From: Gemmatimonadota bacterium
GTDB lineage: Bacteria > Gemmatimonadota > Gemmatimonadetes > Gemmatimonadales > GWC2-71-9
Assembly (NCBI GenBank): GCA_039591655.1
Contig: JBDHDE010000019.1
Span: 1 to 43,829, forward strand
DNA length: 43,829 nucleotides
Reading direction: 5' to 3'
Shown here: positions 1 through 43,829 of the stretch, piece by piece
Layout: every line of letters begins with the position of its first letter
How positions within the stretch are numbered: position 1 is the stretch's first letter
Program-made: the position numbers and the translations under genes
The notes under the pieces: generated by a model
Database searches by the model: none
What the model was told of the DNA's origin: nothing
Seen by the model: only the letters and a program-made list of their open reading frames with translations

Positions 1-762
1 TTCTTCACCCTCGCGCTCACGGGCATGGTGCTCAAGTTCTCCTACATGGGGTGGGCGCAGACCTTCGCCGCTCTGTTGGGGGGGTTCGCCACGACGGGGG
101 TGCTCCACCGCATGGGCGCCGTTGTCCTGATCGGGACGTTTCTTGTGCACCTGTGGGACGCGTGGAAGCAGAAGCGCTCGTCGGGACTCAGCTGGATGCA
201 GTTCTTCGCGACCCCCAACTCCTTGATCTTCAACAAGCGCGATGCCAAGGAGTTCTGGCAGTCGGTCAAGTGGTTCTTCGGCCGGGGCCCGCGGCCGCGC
301 TACGGGCGCTATACCTACTGGGAGAAGTTCGACTACTTCGCCGTGTTCTGGGGCATGTTCGTGATCGGATCAACGGGATTCTTCCTGTGGTTCCCGGAGT
401 TCTTCACGCTGGTGGTGCCGGGGTGGTGGGTGAACGTTGCCACCATCATTCACAGTGATGAGGCCCTGCTGGCGGTGGCCTTCATCTTCACGGTGCACTT
501 CTTCAACACGCACTTCCGGCTGGACAAGTTCCCCATGGATCCGGTCATCTTCACGGGCCGCGTGCCAGTGGAGGAGTTCAAGCGGGACAAGCCGGATGAA
601 TACGAGGAGCTGGTTAAGGCGGGCAAGCTGGAGGAGCACCTGGTGGAGCCGTATCCCAGGCGCCTCCAGATCGGATTCAGAGTCTTCGCGTTCGCGGCTC
701 TGGCCGTCGGTCTCATCCTCATCGCACTCATCGTCTACTCCATGCTCTTCGGGTACCGATGA
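1..762 (+). CDS. Cytochrome b (FdnI/HydC-like, CbcL-type) membrane domain, 5'-truncated by the window edge
   Basis: Frame is open from base 1. Several TM helices with His residues (LHR, VHL, IHSDE, VHFFNTH). Motifs RYTYWEKFDYFAVFWG, HSDEALLA and FPMDPVIFTG match my recollection of CbcL-like quinol oxidase b-domains. Confidence 0.75.
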   Translation, partial: FFTLALTGMVLKFSYMGWAQTFAALLGGFATTGVLHRMGAVVLIGTFLVHLWDAWKQKRSSGLSWMQFFATPNSLIFNKRDAKEFWQSVKWFFGRGPRPRYGRYTYWEKFDYFAVFWGMFVIGSTGFFLWFPEFFTLVVPGWWVNVATIIHSDEALLAVAFIFTVHFFNTHFRLDKFPMDPVIFTGRVPVEEFKRDKPDEYEELVKAGKLEEHLVEPYPRRLQIGFRVFAFAALAVGLILIALIVYSMLFGYR

Positions 763-821
763 GGTGCAATCGGGGCGTCGCTTTCGGGGGCGGGTGAGCT
801 CCTGGAATAGATGAAGGAACG

Positions 822-854
822 TTGAAGGAACGTTAATGAAAAAGGGAGCATTCT
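822..854 (+). promoter_or_regulatory. Putative OmpR-family direct-repeat box plus -10 element
   Basis: TTGAAGGAACGTTAAT (822-837) overlaps an 11-bp tandem repeat TGAAGGAACGT x2 (812-833). CATTCT lies 11 nt downstream. Confidence 0.45.
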
Positions 855-919
855 GGTCTGGACGCCTCTGGGTAAGGGCCGTACTATAGGCCAGTTACAG
901 TCCTACGGGGGAGGGGCTT

Positions 920-2440
920 ATGAGAAGGACCTTTGTCCTGGGGGCGGCTGTCGTCGGGGGACTGCTGACGATGGCGGCGCCGCTCCACGCACAGGGCTAC
1001 CAGGTGCGTCTCGACACCTGGTTCATGTCCTATGCTTACCGCGGCTACAGCCTGGACAGCATACAGTCGTCCGACGTGATTACCGGCCCCGACGGCGGGG
1101 CGATCACGCCGGACAGCTTTGCGGTCAGGTGCGGGGCCGGCGCCGACTACTGCACGTACTTCCCGCCGGATTCGTCGCTCCGGGGCAACCCGCTCGTGTC
1201 CACGCTTGAGGCGTCGCTCTGGGGCCTGGGGGTACAGGGCCTGAGATTCCGCCTCAAGGGGCGGGTGGGGGCCGACCTATCGGACTCGACGGTCTGGCCG
1301 GCGGTGAAGCCCACGGTTCAGTTGCTGGAGGCCTACGCCGAGTACAAGTACCGCGGGCTCACCGTTCTCGGCGGACGGTTCAACGAGATCTCGCGCCTGG
1401 GCTTCACCGGGCTCGACGGTGCCAAGGTGGGACTTCGCTTGTTCGACCGTAAGCTCGAGCTCGTGGGCTACGGCGGCTGGGGGCTCGCCGTGGGCGCCGT
1501 GATCCCCGTGACCAGCCAGTGGGTGAATCCGCTCGACCAGTATCAGCCCCAGAAACGGCAATACGTGCTGGGCGGTGGGGTGGGATGGAACCTGCCCGGG
1601 TTCAGCGGCCGCTGGCTATACCAGCGGGAGATCGACGGCGGTTCCGACCAGAACTACCTGTTCTCGGAGCGGACCTCGCTGGACGCCTCCTGGCGGCCGG
1701 TGTCGCGGATCACGATCAGCGGCGGCGCGGACTACAACATCGCCGTGGGCCAGTTCGGAACCGCCGACGTCACGGTCAGCTACGCCACGCCGAACCGGTT
1801 CCTCGGAACTTCCATCGGTTGGCGTCGCTACCGGCCGTACTTCCCGTTGTGGACCATCTGGGAGGCCTTCAGCCCGGTGTCGTACGATGCCGGCTGGGCG
1901 TCGGTCTACGTCTGGCCGACGCGGGGCCTCGAGCTCCGGGGCCGCGGCGAGGTGTACGGCTACAAGGAGACGGATACCGCGACGCCCACTGTGCGGGCGG
2001 AGAACGGTGGCTGGCGCTACTCCCTCGGCATCGGCTACAACGGGCTGCGCAACTGGCGGTTCGACTACGACTACACCGCGGTGAAGAGCGTGGGAGCGCA
2101 GGCTATCGGGTGGAACGCCCGCGTCACGTGGGAGCCGCTCCGCACGGTCTTCCTCACGGCGGATGGCGGCCGCCTGCTGCGTCCGCTGGAATTCCGCTAC
2201 AACGACGTGGATCTCTGGACGGCGGCGCTGCGGGCCGACTGGCGGCCGCTGCCGGACGTCCGGGCCATGGTCGAGGCGCGGTATTACGGTGAGGATCGCA
2301 AGCGTCCCGACGCGGCAGCGATCAACAACTGGGAGCAGATCCGCATCAACGCCGGCCTGACCCTCTACTTCGGGTCGGGGGCTGATACGCCGTCGTTGCA
2401 TCCCGCGATCCTACGCATCCCCGAAAGCCGGAGTGAGTGA
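920..2440 (+). CDS. Outer-membrane beta-barrel protein (putative porin of a porin-cytochrome conduit)
   Basis: Sec signal (APLHA/Q), many alternating aromatic/Gly beta-strands, GGAGG RBS, 3 nt upstream of a 12-heme cytochrome. Confidence 0.7.
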   Translation: MRRTFVLGAAVVGGLLTMAAPLHAQGYQVRLDTWFMSYAYRGYSLDSIQSSDVITGPDGGAITPDSFAVRCGAGADYCTYFPPDSSLRGNPLVSTLEASLWGLGVQGLRFRLKGRVGADLSDSTVWPAVKPTVQLLEAYAEYKYRGLTVLGGRFNEISRLGFTGLDGAKVGLRLFDRKLELVGYGGWGLAVGAVIPVTSQWVNPLDQYQPQKRQYVLGGGVGWNLPGFSGRWLYQREIDGGSDQNYLFSERTSLDASWRPVSRITISGGADYNIAVGQFGTADVTVSYATPNRFLGTSIGWRRYRPYFPLWTIWEAFSPVSYDAGWASVYVWPTRGLELRGRGEVYGYKETDTATPTVRAENGGWRYSLGIGYNGLRNWRFDYDYTAVKSVGAQAIGWNARVTWEPLRTVFLTADGGRLLRPLEFRYNDVDLWTAALRADWRPLPDVRAMVEARYYGEDRKRPDAAAINNWEQIRINAGLTLYFGSGADTPSLHPAILRIPESRSE

Positions 2441-2443
2441 CCG

Positions 2444-3409
2444 ATGAAAGCGATGATGACGCTTGCCGTTGCGGCGGTCTTTACCGCCGCGGTTGGCACC
2501 GGCCCGGCGCCGGCTCCGGTGGACGGGCAACAGGCTCAGCAGTTCGATCATGCGCGGCACAGCGCGCTCTTCACGTCCTGCAGCATGTGCCACTCGGGTG
2601 TGGGGACGGTTGATGGCGCGTTCTATCCGGATCCCTCGTTCTGCGCCTCGTGCCACAACGGGCAGATGCAGCCCAGGGTGGACTGGCAGCCGCCGGCCTA
2701 CGTGCCCAGAGCGGACCTCAAGTTCAACCACGCCGAGCACCCACCGGTGGACTGCACCAGCTGTCACCAGCAAGAGGGCGCTTCCTGGATGGCGGTGGAG
2801 ACGGCCGTAGTGGAGCAGTGCCTGGCCTGTCACGGGATCGAGGCAGGGCACCACGACGCGCCGGCATCACCATGCGGGCAATGCCACATGCAGGCGCCCA
2901 AGCCGGCCACGCACATAGGGGACTTCCCCACGATGCACGGTGTGGAGGCTGCGGCCGGTCCGGAGACCTGCGCGGGCTGCCACGTGCGCACCGACTGCCT
3001 GGAGTGCCACCGGCCGGGCGCCGCGACGCCGGCGCCGGACTATCATCCGGCGGACATGCTGCAACAGCACCCGGTGCAGGCCTGGGCGCCGCTGGCGGAG
3101 TGCAGCAACTGTCACAACGTGGGGCAGTTCTGCCAGGACTGTCACCAGAATGCCGGCCTGGTGTCCGGTGACAACCGCATTGGCGCCGGTTATCACGACG
3201 CGAACCCGAACTTCAGCGTGGGCCACGGCCAGGCGGCGCGCCAGTCCCTGGAGGCATGTGTGGCTTGCCACACTGAGGCGGACTGCGTGCGGTGCCACTT
3301 CAACGCGAGCCCACACGGGCCTAATTGGGCGGAGACCGCCGAGAAGATCCGCAGCCGGAACCCGACTTCCTGCTCGGTGTGCCACGTGGGTGGTATTCCG
3401 GGAGGTTGA
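2444..3409 (+). CDS. Periplasmic multiheme cytochrome c, 12 CxxCH
   Basis: Signal peptide; 12 CxxCH motifs counted; FDHARH/FNHAEH c3-like His motifs. Confidence 0.9.
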   Translation: MKAMMTLAVAAVFTAAVGTGPAPAPVDGQQAQQFDHARHSALFTSCSMCHSGVGTVDGAFYPDPSFCASCHNGQMQPRVDWQPPAYVPRADLKFNHAEHPPVDCTSCHQQEGASWMAVETAVVEQCLACHGIEAGHHDAPASPCGQCHMQAPKPATHIGDFPTMHGVEAAAGPETCAGCHVRTDCLECHRPGAATPAPDYHPADMLQQHPVQAWAPLAECSNCHNVGQFCQDCHQNAGLVSGDNRIGAGYHDANPNFSVGHGQAARQSLEACVACHTEADCVRCHFNASPHGPNWAETAEKIRSRNPTSCSVCHVGGIPGG

Positions 3410-3430
3410 TCCACCGGTGTGCGGTGCGGA

Positions 3431-3458
3431 TTGACAACTGAGGGGTATGAGTTATAGG
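3431..3458 (+). promoter_or_regulatory. Putative sigma70 promoter
   Basis: TTGACA (3431-3436), 16 nt, TATAGG (3453-3458). Confidence 0.4.
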
Positions 3459-3562
3459 GCGGCGTATGCCCCGCAGTGGTGTACGCCGCCCTTGCAGGCC
3501 GGTCATTCAGCGAGCATTTTCGGAGTAGAAGACCGGTGCAGTCGCAGCTTGCGGTGGTGGGG

Positions 3563-3578
3563 TGTGATCCAGATCACA
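3563..3578. promoter_or_regulatory. CRP/FNR-family-like (or Rex-like) operator
   Basis: TGTGATCCAGATCACA is one mismatch from the CRP consensus TGTGATCTAGATCACA and lies 62 nt upstream of the tetraheme gene. Confidence 0.6.
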
Positions 3579-3640
3579 TTTGGCATCCTGCTGCCCACTT
3601 GATAGAGGGTTTGGTTGCCCAATCAAAGGGGGGGAGATCC

Positions 3641-4042
3641 ATGAAACGAGTGCTCGGTACGATTGCGGTGCTCGCGCTCGCCGCGGTGTGGGCGGCGCCG
3701 GCGCTCGCCCAGGAAGAGGCCAAGCCCCCGGCCGTCAGCCACGACGTGCAGGGTCGCGAGCAGTGCATGATGTGCCACACGCCCGGGGCCATGGAGGCGG
3801 TGCCCGACGCGCCAGCCAACCATGAAGGCCGGGACGTCGCGGTCTGCTTGTGGTGCCACGCCGCGGACTCGCCGATGCTCACCGCCACGCCCAAGGCAAC
3901 GCCGCACGACGTCGCGGGGCGTGAGCAGTGCATGATGTGCCACAAGGCGGGCGCGATGGAGGCGATTCCCGATGCTCCGGCTGATCACGAAGGCCGGGAC
4001 GTCACGTACTGCACGATGTGCCACACAGCAGGCGGCATGTAG
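3641..4042 (+). CDS. Small periplasmic tetraheme cytochrome c (tandem diheme modules)
   Basis: GGGGAG RBS before ATG 3641, signal peptide (APALA/Q), CMMCH, CLWCH, CMMCH, CTMCH; 55-aa internal duplication. Confidence 0.88.
   Translation: MKRVLGTIAVLALAAVWAAPALAQEEAKPPAVSHDVQGREQCMMCHTPGAMEAVPDAPANHEGRDVAVCLWCHAADSPMLTATPKATPHDVAGREQCMMCHKAGAMEAIPDAPADHEGRDVTYCTMCHTAGGM
3740..4025 (+). repeat. Intragenic tandem duplication with a 165-bp period
   Basis: HDVQGREQCMMCHTPGAMEAVPDAPANHEGRDVAVCLWCH vs HDVAGREQCMMCHKAGAMEAIPDAPADHEGRDVTYCTMCH; units start at 3740 and 3905. Confidence 0.85.
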
Positions 4043-4068
4043 GCTGCGCCGCAACACGACGGTGGCGG

Positions 4069-4101
4069 GCGGCCCCCGGGTCTCGCAGGCTCGGGGGCCG
4101 C
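4069..4101 (+). terminator. GC-rich hairpin, probable intrinsic terminator
   Basis: GCGGCCCCCGGGTCT-CGC-AGGCTCGGGGGCCGC after the cytochrome stop, followed by AGTAATTTG (weak U-tract). Confidence 0.55.
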
Positions 4102-4114
4102 AGTAATTTGTGCC

Positions 4115-4471
4115 ATGGCGCCGCCCCCCCGTTTCCGCGCCCCGGAGCGCATATTGCCTACCGGATCGTACGAGCAGATCTATGTCGTGGTCCGGCGCAT
4201 CCCCCGGGGCCGCGTGGCGACCTACGGTCAGGTGGCGGCCCTGGCGGGACTCGGCAGGCATGCCCGGCAGGTGGGTTACGCCCTGCACGCGCTGCCCCAC
4301 GGAACAACCGTGCCGTGGCATCGTGTGATCAACGCTAGGGGGGAGGTGAGCCGGCGCTCGGCGACCGGTGACGATGTCGTGCAGCGCCTGCGGCTCGAGG
4401 CCGAGGGTGTGGCGTTCGACGGCCGCGGTCGGGTTGACCTGGAGCGTTATCAGTGGAGGCCGCGGCGGTGA
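4115..4471 (+). CDS. Alkyltransferase-like protein (Atl1/YbaZ, MGMT family)
   Basis: IPRGRVATYGQVA...ARQVG...VPWHRVIN; Trp replaces the catalytic Cys of PCHR. Confidence 0.88.
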   Translation: MAPPPRFRAPERILPTGSYEQIYVVVRRIPRGRVATYGQVAALAGLGRHARQVGYALHALPHGTTVPWHRVINARGEVSRRSATGDDVVQRLRLEAEGVAFDGRGRVDLERYQWRPRR

Positions 4472-4512
4472 CCGCCGGGCCAAAGCGCGTGACATGAGCC
4501 AGAGGAGGAAGC

Positions 4513-4995
4513 ATGGTAGTGCTGGAGACCACCAAGGGGAGCATTACGATCGAGCTGTATACCGAGCAGGCCCCCGGCACGGTGGAGAACTTCCTGCAGT
4601 ACGTGGATGACGGGTTCTTCGACGGCACGATCTTCCACCGGGTCATCCCGGGGTTCATGATCCAGGGCGGCGGATTCACCGAAGCCATGGAGCAGAAGCC
4701 GGTCCGGCCGCCGATCAAGAACGAGGCCGACAACGGGCTCAAGAACGAGCGGGGCACGCTGGCGATGGCCCGCACCTCGGACATCAACAGCGCGACTGCT
4801 CAGTTCTTCGTGAACCTGACCGACAACGGCTTTCTGGATCACGGGTCGAGGGACTTCGGCTACGCGGTCTTTGGCAAGGTGGTCCAGGGCATGGAGGTGG
4901 TGGAGGAGATAGCCAAGGTGCCCACCGGCACCAAGCGCGGTCACGGGGACGTGCCGATGGAGACGGTGGCGATCCTATCGGCGAAGCGGCAATGA
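4513..4995 (+). CDS. ppiB: Cyclophilin-type peptidyl-prolyl cis-trans isomerase
   Basis: [39 protein letters not shown]. Confidence 0.92.
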
Positions 4996-5660
4996 GCGAG
5001 GCGCGGTTCGTCCCCCTGCCGGGCTACCGGGAGTACCCGGAGGAGGAGATGGCCCGGCTGGCAGGGGCGTTCTTCGAGGAGATGAATCGGCGGCGCACCG
5101 TACGGCATTTCTCCGGCCGGCCGGTACCCCGGTCCATCATCGAGCAGTGCCTCCGGACCGCCGGCACGGCGCCCAGCGGTGCCAACCGGCAGCCGTGGCA
5201 GTTCGTCGCGGTGAGTGACCCTGACATCAAGCGTCGCATCCGGGAGGCGGCCGAGCGGGAAGAGCAGGCCTTCTACGAGGAACGGGCGCCCGAGGATTGG
5301 CTCGACGCCCTGGCCCCTCTGGGCACGGACGAGCACAAGCCGTTTCTGGAGATCGCGCCCTATCTCATCGCCGTCTTCGCCAGCCGGTACGGGCGCGCGG
5401 CCGACGGCGGCAAGGTGCGCAACTACTACGTGACGGAATCGGTGGGGCTCGCCACCGGCCTGCTCATCGCCGCGCTTCACCATGCCGGCCTGGCCACCCT
5501 CACCCACACCCCGAGCCCCATGGGGTTCCTCAACGAGATCCTGGGCCGCCCGGAGAGCGAGCGGCCGTTCCTGCTGCTGGTGGTGGGGTATCCCGCAGCG
5601 GATGCGGTGGTGCCGGATATCCGGCGCAAAGCCCTGGATCAGATCGCCACCTTCATGTAG
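4992..5660 (+). CDS. Nitroreductase family, iodotyrosine deiodinase-like
   Basis: [19 protein letters not shown], lid EEQAFY...[14 protein letters not shown], and THTPSPM. Confidence 0.82.
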
Positions 5661-5679
5661 GCCTGCCAGGGGCTTCATC

Positions 5680-5717
5680 GTGAAGAAAGCTTCACATACG
5701 AATTAGAATAATACTAT
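5680..5717. promoter_or_regulatory. AT-rich operator-like region upstream of the sulfur cassette
   Basis: Palindrome GTGAAG-AAAG-CTTCAC (5680-5695) and imperfect palindrome TAGAATAATACTA (5704-5716). Confidence 0.4.
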
Positions 5718-5805
5718 AGCCCTATGTTACCTTCAGGCCAGTTGTGCTGCCTCGTTCCGGCGGTGCCCCGCCGGTGGGGGGAATCCAGACGAAGGAGCCA
5801 ACGGG

Positions 5806-7140
5806 ATGAAGCGCATCGTGATCTTGGGGGCCGGAACGGCCGGGACCATCATGGCCAACCGCCTCCGGAAGCTCCATAAGCGGGACCTCTCCGCCGGGGA
5901 GATCGGAATCACCATCGTCGACCAGGACGATGTGCACGTCTATCAGCCCGGCTTGCTGTTCGTCCCGTTCGGGATCTACACGCCCCAAGACTGCATCAAG
6001 CCGCGCCGCAGCCAGGTGACCCGGGACGTGCGCTACGTGTCCGGGGTGGTCGATCGCGTCGAGGCCGACGAGGACCGGGTGCATCTCCAGGGCGGGCAGA
6101 CCCTGGACTACGACGTCCTGATCATTGCCACTGGCACGCGGACCGCGCCGGAGGAGACCGAGGGGCTGACGGGTGCGGGGTGGCAGGAGAACATGTTCGA
6201 CTTCTACACCCTCGACGGCGCCACCAAGCTGGGTGCGGCGCTCGAGCGGTGGGAAGGCGGCAGGCTCGTCCTGAACATCGTGGAGATGCCCATCAAGTGC
6301 CCCATCGCGCCGTTGGAGTTCGTGTTCCTGGCGGACTGGTACTTCGGCAACAAGGGGATCCGCGACAAGGTCGAGATCGCGCTGGCGACCCCACTGGACG
6401 GTGCCTTCACCCGCCCCATCGCCTCCAAGGCGTTCGGCGACCTGCTGGAGCGGAAGGGCATCGAGCTGATCCCCGAGTTCAACGCCGGCGAGGTGGACGG
6501 TCCAAACGGCAAGCTCATTTCCTGGGACGAGCGCAGCGTGGACTTCGATCTCCTGGTGAGCGTCCCGCTCCACATGGGCGCCGACTTCGTAGAGCGGTCA
6601 CCTGGGCTGGGCGACGACATGCACTTCGTCCTCACCGACCAGGCGACGCTGCAGGCCAAGCGCAAGGACAACATATTCGCGGTGGGGGACGCCACGAATG
6701 TGCCGACGTCCAAGGCCGGCTCCGTGGCGCACTTCCAGGCAGAGATACTGGAGCAGAATATCAGGCGCTACCTGGCGGGCCAGCCGCTCGGGGAAGCGTT
6801 CGACGGCCACGCCAACTGCTTCATCGAGACCGGCTACAACAAGGCGGTGCTCATCGACTTCAACTACGAGGTCGAGCCGCTCCCCGGCAAGTTCCCGTTC
6901 GCCGGGGTGGGGCCGCTCTCCCTGCTGAGGGAGACCCGCCTCAACCACTGGGGCAAGATGTTCTTCCGGTGGATGTACTGGAACATGCTGCTGCCCGGGA
7001 TGGAGATCCCGGGTGTGCCTCCCCGGATGTCGCTGCGGGGAAAGCAGCAGGGCGACCTGCGGGAGCTCCAGCGGCATCAGCTGCCGGGCAGGTCACCGGA
7101 TTCCGTTGAATCCGGCGACGAATCGAACAGAGTCGCGTAG
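5806..7140 (+). CDS. Sulfide:quinone oxidoreductase-like FAD-dependent oxidoreductase
   Basis: ILGAGTAG Rossmann motif, HVYQPG, IKCPIAPLE, VGDAT...SKAGS, GHANCFIETG; next to TusE and DsrE genes. Confidence 0.8.
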   Translation: MKRIVILGAGTAGTIMANRLRKLHKRDLSAGEIGITIVDQDDVHVYQPGLLFVPFGIYTPQDCIKPRRSQVTRDVRYVSGVVDRVEADEDRVHLQGGQTLDYDVLIIATGTRTAPEETEGLTGAGWQENMFDFYTLDGATKLGAALERWEGGRLVLNIVEMPIKCPIAPLEFVFLADWYFGNKGIRDKVEIALATPLDGAFTRPIASKAFGDLLERKGIELIPEFNAGEVDGPNGKLISWDERSVDFDLLVSVPLHMGADFVERSPGLGDDMHFVLTDQATLQAKRKDNIFAVGDATNVPTSKAGSVAHFQAEILEQNIRRYLAGQPLGEAFDGHANCFIETGYNKAVLIDFNYEVEPLPGKFPFAGVGPLSLLRETRLNHWGKMFFRWMYWNMLLPGMEIPGVPPRMSLRGKQQGDLRELQRHQLPGRSPDSVESGDESNRVA

Positions 7141-7159
7141 TTACGAGAGGGGAAGGGAC

Positions 7160-7474
7160 ATGACGGCGACCATCGCAGGTATCTCGGTGGAAGTGGATGC
7201 GGAGGGCTTCCTGCAGAAGCCCGAGCAGTGGACCAAGGAGATCGCGGCGGAGATCGCGCAGGACTCCGGGATCGCGGAGCTCACCGATCGCCACTGGAAG
7301 GTGATCGAGTTCATGCGGAGCCGGTATCTGGAGACGGGCAGCGCTCCGTCGATTCGCTCGCTGGGCAAGGAGTCGGGCGTTCCCATCAAGGAGCTGTACA
7401 AGCTGTTCCCCAAGGGTCCGGCCAAGCTCGCGGCGAAGATCGGTGGAATCCCGAAGCCGCGCGGCTGCATCTGA
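7160..7474 (+). CDS. TusE/DsrC-family sulfur relay protein (single C-terminal Cys)
   Basis: VDAEGFL...W...LTDRHWKVIEFMR...LFPKGP...GIPKPRGCI; only the penultimate Cys is present. Confidence 0.88.
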   Translation: MTATIAGISVEVDAEGFLQKPEQWTKEIAAEIAQDSGIAELTDRHWKVIEFMRSRYLETGSAPSIRSLGKESGVPIKELYKLFPKGPAKLAAKIGGIPKPRGCI

Positions 7475-7499
7475 TACTCGCGGAGAGAAGGAAGGGCAG

Positions 7500-8009
7500 A
7501 TGACGACTACCATGCCTGATTCGGCAGCCGCCGCGACGCCGGCGAGCGAGCCGATCAAGAAGGTCTCGATCATCATCTCCAAGGGCTCGCTGGAAGGGGT
7601 TTATCCAGGCCTGATCATGGCGAACGGCGCCCGCATGGAGGGGATCGAGGCCAACGTGTTCTTCACGTTCTTCGGGATGGATGCCATCAGGAAGAAGAAG
7701 CAGGACGGCATCAAGGTCGCGACCGTCGGCAATCCCGGTCTCCATATGGCCACGTGGCTCGGAGGGTTTCCGGGAATGTCCGCCTTCGTGACCAAGATGA
7801 TGAAGAAGAAGATGGAGGAGCTAGACATTCCACCAATCTCAGAGTTCATTGAGATGATCGCCGACACCGGTGCGGGCGTCTACGCCTGCAAGGCCTCGGT
7901 GGACATGTTCAACCTCGCCAAGGACGACTTCGTCGATCACGTGACCGACATAATCACCGTGGGCGAGTTCTACGAAATGGCGGCTGGAGGCCAGATCGTC
8001 TTCACTTGA
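7500..8009 (+). CDS. DsrE/DsrF/DrsH-like (DsrE2) sulfurtransferase
   Basis: IIISKGSL, VFFTFFGM, YACKASVDMF, C-terminal QIVFT. Confidence 0.85.
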   Translation: MTTTMPDSAAAATPASEPIKKVSIIISKGSLEGVYPGLIMANGARMEGIEANVFFTFFGMDAIRKKKQDGIKVATVGNPGLHMATWLGGFPGMSAFVTKMMKKKMEELDIPPISEFIEMIADTGAGVYACKASVDMFNLAKDDFVDHVTDIITVGEFYEMAAGGQIVFT

Positions 8010-8159
8010 TCAGGCCGACCCGGGACACCCGTCCCGGTAGGGGATCCCCCCTGGAGCCCGGTGACGCGCAGTGGGTCAGTAGTCTCGCGCGGAGCCGGGC
8101 TTCCGTGTTGGGGGCGCGGAGGGTGGCGGCGTCGAGTCCCGCGGAGGAGATTACGCGGC

Positions 8160-8363
8160 ATGCTGAGGCGACTCCTCATCGTCGTTGCGGTAGCCGTGCT
8201 GTTGGTCCTGGACTGGGCCGCGCTGCACGACATCGCTGCGGGCGAGACCGACCTCACGGCTGAGTACGCCATGCTGGGCGTGAGCGTCGTGCTGGTGGCG
8301 CTGCTGCTGCGGGCCGCGTGGGGACCGCGCAGCCGGGCGGACGGCCCTCGGGAGAGAAGCTGA
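8160..8363 (+). CDS. Small two-TM hypothetical membrane protein
   Basis: GGAGGAG RBS, two hydrophobic helices, stop overlaps the next start (TGATG). Confidence 0.55.
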   Translation: MLRRLLIVVAVAVLLVLDWAALHDIAAGETDLTAEYAMLGVSVVLVALLLRAAWGPRSRADGPRERS

Positions 8364-8896
8364 TGTCGCAACCCGTGATTGGCCGCCCCAATCCGGGCGA
8401 GTACGACCCGTTCTACCAGGGATACCTGGACCACGTGCCCCAGGGAGACATCCTGGGGCTGTTGGAGCTACAACTTGGTAAGACGCTCGAGGCCGTGCGC
8501 GGGCTCACGGACGAGCAGGCTCGCTTCCGCTACGCCCCGGGGAAGTGGAGCATCAAGCAAGTGATCGGGCACCTGGCCGACGCGGAGCGGGTGCTCTCAT
8601 ATCGCGCGTTCCGCTTCAGCCGCGACGACCCCACGGCGCTGCCGGGCTTCGAGGAGGACGACTACGTCGCCAACTCCGTCTATGATGAGCGACCGCTCGA
8701 GGAAGTCGTGGAGGAGCTCGCCAGGGCCCGGGCTGCGAGCATCGCGTTCTTCCGCTCTCTCACCCCCGAGATGACCACCCGCCGCGGCGTGGCCAACGAG
8801 GCCGAGATCACGGTGCGGGCCCTCCCCTGGATCATCGTGGGACACGAGCGCCATCACCTCGCGGTACTGCGGGAGCGGTACTTCCCCCGGATCTAG
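8363..8896 (+). CDS. DinB/YfiT-family protein
   Basis: RYAPGKWSIKQVIGHLADAERV, LPGFEEDDY, GHERHH. Confidence 0.88.
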   Translation: MSQPVIGRPNPGEYDPFYQGYLDHVPQGDILGLLELQLGKTLEAVRGLTDEQARFRYAPGKWSIKQVIGHLADAERVLSYRAFRFSRDDPTALPGFEEDDYVANSVYDERPLEEVVEELARARAASIAFFRSLTPEMTTRRGVANEAEITVRALPWIIVGHERHHLAVLRERYFPRI

Positions 8897-8898
8897 GT

Positions 8899-9921
8899 AT
8901 GCAGATCGACGTTATCGGCTGGGCCTCCGACGGCGGAGTGCGGCTGCTCGACCAGACGCGACTCCCGGCCGATGAGACCTACCTGGAGCTCCACACGATC
9001 GATGAGATGCTCGAGGCCATCCGCTCGCTGCGGGTGCGGGGCGCACCACTCATCGGCGTCGCGGCGGCCATGGGCCTCGCCGCCGCCGCCGCCCGGGAAG
9101 CCGAGGCCGGCACGCTCTCGCCGAAGTGGGTCGCGGACGCTGCTAGACGCCTTGCCGCGGCCCGCCCCACGGCGGTGGACCTGAGCTGGGCGCTGGCACG
9201 GATGTGCAATGCGGTGGAGGAGGTGTCTGAGAGAGGCGCCGGATCGCAGGACCTGCCCCGCACCCTCCGCGAGGAGGCCCAGCGCATCTGGGACGATGAG
9301 CAGGCCATGAGCCGGGCCATTGGCGAAGCCGGCGCGGGGCTGATCCCCCCGGGGGCTACCGTACTCACCCACTGCAACACCGGAGCCCTAGCCACGGGCG
9401 GACTGGGGACTGCGCTGGCGGTGATCTACGTGGCTCACGAGCGGGGCCAGGGGGTGCACGTGATAGCCACCGAGACGCGACCGCTGCGCCAGGGCGCCCG
9501 TCTCACGGCTTGGGAGCTGGGCAACGCCGGAATCCCCACCAAGGTCATCGTGGACGGCGCCGCAGGCGCGCTCATGCGGGAGGGAGCCGTGGATCTAGTG
9601 ATCACCGGTGCCGACCGGATCACGGTGGCCGGCGACGCGGCCAACAAGATCGGGACCTACGGCCTCGCGGTGCTGGCCAAGGCCCACGGTATCCCTTTCT
9701 ATATTGCCGCGCCCCACAGCACCTTCGATCTTGCGCTGTCATCGGGTGAGGAGATCCCCATCGAGCACCGCTCAGCGGACGAGGTGGACGCCGCCCCCGG
9801 CGTCGCGGTGCTCAACCCCGCGTTCGACGTGACGCCGGCGGAGCTCATCACGGCGTTCGTCACGGATCGAGGTGTGATCGAGCCGCCGTATGGGGAGGGG
9901 ATTGGGAGGGTGATGCGGTAG
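8899..9921 (+). CDS. mtnA: S-methyl-5-thioribose-1-phosphate isomerase
   Basis: LLDQTRLP, VRGAPLIG, RPTAVDL, THCNTGALAT, ETRPLRQGARLT, GADRI, ANKIGTY, NPAFDVTP. Confidence 0.93.
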   Translation: MQIDVIGWASDGGVRLLDQTRLPADETYLELHTIDEMLEAIRSLRVRGAPLIGVAAAMGLAAAAAREAEAGTLSPKWVADAARRLAAARPTAVDLSWALARMCNAVEEVSERGAGSQDLPRTLREEAQRIWDDEQAMSRAIGEAGAGLIPPGATVLTHCNTGALATGGLGTALAVIYVAHERGQGVHVIATETRPLRQGARLTAWELGNAGIPTKVIVDGAAGALMREGAVDLVITGADRITVAGDAANKIGTYGLAVLAKAHGIPFYIAAPHSTFDLALSSGEEIPIEHRSADEVDAAPGVAVLNPAFDVTPAELITAFVTDRGVIEPPYGEGIGRVMR

Positions 9922-9956
9922 ACAGGACCGTGCCGGAGCGAACGTCAGTGTAGCAC

Positions 9957-10628
9957 CTAAGCCACTACCGCATCCCTCACGTGAGCCTCGATGAACGTAC
10001 ACCACTCGTCGAGACCCTCGCCGGTGAGCGCCGACGTCTGGAAGAACCGCAGATTGGGGTTCACCTCCCGGGCGTAGGCCAGGGCCCGGTCCACGTCGAA
10101 CTCCAGGTGGGGCAGCAGGTCGATCTTGTTGAGCACCGCGTAGTCCGCCCGCTTGAACATGGCCGGGTACTTCACCGGCTTGTCCTCGCCCTCGGTTACC
10201 GAGAAGAGGACCACCTTGGCCTCCTCGCCCAGGTCCCACGTCGCCGGGCACACCAGATTCCCTACGTTCTCGATGAAGACGAGGTCGGTGCGGTTGAGGT
10301 CGATGGCGTCCAGGGCGGTGAGGATCTGGCGGGCGTCAAGATGGCAGGCGCCGCCGGTCACCACGGCCTGCACAAGCTTGTCGGTGCAGCGTGACAGGCG
10401 CTCGGCGTCGTTCTCGGTCTGCACGTCGCCGGTGATGACGGCGATCTCCAGCCGGCCGCACAGCCGGTCCAGCGTCTGCTCCAGCAGCAGCGTCTTCCCG
10501 CTGCCGGGGCTCGAGACGAGGTTGAACGCGCACACCCGGTGTTCGGTCAGGCGCAGCCGCACCTGCTCGGCCAGCTCGTCGTTCTTCGCCTTCACGCGCT
10601 CCCGCACGTCGATCGTCCTGACGCCCAT
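9957..10628 (-). CDS. hypB: Hydrogenase nickel incorporation GTPase
   Basis: SSPGSGKT, GGACHLDA, ENVGNLVCPA, SVTEGEDKPVKYP, NKIDL; GGAGG RBS before ATG 10628. Confidence 0.9.
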   Translation of the reverse strand: MGVRTIDVRERVKAKNDELAEQVRLRLTEHRVCAFNLVSSPGSGKTLLLEQTLDRLCGRLEIAVITGDVQTENDAERLSRCTDKLVQAVVTGGACHLDARQILTALDAIDLNRTDLVFIENVGNLVCPATWDLGEEAKVVLFSVTEGEDKPVKYPAMFKRADYAVLNKIDLLPHLEFDVDRALAYAREVNPNLRFFQTSALTGEGLDEWCTFIEAHVRDAVVA

Positions 10629-10723
10629 CCGTACCTCCCAGAAGCACCGTCGATGTCGCCGCGGAGGCCCGGCCCCCACACCCCACCACACGACCCGCCG
10701 GGGCCCGCGACGACGTCGTCCGT

Positions 10724-10757
10724 AGCCTAGCCTGGAGGGGATTAAGAAACCGTTAAC
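10724..10757 (-). promoter_or_regulatory. Putative OmpR-family box plus -10 element facing hypB
   Basis: Minus strand TTAAC-GGTTTC-TTAAT, then 11 nt, then TAGGCT. Confidence 0.45.
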
Positions 10758-10831
10758 CCGGGGTGATAGAGACCGGGAACGGTTGACACCGGTCCAGCCG
10801 GGCCGTTCTGTACCACGATCCAGGAGTCCCC

Positions 10832-12316
10832 ATGGCGTCCATCCTCGCTCTCGATCAAGGAACAACTGGCTCCACGGCCCTCGTGATCGCCGACGACGGG
10901 AGCGTGCTGGGCCGCGCCTACCAGGAGTTCACGCAGCACTTCCCGGCACCCGGCATGGTGGAGCACGACGCCGACGAGATCTGGCGGGTGACGCTGGACG
11001 TGGCCCGGGAGGCGGTGAAGCGCTCAGGGGAGCAGCCCGCGGGGCTGGGCATCACCAACCAGCGCGAAACGGTGGTCGTGTGGGACCGCGCGACGGGCGT
11101 GCCGCTGCACCGCGCCCTGGTCTGGCAGGATCGGCGCACCGCCCCGCGCTGCCGGGAGCTCCAGGCGGAGCTGGGCGACGAGTACATCGCCGCCCGCGCG
11201 GGCCTCGTGTGGGATCCCTACTTCTCGGCCACCAAGATCGAGTGGTTGTTGACCGAGGTCCCGGATCTCAGGGCACGGGCGGAGGCGGGGGAAGCGGTGT
11301 TCGGCACCATCGACAGCTGGCTGATCCACCGGCTCACCGCTGGCGCCGCCCACGTAACCGATCACACCAACGCCTCTCGTACCCTGCTGTACAACATCCG
11401 AGCGCGGGACTGGGACGAGGAGCTCCTGAAGCTGTTCGGTGTGCCACGGGCGAGCCTACCTGAGATTCGGCCTTCCAGCGGCGTGGTGGGCGTGGCGGAT
11501 GGCGCGCACTTCGGTGGGGAGATACCCATAGCGGGGATCGCTGGGGACCAGCAGGCGGCGCTGTTCGGCCAGGGGTGCTGGGCGCCGGGTCAGGCCAAGT
11601 GCACCTACGGCACCGGCGCTTTCCTGCTCATGAGCGTGGGACCCGAGGCCCCAGCACCGGCGGAGGGCCCCGGCGTGCTCACCACGGTGTCCTGCGACGA
11701 GGGCGGCGGGCCGAGCTACGCCCTGGAGGGCTCCATCTTCATCGCCGGAGCCGCGGTGCAGTGGCTGCGGGACGGGCTCCAGATCATCGAACGGGCGTCC
11801 GAGACCGAGGCCCTCGCGGCGGGGATCGAGGATACCGGCGGGGTGTATTTCGTACCGGCGTTCGTGGGGCTGGGTGCCCCCCACTGGGAGGCCGAGGCCC
11901 GGGGGACGATCGTCGGGATCACCCGGGGCACCGGCCGCCCCCACCTGGTGCGGGCGGCCCTGGAGGCGATGGCGTACAGCACCCGGGACGTGGCGGAGCG
12001 CATGGCTGGCGCCTCCGGGGTGGGGCTCAAGGAGCTCAAGGCGGACGGCGGCGCCGCGAATAACGACTGGCTCATGCAGTTCCAGGCCGATGCCCTAGGC
12101 GTGCCGGTGGCGCGGCCCGACGTGGTGGAGACCACAGCCCTGGGCGCCGCCGGCCTGGCAGGGCTTGCCACGGGAGTTTGGCCCGATGCCGAGAGCTTCT
12201 CCCGGAGCCGCTCGTACCGCTGGTTCGAACCTGGACGGAACCTGAACGAGGATTATGCTGAATGGCTGCGCGCCGTAGAGACCGCCCTCCACTGGGCCCG
12301 CTCCGCGGGGCGTTAA
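10832..12316 (+). CDS. glpK: Glycerol kinase
   Basis: LALDQGTTGS, GITNQRET, VWQDRRT, YFSATKI, GDQQAALFGQ, KCTYGTG, YALEGS, ETTALGAA. Confidence 0.95.
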   Translation: MASILALDQGTTGSTALVIADDGSVLGRAYQEFTQHFPAPGMVEHDADEIWRVTLDVAREAVKRSGEQPAGLGITNQRETVVVWDRATGVPLHRALVWQDRRTAPRCRELQAELGDEYIAARAGLVWDPYFSATKIEWLLTEVPDLRARAEAGEAVFGTIDSWLIHRLTAGAAHVTDHTNASRTLLYNIRARDWDEELLKLFGVPRASLPEIRPSSGVVGVADGAHFGGEIPIAGIAGDQQAALFGQGCWAPGQAKCTYGTGAFLLMSVGPEAPAPAEGPGVLTTVSCDEGGGPSYALEGSIFIAGAAVQWLRDGLQIIERASETEALAAGIEDTGGVYFVPAFVGLGAPHWEAEARGTIVGITRGTGRPHLVRAALEAMAYSTRDVAERMAGASGVGLKELKADGGAANNDWLMQFQADALGVPVARPDVVETTALGAAGLAGLATGVWPDAESFSRSRSYRWFEPGRNLNEDYAEWLRAVETALHWARSAGR

Positions 12317-12345
12317 GCCGCCTTTAACCTCGACCTCACGAACTT
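12313..12345 (+). promoter_or_regulatory. Putative OmpR-family box plus weak -10 upstream of the ccm operon
   Basis: TTAAG-CCGCCT-TTAAC, then 11 nt, then GAACTT. The first half-site overlaps the glpK stop codon. Confidence 0.35.
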
Positions 12346-12402
12346 TTCCGGACAGGATGGATAGGATATATTCGGTTCGGAAGCCCTAGAGCAGCGGAGC
12401 TT

Positions 12403-12807
12403 ATGAAGGCACGCACGAAGTTCATCGTCGGAGCCGTAATGGTCGCAGGGACCGTCGGCTTTCTCATGACCTCCGGGATCAAAGAGACCGGGGTGTACTT
12501 CCTCACGCCGTCCGAGCTGGCCGCCAAGGTCCAGGCCGATCCGTCGTTCCACGATGTGGGTGTCAAGATGGGCGCCCGTGTCGTCCACGGCTCTATCGAG
12601 CGGGACGTCGGGTCCCAGACCATCACGTTCGAGGTGACCGACGGGGCGCAGATGTATCCCGTGGTGTACCGCGGTATCGCTCCCGACACGTTCACCGATG
12701 ACGTGGATGTGGTGGTGGAGGGGCGCCTGATGGCCGACGGCACGTTCCACGCGACGAGCCTGCTGGCCAAGTGCGGCTCTCGCTACGAGACGACTCCTTC
12801 CGCGTGA
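12403..12807 (+). CDS. ccmE: Cytochrome c maturation heme chaperone, CxxxY type
   Basis: YFLTPSE, VVYRGIAPDTF, VVVEG, LLAKCGSRY. Confidence 0.9.
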   Translation: MKARTKFIVGAVMVAGTVGFLMTSGIKETGVYFLTPSELAAKVQADPSFHDVGVKMGARVVHGSIERDVGSQTITFEVTDGAQMYPVVYRGIAPDTFTDDVDVVVEGRLMADGTFHATSLLAKCGSRYETTPSA

Positions 12808-12811
12808 TCGC

Positions 12812-14854
12812 ATGACCGTACTCGGACAACTTGCGCTGTGGCTCGCGCTGCTCCTCGGCGTATGGGGCACCGTCGTGGGCTTCGTGGGTGGCTGGCAACA
12901 GCGCCCGGAGCTCATCCGCAGCGCCCAGCGGGCCACCTACGCCCTCGCCGGGGTGCTCATCGTCGCCTCGATCGGCCTCCTCGTTGCCCTGGCACGCCAC
13001 GACTTCAACGTGGCGTACGTCGCGAGCTACACGAACCGCACGCTGCCGCTGGTGTACACGCTCTCGGCGTTCTACGGCGGGCAGTCGGGAAGCCTCCTGT
13101 TCTGGGCCGTGGTGCTGGCGGTGTTCGGCGCGCTGGCGCAGTGGCTGACCTCGCGGCGCTACGACCACTTGCTGCCCCACGTGGCGGGCATCACCTCGGC
13201 GATCACGCTGTTCTTCGTGATCGTGATCCTGTTCGCGGCCAACCCGTTCGAGCGGCTGCCGTTCACGCCGGCGGACGGCAACGGGCTGAATCCCCAGCTG
13301 CAGAACCCCGGGATGGTGATCCACCCGCCGATGCTGTACCTGGGCTACATCAGCATCGCGGTCCCGTTTGCGTTCGCCATGGCGGCGCTGATCTCGAAGC
13401 GCCTCGACACGGGCTGGCTCCACGCCATCCGGAAGTGGACCATCGTGTCGTGGCTCTTCCTCTCCATCGGCATCACGCTGGGCATGTGGTGGGCCTACGT
13501 GGAGCTGGGGTGGGGCGGCTACTGGGCGTGGGACCCCGTGGAGAACGCGAGCTTCCTGCCCTGGCTCACCATGACTGCGTTTCTGCACTCCGTGATGGTC
13601 CAGGAGAAGCGGGGCATGTTGAAGAAGTGGAACATGGTGCTCATCGCTCTGAGCTTCATGCTCTCCATCTTCGGCACGTTCATCACCCGCAGCGGGATCA
13701 TCTCGAGCGTGCACTCGTTCACGCAGTCCGCCATCGGCTACTACTTCCTGGGCTTCCTCATCTTTGCGGCAATCGCGCTGGTCTGGCTCCTCATGAGCCG
13801 GATGCCGGTCCTCGAATCCGAGTCGCAGCTCGAGAGCATGGTGTCCCGCGAGGCGAGCTTCCTGTTCAACAACCTGCTCCTCGTGGGCATCGCGTTCTCC
13901 GTCTTCTGGGGCACGATGTTCCCCATGATCTCGGAGCTGGTACGGGGCACGCAGGTGACGGTGGGGCCGCCGTTCTTCAATCAGGTGAACATCCCACTTG
14001 GGCTGGGACTGCTGGCACTGACTGGGATCGGTCCCCTAATTGCGTGGCGGCGGGCGAGCCCCAGGAACCTGCAGCGGCAGTTCGCGGCTCCGGTGGCGGC
14101 GGGTGTGATCGTGGCGGTCCTGCTCCTAGCTCTGGGGATGCGCAGCTTCTACGCCATGATGGCTCTGGCCCTGGCCACGTTCGTGGTTGGGACGATCACG
14201 CAGGAGTTCGTTCGGGGCGTCGGTGCGCGCCACCGCCTGCACGGTGAGGGCTACCCGCAGGCGTTCGCCCGGCTCGTGGGGCGCAACCGGCGCCGCTACG
14301 GGGGGTATGTTGTCCACCTCGGCATCGTGCTGTACTTCGTGGCGTTCGTGGGGCAGGCTTTCAAGACCGACATCGAGGCCTCCCTCCAGCCGGGGGAGTC
14401 AGTGGATCTGCGCTCGCCGTGGGGTCACACGTACACGTTCACCCACCTTGGGGTGTCGCAGTACGAAGAGCTCAACCGGTTCACCACGGCGGCCAGCGTG
14501 GAGGTAGCCCGCAACGGCAGGCGCGTCGGGATCATGAAGAGCGAGAAGCGTCAGCACGTGGATTCGTTCGGGCGACCCTCGTTCGAGCCGTCCACCGAGG
14601 CCGGCATCCGGAGCGACCTGCGGGAGGACATCTACATCGTCTACGCGGGCTCCGTGGCAGGCACCGAGGAGGCCGTCTACCGGTTCACGCTCAACCCGCT
14701 GGTGTGGTGGCTCTGGTTCGGAGGCGCCGTGTTGGTGGCTGGCGGCGTAGTGACGCTGTGGCCGGGCGCCTCGTCCGGCGCGGAGCGTCGGCGCGCCATG
14801 GCCGGCTACGCTGCGAGTCTCACCGGGAAGGGCAGTGAAGTCGCAGCGCGCTGA
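12812..14854 (+). CDS. ccmF: Cytochrome c heme lyase CcmF
   Basis: GNGLNPQLQNP, HPPMLYLGY, WAYVELGWGGYWAWDPVENAS, TRSGIISSVHSF. Confidence 0.96.
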   Translation: MTVLGQLALWLALLLGVWGTVVGFVGGWQQRPELIRSAQRATYALAGVLIVASIGLLVALARHDFNVAYVASYTNRTLPLVYTLSAFYGGQSGSLLFWAVVLAVFGALAQWLTSRRYDHLLPHVAGITSAITLFFVIVILFAANPFERLPFTPADGNGLNPQLQNPGMVIHPPMLYLGYISIAVPFAFAMAALISKRLDTGWLHAIRKWTIVSWLFLSIGITLGMWWAYVELGWGGYWAWDPVENASFLPWLTMTAFLHSVMVQEKRGMLKKWNMVLIALSFMLSIFGTFITRSGIISSVHSFTQSAIGYYFLGFLIFAAIALVWLLMSRMPVLESESQLESMVSREASFLFNNLLLVGIAFSVFWGTMFPMISELVRGTQVTVGPPFFNQVNIPLGLGLLALTGIGPLIAWRRASPRNLQRQFAAPVAAGVIVAVLLLALGMRSFYAMMALALATFVVGTITQEFVRGVGARHRLHGEGYPQAFARLVGRNRRRYGGYVVHLGIVLYFVAFVGQAFKTDIEASLQPGESVDLRSPWGHTYTFTHLGVSQYEELNRFTTAASVEVARNGRRVGIMKSEKRQHVDSFGRPSFEPSTEAGIRSDLREDIYIVYAGSVAGTEEAVYRFTLNPLVWWLWFGGAVLVAGGVVTLWPGASSGAERRRAMAGYAASLTGKGSEVAAR

Positions 14855-15428
14855 GGGGCGCTACTCGAGGCGCGAGATCATCGGGCTCTCGCTGGCCGCG
14901 CTCTTCCCCGGGGCGCTGCTGCAGGGCCAGCGTGCCCAAGAGGGTGATTCGGCGACGACCCGACTGTACCGGCCAGACATGGCCGGGCGCCCGCGAGACC
15001 GCATCACGGACTACGAGAACGATCCATTCATCATCGGGATCGAGGAACAACTGCGCTGTACCTGCGGGTGCAACCTCGACGTGTACACCTGTCGTACCAC
15101 CGATTTCACCTGCGGCGTCTCTCCGGCGTTGCACCGCGAGGTGGTCGCCATGGTGGAGGACGGGAGGACGGCGGAAGAGATTCTCGACGCCTTCATCGCG
15201 CAGCACGGCGAGATGGTCTTGATGGCGCCGAAGAAAGAGGGCTTCAACCTCGCCGCGTACTTCGTGCCGGGAGCGGCCATCGTGACGGTGGGCAGCGCGC
15301 TGCTCTTTGCGCTCGCGCGGCGCTCGCGCCCGGCGGTCGACGTGGCTGCTGGCGCGAGCGGCGCGGCCGCGGGGGTGTCTTCCGAGGACGCGGCCAAGCT
15401 GGAGGCCGAACTCAGCAAGCTGGAGTAG
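14835..15428 (+). CDS. ccmH: CcmH/CycL-like cytochrome c biogenesis protein
   Basis: LRCTCGC, EEILDAFIAQHGEMVLMAP, C-terminal TM helix; overlaps the end of ccmF. Confidence 0.75.
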   Translation: MKSQRAEGRYSRREIIGLSLAALFPGALLQGQRAQEGDSATTRLYRPDMAGRPRDRITDYENDPFIIGIEEQLRCTCGCNLDVYTCRTTDFTCGVSPALHREVVAMVEDGRTAEEILDAFIAQHGEMVLMAPKKEGFNLAAYFVPGAAIVTVGSALLFALARRSRPAVDVAAGASGAAAGVSSEDAAKLEAELSKLE

Positions 15429-15434
15429 CGACCG

Positions 15435-15989
15435 ATGCTGGAGTTGATTGCGGGGGTGTTGGTGACGTTCGTGGCGGTGGGTGTGGTGCTGGAGCCGCTG
15501 ATTCCCAGGCCTGGTGCTCGACCCGCTGCGGCGCCGGCTGCAGAAGAGCCGGAGTTCATCGACATCGAGGAATCGGAGTCGCCCAAGATCCAGGCGCTCC
15601 TCGCGCTCAAAGAGATCGAGTTCGATCGGGCGACGGGCAAGCTATCGGACGAGGACTACAACGCCCTCAAGGCCAAGTACCAGCAGGTGGCGCTGGCCGC
15701 CATCGATGCCGAGGAGCAAGAGGGAACGCCCGGGGCTGGGACTCCTGCGGACGCGGCCGAGGAGTTGATCAAACGGGCCCGCGAGGCGAAGGTCTGTCCC
15801 AACTGCGGTCCGCGCCCGGAGGCGGACGCCGCGTTCTGCTCCGACTGCGGGCGCAAGCTCGCGGCCTCGGCTCCATCGAGCAAGAGTGGGTCGTTTTGTG
15901 ACGGTTGCGGCGCATCCCTCTCAGGGGGCGCGAAGTTCTGCGGGGAGTGTGGTGCGAAGGTAGAGGCGGCGACCGCGCCAGTCAGCTAG
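15435..15989 (+). CDS. CcmI-N-like protein with double zinc ribbons
   Basis: N-terminal TM, LKEIEFDRATGKLSDEDY, four CxxCG motifs. Confidence 0.7.
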   Translation: MLELIAGVLVTFVAVGVVLEPLIPRPGARPAAAPAAEEPEFIDIEESESPKIQALLALKEIEFDRATGKLSDEDYNALKAKYQQVALAAIDAEEQEGTPGAGTPADAAEELIKRAREAKVCPNCGPRPEADAAFCSDCGRKLAASAPSSKSGSFCDGCGASLSGGAKFCGECGAKVEAATAPVS

Positions 15990-16001
15990 GGAGCCACCGC
16001 G

Positions 16002-16017
16002 AGTGACCACCGTCACC
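16002..16017. promoter_or_regulatory. Degenerate CRP/FNR-like box
   Basis: AGTGA-CCACCG-TCACC upstream of the NHL/14-heme operon. Confidence 0.3.
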
Positions 16018-16158
16018 GCTTAACTCCCTTCCATCCAACAACATCCATGTAGGTCGCAGCGGTGATGCCGTCGCATCGGCGTCACCGAGGTGCACTCGTG
16101 CATTCCCGCGCGGCGGTGACTGTCGTGCGTAGGTGGAGGGGGAGGGAGGTACCTGACG

Positions 16159-17139
16159 ATGAGCGATATCCGACGGAGGCGAACTCTCTCCGTGGCAATC
16201 GTTGCCGCGCTGGGCGGGCTCGTGCTTGCGACGGCCTGCGGCGACCTCCCTCAGACGTCCCGGCAGGAGACGCCCCGAGGCAATCCCGAAGATCCCGTCG
16301 AGCCGGTGTTCGGCCAGCCACTCGATCCCGCCTGGATGGTGATGCGGTCCCCAACACGGGTCGCGGCCGCACCGGGAGGCTACCTCTTGGTGACCGATTC
16401 CCGCCGCCACGTGGTACTGCGGGTGGATGGTGAGACGCTCGAGCCCGACCAGGCATTTCAGACGCGGGGGAAGCCGCTGGCGATTGGCATGCACGCCGGC
16501 CGCATCTTCGTGGGCAACGCAACCACCGGCAGCATCGACGTCTACGAGGCCGATGGATCCTATCGTCAGTCCTTTGGGCCGGGGGCGGCGCCCTATCCCT
16601 CGGACCTGGCTGTCGATCCCCTGCGCGACCTGATCTTCGCCGTCGCCGGCGAGACCGCCGACGTGAGGGTATTCGATCTCGAGGGCCGGCTCAGCCGCAT
16701 CATCGCCGACGGCGGTGCGCTGCATGCGCCAACGGGCATCGCCCTGGACTGGGGTCGGCAGCTAGTGCTGGTGAGCGACTACGGGGCGCCGGGCGGCCAT
16801 GCCGCCGTCAAGATCTTTGACTACGATGGCGCCTACGTTGGCCAGTTCTCCGGTGAGGGAGACTGCGGCATGATGGGGTGCTCCGGAGGTTTCTCCCGCC
16901 CGCAGGGGATTGGCGTGGACGACGGTGGCCTGATGTACGTCACCGACGCGCTCCTTGGTCAGGTGATGGTGTGGGATCGGCAGGCCGGTGAGCAGGTGGC
17001 GGTGCTCGGCGCCCATGTCTCCGATGGCGGACGTCTCCGGCTGCCGCTGGACGTGCTGTGGAGCCCGGCGGTCGGTCTCGTAGTGATCAGCCACGGCACG
17101 GCCGCCGTGGAACGCCTGGTCGTGGGGTTGACCGAGTGA
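16159..17139 (+). CDS. NHL-repeat beta-propeller lipoprotein
   Basis: Lipobox LATA/C; repeats YPSDLAVD, APTGIALD, RPQGIGVD, LPLDV. Confidence 0.8.
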   Translation: MSDIRRRRTLSVAIVAALGGLVLATACGDLPQTSRQETPRGNPEDPVEPVFGQPLDPAWMVMRSPTRVAAAPGGYLLVTDSRRHVVLRVDGETLEPDQAFQTRGKPLAIGMHAGRIFVGNATTGSIDVYEADGSYRQSFGPGAAPYPSDLAVDPLRDLIFAVAGETADVRVFDLEGRLSRIIADGGALHAPTGIALDWGRQLVLVSDYGAPGGHAAVKIFDYDGAYVGQFSGEGDCGMMGCSGGFSRPQGIGVDDGGLMYVTDALLGQVMVWDRQAGEQVAVLGAHVSDGGRLRLPLDVLWSPAVGLVVISHGTAAVERLVVGLTE

Positions 17140-18932
17140 AGCCGCAGATCGTCTTCTCGACCGTCGTGGTCCTCGCCGCAGCCGCTCCGATGCTCGGCGG
17201 GAACGCGGGTGTCGCCCATGCGCAGCGAAAGCACGATACCTGCGACTACTGCCACGACCTCCATGGGGCGGGCTCAGCGCAGCTGATGAACTACGATCGC
17301 GCGGAAGACCTCTGCATGTCGTGCCATGCGGACGGGGCGCCGGCCACGTACAACGGCGAAGCCGTTCCCAAGGGAGTGACCATCCACGCGGGCAGCAAGC
17401 ATGCCGCGGACGACACTACGAGCTGTCGCGATTGTCACGACCATGAAGGTGAGACGGGCACTAACCTCGCGTTGATTCCTACCACGATGGACAATCGCTA
17501 CACCGGTGGTCCCCAGGCCGTCGTCTTCACGAGCCGCGGGACAGATGCCGCGCAAGACTCGACCGATTCCTTCGCAGATGGGGATGGCACCGGCGTCTGC
17601 GAGGTGTGCCACACGACCGCCACGGTCCACAACTATGGGCGGACGTGCCCCGACTGCCACGGCCACGACGGTGGGTTTGCCGGAGGTGGTGGGGCGTGCA
17701 CCGACTGCCACAACGGCGTCCAGGGCAGTCGCAGGGCCGTCGTCGGGGAGTTCGGTCGGGCGAGCCATCATGCGGCAACGCCGGCAGATACACTGGACTG
17801 CGTGGTGTGCCACGATCAGAGCCAGCACCAGCAGGGGAACGTCCGCCTGTCGAACGTGGACTATCCCGCTGTGCCGGACTCGTCCGTCGTGCTGACCGGG
17901 GATCCCAACAGCTCCGACTCAGAGGCTGCCTTGCTGGTCAAGTTCTGCTTGGCGTGTCACGACGCCGACGGGGCGAACGGCGACGCCACTCCCTTCTCGG
18001 ACAACGTGAGCGTGCCTGCGGTGGATGCCGCCGCCTGGAGCGCGGCATCCCACAACTCGTCCTCGCCGCAGGTGTCCTGCTACGGGGACGGGAGCTTCGG
18101 ATGCCATGCCAGCGGTCACGGGTCGGAGAAGCAGAACCTGCTCGCGCCGGGTGGCGTGGCGCCGTCGGCGCCTGCAAACTCTGAAGAGGAGGAGGGCTTC
18201 TGCTTCAACTGCCACGATAGCGACGGCCCGGCGACGGCCGATGTTCAGACCCAGTTCAACTCTGTTATCCAGTGGGTGACGGACATCGTAGGGGACTACA
18301 ACAACACGAACCTCAACGACCGCCACGACGTGCAGTACGCGGCCCAGGATACCAGTGGTGCCAAGATCGAGTGCACTGACTGCCACAACCCGCACACGGC
18401 GACCGCAAGTCAGCCCTTCATGACTGATCCGGACCCGTCCGATGGCCGGACGCCGGGGACCGGACAGGTGATGTCAGGTGCGAGCCTCATGACGGAGTTC
18501 TGTCTGGACTGTCACGACGGCGGCTACCCATCGGCGATCACGCCGCCCACGACGTTGCTCGACACCATCCGTGACACCTGGCTCACCGATGCGATGGGTG
18601 CGGGAGGCGGAAACGCCACGCTCATCAGCGGCATCGGCTGGGCGGACAACGACACCATGCCGTGCCTGGCCTGCCACAACCCCCATGTCACGGGCAACTT
18701 CTTCCACGCGGCAGACACCGTGTACTCCAAGGATGGCTCAACGGCCCTGTGGTACTACGTCAAGAACAAGCAGGGGGCAGTGATCGACTCCCTCATCCCG
18801 ACGATCACGGACAACTCCGTCAACCAGACGGACATCAACGGCTACGCATGGTGCAACACCTGCCACGACAACTCGATGGGAGACAAGAAGACCAACTGCT
18901 TCGAGTGCCACTATCACGGCACGAGATGGTGA
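17136..18932 (+). CDS. Large secreted multiheme cytochrome c, 14 CxxCH plus one CX7CH
   Basis: GTG overlapping the upstream TGA, signal peptide (VAHA/Q), 14 CxxCH counted plus CYGDGSFGCH. Confidence 0.88.
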   Translation: MKPQIVFSTVVVLAAAAPMLGGNAGVAHAQRKHDTCDYCHDLHGAGSAQLMNYDRAEDLCMSCHADGAPATYNGEAVPKGVTIHAGSKHAADDTTSCRDCHDHEGETGTNLALIPTTMDNRYTGGPQAVVFTSRGTDAAQDSTDSFADGDGTGVCEVCHTTATVHNYGRTCPDCHGHDGGFAGGGGACTDCHNGVQGSRRAVVGEFGRASHHAATPADTLDCVVCHDQSQHQQGNVRLSNVDYPAVPDSSVVLTGDPNSSDSEAALLVKFCLACHDADGANGDATPFSDNVSVPAVDAAAWSAASHNSSSPQVSCYGDGSFGCHASGHGSEKQNLLAPGGVAPSAPANSEEEEGFCFNCHDSDGPATADVQTQFNSVIQWVTDIVGDYNNTNLNDRHDVQYAAQDTSGAKIECTDCHNPHTATASQPFMTDPDPSDGRTPGTGQVMSGASLMTEFCLDCHDGGYPSAITPPTTLLDTIRDTWLTDAMGAGGGNATLISGIGWADNDTMPCLACHNPHVTGNFFHAADTVYSKDGSTALWYYVKNKQGAVIDSLIPTITDNSVNQTDINGYAWCNTCHDNSMGDKKTNCFECHYHGTRW

Positions 18933-18948
18933 CGTTGGCTCGGTCCGC

Positions 18949-19755
18949 TCAGCGCTTGTGCGCGGTGTGACAGCCCAGGCAGTCGGCCCCGGGAACGTGC
19001 TCGTCGCCAGGCATCGGGGCCGGGGGCGTGCGTGCGGGGTTGCGTCTGGCCTCCTCGAGCGTGCTCGGCGGCGCGAGCGAGAGGTGACACCTACCGCACA
19101 GGCGGCTCGGGTCCTGCTCGGCCAGCAGCACTCCGATGGCGCCCCCGTGAAGCGCGTGGCAGTCGGAGCACGCCTGTTCGGTGTGACCCTCGTACTCATA
19201 CGTGGCGGGGTCGTGACAGACGCTGCAAATCTGCCGTTGCTCGATCGCATCGGGTTTGGTGGAGACGCGATCGTGCGGATCGTGGCATGTCGTACACTCG
19301 ATCACCCCCCGCCTACCGGAGAGAGTGAGGTCCAGCGGCCGCATGCGGCGTGGGTCGGATAGGTCGAGCCTGGGGCTAGCTGAGAAGCGTTCGAGACTGC
19401 CCAGGGGGTGATCATCACCCAACTCCATACCCAGGAAGGTCGGACCCGCCGAGGTCGGCGCGGCTTGCGCGAACTCCCCCTGCCTCATGCGCTCGCCCGG
19501 CGTCAGGTGGCAGCGAAGGCAACTCAGCGAAATGGGACCGGCACCCGGGGCCTGCATCTCGAGCCAGCGCTCCTGTCCGTGGTCAGTACCGGTGATGAGG
19601 CCGGCTGAAGCGGGAGCGCCCTCGTGTGTAGAGTGGCAGAGACCGCAGGATTCCGCCTGTAGCGAAGGGCTGGCGGAGGTCGCCGGGTGTTGGGCTGGTG
19701 CCAACGTCGGCAGCGCAAGCAGACCGACCACTGTGAATGCCGCGAGCTTCTGCAC
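18949..19755 (-). CDS. Periplasmic/secreted multiheme cytochrome c, 7 CxxCH
   Basis: Probable GTG start just after the porin stop, signal peptide (LAPA/Q), 7 CxxCH, SLSCLRCH...DDHP segment. Confidence 0.82.
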   Translation of the reverse strand: MQKLAAFTVVGLLALPTLAPAQHPATSASPSLQAESCGLCHSTHEGAPASAGLITGTDHGQERWLEMQAPGAGPISLSCLRCHLTPGERMRQGEFAQAAPTSAGPTFLGMELGDDHPLGSLERFSASPRLDLSDPRRMRPLDLTLSGRRGVIECTTCHDPHDRVSTKPDAIEQRQICSVCHDPATYEYEGHTEQACSDCHALHGGAIGVLLAEQDPSRLCGRCHLSLAPPSTLEEARRNPARTPPAPMPGDEHVPGADCLGCHTAHKR

Positions 19756-19756
19756 C

Positions 19757-21712
19757 TCAGAATCTCCTGGCGATGTAAACGGCCAGTCGGTCGATTGTCT
19801 GGTTCGTCCCATCGCGCCAGCGGTCGTGGGAGAACTGTACCTGGACCTCGAGCAGTCCGGGCTGCCACGATGCCCCCACGCCTCCGCCCACAAAGGTGCT
19901 CCCCTCGCCACCGACGAATCGGTCCCACAGCGTCATTTGCGCGTGAAGCAACAGGGTGCGATAGGGCATCCAGCGCACGGTTGAGCCCCCCGTCACCGAC
20001 CTGAAGTACCCGTTGGTGCTGTTACCCCAGAACCCGGTACCGCCGATGCCGAGAGTGAGATTGCCGAGCGGTACGATGGTGACGGAGCCCTGAAGCTCGG
20101 TGCCCTGTTGAGCGTAGGCATCCCGGCGGCGGTCGCTCCATCTGAAGCCGAAGTCGAATTGGGCGCGCCACAGCGCGCGGCGGAGTCGGAAGCCGAACAC
20201 GGTCTCGTCCAGATCCTCGAACTGGAACCGGCCGCCAACCGACGGTGAGCGCCCGCCGTCCGATGACCGACTAGCTTGAACCGCCGTCTGGGTCCCATGA
20301 ATGAACAGCTCCAGGCCGCCGACCGCAGCCGTCAAGCTGTAGCTCCCGACCACGTTTGAGGTGCGGGCGTCCGAGAGCACGCGGTGGCGGTAGTCCACGA
20401 GCAGCGTATCGCCCGAGGCGATCCGGCCTGTGGGTATCACGAACACGTCGGTTAGGGGTGGGTCCTCCAGCAGCCGATAGTCGAAGCCGGGCTGGTACAC
20501 CAAGGTCCCGTCGGAGCGCCTGACGCGCACACTGGTGGCGTCGACGTCCGTGTTGAGCAGCGTGAAGCGGCCAGCGGCATCCACTACGTGAGGCTCGTCG
20601 ACGGCGGAGAGCCAGCCGGTATTCGTCGGTGGCTCGAACCGGAAGCGGTTGTACTCCACGGAGGCCGACGCCCGGAGTGTTCCCTCCAGCGGCAGGCGGG
20701 TGTAGTAGCTGAGGCCCTGGAGGAGCTTGGTCCTTCCCGTGAAGCCTCCGGCAAAGTCGCGCGCGTACCAGCTCCCTTGCGATCGGGTCTGGAGGCGACC
20801 TGCCGGGCGAACAGTCACGCCCACCAATGCGAGGCGATCCGTCCCTCGGAGCCCCGCGTCTCGGAAGGGCCGCAATAGGAACTCGTAGTCCGAGAAGACC
20901 GACCATGTGTGTTGCAGCCGCACCTGCTCCTTCCAAGTGAACTGCAGCAGGTTCAGCGTTCCGTCGTAATCCAGGTACTCGATGGCGCTCCGGATGGAGC
21001 TGCCCTTGCCCCACCGGAAGCGGTGCCGCAGGAAGGCCTCGGTCTTGACCAACGTGGTGCCGGTGAGGTGGTCGTCGTTGGCGTTGTGCTCGAAGAAGAG
21101 CCGCGTCTTCGAGTTCTGGGCAGACAGCCGCAAAGCCCGGAATCCGATGTCCTCCCGGGGGTCGAGGGCGTCCCCAGGGTCCACGGGGTTGAGAGAGCCT
21201 ACGCGACGGCTCCCGCGGGCGCGGTAGCGGACGGTCACGGGGAAGTAGCGGTTCTGGTAGGTGAGGCGCGCGTAGGTCTCGGAGATGTCGTATTGGGTCT
21301 CGTCGCCGATGCGGTTGTGTCGGACGTCGCGGTCCCGATGGGTGAATAGCGAGAGTGAGACTGGACGGTTGGGCAGTAGCTCGATGCCGGCGTTCCAGGC
21401 CAGGAGGCTGGCGTTCCTCTCGGGTTCCTCGAGCCGTCCACCCGACACGGTCTGCCGCCACCCGGGTCGTGCACCGAGGGAGAACCGTACGAATCGAGGG
21501 CTGACCACGTCCCCACGCAGCCCCAGGTCTACCCACTCCCAGTACCGCTGCTTGCGCCCGTCCAACCCTGCATCGTAGTCGTGCCACCGGCCGTCGAACC
21601 GGAAGCCGAGCTGCGCGCGGGGCGGCTCGAGACTGACGGGGCTCTGCGCCGACGCGACGCCGGACCCCAAGGCGAGGGCGGCGAGGACGCCGAACAGCGC
21701 CGAGCGTCTCAT
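19757..21712 (-). CDS. Outer-membrane beta-barrel protein between two multiheme cytochromes
   Basis: Signal (VASA/Q), amphipathic beta-strands, C-terminal YIARRF with terminal Phe; ATGA overlap with the upstream gene. Confidence 0.75.
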   Translation of the reverse strand: MRRSALFGVLAALALGSGVASAQSPVSLEPPRAQLGFRFDGRWHDYDAGLDGRKQRYWEWVDLGLRGDVVSPRFVRFSLGARPGWRQTVSGGRLEEPERNASLLAWNAGIELLPNRPVSLSLFTHRDRDVRHNRIGDETQYDISETYARLTYQNRYFPVTVRYRARGSRRVGSLNPVDPGDALDPREDIGFRALRLSAQNSKTRLFFEHNANDDHLTGTTLVKTEAFLRHRFRWGKGSSIRSAIEYLDYDGTLNLLQFTWKEQVRLQHTWSVFSDYEFLLRPFRDAGLRGTDRLALVGVTVRPAGRLQTRSQGSWYARDFAGGFTGRTKLLQGLSYYTRLPLEGTLRASASVEYNRFRFEPPTNTGWLSAVDEPHVVDAAGRFTLLNTDVDATSVRVRRSDGTLVYQPGFDYRLLEDPPLTDVFVIPTGRIASGDTLLVDYRHRVLSDARTSNVVGSYSLTAAVGGLELFIHGTQTAVQASRSSDGGRSPSVGGRFQFEDLDETVFGFRLRRALWRAQFDFGFRWSDRRRDAYAQQGTELQGSVTIVPLGNLTLGIGGTGFWGNSTNGYFRSVTGGSTVRWMPYRTLLLHAQMTLWDRFVGGEGSTFVGGGVGASWQPGLLEVQVQFSHDRWRDGTNQTIDRLAVYIARRF

Positions 21713-22590
21713 GGTCCGGGAGTCCCCGACTCTGCCCGCACGTCGTGGCACCGCTCACAGGCCAGCAGCCCGAAGGCCGTCTGGTCGTTGTGGCACGCCC
21801 CACAGGCCATTCCCCGCTGCATGTCGGCCATTGTCAGGGTGTCGCTCCCAGTACGCATCTCGAAGAGCGCCGGATGGCAGGCCGAGCAGCTGTACCGAAC
21901 ACGATGGACCCAGTGAGGGAACCGAGCCCTGGAGTAGGGAGCGCTGCCGGCCGAGTCGGCACCGGGCTGGTGCAGGATGACGTCGTCTGTGAGGGCCGCC
22001 TGCTTCGGCGTCGAGGGTGCCGGCATCTTGGTGTGGCAGCGTACACAGGTGCTCGCCGGGAAGGCGACGCTCCCGTGACATAGCCCACAGGACTCACCGT
22101 TGTTGATGGCCTGCATCGTGATCTCGGCGTCGCGATACGGAAAGACTGCAGGGTGGCAGCTCTGGCAGTCCAGCCACTCGGTGTGGGCGGAGTGCGGAAA
22201 CAGGGCGTCGAACAGCTCGTTCGGCCCCTTGATGAGAAAGTCGTAGCCGAAGCCGCCGCCGGAGGTCGCGGACGTGCCCGTGACGGACCAACGCGGCTTG
22301 ATGATCCGCTGTCGGAGTGCCGCTACCCAATCCACGTCGCCGGCCAGATCGATTGGCAACAGGCCGAGGGCGCTGTCAGGGTCGAGGGTGCTCTCGATGG
22401 GTGGGCGGATGGTGTCTTGCGCGGCCACGGCCGTGGAGACGGCGGCTGTGGGCTGGCCTGCCTGTGCCGGTTGCCGTGGCTCCTCTGGAAGGTCCAGGAA
22501 CACGGAAGCAGCCGTGCTGCAGCCACCCGCCACGGCGAGGACTATTGTGAGACCGAGGCCCCCGAGTCTGACTCTCGCCCCCTGACCCAA
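21709..22590 (-). CDS. Hexaheme lipoprotein with two c7-type triheme domains
   Basis: Lipobox VAGG/C; FPHSAH...CQSCH...CGLCH...CVRCH and FPHWVH...CSACH...CGACH...CERCH. Start is uncertain: TTG 22590 preferred over ATG 22665. Confidence 0.82.
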   Translation of the reverse strand: MGQGARVRLGGLGLTIVLAVAGGCSTAASVFLDLPEEPRQPAQAGQPTAAVSTAVAAQDTIRPPIESTLDPDSALGLLPIDLAGDVDWVAALRQRIIKPRWSVTGTSATSGGGFGYDFLIKGPNELFDALFPHSAHTEWLDCQSCHPAVFPYRDAEITMQAINNGESCGLCHGSVAFPASTCVRCHTKMPAPSTPKQAALTDDVILHQPGADSAGSAPYSRARFPHWVHRVRYSCSACHPALFEMRTGSDTLTMADMQRGMACGACHNDQTAFGLLACERCHDVRAESGTPGP

Positions 22591-22639
22591 AGTGCTCTCG
22601 CTTTTTCCGACTATTCGAGTCGGAATTCGGTGCTCGACT

Positions 22640-22655
22640 GTTAAGGACCCTTCAA
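22640..22655 (-). promoter_or_regulatory. Putative OmpR-family box
   Basis: Minus strand TTGAAGGGTCCTTAAC, similar to TTGAAGGAACGTTAAT at 822. Confidence 0.4.
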
Positions 22656-22707
22656 ACTCCGGCATTAACCGCCCTGGATACCGATAGTCACGGTGGCGTG
22701 ATCACAG

Positions 22708-22723
22708 TATGACGAGGGTCACA
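22708..22723. promoter_or_regulatory. CRP/FNR-like box in a divergent intergenic region
   Basis: TATGA-CGAGGG-TCACA; TCACAGTA is also repeated at 22702 and 22719. Confidence 0.4.
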
Positions 22724-22855
22724 GTACTCAACACAACGACTCGCCATTGTTATTGCGGGTCGCCTGGGCCCATGGCCTGGGTTGTAGCCCTGTGTAATGG
22801 TCACCGCTTTTCGTGGGGTTGAGTGGTGTCAGTCCATGGACCACAGGAGGGCGGG

Positions 22856-23473
22856 ATGAAGCGAGCAGTATTGGCTATGGTTGTGGCGCTGGCGCTGCCT
22901 GGCGCAGCACTGGCTCAGAGCCTGGCGGACAGTCCCCACGACTTCCGGACTGGTGGGAACAACCCGTCGGATCCCGGCACGGGGATCTACAAGTTCTCCC
23001 CGACGCTGTGCGCTGCCTGCCACGCCCCGCACAACCCGAGCGACGCGGGCAACGGCGCACCGCTGTGGAACCACGCTGTCACCAGTGCGACGTACACTGT
23101 GTACTCCAGTGGGTCGCTCGACGCGACGCCGGAGGGCACGGCAAGCAACATGAACCCGCAGTCGCGGCTGTGCCTGAGCTGTCACGACGGCACGGTGAAC
23201 ATCGACGCCTTCGGTGGCGCGGCGGGTGCCAACGCGATCGACACCGATGGCGACCTCACCACGGATCTGAGCAACGACCACCCCGTTGCCCTTGACTATA
23301 CGACGGCGGGATCGGGGCTCCAGGCGAGTCCGACGCTGCCGCTCACCGGAGGCACCGACGTCGATTGCGCCACCTGCCACAACGTCCACGACTGGACGGG
23401 CGGGGATGCCACGAACAAGCGGTTCCTGCGCATGACAGCGGCCAGTATCTGTCAGGACTGCCACGACAAGTAA
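22856..23473 (+). CDS. OmcE-like tetraheme cytochrome c (candidate cytochrome nanowire subunit)
   Basis: AGGAGG RBS and signal (AALA/Q). Ordered motifs SPHD...CAACHAPHN...PLWN...YSS...SRLCLSCHDG...TDLSNDHPV...LPL...CATCHNVHD...FLR...CQDCHDK follow the same order as in Geobacter OmcE as I recall it. Confidence 0.8.
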   Translation: MKRAVLAMVVALALPGAALAQSLADSPHDFRTGGNNPSDPGTGIYKFSPTLCAACHAPHNPSDAGNGAPLWNHAVTSATYTVYSSGSLDATPEGTASNMNPQSRLCLSCHDGTVNIDAFGGAAGANAIDTDGDLTTDLSNDHPVALDYTTAGSGLQASPTLPLTGGTDVDCATCHNVHDWTGGDATNKRFLRMTAASICQDCHDK

Positions 23474-23519
23474 GGCGATACGCCGGTAGTACCGATTGGG
23501 CTCGTGCAGGCCTACATTG

Positions 23520-23549
23520 CGGAGGGCAGCCGGACGCGGTTGCCCTCCG
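23520..23549 (+). terminator. Intergenic stem-loop (attenuator or mRNA stabiliser)
   Basis: CGGAGGGCA (23520-23528) pairs with TGCCCTCCG (23541-23549); no U-tract. Confidence 0.4.
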
Positions 23550-23571
23550 TCGCGTTCGCGAGGTGAATGCC

Positions 23572-24696
23572 GTGCCAATCCGAACCCCACCGCGCCTGCA
23601 GGTGCGCGCGCTCCTGCGTGCCGCGGCAGTCTTGGCCCTGGCGGCCTGCGGCGGCAAGCAGGCCGAGCCAGTGGCCCCCTCTGTGGTGCGCCTCTTCCCG
23701 CCGCCGCCGGATACCGCACGCATCCAGTTCCTCACGCGCATCTCCACCCGGAGCGACATCGTCGGTGAGCACTCTCCCAATCTGTTCCAGCGGATCGTGG
23801 GTGAGCAGCGGGATGATGTCGAGCGGCTGATCGTCAAGCCCTACGGCATCGCGCTGCACCAGGGCACGATCTACGTATGCGACGGCGTGCTTCCGGGTCT
23901 GGAGGTGATCGATCTCGAGGCGCCGGACTTCCGCTACGTGAAGCCGACGGGTATGGGCCGGCTCCCCAAGCCCATCAACTGCTTCACGGACGGCGAGGGG
24001 AGGCTCTACGTGACGGACGTTGGGCGGGGCGAGGTGGTGGTCTTCGGCGACAGCCTGGCGTACCTAGGTGTTGTGGGTGGAGACAGTCTCCGGCGTCCCG
24101 GCGACGTGTTCGTCTCGGAGGAGCGGATCTGGATCACAGACGTACGGTCTGCTCGCGTGCGGGTTTACGACGGGTCGACTTGGGAGCACCTGTACTCCTT
24201 CCCCAGCGTGGCGCCCACCGATGCCGACGCCCCCGAGCGTCTCATTGCCCCTGCGAACCTGTTCGTGACCGACGACCGCGTGTACGTGAGCGACATGTAC
24301 GCCGCCAAGGTGCAGGTGTACACACACGATGGCGACTATGTCGGGTCCGTCGGGAGCTACGGGCTGCAGTTGGGCCAGTTCTACCGGCCGAAGGGCATTG
24401 CGGTCGACCGGGACGGGATTCTGTACGTGGCAGACGCCGGGTTCGACAACGTACAGATGTTCAACCCCGAGGGCCAGCTCCTCATGGCGTTCGGTGGCCA
24501 CTATGAGCAGCCCGGAGACATGATGCTCCCCGCCAAGGTGGTCCTCGACTACGACAATCTGGAGTACTTCCAGCAGTACGTGGATCCGAGGTTCGATCTG
24601 AAGTACTTGATCCTGGTGACCAACCAGTACGGACCGGACAAGATCAACGTCTACGGGTTCGTGGAGCAGCGGGATCCGGGCCTCAACCCGCGGTGA
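23572..24696 (+). CDS. NHL-repeat beta-propeller lipoprotein
   Basis: Lipobox LAA/C, FPPPPDTARIQFL, repeats KPYGIAL, RPGDVFV, APANLFV, GQFYRPKGIAVD. Start is uncertain: GTG 23563 or 23572. Confidence 0.82.
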   Translation: MPIRTPPRLQVRALLRAAAVLALAACGGKQAEPVAPSVVRLFPPPPDTARIQFLTRISTRSDIVGEHSPNLFQRIVGEQRDDVERLIVKPYGIALHQGTIYVCDGVLPGLEVIDLEAPDFRYVKPTGMGRLPKPINCFTDGEGRLYVTDVGRGEVVVFGDSLAYLGVVGGDSLRRPGDVFVSEERIWITDVRSARVRVYDGSTWEHLYSFPSVAPTDADAPERLIAPANLFVTDDRVYVSDMYAAKVQVYTHDGDYVGSVGSYGLQLGQFYRPKGIAVDRDGILYVADAGFDNVQMFNPEGQLLMAFGGHYEQPGDMMLPAKVVLDYDNLEYFQQYVDPRFDLKYLILVTNQYGPDKINVYGFVEQRDPGLNPR

Positions 24697-24754
24697 GGCC
24701 AACCCAGCGATGGGCCCGGTCACGGTAAGCCTGGGCGCCCGCTCCAGGCGCGAG

Positions 24755-24800
24755 TGTGATCCCCATCACGTCCTTAACAGGCTCCACGTCAGTGCGTCTA
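24755..24800 (+). promoter_or_regulatory. CRP-like box followed by a putative ECF-sigma promoter
   Basis: TGTGA-TCCCCA-TCACG (24755-24770); AAC(24776-24778)-N16-CGTCTA(24795-24800). Confidence 0.4.
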
Positions 24801-24844
24801 CCCCTCCGGACGCGTAACGTATTCACGACTTCTGGGAGGGATCG

Positions 24845-25825
24845 ATGAATCGCTACATCGCGACGGCGGCGACACTTGGGGCCATCGCCCTAGCCGCCTG
24901 CTCCGACAGCACCGCACCGGGAACCGCATCCCTGGAGGACCGGGAGGAGATCCTCCAGCTCCTGGAGGAGTCCGGGTTCTTCGCCGACGAGTTCGGCGTA
25001 GAGGGCGCCATTGGCGGATCGCCCGCTGCCCAGCCCGCCGCCCTGTTCGCATCTCCGGGCGAGGTCCAGGCGGACGTGACAGTCCCCGACCTGTGGGGCC
25101 GTCGGCACCGCCGGCCGGTGCGCCGGGTCATCACGGTGGACGTGGACCTCGAGACGGGCATCGCTACGGTCTCCAAGGAGGTGGAGTTCCTGGGTGAGTT
25201 CATCCTGGACAACACCGACGACGGGCAGTTCAATCCGACGCACAAGCCGATGCGGCACACCCTGCTGCAGTATGCGCAGTTCGAGCGGCTGCCCGACGAC
25301 GGAACCGTAGAGCCGCCTCCCGGCGACGGCCCGGGCGAACCCAACGACGGAGGACCGCAGCGGCACCGGCGGCGCTGGCGCCTCGTGGCGCTCTCGCCTG
25401 CGGAGTGGGTGATGACGGAGCCGACGCCGCAGACCGTCACCATCAACAGAATCCAGGTGGAGGTGGACGGCGAGCTCGCGCTCGAGGTAACCGATCCCAG
25501 CGAGCTGTTCGTGGTGGACGGCCGGGTCCCGGTCCTGCACCCCGGACAGATGGTGACGGTCAAGGCTTGGGTGGAGGGCGGCAATGCCGAAAACAACCCC
25601 CCGCTGTTCGCCTTCCTGCACATGTTCCACGCGAGCCCGGACACCCGGGTGTGGATGCGCCGCCAGATGACCTTCGTGGATGACCACTACGAGTTTGGCT
25701 GGGAGGTGCAGCACACCGGCCGGGAGCGCGTCGCGGTGGACGTGATCGACTCGCAAGCCTTTGCCACGGCATCGGAGGACGACTACCGCGCAAACGTCTG
25801 GGGCATCCCCTACGTCATCGAGTAG
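24845..25825 (+). CDS. Hypothetical lipoprotein
   Basis: GGAGG RBS, lipobox LAA/C-SD, acidic beta-rich body; no family recognised. Confidence 0.75.
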   Translation: MNRYIATAATLGAIALAACSDSTAPGTASLEDREEILQLLEESGFFADEFGVEGAIGGSPAAQPAALFASPGEVQADVTVPDLWGRRHRRPVRRVITVDVDLETGIATVSKEVEFLGEFILDNTDDGQFNPTHKPMRHTLLQYAQFERLPDDGTVEPPPGDGPGEPNDGGPQRHRRRWRLVALSPAEWVMTEPTPQTVTINRIQVEVDGELALEVTDPSELFVVDGRVPVLHPGQMVTVKAWVEGGNAENNPPLFAFLHMFHASPDTRVWMRRQMTFVDDHYEFGWEVQHTGRERVAVDVIDSQAFATASEDDYRANVWGIPYVIE

Positions 25826-26110
25826 GCGGACGCTCCGGCAGCGGCCCCCGAGTGGGGCGGCGCCAACAACTGAAGGATATGATGCGGTGGGTGGTCTGGC
25901 GTGGAGCTTCGGCTCCCGGGCCGGGCCGCCCGCCGCCGAAGCGCCACCGACGCCTAGCGGCCGGCGATCCACTTAGAGCCGGATCTGCCGTTCCCCACTT
26001 CTCCGCCGCTAGGCGTCCATCCGGACGCCGCAGCAGGGATGCCCGGTGGCTGGCAGCGGGAGTGGAACACAAACCATCGGCAGCCTCCCGCCTGCTTGCT
26101 GCCGGGCATC

Positions 26111-27790
26111 CTAGAACTCGAAGCCCTCCATCTTTCTGAGCCCCACCTTGAGCGGCACGATCGTCGCCGCCCCGCAGATCAGGATTACCGCTGCGAACGC
26201 GCCGATCATCATGCGGTCCACCCGCACCGGGAGGGCGAGGTGGGTCGCCCGGAGGTAACCGTACACGGGTACGGCCTCCACCACGATCACCGCCGCCAGC
26301 AGCGCGACGGTGGTCATCATGAACACCAGGCCGCCGAAGGAGGTGGGGATCTGGGCGGCGTTCTCCGTATCGAACTGCGGATAGAGGGTCCCGAAGCCCA
26401 GCGCCAGTGCGCTTATGGCGAGGGTGAGGAGAACGATGGTTCCGGCGCCCACGGCCATCATGAAGGGCGTGGCCTTGAGAATGATGTTGGTGAAGACCGT
26501 GATCAGCAGGGCCAGCGCGAGGAGCGGGATCGTTCCAACCCAGTACTTGGACCAGAGCAGGGCCTTGAGGTCGAGGGGGCTCGACCTGAGGAGCCACATC
26601 TGTCTTCCCTCGAGAGAAATGGCGGGGAAGATGAAGCGCGCGGCAATGGCGGCCAGTACGAAGCCCGCCAGGCCGAGGTTGAGGAACGAAACCACCGTGA
26701 CCAGGAAGAACGGCACCCGCTCTCCGGTGAACAGGGGCAGCGCCCGGATGTTGAACAGGTAGATCACCACCAGCACAGCCAGCAGGATCAGTTGGCTCCA
26801 CTGGGTCGTATCACGGAAGAAGAGCTTGAGGTCCTTGATAACGAACTCGCGCTTGGCCACCGACAGGGGCGTGAACAGTGGATCGAGAACCGTCCGCCAG
26901 ATCCATCCCTTGATGAACCGCTCGGCCCCTTCCTGCGCCTTGGTGAAGCCGGTGGGGTAGAGCCGAATGTGCAGCACGGCGCCCAGCACCACGAACGCTG
27001 CCGCCGTGCTCCACAGCAGGAACAGCGGCAGCGGGTCGAACGGGCCCACCAGGTAGCCCATCACGGCGTCGGTGGCCCACTCACTGGGCAACCACGGTGA
27101 GGTGGGGGACCGCAGCACCGTGATGAAGTCCAGTAGGTTCTGGAAACCCTCGGGTCGCGCTAGCTGCTCCGGGCGGATGATCCGGAAGAGCAGTATTACC
27201 CCTCCCGCCGCACCGATGGCGATGATCGATAGGAGGTCCCGTGTGCGGCGCGCCGGGAAGACGTTGACCAGGATGAGGGTGACGGCGCTCCCTACCACGG
27301 CCGGCAGGACGAGGACCGGGATGAACACCGCAACCGCGTAGGGTCCGAACAGCAAACCGCCGTCGTAGATGACGCCGTAGGCGGAGAAGATCGGGACCGC
27401 CATGAGGGCCACCATCCACGAGCTGTGGATCAGCGTCTCCCCTAGCTTGGCGAGGTAGATGTTCAGCCAGTCCACCGGCGCCGAGACCAGCAGGTCGAGA
27501 TCCTTGGCCAGGAAGAACGACGAGAGCGCCGTGATCACGTTGGAGAGGAGGAGGATCGCGAAGAACGAGAGGAGCGCCAGGCTCAGGAGCTTCCCCGCCA
27601 GCAGGGGCCCGATCTCCTCGACACCGCGGAAGTAGCTGAGTACCCGGTAGAGCACCCCGAAGACCGCCAGCCAGAAGATCAGCCCCACCGTCCCCACGAT
27701 CAGGGCCTTCCCCCCGCCCCCCTGTCCCTGCCGGAATCGGGTGAGTCCGGTGCGCCACTTGGGGCCCAGGAGCCTGGCCAGCGATCGCAT
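26111..27790 (-). CDS. ABC exporter permease (multi-TM, ABC-2-like)
   Basis: Many TM helices, DLDLLVSAPV and SLEGRQMWLLRSSP motifs; start overlaps the ATPase stop. Confidence 0.8.
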   Translation of the reverse strand: MRSLARLLGPKWRTGLTRFRQGQGGGGKALIVGTVGLIFWLAVFGVLYRVLSYFRGVEEIGPLLAGKLLSLALLSFFAILLLSNVITALSSFFLAKDLDLLVSAPVDWLNIYLAKLGETLIHSSWMVALMAVPIFSAYGVIYDGGLLFGPYAVAVFIPVLVLPAVVGSAVTLILVNVFPARRTRDLLSIIAIGAAGGVILLFRIIRPEQLARPEGFQNLLDFITVLRSPTSPWLPSEWATDAVMGYLVGPFDPLPLFLLWSTAAAFVVLGAVLHIRLYPTGFTKAQEGAERFIKGWIWRTVLDPLFTPLSVAKREFVIKDLKLFFRDTTQWSQLILLAVLVVIYLFNIRALPLFTGERVPFFLVTVVSFLNLGLAGFVLAAIAARFIFPAISLEGRQMWLLRSSPLDLKALLWSKYWVGTIPLLALALLITVFTNIILKATPFMMAVGAGTIVLLTLAISALALGFGTLYPQFDTENAAQIPTSFGGLVFMMTTVALLAAVIVVEAVPVYGYLRATHLALPVRVDRMMIGAFAAVILICGAATIVPLKVGLRKMEGFEF

Positions 27791-28548
27791 CAGTCGCTCA
27801 GGATCGCAGCCAGCTCGCGCACGGCCTCCCCGCCGGTGAGCCTGAGGAACAGCTCTTCCAGCGAGGCATCGCCGGCCGCCGTCTGGCGGCGCAGCTCGTC
27901 GATCGTGCCGCGGGCCACGATCCGGCCTTCCTGGATGATGGCGATGCGGTCGCACATCGCCTCGGCCACCTCCAGGGTGTGCGTGCTCATGAGCACCGTG
28001 CCGCCGCGTTCCACGAAGGCGCGGAAGATGTCCTTCAGGAGGCGCGCCCCCCTGGGATCGAGGCCCACCATGGGTTCGTCCACCACGATGCACTCGGGTC
28101 GGTGGATCAGGGCGGAGGAGATAATGAGCTTCTGGCGCATCCCGTGGCTGTAGGACTCCACCAGCTCGTTCTTCCAGACGGACAGCTCGAACAACTCCAA
28201 CAGCTCATCCACCCGCCGCTCGACGGTGGCGCCGTCTTGGCCGTAGAGTCCCGCGACGAACCGCAGGAACTCGGCGCCCGTGAGCTTCTCGTAGACGAAG
28301 GGCCGGTCCGGGATGAACCCCAGGCGCGACTTGGCCGCCATCGGGTCCGCGATGACGTCGTCTCCGCCCAGCCAGATGCGTCCTGTGGTGGGCCGGAGGA
28401 TCCCGGCGATCATCCGCAGGGTGGTGGTCTTTCCGGCGCCGTTGGGACCCAGGAAGCCGAACAGTTCGCCCCGCGGCACGTGCAGGTCGATCTCGTCCAC
28501 CGCGACGAACTTGCCGTACTTCTTGGTGAGGTGCTCGAGGCGGATCAT
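27790..28548 (-). CDS. ABC transporter ATP-binding protein
   Basis: GPNGAGKTT, YSHGMRQK, VVDEPMVGLDP, MSTH. Confidence 0.92.
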   Translation of the reverse strand: MIRLEHLTKKYGKFVAVDEIDLHVPRGELFGFLGPNGAGKTTTLRMIAGILRPTTGRIWLGGDDVIADPMAAKSRLGFIPDRPFVYEKLTGAEFLRFVAGLYGQDGATVERRVDELLELFELSVWKNELVESYSHGMRQKLIISSALIHRPECIVVDEPMVGLDPRGARLLKDIFRAFVERGGTVLMSTHTLEVAEAMCDRIAIIQEGRIVARGTIDELRRQTAAGDASLEELFLRLTGGEAVRELAAILSD

Positions 28549-30086
28549 GGCGCCTCCTCGGTCTCGACCACGTTCAACGTCAGGCGTCCGATGAGCCGGA
28601 TGAGCTCCACCTGCCGTGCGAGCCCCCCGACGGTGAAGCGCAGGTGGGCCGCATCGGCGGGGAACTGTCCGAATGTGGGATCCACCGCGACCCAACCGTT
28701 GAGGTACACCTCGGGCCACGCGTGGTAGTAGAACGCGCCGTTCATGTACACCAGGCCGGCGGCGGTGCGGGCCGGCAGGCCGATGGAGCGGGCTAGGGCG
28801 ACGTACAGCACCGTGTGCTCGTTGCAGTCGCCACGGCGGGTCGCCAGGACCTCCACTGCGCTGGGGACGCTCACGGTGATACGCTTGTCCAGCTCGTCGT
28901 GTACCCAATTGGTGAGACGCTCGGCGGCCCGGGCTGGGTTCCGCGAGCGCCCGACGATCTGCCGCGCCTGCGCCTGGATGCGCGGGTCGCGGGTCTGGAT
29001 CAGGGGGTCCGAGCCGAGGTACTCGCGAACCTCGGCGTCTACCGCCGGAAGCCGGTACTCTGCCTGCAGGGCTTCCGGCGACTCCCTGCGCACCACCAAA
29101 GTGTCGCCCGACAGGGTCTGCCGGTCGCCGCCCAGGTCGAACCCCTCGAGGCCGACGCCTCCCAGCCGCACCCGGAGCTCACTCAGCTGCTCCCGTGCCA
29201 GAGTCACGTTGGAGGCGATGGCCGTCTGGCGGATGAGGTCCCCGGCCAGCGTGCTGCCCAGCTCCGCCATGTCGCGGCGACGGAAGTTCTCGAAGGCGAT
29301 CTCGAAAGCAGTCCGCTCCATGGCGAAGCCCACCGGGGTGGTGGCGTGCACCACCTGGCCCATGTCGTCGATCCAGGCTTGGAACTCGAGCCCCCGCATG
29401 GCTTGTGTCACGCGCCACGCGTGCAGGGTGTCCCAGCGCGCCGCCACCCACAGCTGGGTGGGCTCGTGAAACGCCGCTGAGTCGGGGACGACCATGGTGG
29501 ACTCGGCGGTCACCGTGACCGCCACGTCGCGCTCATCGAGCTGCAGGGGGTCGAACATCCTGAGGGCGTACGACCTGCCGACCTCCAACTCCCCGCCGAA
29601 CGCGAGGCTCAGGGGGAGCAGGCCCGGCAGGATGATGGGGCGCTCCAGCGGGACCTCGAGCTCCTGCCGGCTGTCGGCGCTCTCCACCACGACGGCCAGC
29701 AGCGAGTCGCCCTTTACCTCGCCCCGCACGCCGAACCGCACGTCGGCGCCGCGCAGGGTGGCCTCGAATGTCCTGAGGCGGAGGGTCCGCGTGAGGTTGG
29801 CGACGGTGCGGGCCTCGACCCGCTGGACGGTGCCCAGCGCCGGGACCTGGAGGATCATGAGGTCCTCCACCCGGACCGTATCCGACAGGGTGTCGACCTT
29901 GCTGGAGGCGAACCCGATCTGCTCGCCGCTGAGCGTCAGCCGGTAGTAGGTCGCCCCCGGCGGCACGTTCATCGCGGCGTCGGCCAGCATCTCGGCGTGG
30001 GGACGGAAGTATTCTCGACGGGCCAGCCAGCCCAGCATGATCAGCCAGACGGCCAGGACGCCGCCGGCCAGGAGCTTGCGGTTCAT
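28545..30086 (-). CDS. Membrane-anchored transglutaminase-like protein
   Basis: N-terminal TM; catalytic triad motifs GDCNEH, YYHAWPEV, WVAVDPT. Confidence 0.85.
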   Translation of the reverse strand: MNRKLLAGGVLAVWLIMLGWLARREYFRPHAEMLADAAMNVPPGATYYRLTLSGEQIGFASSKVDTLSDTVRVEDLMILQVPALGTVQRVEARTVANLTRTLRLRTFEATLRGADVRFGVRGEVKGDSLLAVVVESADSRQELEVPLERPIILPGLLPLSLAFGGELEVGRSYALRMFDPLQLDERDVAVTVTAESTMVVPDSAAFHEPTQLWVAARWDTLHAWRVTQAMRGLEFQAWIDDMGQVVHATTPVGFAMERTAFEIAFENFRRRDMAELGSTLAGDLIRQTAIASNVTLAREQLSELRVRLGGVGLEGFDLGGDRQTLSGDTLVVRRESPEALQAEYRLPAVDAEVREYLGSDPLIQTRDPRIQAQARQIVGRSRNPARAAERLTNWVHDELDKRITVSVPSAVEVLATRRGDCNEHTVLYVALARSIGLPARTAAGLVYMNGAFYYHAWPEVYLNGWVAVDPTFGQFPADAAHLRFTVGGLARQVELIRLIGRLTLNVVETEEAP

Positions 30087-30589
30087 CCCCCGGCGCGGCT
30101 CCGGATCAGGGCTTCCACGACTTCTCGATCCTCGTCGGTTTCCACCACAATACACACGTCGGAGGGATGGGTGGCGTGGCGTAGGTCACCGGCGAAGGCA
30201 TCCACCAAGAGGCCGGCTGCGTCCTCGTGGCTGAGGTTGCCCGGACCCGTCCCCATCAGCGGCACGGCAATGGTGGAGAGTTGCCAGTCCGTGGCCCGCT
30301 GCACCACGCTCCGCAGGGCCCGGCGCACGCCGTCCCGGCTCACCGGCTCCTCCTCGCTGCGGATGATGGCGTGGATCACGAACTCGGCCGCCAGATCGCC
30401 GGCGCCGGTCACGACGGCGACCCCCACGTCCAGCGGCTTTTCGACATGGAGCTGCTGCCAGAACGCCGGGCCGCCGATCTGCTCGAGGCGGCGCAGCTCG
30501 GGGGTGAGGGGCTCCAGGGCGGCGGTGGTGGGCCGAACGACCGCGTCCGCAGGGACGGACGCGAGGTCGTCCACCACGACGCGAATCAC
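30083..30589 (-). CDS. Macro domain protein (degenerate)
   Basis: VVVDDL...ADAVV, AVVTGAGDLAAEFVIHA, TIAVPLMGTG. Confidence 0.78.
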   Translation of the reverse strand: MIRVVVDDLASVPADAVVRPTTAALEPLTPELRRLEQIGGPAFWQQLHVEKPLDVGVAVVTGAGDLAAEFVIHAIIRSEEEPVSRDGVRRALRSVVQRATDWQLSTIAVPLMGTGPGNLSHEDAAGLLVDAFAGDLRHATHPSDVCIVVETDEDREVVEALIRSRAGG

Positions 30590-31461
30590 CGTCGTGAGAG
30601 CTCGCGGGAGCGACGGTACATTTGTGCCGCTTCGTCGGGGCGCTGGAGCCGGTCCAGAACGATGCCGAGGCCGTAGAGTGCCTTGGGGTTGTTGGGCCTC
30701 AGCTCCACGGCGCGCTGATATGAATGGAGGGCCCCGTCGAGGTCGTCCACGTGATTCAGTGCCTCACCCAGGTAGAAGAATGCCACCGCCCGGCTGGAGT
30801 CGAGCTCCACCGCCCGCCGGAGATAGGGAATGGCATCGCGCCACAGCCCCTTGCGGGACAGGGTCAATCCCAGGTTGAAGTGGGCCTCCGCGTTGCCCGA
30901 CTCCGCATGGAGCACCTGACGGAGGTCGCGCTCGGCCTCCTGGAACTGACCCAGGGAGCCCAGGACCGCTCCCCGGTTGACCAGCACCTGTGTGTTGCCG
31001 GGCTCCAGGGTGAGGCAGTGGTCGAGCTCCTCCAGGGCGCGGTCGTGGTCGCCCATCTGATCCAGCACGAGCGCCAGGTTGTTGCGCGCCCGCACGTGAC
31101 CCGGTTCCAGCTTGAGAAGCCGCTCATACAGCCGCCGGGCGCGGCTGACGTCGCCCTGAGCGGCGGCCTCCCGGGCGGCACGGTGCAGGTCCTCCTCCAT
31201 GGTGGTCTCGGCCGGGTGCGGCCCGGATTGGCGTGCGGGCTTCTCGCCTACCGCGGAGTGCCCGGGGTCGGCGGCCTCCGTGTCGTCAGGAGTGGGCTCC
31301 GGGGCGGCCCCGAAGGGCAGCATCGGGTCGGTGGGGTCGTTGGGGGGGATGTGCTCCATAGGGTCCTCAGAGGCTTCCGAAGCCCGGGCCCGCGCAGCCC
31401 GCGCCCCCATCTCCGCCGCCAACCGGCGGCGCATCCTCCGTCTCCGATGCGCCCGTGTCAT
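30586..31461 (-). CDS. TPR-repeat protein
   Basis: Repeats ARNNLALVL, LVNRGAVL, AHFNLGLTL, AFFYLGEAL, ALYGLGIVL; GGAGGG RBS before ATG 31461. Confidence 0.85.
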   Translation of the reverse strand: MTRAHRRRRMRRRLAAEMGARAARARASEASEDPMEHIPPNDPTDPMLPFGAAPEPTPDDTEAADPGHSAVGEKPARQSGPHPAETTMEEDLHRAAREAAAQGDVSRARRLYERLLKLEPGHVRARNNLALVLDQMGDHDRALEELDHCLTLEPGNTQVLVNRGAVLGSLGQFQEAERDLRQVLHAESGNAEAHFNLGLTLSRKGLWRDAIPYLRRAVELDSSRAVAFFYLGEALNHVDDLDGALHSYQRAVELRPNNPKALYGLGIVLDRLQRPDEAAQMYRRSRELSRR

Positions 31462-31475
31462 GCGCTTCCCCCTCC

Positions 31476-31811
31476 CTAGGCCGCCGTTTCGGCGCTCACC
31501 CACGCGAGGTAGGCCTCCGAGCCTGCCGCGACCGGGAGCGCCAGGAGTTCCGGCACCTCGTAGGGGTGCGCGTCCCGGACGGCCGCTGCGAGCCGATCCC
31601 ACAACTCTCTTCTGGTCTTGAGGACGACCTGTACCTCCGTGGCCTCCTCGACGGCGCCCTGCCAGCGAAACACCGAGGTTGCCTGGCCGAGCACCGTCCC
31701 GCACGCGATGACCCGCTGGTCCACAAGCCGCTGCACGAACGCTCGCGCCGCCTCGGTGTCGGGGAGTGTCGTGAGCACCACGACGAAGGACGCGGCATCT
31801 TGCGTAGTCAT
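31476..31811 (-). CDS. cutA: Divalent-cation tolerance protein CutA
   Basis: VVLTTLPD, IACG, SVFRWQG, HPYEVPELLALPV, YLAWV. Confidence 0.9.
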   Translation of the reverse strand: MTTQDAASFVVVLTTLPDTEAARAFVQRLVDQRVIACGTVLGQATSVFRWQGAVEEATEVQVVLKTRRELWDRLAAAVRDAHPYEVPELLALPVAAGSEAYLAWVSAETAA

Positions 31812-31935
31812 CTATATAGTCGTGCGGAGTGACGGGGACGGTCAAAGTACGCCCCGGCGAGCGGGACCGCAAGCCGGGTTCGCCCGAGGGGCGCGGATTG
31901 ACCGAGATCCCCGGCGCCGTCTACCTTACAAGGCT

Positions 31936-34779
31936 ATGCCCAACGACAACCTCACCGTCCGGGGCGCCCGCGTCCACAACCTCCAGAACATCGATGTCGA
32001 GGTCCCGCGGAACCGGCTCACCGTCATCACGGGGCTGTCCGGCTCCGGGAAGTCGTCCCTGGCCTTCGACACGATCTACGCGGAGGGGCAACGGCGCTAC
32101 GTGGAGTCCCTGTCGGCGTACGCCCGCCAGTTCCTCGGGCTCATGGAGAAGCCCGACGTGGACGCCATCGAGGGCCTGTCGCCCGCCATCTCCATCGAGC
32201 AGAAGGCGCCGGGGCACAACCCTCGGTCCACGGTGGGAACCGTCACCGAGATCTACGACTACCTGCGGCTGCTGTGGGCACGTGTTGGGGTGCCGCATTG
32301 CCCGAACGACGGCTCCCCCATCTCGCGGCAGAGTGCCTCCCAGATCGCGGACATCGTCCTGGGGTGGCCAGAAGGCACCAAGATCGAGGTGATCGCCCCC
32401 CTCGTGCGGGGGCGCAAGGGGGAGTTCAAGGACCTGTTCGAGAGCGCGCGACGCCAGGGATTCGTGCGGGTGCGGGTGGACGGCGCTGTCCACGACCTGG
32501 CGAGCCCCCCTAAGCTCAATCGCCGCGTCAACCACGACATCGGGCTCGTAGTGGACCGCCTCGTGGTGCGCGAGTCGGACCGGCGGCGGCTGCACGACTC
32601 CGTCGAGACGGCCCTCAGGGCGGCGGAGGGCCTGGTGGAGCTCGTGCGGCACGGGAGAAGGGGGCAGGCCGTGCTCTTCTCCGAGCGTTTCGCCTGCCCC
32701 GAATGCGGCCACTCGCTGGCCGAGCTCGAGCCGCGCCAGTTCTCCTTCAACTCACCGTATGGTGCCTGCCCGGACTGCGGGGGTCTGGGGATGCGGCGGG
32801 TCGTGAGCCCGGAACTGGTCCTGGGCGATCCGCGGATCTCGATCCTGGAGGGAGTGGTGCTCCCCTGGAGTGAGCCCCGCGGATACCTGCGCAACGTCGT
32901 ACTGCCCACACTGGCTCGGGAGCTCCGCTTCGATCCGGCGCGCCCGTGGGGCTCCCTCTCGCAACGGGTCAAGCGGGCGCTGCTGGACGGCGTGCCCGGT
33001 CGAAGCTTCCGCTTCGGGACCGGGCGCGGCTCGGGCCGGGCGCACGAGGTCGAATGGGAAGGCATCCTGGCCAACGTGGAGCGGCGCTACCAGGACACCA
33101 CGTCCGACGCGGTGCGGGTGCAGCTAGCCGAGTTCATGGTGGACGTCCCGTGCGAGACCTGTGGAGGACACCGGCTCAGGCCCGAGAGCCTGTGCGTGCT
33201 CGTGGGCGGCCGGGGAATTGGCGAGATCGTGGACCTCCCGGTGGACCGGGCACTGCGCTTCTTCGAGGGCCTGCCGCTGCGCTCCGACGGGAAGACGGGG
33301 CTGGACCCGGAGATCGCCGGCCCGATTCTGAAGGAAGTGACCGAGCGCCTCCGCTTCCTGGCGGATGTGGGGCTCGCCTACCTGACCCTCGGCCGGGCGG
33401 CGTCATCCCTGTCCGCCGGCGAGGCCCAGCGGATTCGGCTGGCCACACAGATCGGGAGCCGGCTAGTAGGGGTGCTGTACGTGCTGGACGAGCCGTCGGT
33501 GGGGCTGCATCCGCGGGACAACTCCCGCCTGTTGGGCACCCTCAGGGAGCTGCGGGACCTGGGTAACACCATCCTGGTCGTGGAGCACGATGCCGACACC
33601 ATCCGCGCGGCCGATCACGTCATCGACCTGGGTCCTCGGGCGGGGCGCGACGGGGGGCGGGTGGTGGCCGAGGGCACGGTGGATGACGTGGTGCGGCACG
33701 AGTCATCCCTCACCGGACGCTACATGCGGGGGGAGCTGCGCATCCCGGTGCCCTCCTCGCGCCGTCCGCCCCAAGATGAGCGCCTGCTGCGGGTGGTAGG
33801 AGCCCGGCAGCACAACTTGCAGGGAGTGGACGTGGAGTTCCCGTTGGGACTGTTCGTGGCCGTGACGGGCGTGTCCGGCTCCGGCAAGTCCACCCTGGTG
33901 ACCGACATCCTGTACCACGCGCTGGCGCGGCGTTTCTACCGCACCAAAGTCGTGCCGGGGGACCACGACCGGCTGGAGGGGCTCGAGCGGATCGACAAGG
34001 TCCTGGATATCGACCAGAGTCCCATTGGGCGCACGCCGCGCTCGAATCCCGCCACCTACACGGGTCTCTTCACGCCGATCCGGGAGCTCTACGCCCAACT
34101 GCCGGAGTCGAAGCTCCGCGGGTACGGGCCGGGGCGCTTCTCGTTCAACGTGAAGGGGGGACGCTGCGAGTCGTGTCAGGGGGACGGCCTCGTGAAGATC
34201 GAGATGCACTTCCTGCCCGACGTCTACGTGCCGTGCGACCTCTGCAAGGGCCGGCGCTACAACCGCGAGACCCTGGAGGTGCGCTACCGGAGACGGTCCA
34301 TCGCCGACGTGCTGGATATGACGGTGGCCGAAGCTCTGGAGTTCTTCGAGCAGCAGCCCCGGATCCACGGCCGGCTCGAGCTGCTGAACGACGTGGGCCT
34401 GGGCTACATCCATCTAGGGCAGAGCGCCACCACCCTCTCAGGCGGAGAGGCACAGCGGGTGAAGCTCGCCACCGAGCTGAGCAAGCGGGACACAGGAAGC
34501 ACACTGTACATACTGGACGAGCCCACCACGGGCCTCCACTTCGAGGACGTGCGGCTCCTGCTGGAGGTGCTCCACCGCCTGGTGCAGAAGGGCAACACCG
34601 TAATCGTGATCGAGCACAACCTCGAGGTGGTGAAGACGGCCGACTGGGTCATCGACCTCGGGCCCGAGGGGGGCGAGGCCGGCGGTACCGTGGTGGCGGC
34701 CGGCACGCCGGAAGCCATCGCCGGGAACCGAGTGTCCTACACGGGGAGGTTTCTCGAGGGCTTGCTGGGAGCCGATTGA
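31936..34779 (+). CDS. uvrA: Excinuclease ABC subunit A
   Basis: [37 protein letters not shown], second [23 protein letters not shown], Zn fingers. Confidence 0.97.
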
Positions 34780-34824
34780 CCCCCGCTCGGCGGCGGCCGC
34801 GGCGCTTTACAATCGCGGGACGTG

Positions 34825-34850
34825 TGACACTTTTTGAAACACGGGCCGTA
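34825..34850 (+). promoter_or_regulatory. Putative ECF (SigW-like) promoter for the array-pspA locus
   Basis: TGACAC-N16-CGTA with a T-tract right after the -35; the B. subtilis SigW consensus is TGAAAC-N16-CGTA. Confidence 0.5.
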
Positions 34851-34887
34851 CGGGGGTGCGGGGTATCAGGAGAGTACAGGAGCACGC

Positions 34888-35151
34888 ATGGATCCAGTTG
34901 ACGGCGCCATCGCCGTATCGATCGTCGCCGTGACGATCGGCGGCGTAGCCATTATCGGCATGTTCTCCCGCGCCTTACTGCAGAAGTGGACCCAGGCGAA
35001 GCCGGCCCTGGAGCCGGGAGAGGCCGAAGAGCTGCGGCACGCCATCACCCGGCTCGGCGCCGAGGTCGCCGACGTCCAGGAGAGGCTCGACTTTACCGAG
35101 CGGGTGCTGGCGAGCCAGCGGGAGCGCCAGCAGCTCGAGGGGGGGAACTGA
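34888..35151 (+). CDS. Small TM/coiled-coil protein, PspB-like paralog 1
   Basis: AGGAG RBS, one TM, coiled coil ending DVQERLDFTERVL. Confidence 0.8.
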   Translation: MDPVDGAIAVSIVAVTIGGVAIIGMFSRALLQKWTQAKPALEPGEAEELRHAITRLGAEVADVQERLDFTERVLASQRERQQLEGGN

Positions 35152-35152
35152 G

Positions 35153-35422
35153 ATGGGCGAGATCGCACCGTTCCTGGTCCCCATCACGCTGTTCCTCACG
35201 ATCGGCGCGGTGGCGATCTTCCGGGGACCGATGGGCAAGGCACTGGGCGAGCGGCTGGCCGGAAAGGGTCAGGTGCCCGACTCCTCGGCCGAGACCGAGC
35301 AACTCCGGGCGGAGGTCGAAGAGCTGCGCTGGCGCCTGACGGAGGTCGAAGAGCGGGTGGACTTCGCCGAGCGGGTCCTGTCGCGGCACAGTGACCCCGG
35401 GAAGCTGCCGCGGGGGGAGTGA
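35153..35422 (+). CDS. Small TM/coiled-coil protein, PspB-like paralog 2
   Basis: One TM, EVEERVDFAERVL. Confidence 0.8.
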   Translation: MGEIAPFLVPITLFLTIGAVAIFRGPMGKALGERLAGKGQVPDSSAETEQLRAEVEELRWRLTEVEERVDFAERVLSRHSDPGKLPRGE

Positions 35423-35425
35423 GCC

Positions 35426-35725
35426 GTGCCACCGTACTTCTACTTCGAGATGATCGTGCTGCCGCTGCTGGGGATGGGTATGGGAGGCGCCTTCCTGTTC
35501 GGGGTGTACCGTACCGTCAATCACTGGATCGAGCGCCGGCATGAGCGCGAGCTCGCCGCCCAGGGTGGCGGCGTCCCGCCCCAGGCGCTGGAGCGCCTCA
35601 CCGCCCGGGTGGAGGCTCTGGAGGACGTGGGTTTCCGCCTCCAGGAGCTGGAGGAGCGCGTCGACTTCGCGGAGCGGATGCTCACACAGCAACGGGAGCA
35701 GGACCGGCTGGGGTCGGGGAGCTAG
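35426..35725 (+). CDS. Small TM/coiled-coil protein, PspB-like paralog 3
   Basis: One TM, ELEERVDFAERML. Confidence 0.8.
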   Translation: MPPYFYFEMIVLPLLGMGMGGAFLFGVYRTVNHWIERRHERELAAQGGGVPPQALERLTARVEALEDVGFRLQELEERVDFAERMLTQQREQDRLGSGS

Positions 35726-35728
35726 CGG

Positions 35729-36025
35729 ATGGAGCCATACCTCATCGACAGCCTGATCATTCCTCTGGCGGGCATGGCCACGGGGATCATCCTGGGGCTT
35801 CCCGTCGTGCGGGTCATCGTGAAGTTCGTGGACCGCAAACTCGGCGGCTCGTCGTCGCCCGGAGATCTTCGGGAGCTGAGGGCCGACGTCGACCGGCTCA
35901 CGACCCAGCTGGGCGGGGTGGAAGACATCGCCCACCGGGTGGCGGAGCTGGAGGAGCGCATCGACTTCACCGAGCGGGTGCTGGCCCAGGAGCGGGCGAG
36001 GCCTGGGCTGCCGCACGGCGAATAG
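35729..36025 (+). CDS. Small TM/coiled-coil protein, PspB-like paralog 4
   Basis: One TM, ELEERIDFTERVL. Confidence 0.8.
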   Translation: MEPYLIDSLIIPLAGMATGIILGLPVVRVIVKFVDRKLGGSSSPGDLRELRADVDRLTTQLGGVEDIAHRVAELEERIDFTERVLAQERARPGLPHGE

Positions 36026-36031
36026 GGCCAG

Positions 36032-36370
36032 GTGCTGCTGATCCAGTTCCCCGTCCCCGTCCCGCCCGATCCGGGCGTCCTGGTGGTGTTCCAGCAGATT
36101 ATCCTGCCGATCATGGGAATGGGGCTCGCGGCGTTCCTCGGATTCGGGGTCTTCCGCATGATCGGCAAGGCGATCGAGCGAAGGTCGCTGGACGAGTCGG
36201 GCCGGGCCGCCCTCGACGCCCTCCGTGACGAGCTGGAGCGGCAGCGGATCCAGGTTGAGGGCGTGGAGGAGTTGCGGGACCGCCTGGTGGAGGTCGAGGA
36301 GCGCCTCGACTTCGCGGAGCGGGTGCTGACCCAGCGCAAGGAACCGCAGCTCCCGGGAGGGGAGGGCTAG
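36032..36370 (+). CDS. Small TM/coiled-coil protein, PspB-like paralog 5
   Basis: One TM, EVEERLDFAERVL; start uncertain. Confidence 0.78.
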   Translation: MLLIQFPVPVPPDPGVLVVFQQIILPIMGMGLAAFLGFGVFRMIGKAIERRSLDESGRAALDALRDELERQRIQVEGVEELRDRLVEVEERLDFAERVLTQRKEPQLPGGEG

Positions 36371-36371
36371 C

Positions 36372-36662
36372 GTGGAGGATATTCTGGCCATCACGCTGCT
36401 GTTCGGTGGTGGGGCCGTCTTCCTGCTGTCGATCTCGCCGGTGGGGCGGGCCATCGCAGACCGGATCCGCCGGGGTGGTGGGGACCTCAGCCACGAACTG
36501 GCGGCCCGGATCCGCGAGTCCCAGTTGGCGATGGAGGACGAGCTGGAGGGCCTGCGTCACGAGCTGGTGGAGGTGCAGGAGCGATTGGACTTCGCCGAGC
36601 GGCTGCTGGCCAAGCAGCGCGAGCCGGAGCAGCTGGCACCGGGCGAGGAGGCAGGGCCGTAG
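36372..36662 (+). CDS. Small TM/coiled-coil protein, PspB-like paralog 6
   Basis: One TM, EVQERLDFAERLL; GGAGGG RBS. Confidence 0.8.
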   Translation: MEDILAITLLFGGGAVFLLSISPVGRAIADRIRRGGGDLSHELAARIRESQLAMEDELEGLRHELVEVQERLDFAERLLAKQREPEQLAPGEEAGP

Positions 36663-36681
36663 TCTGCGGCCGGCGCCCAAG

Positions 36682-36697
36682 TGGCGCGGGGCGTGCG
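36682..36697 (+). promoter_or_regulatory. Possible sigma54 -24/-12 promoter for pspA
   Basis: TGGCGC-GGGGC-GTGCG has GG-N10-GC spacing but is imperfect at -12. Confidence 0.25.
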
Positions 36698-36804
36698 AAT
36701 CATTGATCTTATCTTGAGCGAGCCACGCAGTAGCGTGGCAGGCCGATATGGGAGCGCGCGGACGGGGTCGGGTGCGCGCGCCGCACCGGAGGGGTGAAAG
36801 CGAC

Positions 36805-37578
36805 ATGGGCATCTTTCAGCGTCTGATGACTGTGATCAAGGCCAACGTCAACGCCTTGATCGGACGGGCCGAAGATCCAGAGAAGGTGCTGGATCAGCTG
36901 CTGGTGGAGATGCGCGGGCAGCTGGCCAAGACCAAGCAGGAAGTCGCGGCGGCGATCGCGGACGAGAAGAAGCTCCAGGCTCAGGTCGAGAAGGAGAAGA
37001 AAGCGGCCGAGGACTGGGAGCGGCGCGCCATGTTGGCTGTGCAGGAAGGCCGCGATGACCTGGCCAAGCAGGCCCTGGTGCGGCACAACGAGCACCTGCA
37101 ACAGGCCCAGCAGATGAACGAGACCTGGGCGCGCCACAAGGCTGACGTCGAAACCCTCAAGGTCTCGCTGCGCGATCTCAACGACAAGATCGAGGAAGCG
37201 AAGCGCAAGAAGAACCTCCTGGTTGCCAGGCAGCGCCGGGCCGAGGCTCAGGGGCGCATTCAGGAGACCATGTCCGCGATGTCCGACAAGAGCGCCTTCG
37301 AGAGCTTCCGGCGCATGGAGGAGAAGATCGAGGACATGGAGCGGCAAGCGCTGGCGGCCACGGAGCTGGCTGGAGAGTTGGAGGGTGACACCCTGCAGCA
37401 GCAGTTCCAGGCCCTGGAGTTCCACGGGAGCGCCGACAACCAGCTGCTCGAGCTCAAGAAGAAGATGGGGATGCTGTCCCCCGGCGAGGCAGCGGAGCGT
37501 CCTCAGCTGACCGATGGTGACGACGTCACCGACGCCGAGCTCGTGGAGGACGACGAGGCCAGCGCGAAAGAGGAGTAA
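36805..37578 (+). CDS. pspA: PspA/IM30 (bacterial ESCRT-III) family protein
   Basis: MGIFQRLMTVIKANVNALIGRAEDPEKVLDQ, GRDDLAKQAL, FRRMEEKI, LLELKKKMG. Confidence 0.93.
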   Translation: MGIFQRLMTVIKANVNALIGRAEDPEKVLDQLLVEMRGQLAKTKQEVAAAIADEKKLQAQVEKEKKAAEDWERRAMLAVQEGRDDLAKQALVRHNEHLQQAQQMNETWARHKADVETLKVSLRDLNDKIEEAKRKKNLLVARQRRAEAQGRIQETMSAMSDKSAFESFRRMEEKIEDMERQALAATELAGELEGDTLQQQFQALEFHGSADNQLLELKKKMGMLSPGEAAERPQLTDGDDVTDAELVEDDEASAKEE

Positions 37579-38702
37579 TGAACGCAGACGGTTGGCAGCG
37601 GCTTGCGGCGACGCTGGTCGTCCTCTTCGTCGTCGCTCTCCTCCTGCTGTTCCTCCGCGAGGTCCGCGAGGTCATTGTCCTGCTCTTCATCGCCGCGCTC
37701 CTCGCGGTCTATCTCTCTGCAGTCACCGACATCCTAGTCCGCCGCTTCCGCCTGGTTAGACCCCTGGCGCTGACCCTCGCCATGATTCTCACCTTGGCGG
37801 CGGCTACGGGCGTCGGCGCCCTCATCCTGCCGCCGCTGGTCCAGCAGGTGCAGGATCTGGTGGGCGCCCTGCCGCGCTATGCCCAGGATCTCGAGGGCGT
37901 GATGGCCAGCTGGGCGGAGCGCTACCCGGTGCTGGAGGGCACCGTGCTGGGTGCCGAGGGTGGTGGAGCGGTGCAGACCATGATTGACGATGCCACCGGC
38001 TTCGTGCGAGGATCCCTGCTGCCCTACCTCACGGCCGGAGGGAAGCTCGCCGTGGAGCTGGTGAGCGTGATGGCCATGGCCATCTACCTGGCCCGCAACC
38101 CCGGTGAGTACCGGGAAGGCCTGATCTCGCTGGCGCCCCCGAAGCAGCGGCACATTGCCCGGGCCACCATGGCCGATCTGGGCGAGACGATGCGCACCTG
38201 GATCTGGGCCCAGCTGTTCGCCATGCTCGTCCTGGGAGTGCTGACCGCCATCGGCCTGTGGGCGCTTCAGGTGCCCTATGCCCTGGCCTTCGGGGTCTTC
38301 ACCGGGGTGGTGGCCATCGTGCCGTTCTTTGGCACGATCGTCTCCACCATCATCCCGGCGCTCCTCATGCTCACCATCAGCTCCTTTCCGCACGCCGTTG
38401 CCGTGCTGGGCCTGGGCATCGTGGTGCACCTGATCGAGGCCAACGTGGTCGCTCCCCTCATCTTCGAGGAGCGGGTAAGCCTGCCGCCGGTGCTCACCAT
38501 CATGAGCGTGCTGGTGATGGCCACCCTGTTGGGCGCCCTGGGGCTCATAGTGGCCGTGCCCACGCTGGCCGCCCTGATGGTGGGCGTCCGCCACATCCTG
38601 TTCGGGCAGATCTATGGGGAGGCGGATGTGCACCGCATTCCCAGTGCGGTGCTGGTGCAGACCACCGGAGAGCGGAAGGTCATCACCGTCCCAGACGCCT
38701 AG
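37578..38702 (+). CDS. AI-2E family transporter (PerM/TqsA-like)
   Basis: Multi-TM; IVPFFGTIV, HLIEANVVAPLI, LIVAVPTLA; start overlaps the pspA stop. Confidence 0.88.
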   Translation: MNADGWQRLAATLVVLFVVALLLLFLREVREVIVLLFIAALLAVYLSAVTDILVRRFRLVRPLALTLAMILTLAAATGVGALILPPLVQQVQDLVGALPRYAQDLEGVMASWAERYPVLEGTVLGAEGGGAVQTMIDDATGFVRGSLLPYLTAGGKLAVELVSVMAMAIYLARNPGEYREGLISLAPPKQRHIARATMADLGETMRTWIWAQLFAMLVLGVLTAIGLWALQVPYALAFGVFTGVVAIVPFFGTIVSTIIPALLMLTISSFPHAVAVLGLGIVVHLIEANVVAPLIFEERVSLPPVLTIMSVLVMATLLGALGLIVAVPTLAALMVGVRHILFGQIYGEADVHRIPSAVLVQTTGERKVITVPDA

Positions 38703-38959
38703 ACCCGGCCGCTCCCTCGCCCGGGCCGGGGCGGGGGTCGTAGAGCTCAACAGGTCCCGGCCACACTTCCCGGCAGGCGGGCGCCTGCCCCGCCGGCGGG
38801 CCTGACACCCACCTGACGACTACGCGTGAATCCGCCCGCGGCGGCAGCGGAAGGATGTCGGCCGCTGCGCTCCCTTACCCTATCCTCAGCCGGCGCTCAG
38901 CGATTGAGTGCCCGCCCGATTCGGCCTCCAGCCCACGCCCTGCGTGGAGGAGGAGTGCC

Positions 38960-39172
38960 ATGAAACGACTGATCATCGCTGCCCTCGCCGCTGGTGTGAT
39001 CGGCATCTTGCCGAATCCACGGCCAGCCGACGCGACCGACAAAGCCGGCAGGTGCGCCATCCAGGCGGTTAATTCGTGCGACAATGATTTCTCCGATGAC
39101 TCACCGGAGCTGATCGCGATTCGCGGGTACTGCTACCTGATTCGATCGGCGATATGCATGTTCTTCGGGTGA
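38960..39172 (+). CDS. Small secreted peptide with a twin CX7C motif
   Basis: GGAGGAGGAG RBS, signal MKRLIIAALAAG...ADA, mature part CAIQAVNSC-X17-CYLIRSAIC. Confidence 0.7.
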   Translation: MKRLIIAALAAGVIGILPNPRPADATDKAGRCAIQAVNSCDNDFSDDSPELIAIRGYCYLIRSAICMFFG

Positions 39173-39279
39173 CGGCGCGGCCCGATCACCCACGCTCGAG
39201 AACCGAGTGCCGAACGGGTGGTGGCGGAGGGCCTCGCGCTCTCCGCCCACCCCCGGCTGGACGACCCACGGCGCTGGCG

Positions 39280-39981
39280 GTGAAGGCCGAGGTGGTGCTG
39301 GGCATGCTGCTCGTGGCGCGGCACCGTTCAGGTCGGCTCGTCGCGGTCTTCGCCGTGACACTCCTGGCTCTGGGGCTGCTGGATCCCGGCTCCGGAGTGA
39401 CCCGCTCGCTCCACGTGCTGCTCCTGATCGGCGGCTCCCTCGGCGCTGTGGCAGGCTCGCGCCTGCTGGCGCCGGGGCCCGCGCTGCTCGCTGCCCGGCG
39501 TGTTGCCGCCCGGTGGTGGGTGGCGCCCGCTGGGAGGCTCCTGGGAGCGCTCGTCCTGGTAGCGCCTCTGTTGGCGCTGGGGGCAGCGATTCAGAAGCCG
39601 CCGGGCGGGATGGTGGCGGTTGTGCGTCTCGCGGCCATCGCCCTGGTGCAGGCCGCGGCGCTGGGGGGCCTGGTGGCTGGGCTGGCGCCGCTCACCGGGG
39701 CCACGACCGCCGGAACGCTCGGGCTGGTCGCGGCCTGGCTTGGCGGGGTGCCGCCCTCCGGGATAGGGGAGCTCCTGGGGTCCTGGACCTACGCCCGGCG
39801 GGTGGCCGTCCTCTTATGGAATGTGTTGCCCCTGGGCTGGCGCGCGGCTCGCTGGGCCGCCGGTGGTCCGGTCCGGGATCCAGCGCTCCTGATCGGCTGG
39901 ATTGTGGCCGGCATCGGCCTGGGGGCGTGGGCTGCGGCGCGAGCCTGGGGCAAGTCCGCTGCGCCGGGGCGGGGGGTGTGA
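39280..39981 (+). CDS. ABC exporter permease-like membrane protein
   Basis: About 6 hydrophobic segments, coupled (TGATG) to an ABC ATPase; start uncertain. Confidence 0.6.
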   Translation: MKAEVVLGMLLVARHRSGRLVAVFAVTLLALGLLDPGSGVTRSLHVLLLIGGSLGAVAGSRLLAPGPALLAARRVAARWWVAPAGRLLGALVLVAPLLALGAAIQKPPGGMVAVVRLAAIALVQAAALGGLVAGLAPLTGATTAGTLGLVAAWLGGVPPSGIGELLGSWTYARRVAVLLWNVLPLGWRAARWAAGGPVRDPALLIGWIVAGIGLGAWAAARAWGKSAAPGRGV

Positions 39982-40901
39982 TGCAGGTGGAGTGCTGCGG
40001 TGTGGCCAAGACGTACGGTAGCGGGCGGCGCCGACAGGTGGCGTTGACGGGTTGCTCCTTCAGCGCGGAGGCGGGCGAGATCGTGGGGGTGCTGGGGCCC
40101 AACGGCGCCGGCAAGACGACGCTCCTCGGTCTCGTGGCCGGGGAGCTGACGCTCACGGCGGGGGAGCTGCGGGTGCTGGGCCACCGGGCAGGGACCCCGG
40201 CGGCTCGGCGCTCAGTGGGATACGCCCCGGACCCGCCCCTCGCTCCGCCGGAGCTCACCGGTGCGGAGTGGCTCGCCTATCTGGCGAGCCACCGCGCATC
40301 CTCGCCTCGGCGACGTCTCGGCCTGGTGCGCTGGGCCGTCGAGCTCGCCGAGCTCGAGACGTTCATCGACCGTCGGGTGAGCACCTATTCACGCGGGATG
40401 GCCCAGCGCCTGGGACTCGCCGGGGCGGCGTTGCTCGAGGCGCCAGTGCTCGCGCTGGACGAGGTGTTGAGCGGGGTCGATCCCCTGGTGCAGCGTCGGC
40501 TGCGGGAGCAGCTGGCGCTGCTTGCTCGGGGCGGGCGCCTGGTGCTGATCGCCTCCCACGACCTCGCGGCGCTGGAGCGCGTGGCGACCCGAGTCCTGGT
40601 CTTGTGGGACGGGCAGGTACTTGTCGACGTGGCCACTGCGCGGCTGGCGACCGAGCGGATGGTGGAGCTCACTCTGGCGGGGTCGACCGCGTACCGGGGT
40701 GAGCGCCTGGCGCGGCGCTTCCCGGGGACGGTGCGCACCGGCCACGGTGTTGCCGTTCCCCTGACCGGCGGGCGCACGGTGGAGGAGGTCCTGGCGGCGT
40801 GCGGTGAGGAGCGCATCGCGGTGGCGGCATCGCGGGTGCGCGACCGGGCGCTGGAGGACATCCTGGTTGAGGCTGCCGCCCGGCAGGGGGAGCGGGCATG
40901 A
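39981..40901 (+). CDS. ABC transporter ATP-binding protein
   Basis: GPNGAGKTT, YSRGMAQR, LALDEVLSGVDP, IASHD. Confidence 0.88.
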   Translation: MQVECCGVAKTYGSGRRRQVALTGCSFSAEAGEIVGVLGPNGAGKTTLLGLVAGELTLTAGELRVLGHRAGTPAARRSVGYAPDPPLAPPELTGAEWLAYLASHRASSPRRRLGLVRWAVELAELETFIDRRVSTYSRGMAQRLGLAGAALLEAPVLALDEVLSGVDPLVQRRLREQLALLARGGRLVLIASHDLAALERVATRVLVLWDGQVLVDVATARLATERMVELTLAGSTAYRGERLARRFPGTVRTGHGVAVPLTGGRTVEEVLAACGEERIAVAASRVRDRALEDILVEAAARQGERA

Positions 40902-41551
40902 GTCGCCCCCTGACCCTCGCAGTCTCACTCGGAGCGGCGCTCACCGCCTTGGGGCTCGCCACGCTGCCCCGCCAGCTGGCGCTGCTCGAGCGGACCCTGG
41001 CCCCCTCGGGAGATCCCCTCATGGCGGCCCATGGCGCGCTCCTGCGGGACGGCATCCTGCGGGTGATCCTCGTCGACCGGCTGATACCGTCTCCAACGCT
41101 GCTGCTGGCGGGTCTGTTGCTCGTGCTCGCTGCCGAGCCCGTCCTCATGCTGGCGCGGGAGCGGCGCGGGACCCTCTACAAGATCGTGCTCCTGGGACTC
41201 GCCCCCCTGATCGCCCAGCGCCTGGGGGAGCTGGCCGTCGTCTACCTCGCGGCGCTGGAGGCGCCGGTCGTGGGGGACGCCGTCACGGCGCCGCACCGGT
41301 TCGTCACCGGCCCCCTCCTGTTCTGGCGCCAGCCGGAGCCCGCCCCCGGGTGGCTGGAAGTCCTCAACGACCGGCTGAATCTCATCGTCCTCTGGTCCGT
41401 GTTGCTGTGGAGTATGGGGATGCGCGAGCTGGACGGTGGTCGCCTGCGTCCCTGGCATGTGGCCCTGCCGGTGGCGTGCGTGGCAGGCGCCGGCGTCATC
41501 ACCTGGGCGCTGGGACCTGTGGCGTACGGCGCGATATTGCGGCTGGGGTAG
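40898..41551 (+). CDS. Multi-TM membrane protein, possibly Yip1-like
   Basis: About 5 TM segments; the LNLIVLWSVLLWSMGMREL segment resembles Yip1-type C-terminal helices; ATGA overlap. Confidence 0.55.
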   Translation: MSRPLTLAVSLGAALTALGLATLPRQLALLERTLAPSGDPLMAAHGALLRDGILRVILVDRLIPSPTLLLAGLLLVLAAEPVLMLARERRGTLYKIVLLGLAPLIAQRLGELAVVYLAALEAPVVGDAVTAPHRFVTGPLLFWRQPEPAPGWLEVLNDRLNLIVLWSVLLWSMGMRELDGGRLRPWHVALPVACVAGAGVITWALGPVAYGAILRLG

Positions 41552-41630
41552 CGGATCCCTAGCTTTCCTCCGCCAAAGTCGTTGGAATCCATTGAGTTAC
41601 CGGGCGCGGCACGGGGCCGCGGCAGAGTCC

Positions 41631-43064
41631 ATGACCCTCGAACTCTACAATACCCTGACGCGTCGGCTGGAGCCGTTCGAGCCCCTGGAGCCCCCGCGGG
41701 TCACGTTCTACATGTGCGGGCCAACGGTGTACAACTACGCTCACATCGGGAACTTCCGCACGTTCATCTTCGGCGATCTGCTGCGGCGCTATCTGGAGTA
41801 CCGGGGCTACCAGGTGTTCCACATCATGAACCTCACTGACGTGGACGACCGGACAATCGCCGCCGCCGCCAAGGCGGGCGTGCCCCTCGCCGAGCACACC
41901 GCGCCCTTCACCCAGGCGTTCTTCCAGGACCGGGACTACCTCCGGATCAAGCCGGCGGACGTCTATCCCCGCGCGACAGAGTACGTGGGGCCCATGGTGG
42001 AGTTGGTCCAGCGACTGCTCGATCGGGGCCTCGCTTATCGCGGGGAGGATGGCTCGGTCTACTACGCGGTAGGCGAGTTCGCCGACTACGGCCGGCTGTC
42101 ACGCCTCGACCGGCGCGAGCTCAAGACCGGGGCGCGGGTGGCTTCCGACGAGTACGACAAGGAGGATGTGCGGGACTTCGCTCTGTGGAAGGCGGCAACG
42201 CCCGAGGACGAGCGGGTCGGGGCCGCGTGGGACGCCCCCTTTGGGCGGGGACGGCCGGGCTGGCATCTGGAGTGCTCGGCCATGTCCCTCTCCGAGGTCC
42301 GCAAGCGCTTCGGCGTCCAGACCTTGGACATCCATGCCGGGGGGGTGGATCTCATCTTCCCCCACCATGAGAACGAGATCGCTCAGTCGGAGGGCGCCAC
42401 CGGCGAGCCCTTCGTGCGGCACTGGCTGCACGGTGAGTTCCTCTTCATCCGCGGCACCAAGATGTCCAAGCGGTACGGCAACACCCTGACGGCGCGTGAC
42501 CTCCAGGAGGAGGGCGTGGACGCGGCCGCCGTGCGGATGTTGGTCCTCTCCACCCACTACCGGCAGCAGCTCAACTTCACGGACGAGGCCCTCGAGGGGG
42601 CTGCGGAGGGGGTGCGCCGGCTGGCCGACTTTCGTGCACGGCTCGCGCAGGCCGCTGGGGGGGAGCCCGCGGCCTCGCGCCCCCGGGGCGCCGCCCAGCT
42701 GGAGCAGGAGTTCCAGGGTGCGATGGACGACGACCTAAACGCTCCCAAGGCCGTGGGGGCCGTCTTCAGCTTCGTCCGGGTGGCCAACCGGGAGCTCGAT
42801 GCCGGTGGGTGGGGCGCCGGCGAGGCCGGGGCGGCGCTGGCGACCCTGGACCGGGTGTTGGGGGTACTCGATCTGATCCCCGGCGCCGCACAGGTGGACG
42901 AGGCCTTCCGTAGCTGGGTCGAGGAGCGGGTGGCCGCCCGGACGGCCGCCCGGAGCGCCCGGGACTTCGCCGCCGCCGACGCCATCCGCGATGAGCTGGC
43001 CGCTCGCGGGGTGGAGCTGGAGGATACCTCCCAGGGGACCCGCTGGCGCCGGAGCGGCGCCTAG
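41631..43064 (+). CDS. cysS: Cysteine--tRNA ligase
   Basis: LYNTLTR, YMCGPTVYNYAHIGN, DFALWK, GRPGWHLECSAMS, DIHAGGVDLIFPHHENE, KMSKR. Confidence 0.97.
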   Translation: MTLELYNTLTRRLEPFEPLEPPRVTFYMCGPTVYNYAHIGNFRTFIFGDLLRRYLEYRGYQVFHIMNLTDVDDRTIAAAAKAGVPLAEHTAPFTQAFFQDRDYLRIKPADVYPRATEYVGPMVELVQRLLDRGLAYRGEDGSVYYAVGEFADYGRLSRLDRRELKTGARVASDEYDKEDVRDFALWKAATPEDERVGAAWDAPFGRGRPGWHLECSAMSLSEVRKRFGVQTLDIHAGGVDLIFPHHENEIAQSEGATGEPFVRHWLHGEFLFIRGTKMSKRYGNTLTARDLQEEGVDAAAVRMLVLSTHYRQQLNFTDEALEGAAEGVRRLADFRARLAQAAGGEPAASRPRGAAQLEQEFQGAMDDDLNAPKAVGAVFSFVRVANRELDAGGWGAGEAGAALATLDRVLGVLDLIPGAAQVDEAFRSWVEERVAARTAARSARDFAAADAIRDELAARGVELEDTSQGTRWRRSGA

Positions 43065-43102
43065 CTCGAGGCGGTGCCCCAAGTGGCAGGTATACCAAGG
43101 AG

Positions 43103-43131
43103 TTGACTCCCCCCATACCCCTCGTTATCCT
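43103..43131 (+). promoter_or_regulatory. sigma70 promoter of the tRNA-tuf operon
   Basis: TTGACT-N17-TATCCT, 26 nt upstream of tRNA-Thr. Confidence 0.65.
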
Positions 43132-43157
43132 ACTAGACTCGCGAAAAATCGGCCCGG

Positions 43158-43233
43158 GCTGACGTAGCTCAATCGGTAGAGCGGCTGATTTGTAATCAGC
43201 AGGTTAAGGGTTCGAGTCCCTTCGTCAGCTCCA
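43158..43233 (+). tRNA. tRNA-Thr(TGT)
   Basis: Acceptor GCTGACG/CGTCAGC, anticodon arm GCTGA-TTTGTAA-TCAGC, TTCGAGT loop, encoded CCA. Confidence 0.95.
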
Positions 43234-43241
43234 GTATGTCC

Positions 43242-43267
43242 CGCAGGGACGCATGGGCGTCCCTGCG
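43242..43267 (+). other. Perfect 11-bp hairpin in the tRNA spacer
   Basis: CGCAGGGACGC-ATGG-GCGTCCCTGCG. Confidence 0.6.
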
Positions 43268-43326
43268 CTTGTGACCGACCGCTCTGTGGCCTGGCGATCG
43301 GTTAGGTGGAGGGCAACGCGGGCAAC

Positions 43327-43409
43327 GGTGGGGTGCCCGAGCGGCCAAAGGGAGCAGACTGTAAATCTGCCGGCGTACGCCTACGAAGGTTCGAATCCTT
43401 CCCCCACCA
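43327..43409 (+). tRNA. tRNA-Tyr(GTA)
   Basis: Acceptor GGTGGGG/CCCCACC, GCAGA-CTGTAAA-TCTGC, long variable arm, CCA not encoded. Confidence 0.95.
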
Positions 43410-43463
43410 CTGACGGTTGGATGCGTCGCCTCGGGCCGACGCCTAGTGGAGAGCCGCTGCCTC

Positions 43464-43536
43464 GCGGGTGTAGCTCAGTTGGTAGAGCATCAGCCTTCCA
43501 AGCTGAGGGTCGCGGGTTCGAGTCCCGTCGCCCGCT
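43464..43536 (+). tRNA. tRNA-Gly(TCC)
   Basis: Acceptor GCGGGTG/CGCCCGC, TCAGC-CTTCCAA-GCTGA. Confidence 0.95.
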
Positions 43537-43541
43537 TTGCT

Positions 43542-43613
<72 letters not shown>

Positions 43614-43659
43614 TGTGGGATGGCACTACGGTGCCCCCGGTGAGTGCGTGAACCGCTGA

Positions 43660-43829
<170 letters not shown>

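Follow-up and report, generated by a model that had tools for sequence, protein, structure and literature searches.

A run of putative PspB-like genes heads a conserved pspA locus in Gemmatimonadota

Genes of the array and layout of their products

The window (the whole 43,829-nt stretch of Gemmatimonadota contig JBDHDE010000019.1 analysed here) contains six consecutive small open-reading frames, all intact and on the forward strand, which encode proteins of 87–112 aa, are separated by 1, 3, 3, 6 and 1 nt and are followed 142 nt downstream by pspA, just as the initial annotation described (Table 1). These are not chance open-reading frames, since 128 of the 151 phylum genomes contain relatives detectable with a family profile, their GC3 (0.88–0.92) is like that of pspA (0.87) and their orthologs are under purifying selection. 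The pspA product matches PF04012 with an E-value of 4.7e-44 (151.1 bits, cut-off 33.9), and scores under the equivalog cut-offs of enterobacterial PspA and LiaH. A cesT-pspA pair forms the core of the locus in most Gemmatimonadota examined, and an AI-2E permease gene lies 3' of pspA in many related loci. Between paralog 6 and pspA no terminator-like site was found on the forward strand; a sigma54-like pattern seen there by eye is not conserved, occurring in one of 16 relatives' gaps examined, and was dropped as a candidate.

Table 1 Features of the array and pspA region (positions in the window).
Feature	Position	Strand	Details
ECF (sigmaW-type) promoter motif	34825..34850	+	-35 TGACAC, T-tract, 16-nt spacer, -10 CGTA
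PspB-like paralog 1 (putative)	34888..35151	+	87 aa; subfamily F
PspB-like paralog 2 (putative)	35153..35422	+	89 aa; subfamily A
PspB-like paralog 3 (putative)	35426..35725	+	99 aa; GTG start; subfamily D
PspB-like paralog 4 (putative)	35729..36025	+	98 aa; subfamily D; modelled helices 3–38 and 44–90
PspB-like paralog 5 (putative)	36032..36370	+	112 aa; GTG start, exact start uncertain; Pro-rich N-terminus; subfamily D
PspB-like paralog 6 (putative)	36372..36662	+	96 aa; GTG start; subfamily B
142-nt gap before pspA	36663..36804	+	CesT/Tir-like chaperone gene here in most relatives, absent in this genome
pspA (PspA/IM30)	36805..37578	+	257 aa; sole copy found in genome
AI-2E family permease	37578..38702	+	PF01594, E 5.2e-59; overlaps pspA stop

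Each paralog combines one transmembrane helix with a coiled coil, and the motif initially proposed fits all six: they share E-R-[LVI]-D-F-[AT]-E-R, in which E, R, D, F, E, R and a following L are invariant. Every protein has one hydrophobic 19-mer (Kyte-Doolittle 1.98–2.46) with no Lys or Arg before it and three or four after it, and an AlphaFold2 model of paralog 4 (mean pLDDT 90.8) consists of two helices. Hydropathy, charge pattern and model together predict an N-out/C-in topology, with a single N-terminal membrane helix followed by a cytoplasmic helix, which is the layout of the PspB superfamily. Foldseek returned no match to the two-helix model, and searching PDB sequences with this family's profile gave generic helical matches only, no solved PspB being found by sequence. 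The strict form of the R-h-x-x-h-E trimeric coiled-coil motif, Arg(g)-h(a)-x-x-h(d = L, I, V)-Glu(e), defined in PMC3653964 and occurring in some dimers too, is present in paralogs 2–5 and in neither paralog 1 nor 6; the invariant heptad has Ala or Thr at d and hence falls outside it. In its relaxed form the motif occurs in 93% of 508 proteins, compared with 10% of shuffles. This heptad reading of the shared motif is compatible with a role in oligomerisation. A predicted complex of PspA residues 1–225 with paralog 6 in three copies had a median of 0.29 against a mark of 0.32, and counts neither for nor against binding.

Paralog divergence, linkage to pspA and promoter motif

The six paralogs share only 23–43% pairwise identity. 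Their N-terminal halves, which the initial annotation regarded as strongly diverged, are so when paralogs are compared, whereas orthologs conserve them, and dN/dS was at or below 0.30 in 22 of 23 ortholog pairs. In a quick tree (101 of 513 rows, 103 columns, used for shallow ortholog groups only and not for the placement of PspB) the paralogs cluster with position-matched orthologs from other species; subfamily B, that of paralog 6, is the most widespread (84 loci). The paralogs are old subfamilies under purifying selection. An array left behind by recent tandem duplication, its copies redundant or in decay, is highly improbable and already disfavoured by these data: copy number does range between 1 and 14, and expansion of subfamily D has occurred within the genus, but neither the low identity between paralogs, nor their grouping by position, nor the dN/dS values fit such an origin.

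The association with pspA is conserved across genomes and is independent of the neighbouring uvrA: in 47 of 98 loci uvrA is separated by 500 nt or more, yet the array keeps its place beside pspA, and linkage to uvrA instead of pspA was thus rejected. One or more family genes lie directly upstream of pspA, or of the cesT-pspA pair, in all 20 loci of family f1 and all six of f3, which makes 26 of 26 testable genomes with one to nine copies each (other records reach 14), and a single gene occupies this position in 10 of 10 loci of families f5, f6 and f8. No family gene adjoins pspA in f2 (25 of 25 loci) or f7 (11 of 11), 36 genomes together; overall, 36 of 74 pspA loci carry one. Among loci found from the motif, pspA is present in 66 of 79 and six more end at contig edges; gaps between genes are 30 nt or less in 365 of 412 cases. 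Unlinked copies also occur, five or six in this genome and three to eight per genome in five f1 genomes with good assemblies, and an f1 genome has one pspA against 5–20 family matches. In f2 genomes, divergent members without the D-F-x-E-R form of the motif sit in frame-coupled runs between genes that we read by eye from the sequences as histidine kinase-like and NtrC-like (loci L214–L221).

The ECF motif in front of paralog 1 resembles the sigmaW-type consensus (taken from PMC5758882) and is the predicted start of the operon; a sigma-70 promoter scan found no promoter. The form [AC]AC-N16/17-CGTA precedes 79 of 92 pspA-linked arrays and 84 of 104 loci led by a family gene (shuffles: mean 3.0, maximum 9), and stands directly before cesT or pspA in 20 of 38 loci without an array. 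Because the motif precedes the linked arrays, or cesT/pspA directly where the array is absent, the array appears to lie inside the pspA transcription unit, and co-transcription with pspA, as in psp operons of the PspB superfamily, may be expected from the shared motif. The window promoter ranked second in a genome scan, a rank which is circular since the scoring matrix included that promoter. Stand-alone family copies carry the same motif (C46 and C15 in genome G000; L222, L224 and L226). A candidate SigW-like gene lies elsewhere in the genome; of the 28 genomes that could be tested, only nine, all of this genus, have the motif just upstream of this gene.

Neither pspC nor pspF had been recognised in the window, and this extends genome-wide as far as tested (the assembly is 95% complete): PspC (PF04024) was not found in this genome and PspF (TIGR02974) had no match above cut-off. 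Among 74 f1 genomes PspC is present in 15, in none of them by position beside the listed pspA coordinates. As an ECF-sigma promoter motif leads the operon and PspF and PspC were not found, we judge the 'sensor' role first suggested for these proteins less likely than an effector role. An array relaying membrane stress to an anti-sigma factor or histidine kinase, much as PspBC signal to PspF via PspA, is accordingly improbable; the f2 members between kinase-like and NtrC-like genes would suit such a relay, but these are the ones lacking D-F-x-E-R, the arrays are downstream targets of the ECF motif, and no PspF match reached cut-off.

Relation to PspB and to known psp operons

The PspB-like nature ascribed to the proteins is supported by remote but consistent matches. 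PspB was the most-matched family among 144 members in both Pfam (22 members) and NCBIfam (59 members, best E-value 3e-6), with MtrG, GspM and SlyX as runners-up, and was twice the nearest named ESM cluster (0.76); no Lia model, LiaI or LiaF-type, appeared among the listed matches of the six proteins, nor among the 25 families that the 144 members matched most. The proteins fall outside the strict PspB family (PF06667/TIGR02976), the window proteins scoring 10.6–11.9 bits where the cut-off is 51.7; a PF06667 scan of this genome gave no match, and the canonical PspB profile does not single out the six paralogs in it. This profile test is underpowered, because the PspB alignment rests on two clades with an effective depth of 2.7, a first search having given near-identical enterobacterial proteins. 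In hhalign comparisons the family aligned to PspB at 68.8% across 66 columns, and to the accessory psp genes of sphingomonads at 81.6%, the latter across 29 columns only. Those genes are also the best matches outside the phylum in both directions: within an 880-kb Sphingomonas replicon the family profile matched just twice, both times inside the psp operon, and the reciprocal profile placed family members at ranks 1–5, 7, 9 and 12 among 44,587 frames of this genome.

Whatever the function, the likeness could instead be convergence, a membrane anchor joined to a coiled coil without PspB ancestry. The sub-threshold PspB scores would allow this, as would the shortness of the sphingomonad alignment, the recurrence of R-h-x-x-h-E heptads in unrelated coiled coils and the near-equal scores that the family profile gives E. 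coli pspB (14.0 bits) and yhcB (13.1), an unrelated gene. We consider it unlikely, since PspB came first in three independent libraries, the matches with psp-operon genes are reciprocal, the genomic partner is the same, real sequences outscored their own pattern-preserving shuffles in 92–98% of cases, and single-sequence hhalign separated PspB (24.9%) from YhcB (1.6%).

The initial annotation's term 'novel system' overstated the case, because tandem PspB paralogs in a pspA operon have a published precedent in Erythrobacter litoralis and because numerous members of the family are encoded away from pspA. The AOL22920.1 row in the supplement of Ravi et al. 2024 (PMC11237479) reads PspF||X-PspA-PspB-PspC+PspB-four SIG+PspB-PspB, and this operon, like that of Sphingomonas parapaucimobilis (L195), has tandem, small, divergent PspB-type genes together with pspA. 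The arrangement described here is a variant of this multi-PspB psp operon and not a new system. In those two operons the run follows pspA-pspB-pspC with PspF divergently encoded, whereas here it precedes pspA, canonical pspB, pspC and pspF were not found, an ECF promoter motif leads the array, the motif has an invariant D-F, and cesT usually intervenes in Gemmatimonadota loci. Enterobacterial PspB, encoded in pspFABC, likewise has an N-terminal membrane helix and a cytoplasmic helix ending in an R-h-x-x-h-E heptad; the array proteins differ in scoring below its cut-offs, in their longer coiled coil and in their 1–14 copies, with no PspC partner at the array locus and no sigma54/PspF control found. 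The cesT-pspA core matches the CesT/Tir-PspA dyad (PF22550) of Ravi et al. 2024, where the partners named for the dyad are of band-7, polyamine and transporter type rather than PspB-like arrays; cesT has been lost from this genome. Closest in control is pspA-ydjGHI of B. subtilis, which is under sigmaW and requires membrane partners (PMC8581546): both have an ECF-type promoter (TGAAAC/CGTA type in B. subtilis), and membrane proteins are needed there to place PspA, but YdjG/H/I (SPFH type) are by description set apart from PspB-like paralogs.

A putative role beside PspA

On balance, and with moderate confidence, we favour the view that the six genes heading this conserved pspA locus encode divergent PspB-superfamily proteins, putative stress-induced membrane partners of PspA in a genome without detectable PspC or PspF. 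Envelope stress would act through an ECF sigma factor, the SigW-like protein being the best candidate, to transcribe the array together with pspA, and the products would enter the inner membrane N-out/C-in. Their cytoplasmic coiled coils, with one to three R-h-x-x-h-E-type heptads, could then associate, with themselves or with one another, into oligomers that are most probably parallel trimers, in which the invariant D, F and R at the outward heptad positions b, c and f would create one common surface. It weighs against this scheme that in model systems the PspA-binding part is PspC, not PspB, as do the unlinked copies and the array-less f2 and f7 loci. In Yersinia it is the PspC C-terminal domain that binds PspA (PMC5596341); the common surface may stand in for this C-terminal helix, the PspA binder in enterobacteria. 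Subfamily-specific membrane helices would engage distinct damaged sites or client membrane proteins, so that PspA is recruited there for repair, and the array proteins would act as effectors or adaptors downstream of the sigma factor and not as transducers to PspF.

The proteins might instead protect in parallel with PspA, as stress-induced oligomers which themselves bind membrane proteins that are misassembled or pore-forming, and which have only the promoter in common with pspA. Yersinia PspBC do stop secretin toxicity without PspA (PMC3467454, PMC5596341), and the excess of family matches over the one pspA, the stand-alone copies with their own promoter motif and the retention of pspA without an array in 36 of 36 f2 and f7 loci all agree with such an activity. 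We regard it as possible though on the unlikely side; the linkage to pspA outlasts the loss of uvrA and is seen for single genes in three distant families, which exceeds what shared regulation needs.

A more specific and still more tentative form of the PspA-partner reading is that ancient PspB-like paralogs, as many as 14 and each conserved in its own right, would build combinatorial mixed trimers, whose invariant cytoplasmic surface might nucleate the polymer of the single ESCRT-III-like PspA while interchangeable membrane helices select lesions or clients, giving a PspC- and PspF-free Psp system in Gemmatimonadales. Only a few sets of partners are known to recruit PspA to damaged membrane. 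The multi-PspB idea is already known; a lineage with PspB-like proteins only, expanded into conserved subfamilies, in which a fixed surface motif is paired with a varied membrane helix, is a natural dissection that makes it testable whether a PspB-type helix alone is a module for PspA docking or oligomerisation. A further outcome is a name for a so far unannotated family that runs to thousands of proteins, with 2,661 representatives at E ≤ 0.001, and the outline of a sigmaW-like regulon for envelope stress in a phylum that is both abundant and little studied. If true, the mixed trimers would give bacteria a counterpart of the diversified adaptors by which eukaryotic ESCRT-III is recruited.

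The array and its linkage to pspA

The six genes upstream of pspA encode proteins of 87, 89, 99, 98, 112 and 96 amino acids, with intergenic gaps of 1, 3, 3, 6 and 1 nt and 142 nt between paralog 6 and pspA, all as the initial annotation had described, and the coiled-coil motif it proposed as shared fits 6/6 paralogs. Pairwise identity among them is 23–43%, and none reached a Pfam or NCBIfam cut-off. The single membrane helix claimed for each is borne out by one hydrophobic 19-mer per paralog, preceded by no Lys/Arg and followed by 3–4, which is the pattern of a predicted N-out/C-in single-pass layout. For paralog 4, AlphaFold2 (144-row alignment) modelled a membrane helix that continues as a basic segment (3–38) and a long second helix (44–90), with pLDDT 90.8 and pTM 0.46. 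pspA itself (PF04012, E 4.7e-44) was the sole copy found in the window's genome, its stop overlapped by an AI-2E permease gene.

Features of the locus and related sites (plain positions are those of the window; C-numbers are contigs of its genome, L-numbers loci of other genomes or contigs)
Feature	Location	Strand	Remarks
Multiheme cytochrome-like genes, sulfide:quinone reductase/DsrE-like cluster, cytochrome c maturation genes	25–3406, 5806–8006, 12403–15986		presumed, by eye
Membrane-anchored transglutaminase-like protein (PF01841)	28545–30589	-	adjoins macro-domain protein (PF01661)
uvrA	ends at 34779		upstream of array; presumed, label read from sequence
ECF-type promoter motif	34825–34850		upstream of array; sequence pattern
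Second TGAAAC	34835–34840		10 bp past -35 hexamer, in spacer
Array, paralogs 1–6	34888–36662	+
Gap before pspA	36663–36804
pspA	36805–37578	+
Thr-Tyr-Gly-Thr tRNA cluster	43158–43613		after cysteinyl-tRNA ligase-like gene
SigmaW-like regulon outline	C9:40413–41012; sites in L200–L211
TM2 fusion	C15, L201:268–660	-	family coiled-coil motif behind TM2 domain (PF05154, E 2.8e-17); same promoter motif upstream
Divergent member at second conserved spot	C22:32567–32869; L231, L238		between presumed bshC-like and murJ-like genes
Three unannotated small PspB-like genes, Sphingomonas parapaucimobilis	L195:4712–5592		behind pspC; two match TIGR02976 weakly

The survey of copy number and pspA linkage that the initial annotation had suggested drew on DNA around pspA from 74 genomes: 40 more distant genomes, plus 34 of 37 relatives in which pspA had been matched, three genomes of the window's own family (f1) with pspA at a contig end being omitted, and two of the 34 being kept from contigs known to hold both the array and the pspA start; further f1 genomes with a pspA match lie outside this sample. 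Family genes stood immediately upstream of pspA, or of a pspA-abutting CesT/Tir-like gene (cesT, PF22550), in 20/20 cases in f1 (1–9 copies) and at 6/6 loci in another Gemmatimonadota family, f3 (2–5 copies), and a single, more divergent gene stood there in f5 (1/1), f6 (7/7) and f8 (2/2). None lay at that place in f2 (25/25), f7 (11/11) or the single f4 and f11 loci. A motif-based pattern, with the best 80 of 374 matches confirmed, gave 79 loci, five of them duplicating genomes of the first sample; 66 contain pspA, with 2–14 family copies, six multi-copy loci without it stop at a contig edge, and seven single-copy loci have no pspA in ~5 kb downstream. Gaps were 30 nt or less in 365 of 412 cases (median 2.5). 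Linkage to uvrA instead of pspA was considered, and is ruled out: uvrA was at least 500 nt away or unseen in 47 of 98 array-plus-pspA loci (close in 41, undecidable in ten), so the array tracks pspA, not uvrA. The array is a real, conserved feature heading the pspA locus.

Relation to PspB and distribution of the family

The initial annotation had likened the paralogs to PspB, and the likeness holds as a remote one with PspB as the top family, although no paralog is over the PF06667 cut-off. At E up to 0.5, Pfam PspB was matched by 22/144 members, the most of any family (best E 1.4e-4; next SlyX and MtrG, 19 each), and NCBIfam TIGR02976 by 59/144 (best E 3e-6; next MtrG 35, GspM 26). For two paralogs, PspB was also the closest of the named ESM Atlas clusters (0.76, with 49% and 18% of members carrying PspB), which counts as no more than a lead. 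The profile comparison proposed in the initial annotation was made with hhalign and gave 68.8% over 66 columns (E 4.5e-5) against 63 PspB proteins; against single sequences hhalign gave 24.9% for E. coli PspB, 2.5% for PspC and 1.6% for YhcB. On the E. coli K-12 chromosome the family profile placed pspB top (14.0 bits, E 0.21) and yhcB next (13.1; four candidates scored), and on a Sphingomonas replicon it had two matches only (E 2.2e-6 and 0.011; three candidates scored), both unannotated genes behind pspC in the psp operon. A profile of one of these two sphingomonad accessory genes (83 rows; PF06667 on 7 of the 120 homologs listed) aligned with the family at 81.6% over 29 columns, and on the window's genome (44,587 frames) it ranked family members 1–5, 7, 9 and 12 (best E 0.007), where the canonical PspB profile had no significant match. 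Real family sequences outscored their own shuffles, in which membrane helix and hydrophobic pattern were kept, in 92–98% of cases. From these comparisons we infer that the family is probably a remote homolog of PspB, closest to the sphingomonad accessory PspB paralogs.

The family profile matched 38/41 relatives and 128/151 genomes of the phylum, by group 74/74 in f1 (5–20 per genome), 27/31 in f2 (1–4) and 1/15 outside the class, with 2,661 cluster representatives at E 0.001 or better. Gemmatimonadota or Gemmatimonadales titles were borne by 78 of the 79 motif-found loci (best 80 of 374 matches); the exception, a 1.9-kb contig titled Chloroflexota with two family genes and cesT (L083), is probably mis-binned. 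An unnamed, mostly Armatimonadota ESM Atlas cluster scores 0.82, so the family, taken broadly, may extend into further phyla.

PspC, canonical PspB and cesT were not found in the window's genome (95% complete), nor was PspF above cut-off, and the absence of pspC and pspF first noted in the window extends, as far as these searches reach, across the genome; within f1, PspC is patchy (15/74 genomes).

The promoter motif and a putative sigmaW-like regulon

The motif [AC]AC-N16/17-CGTA, nearly always TGA[AC]AC, lies up to 220 nt upstream of 84/104 family-led loci (shuffles mean 3.0, maximum 9; reverse strand 2), and upstream of 79/92 pspA-linked loci. In 20/38 loci that have no array it stands immediately ahead of cesT/pspA (shuffles mean 1.25, maximum 4), and since it precedes both, the array fills the space between a conserved pspA promoter motif and pspA. 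The array's motif corresponds to the sigmaW-type consensus of Bacillus subtilis, including the -35-proximal T-tract (PMC5758882), and B. subtilis pspA-ydjGHI, under sigmaW control (PMC8581546), resembles the present locus in having such a motif at pspA.

In the window's genome the same motif precedes an ECF sigma gene (best model SigW, E 2.2e-44, under the model cut-off), two stand-alone paralogs, a Toastrack protein, an outer-membrane efflux protein and an M48 peptidase. Just upstream of the SigW-like gene it was present in 9/9 testable genus members and 0/19 others (one distant match), which makes assigning this factor less firm. Judged from these motifs, the pspA operon is likely under ECF control.

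The putative sigmaW-like regulon, in outline, would hold an ECF sigma gene and the gene behind it, the Toastrack and efflux proteins, a TetR regulator, the M48 peptidase, a PAS-Fis protein and small membrane proteins. The doubled TGAAAC upstream of the array, seen in many f1 promoters, may be a second promoter or regulator site. Five genus members (L026, L029, L030, L032, L061) have a second ECF motif in the gap before pspA, of which the window's gap has none, and an AT-rich element like a housekeeping -10 recurs there, so where cesT is lost pspA may also have its own promoter.

Specialised paralogs and their possible role

The N-terminal halves of 508 proteins cluster into nine subfamilies of at least six, each with its own conserved membrane-helix pattern, in the order F-A-D-D-D-B in the window and F-A-D(2–4)-B in its genus. 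In a quick tree (101 rows) paralogs 1–4 grouped, under good support, with the genes that hold the same array positions in other species, paralogs 5 and 6 being placed with weaker support, and dN/dS was 0.30 or less in 22/23 position-matched pairs among relatives, the window's own genes standing outside these pairs. The N-terminal halves differ between paralogs, as first described, and are therefore specialised rather than drifting.

In the coiled coil, anchoring of 481/508 proteins brought out a regular heptad repeat: positions a and d are hydrophobic, g is Arg and e is Glu in each of two consecutive heptads, and b, c and f hold a nearly invariant D, F and R. In many short coiled coils the arrangement Arg(g)-h-x-x-h-Glu(e) directs parallel trimerisation, and some dimers have it too (PMC3653964); the upstream heptad has the strict trimer pattern in paralogs 2–5, the invariant heptad has Ala/Thr at d, and the same heptad pattern occurs in E. 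coli PspB and PspC, in the helices that correspond. As the invariant D, F and R face outwards, they suggest a putative shared binding surface.

Multi-PspB operons are in print: Ravi et al. 2024 describe PspB duplicates in psp operons, including an Erythrobacter example with five extra PspB genes, as well as PspC fused to divergent PspB and a CesT-PspA dyad (PMC11237479). 'Gemmatimonad' is absent from that paper's text and one supplementary PDF, as it is from the main article of Popp et al. 2022 (PMC9239133). The web application and data deposits of these studies may tabulate the locus, and literature searches, with coverage outside subscription journals, found no paper describing the Gemmatimonadota array. 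The 'novel system' of the initial annotation thus gives way to a new form of the multi-PspB psp operon, in which several PspB-type genes stand together with pspA; here they lead a pspA operon that is likely under ECF control and lacks PspC and PspF. The family falls outside PF06667 in the strict sense, and the locus is not a pspFABC system, from which it differs in its ECF-type motif and in that no PspC, and no PspF over cut-off, was found; it differs from the dyad in lacking cesT, which abuts pspA in relatives' loci.

An array acting as a membrane-protective set parallel to PspA is the less likely alternative. Against a dedicated PspA role stand five clear and one divergent unlinked copies in the window's genome, among them the TM2 fusion, 3–8 copies away from pspA per genome in five well-assembled members of f1, and pspA without family genes in f2 and f7. 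In f2 genomes (L214–L221, L223), runs of 1–3 divergent members unlinked to pspA, some with long N-terminal extensions, lie between what we take from sequence to be histidine-kinase-like and NtrC-like genes. In Yersinia, moreover, PspA is bound by the C-terminal domain of PspC (PMC5596341), and PspBC guard against secretins without PspA (PMC3467454). The TM2 fusion, with two helices and a PspB-type tail, resembles PspC fused to divergent PspB. On balance, we favour by a modest degree an array that works as the membrane partner set of PspA.
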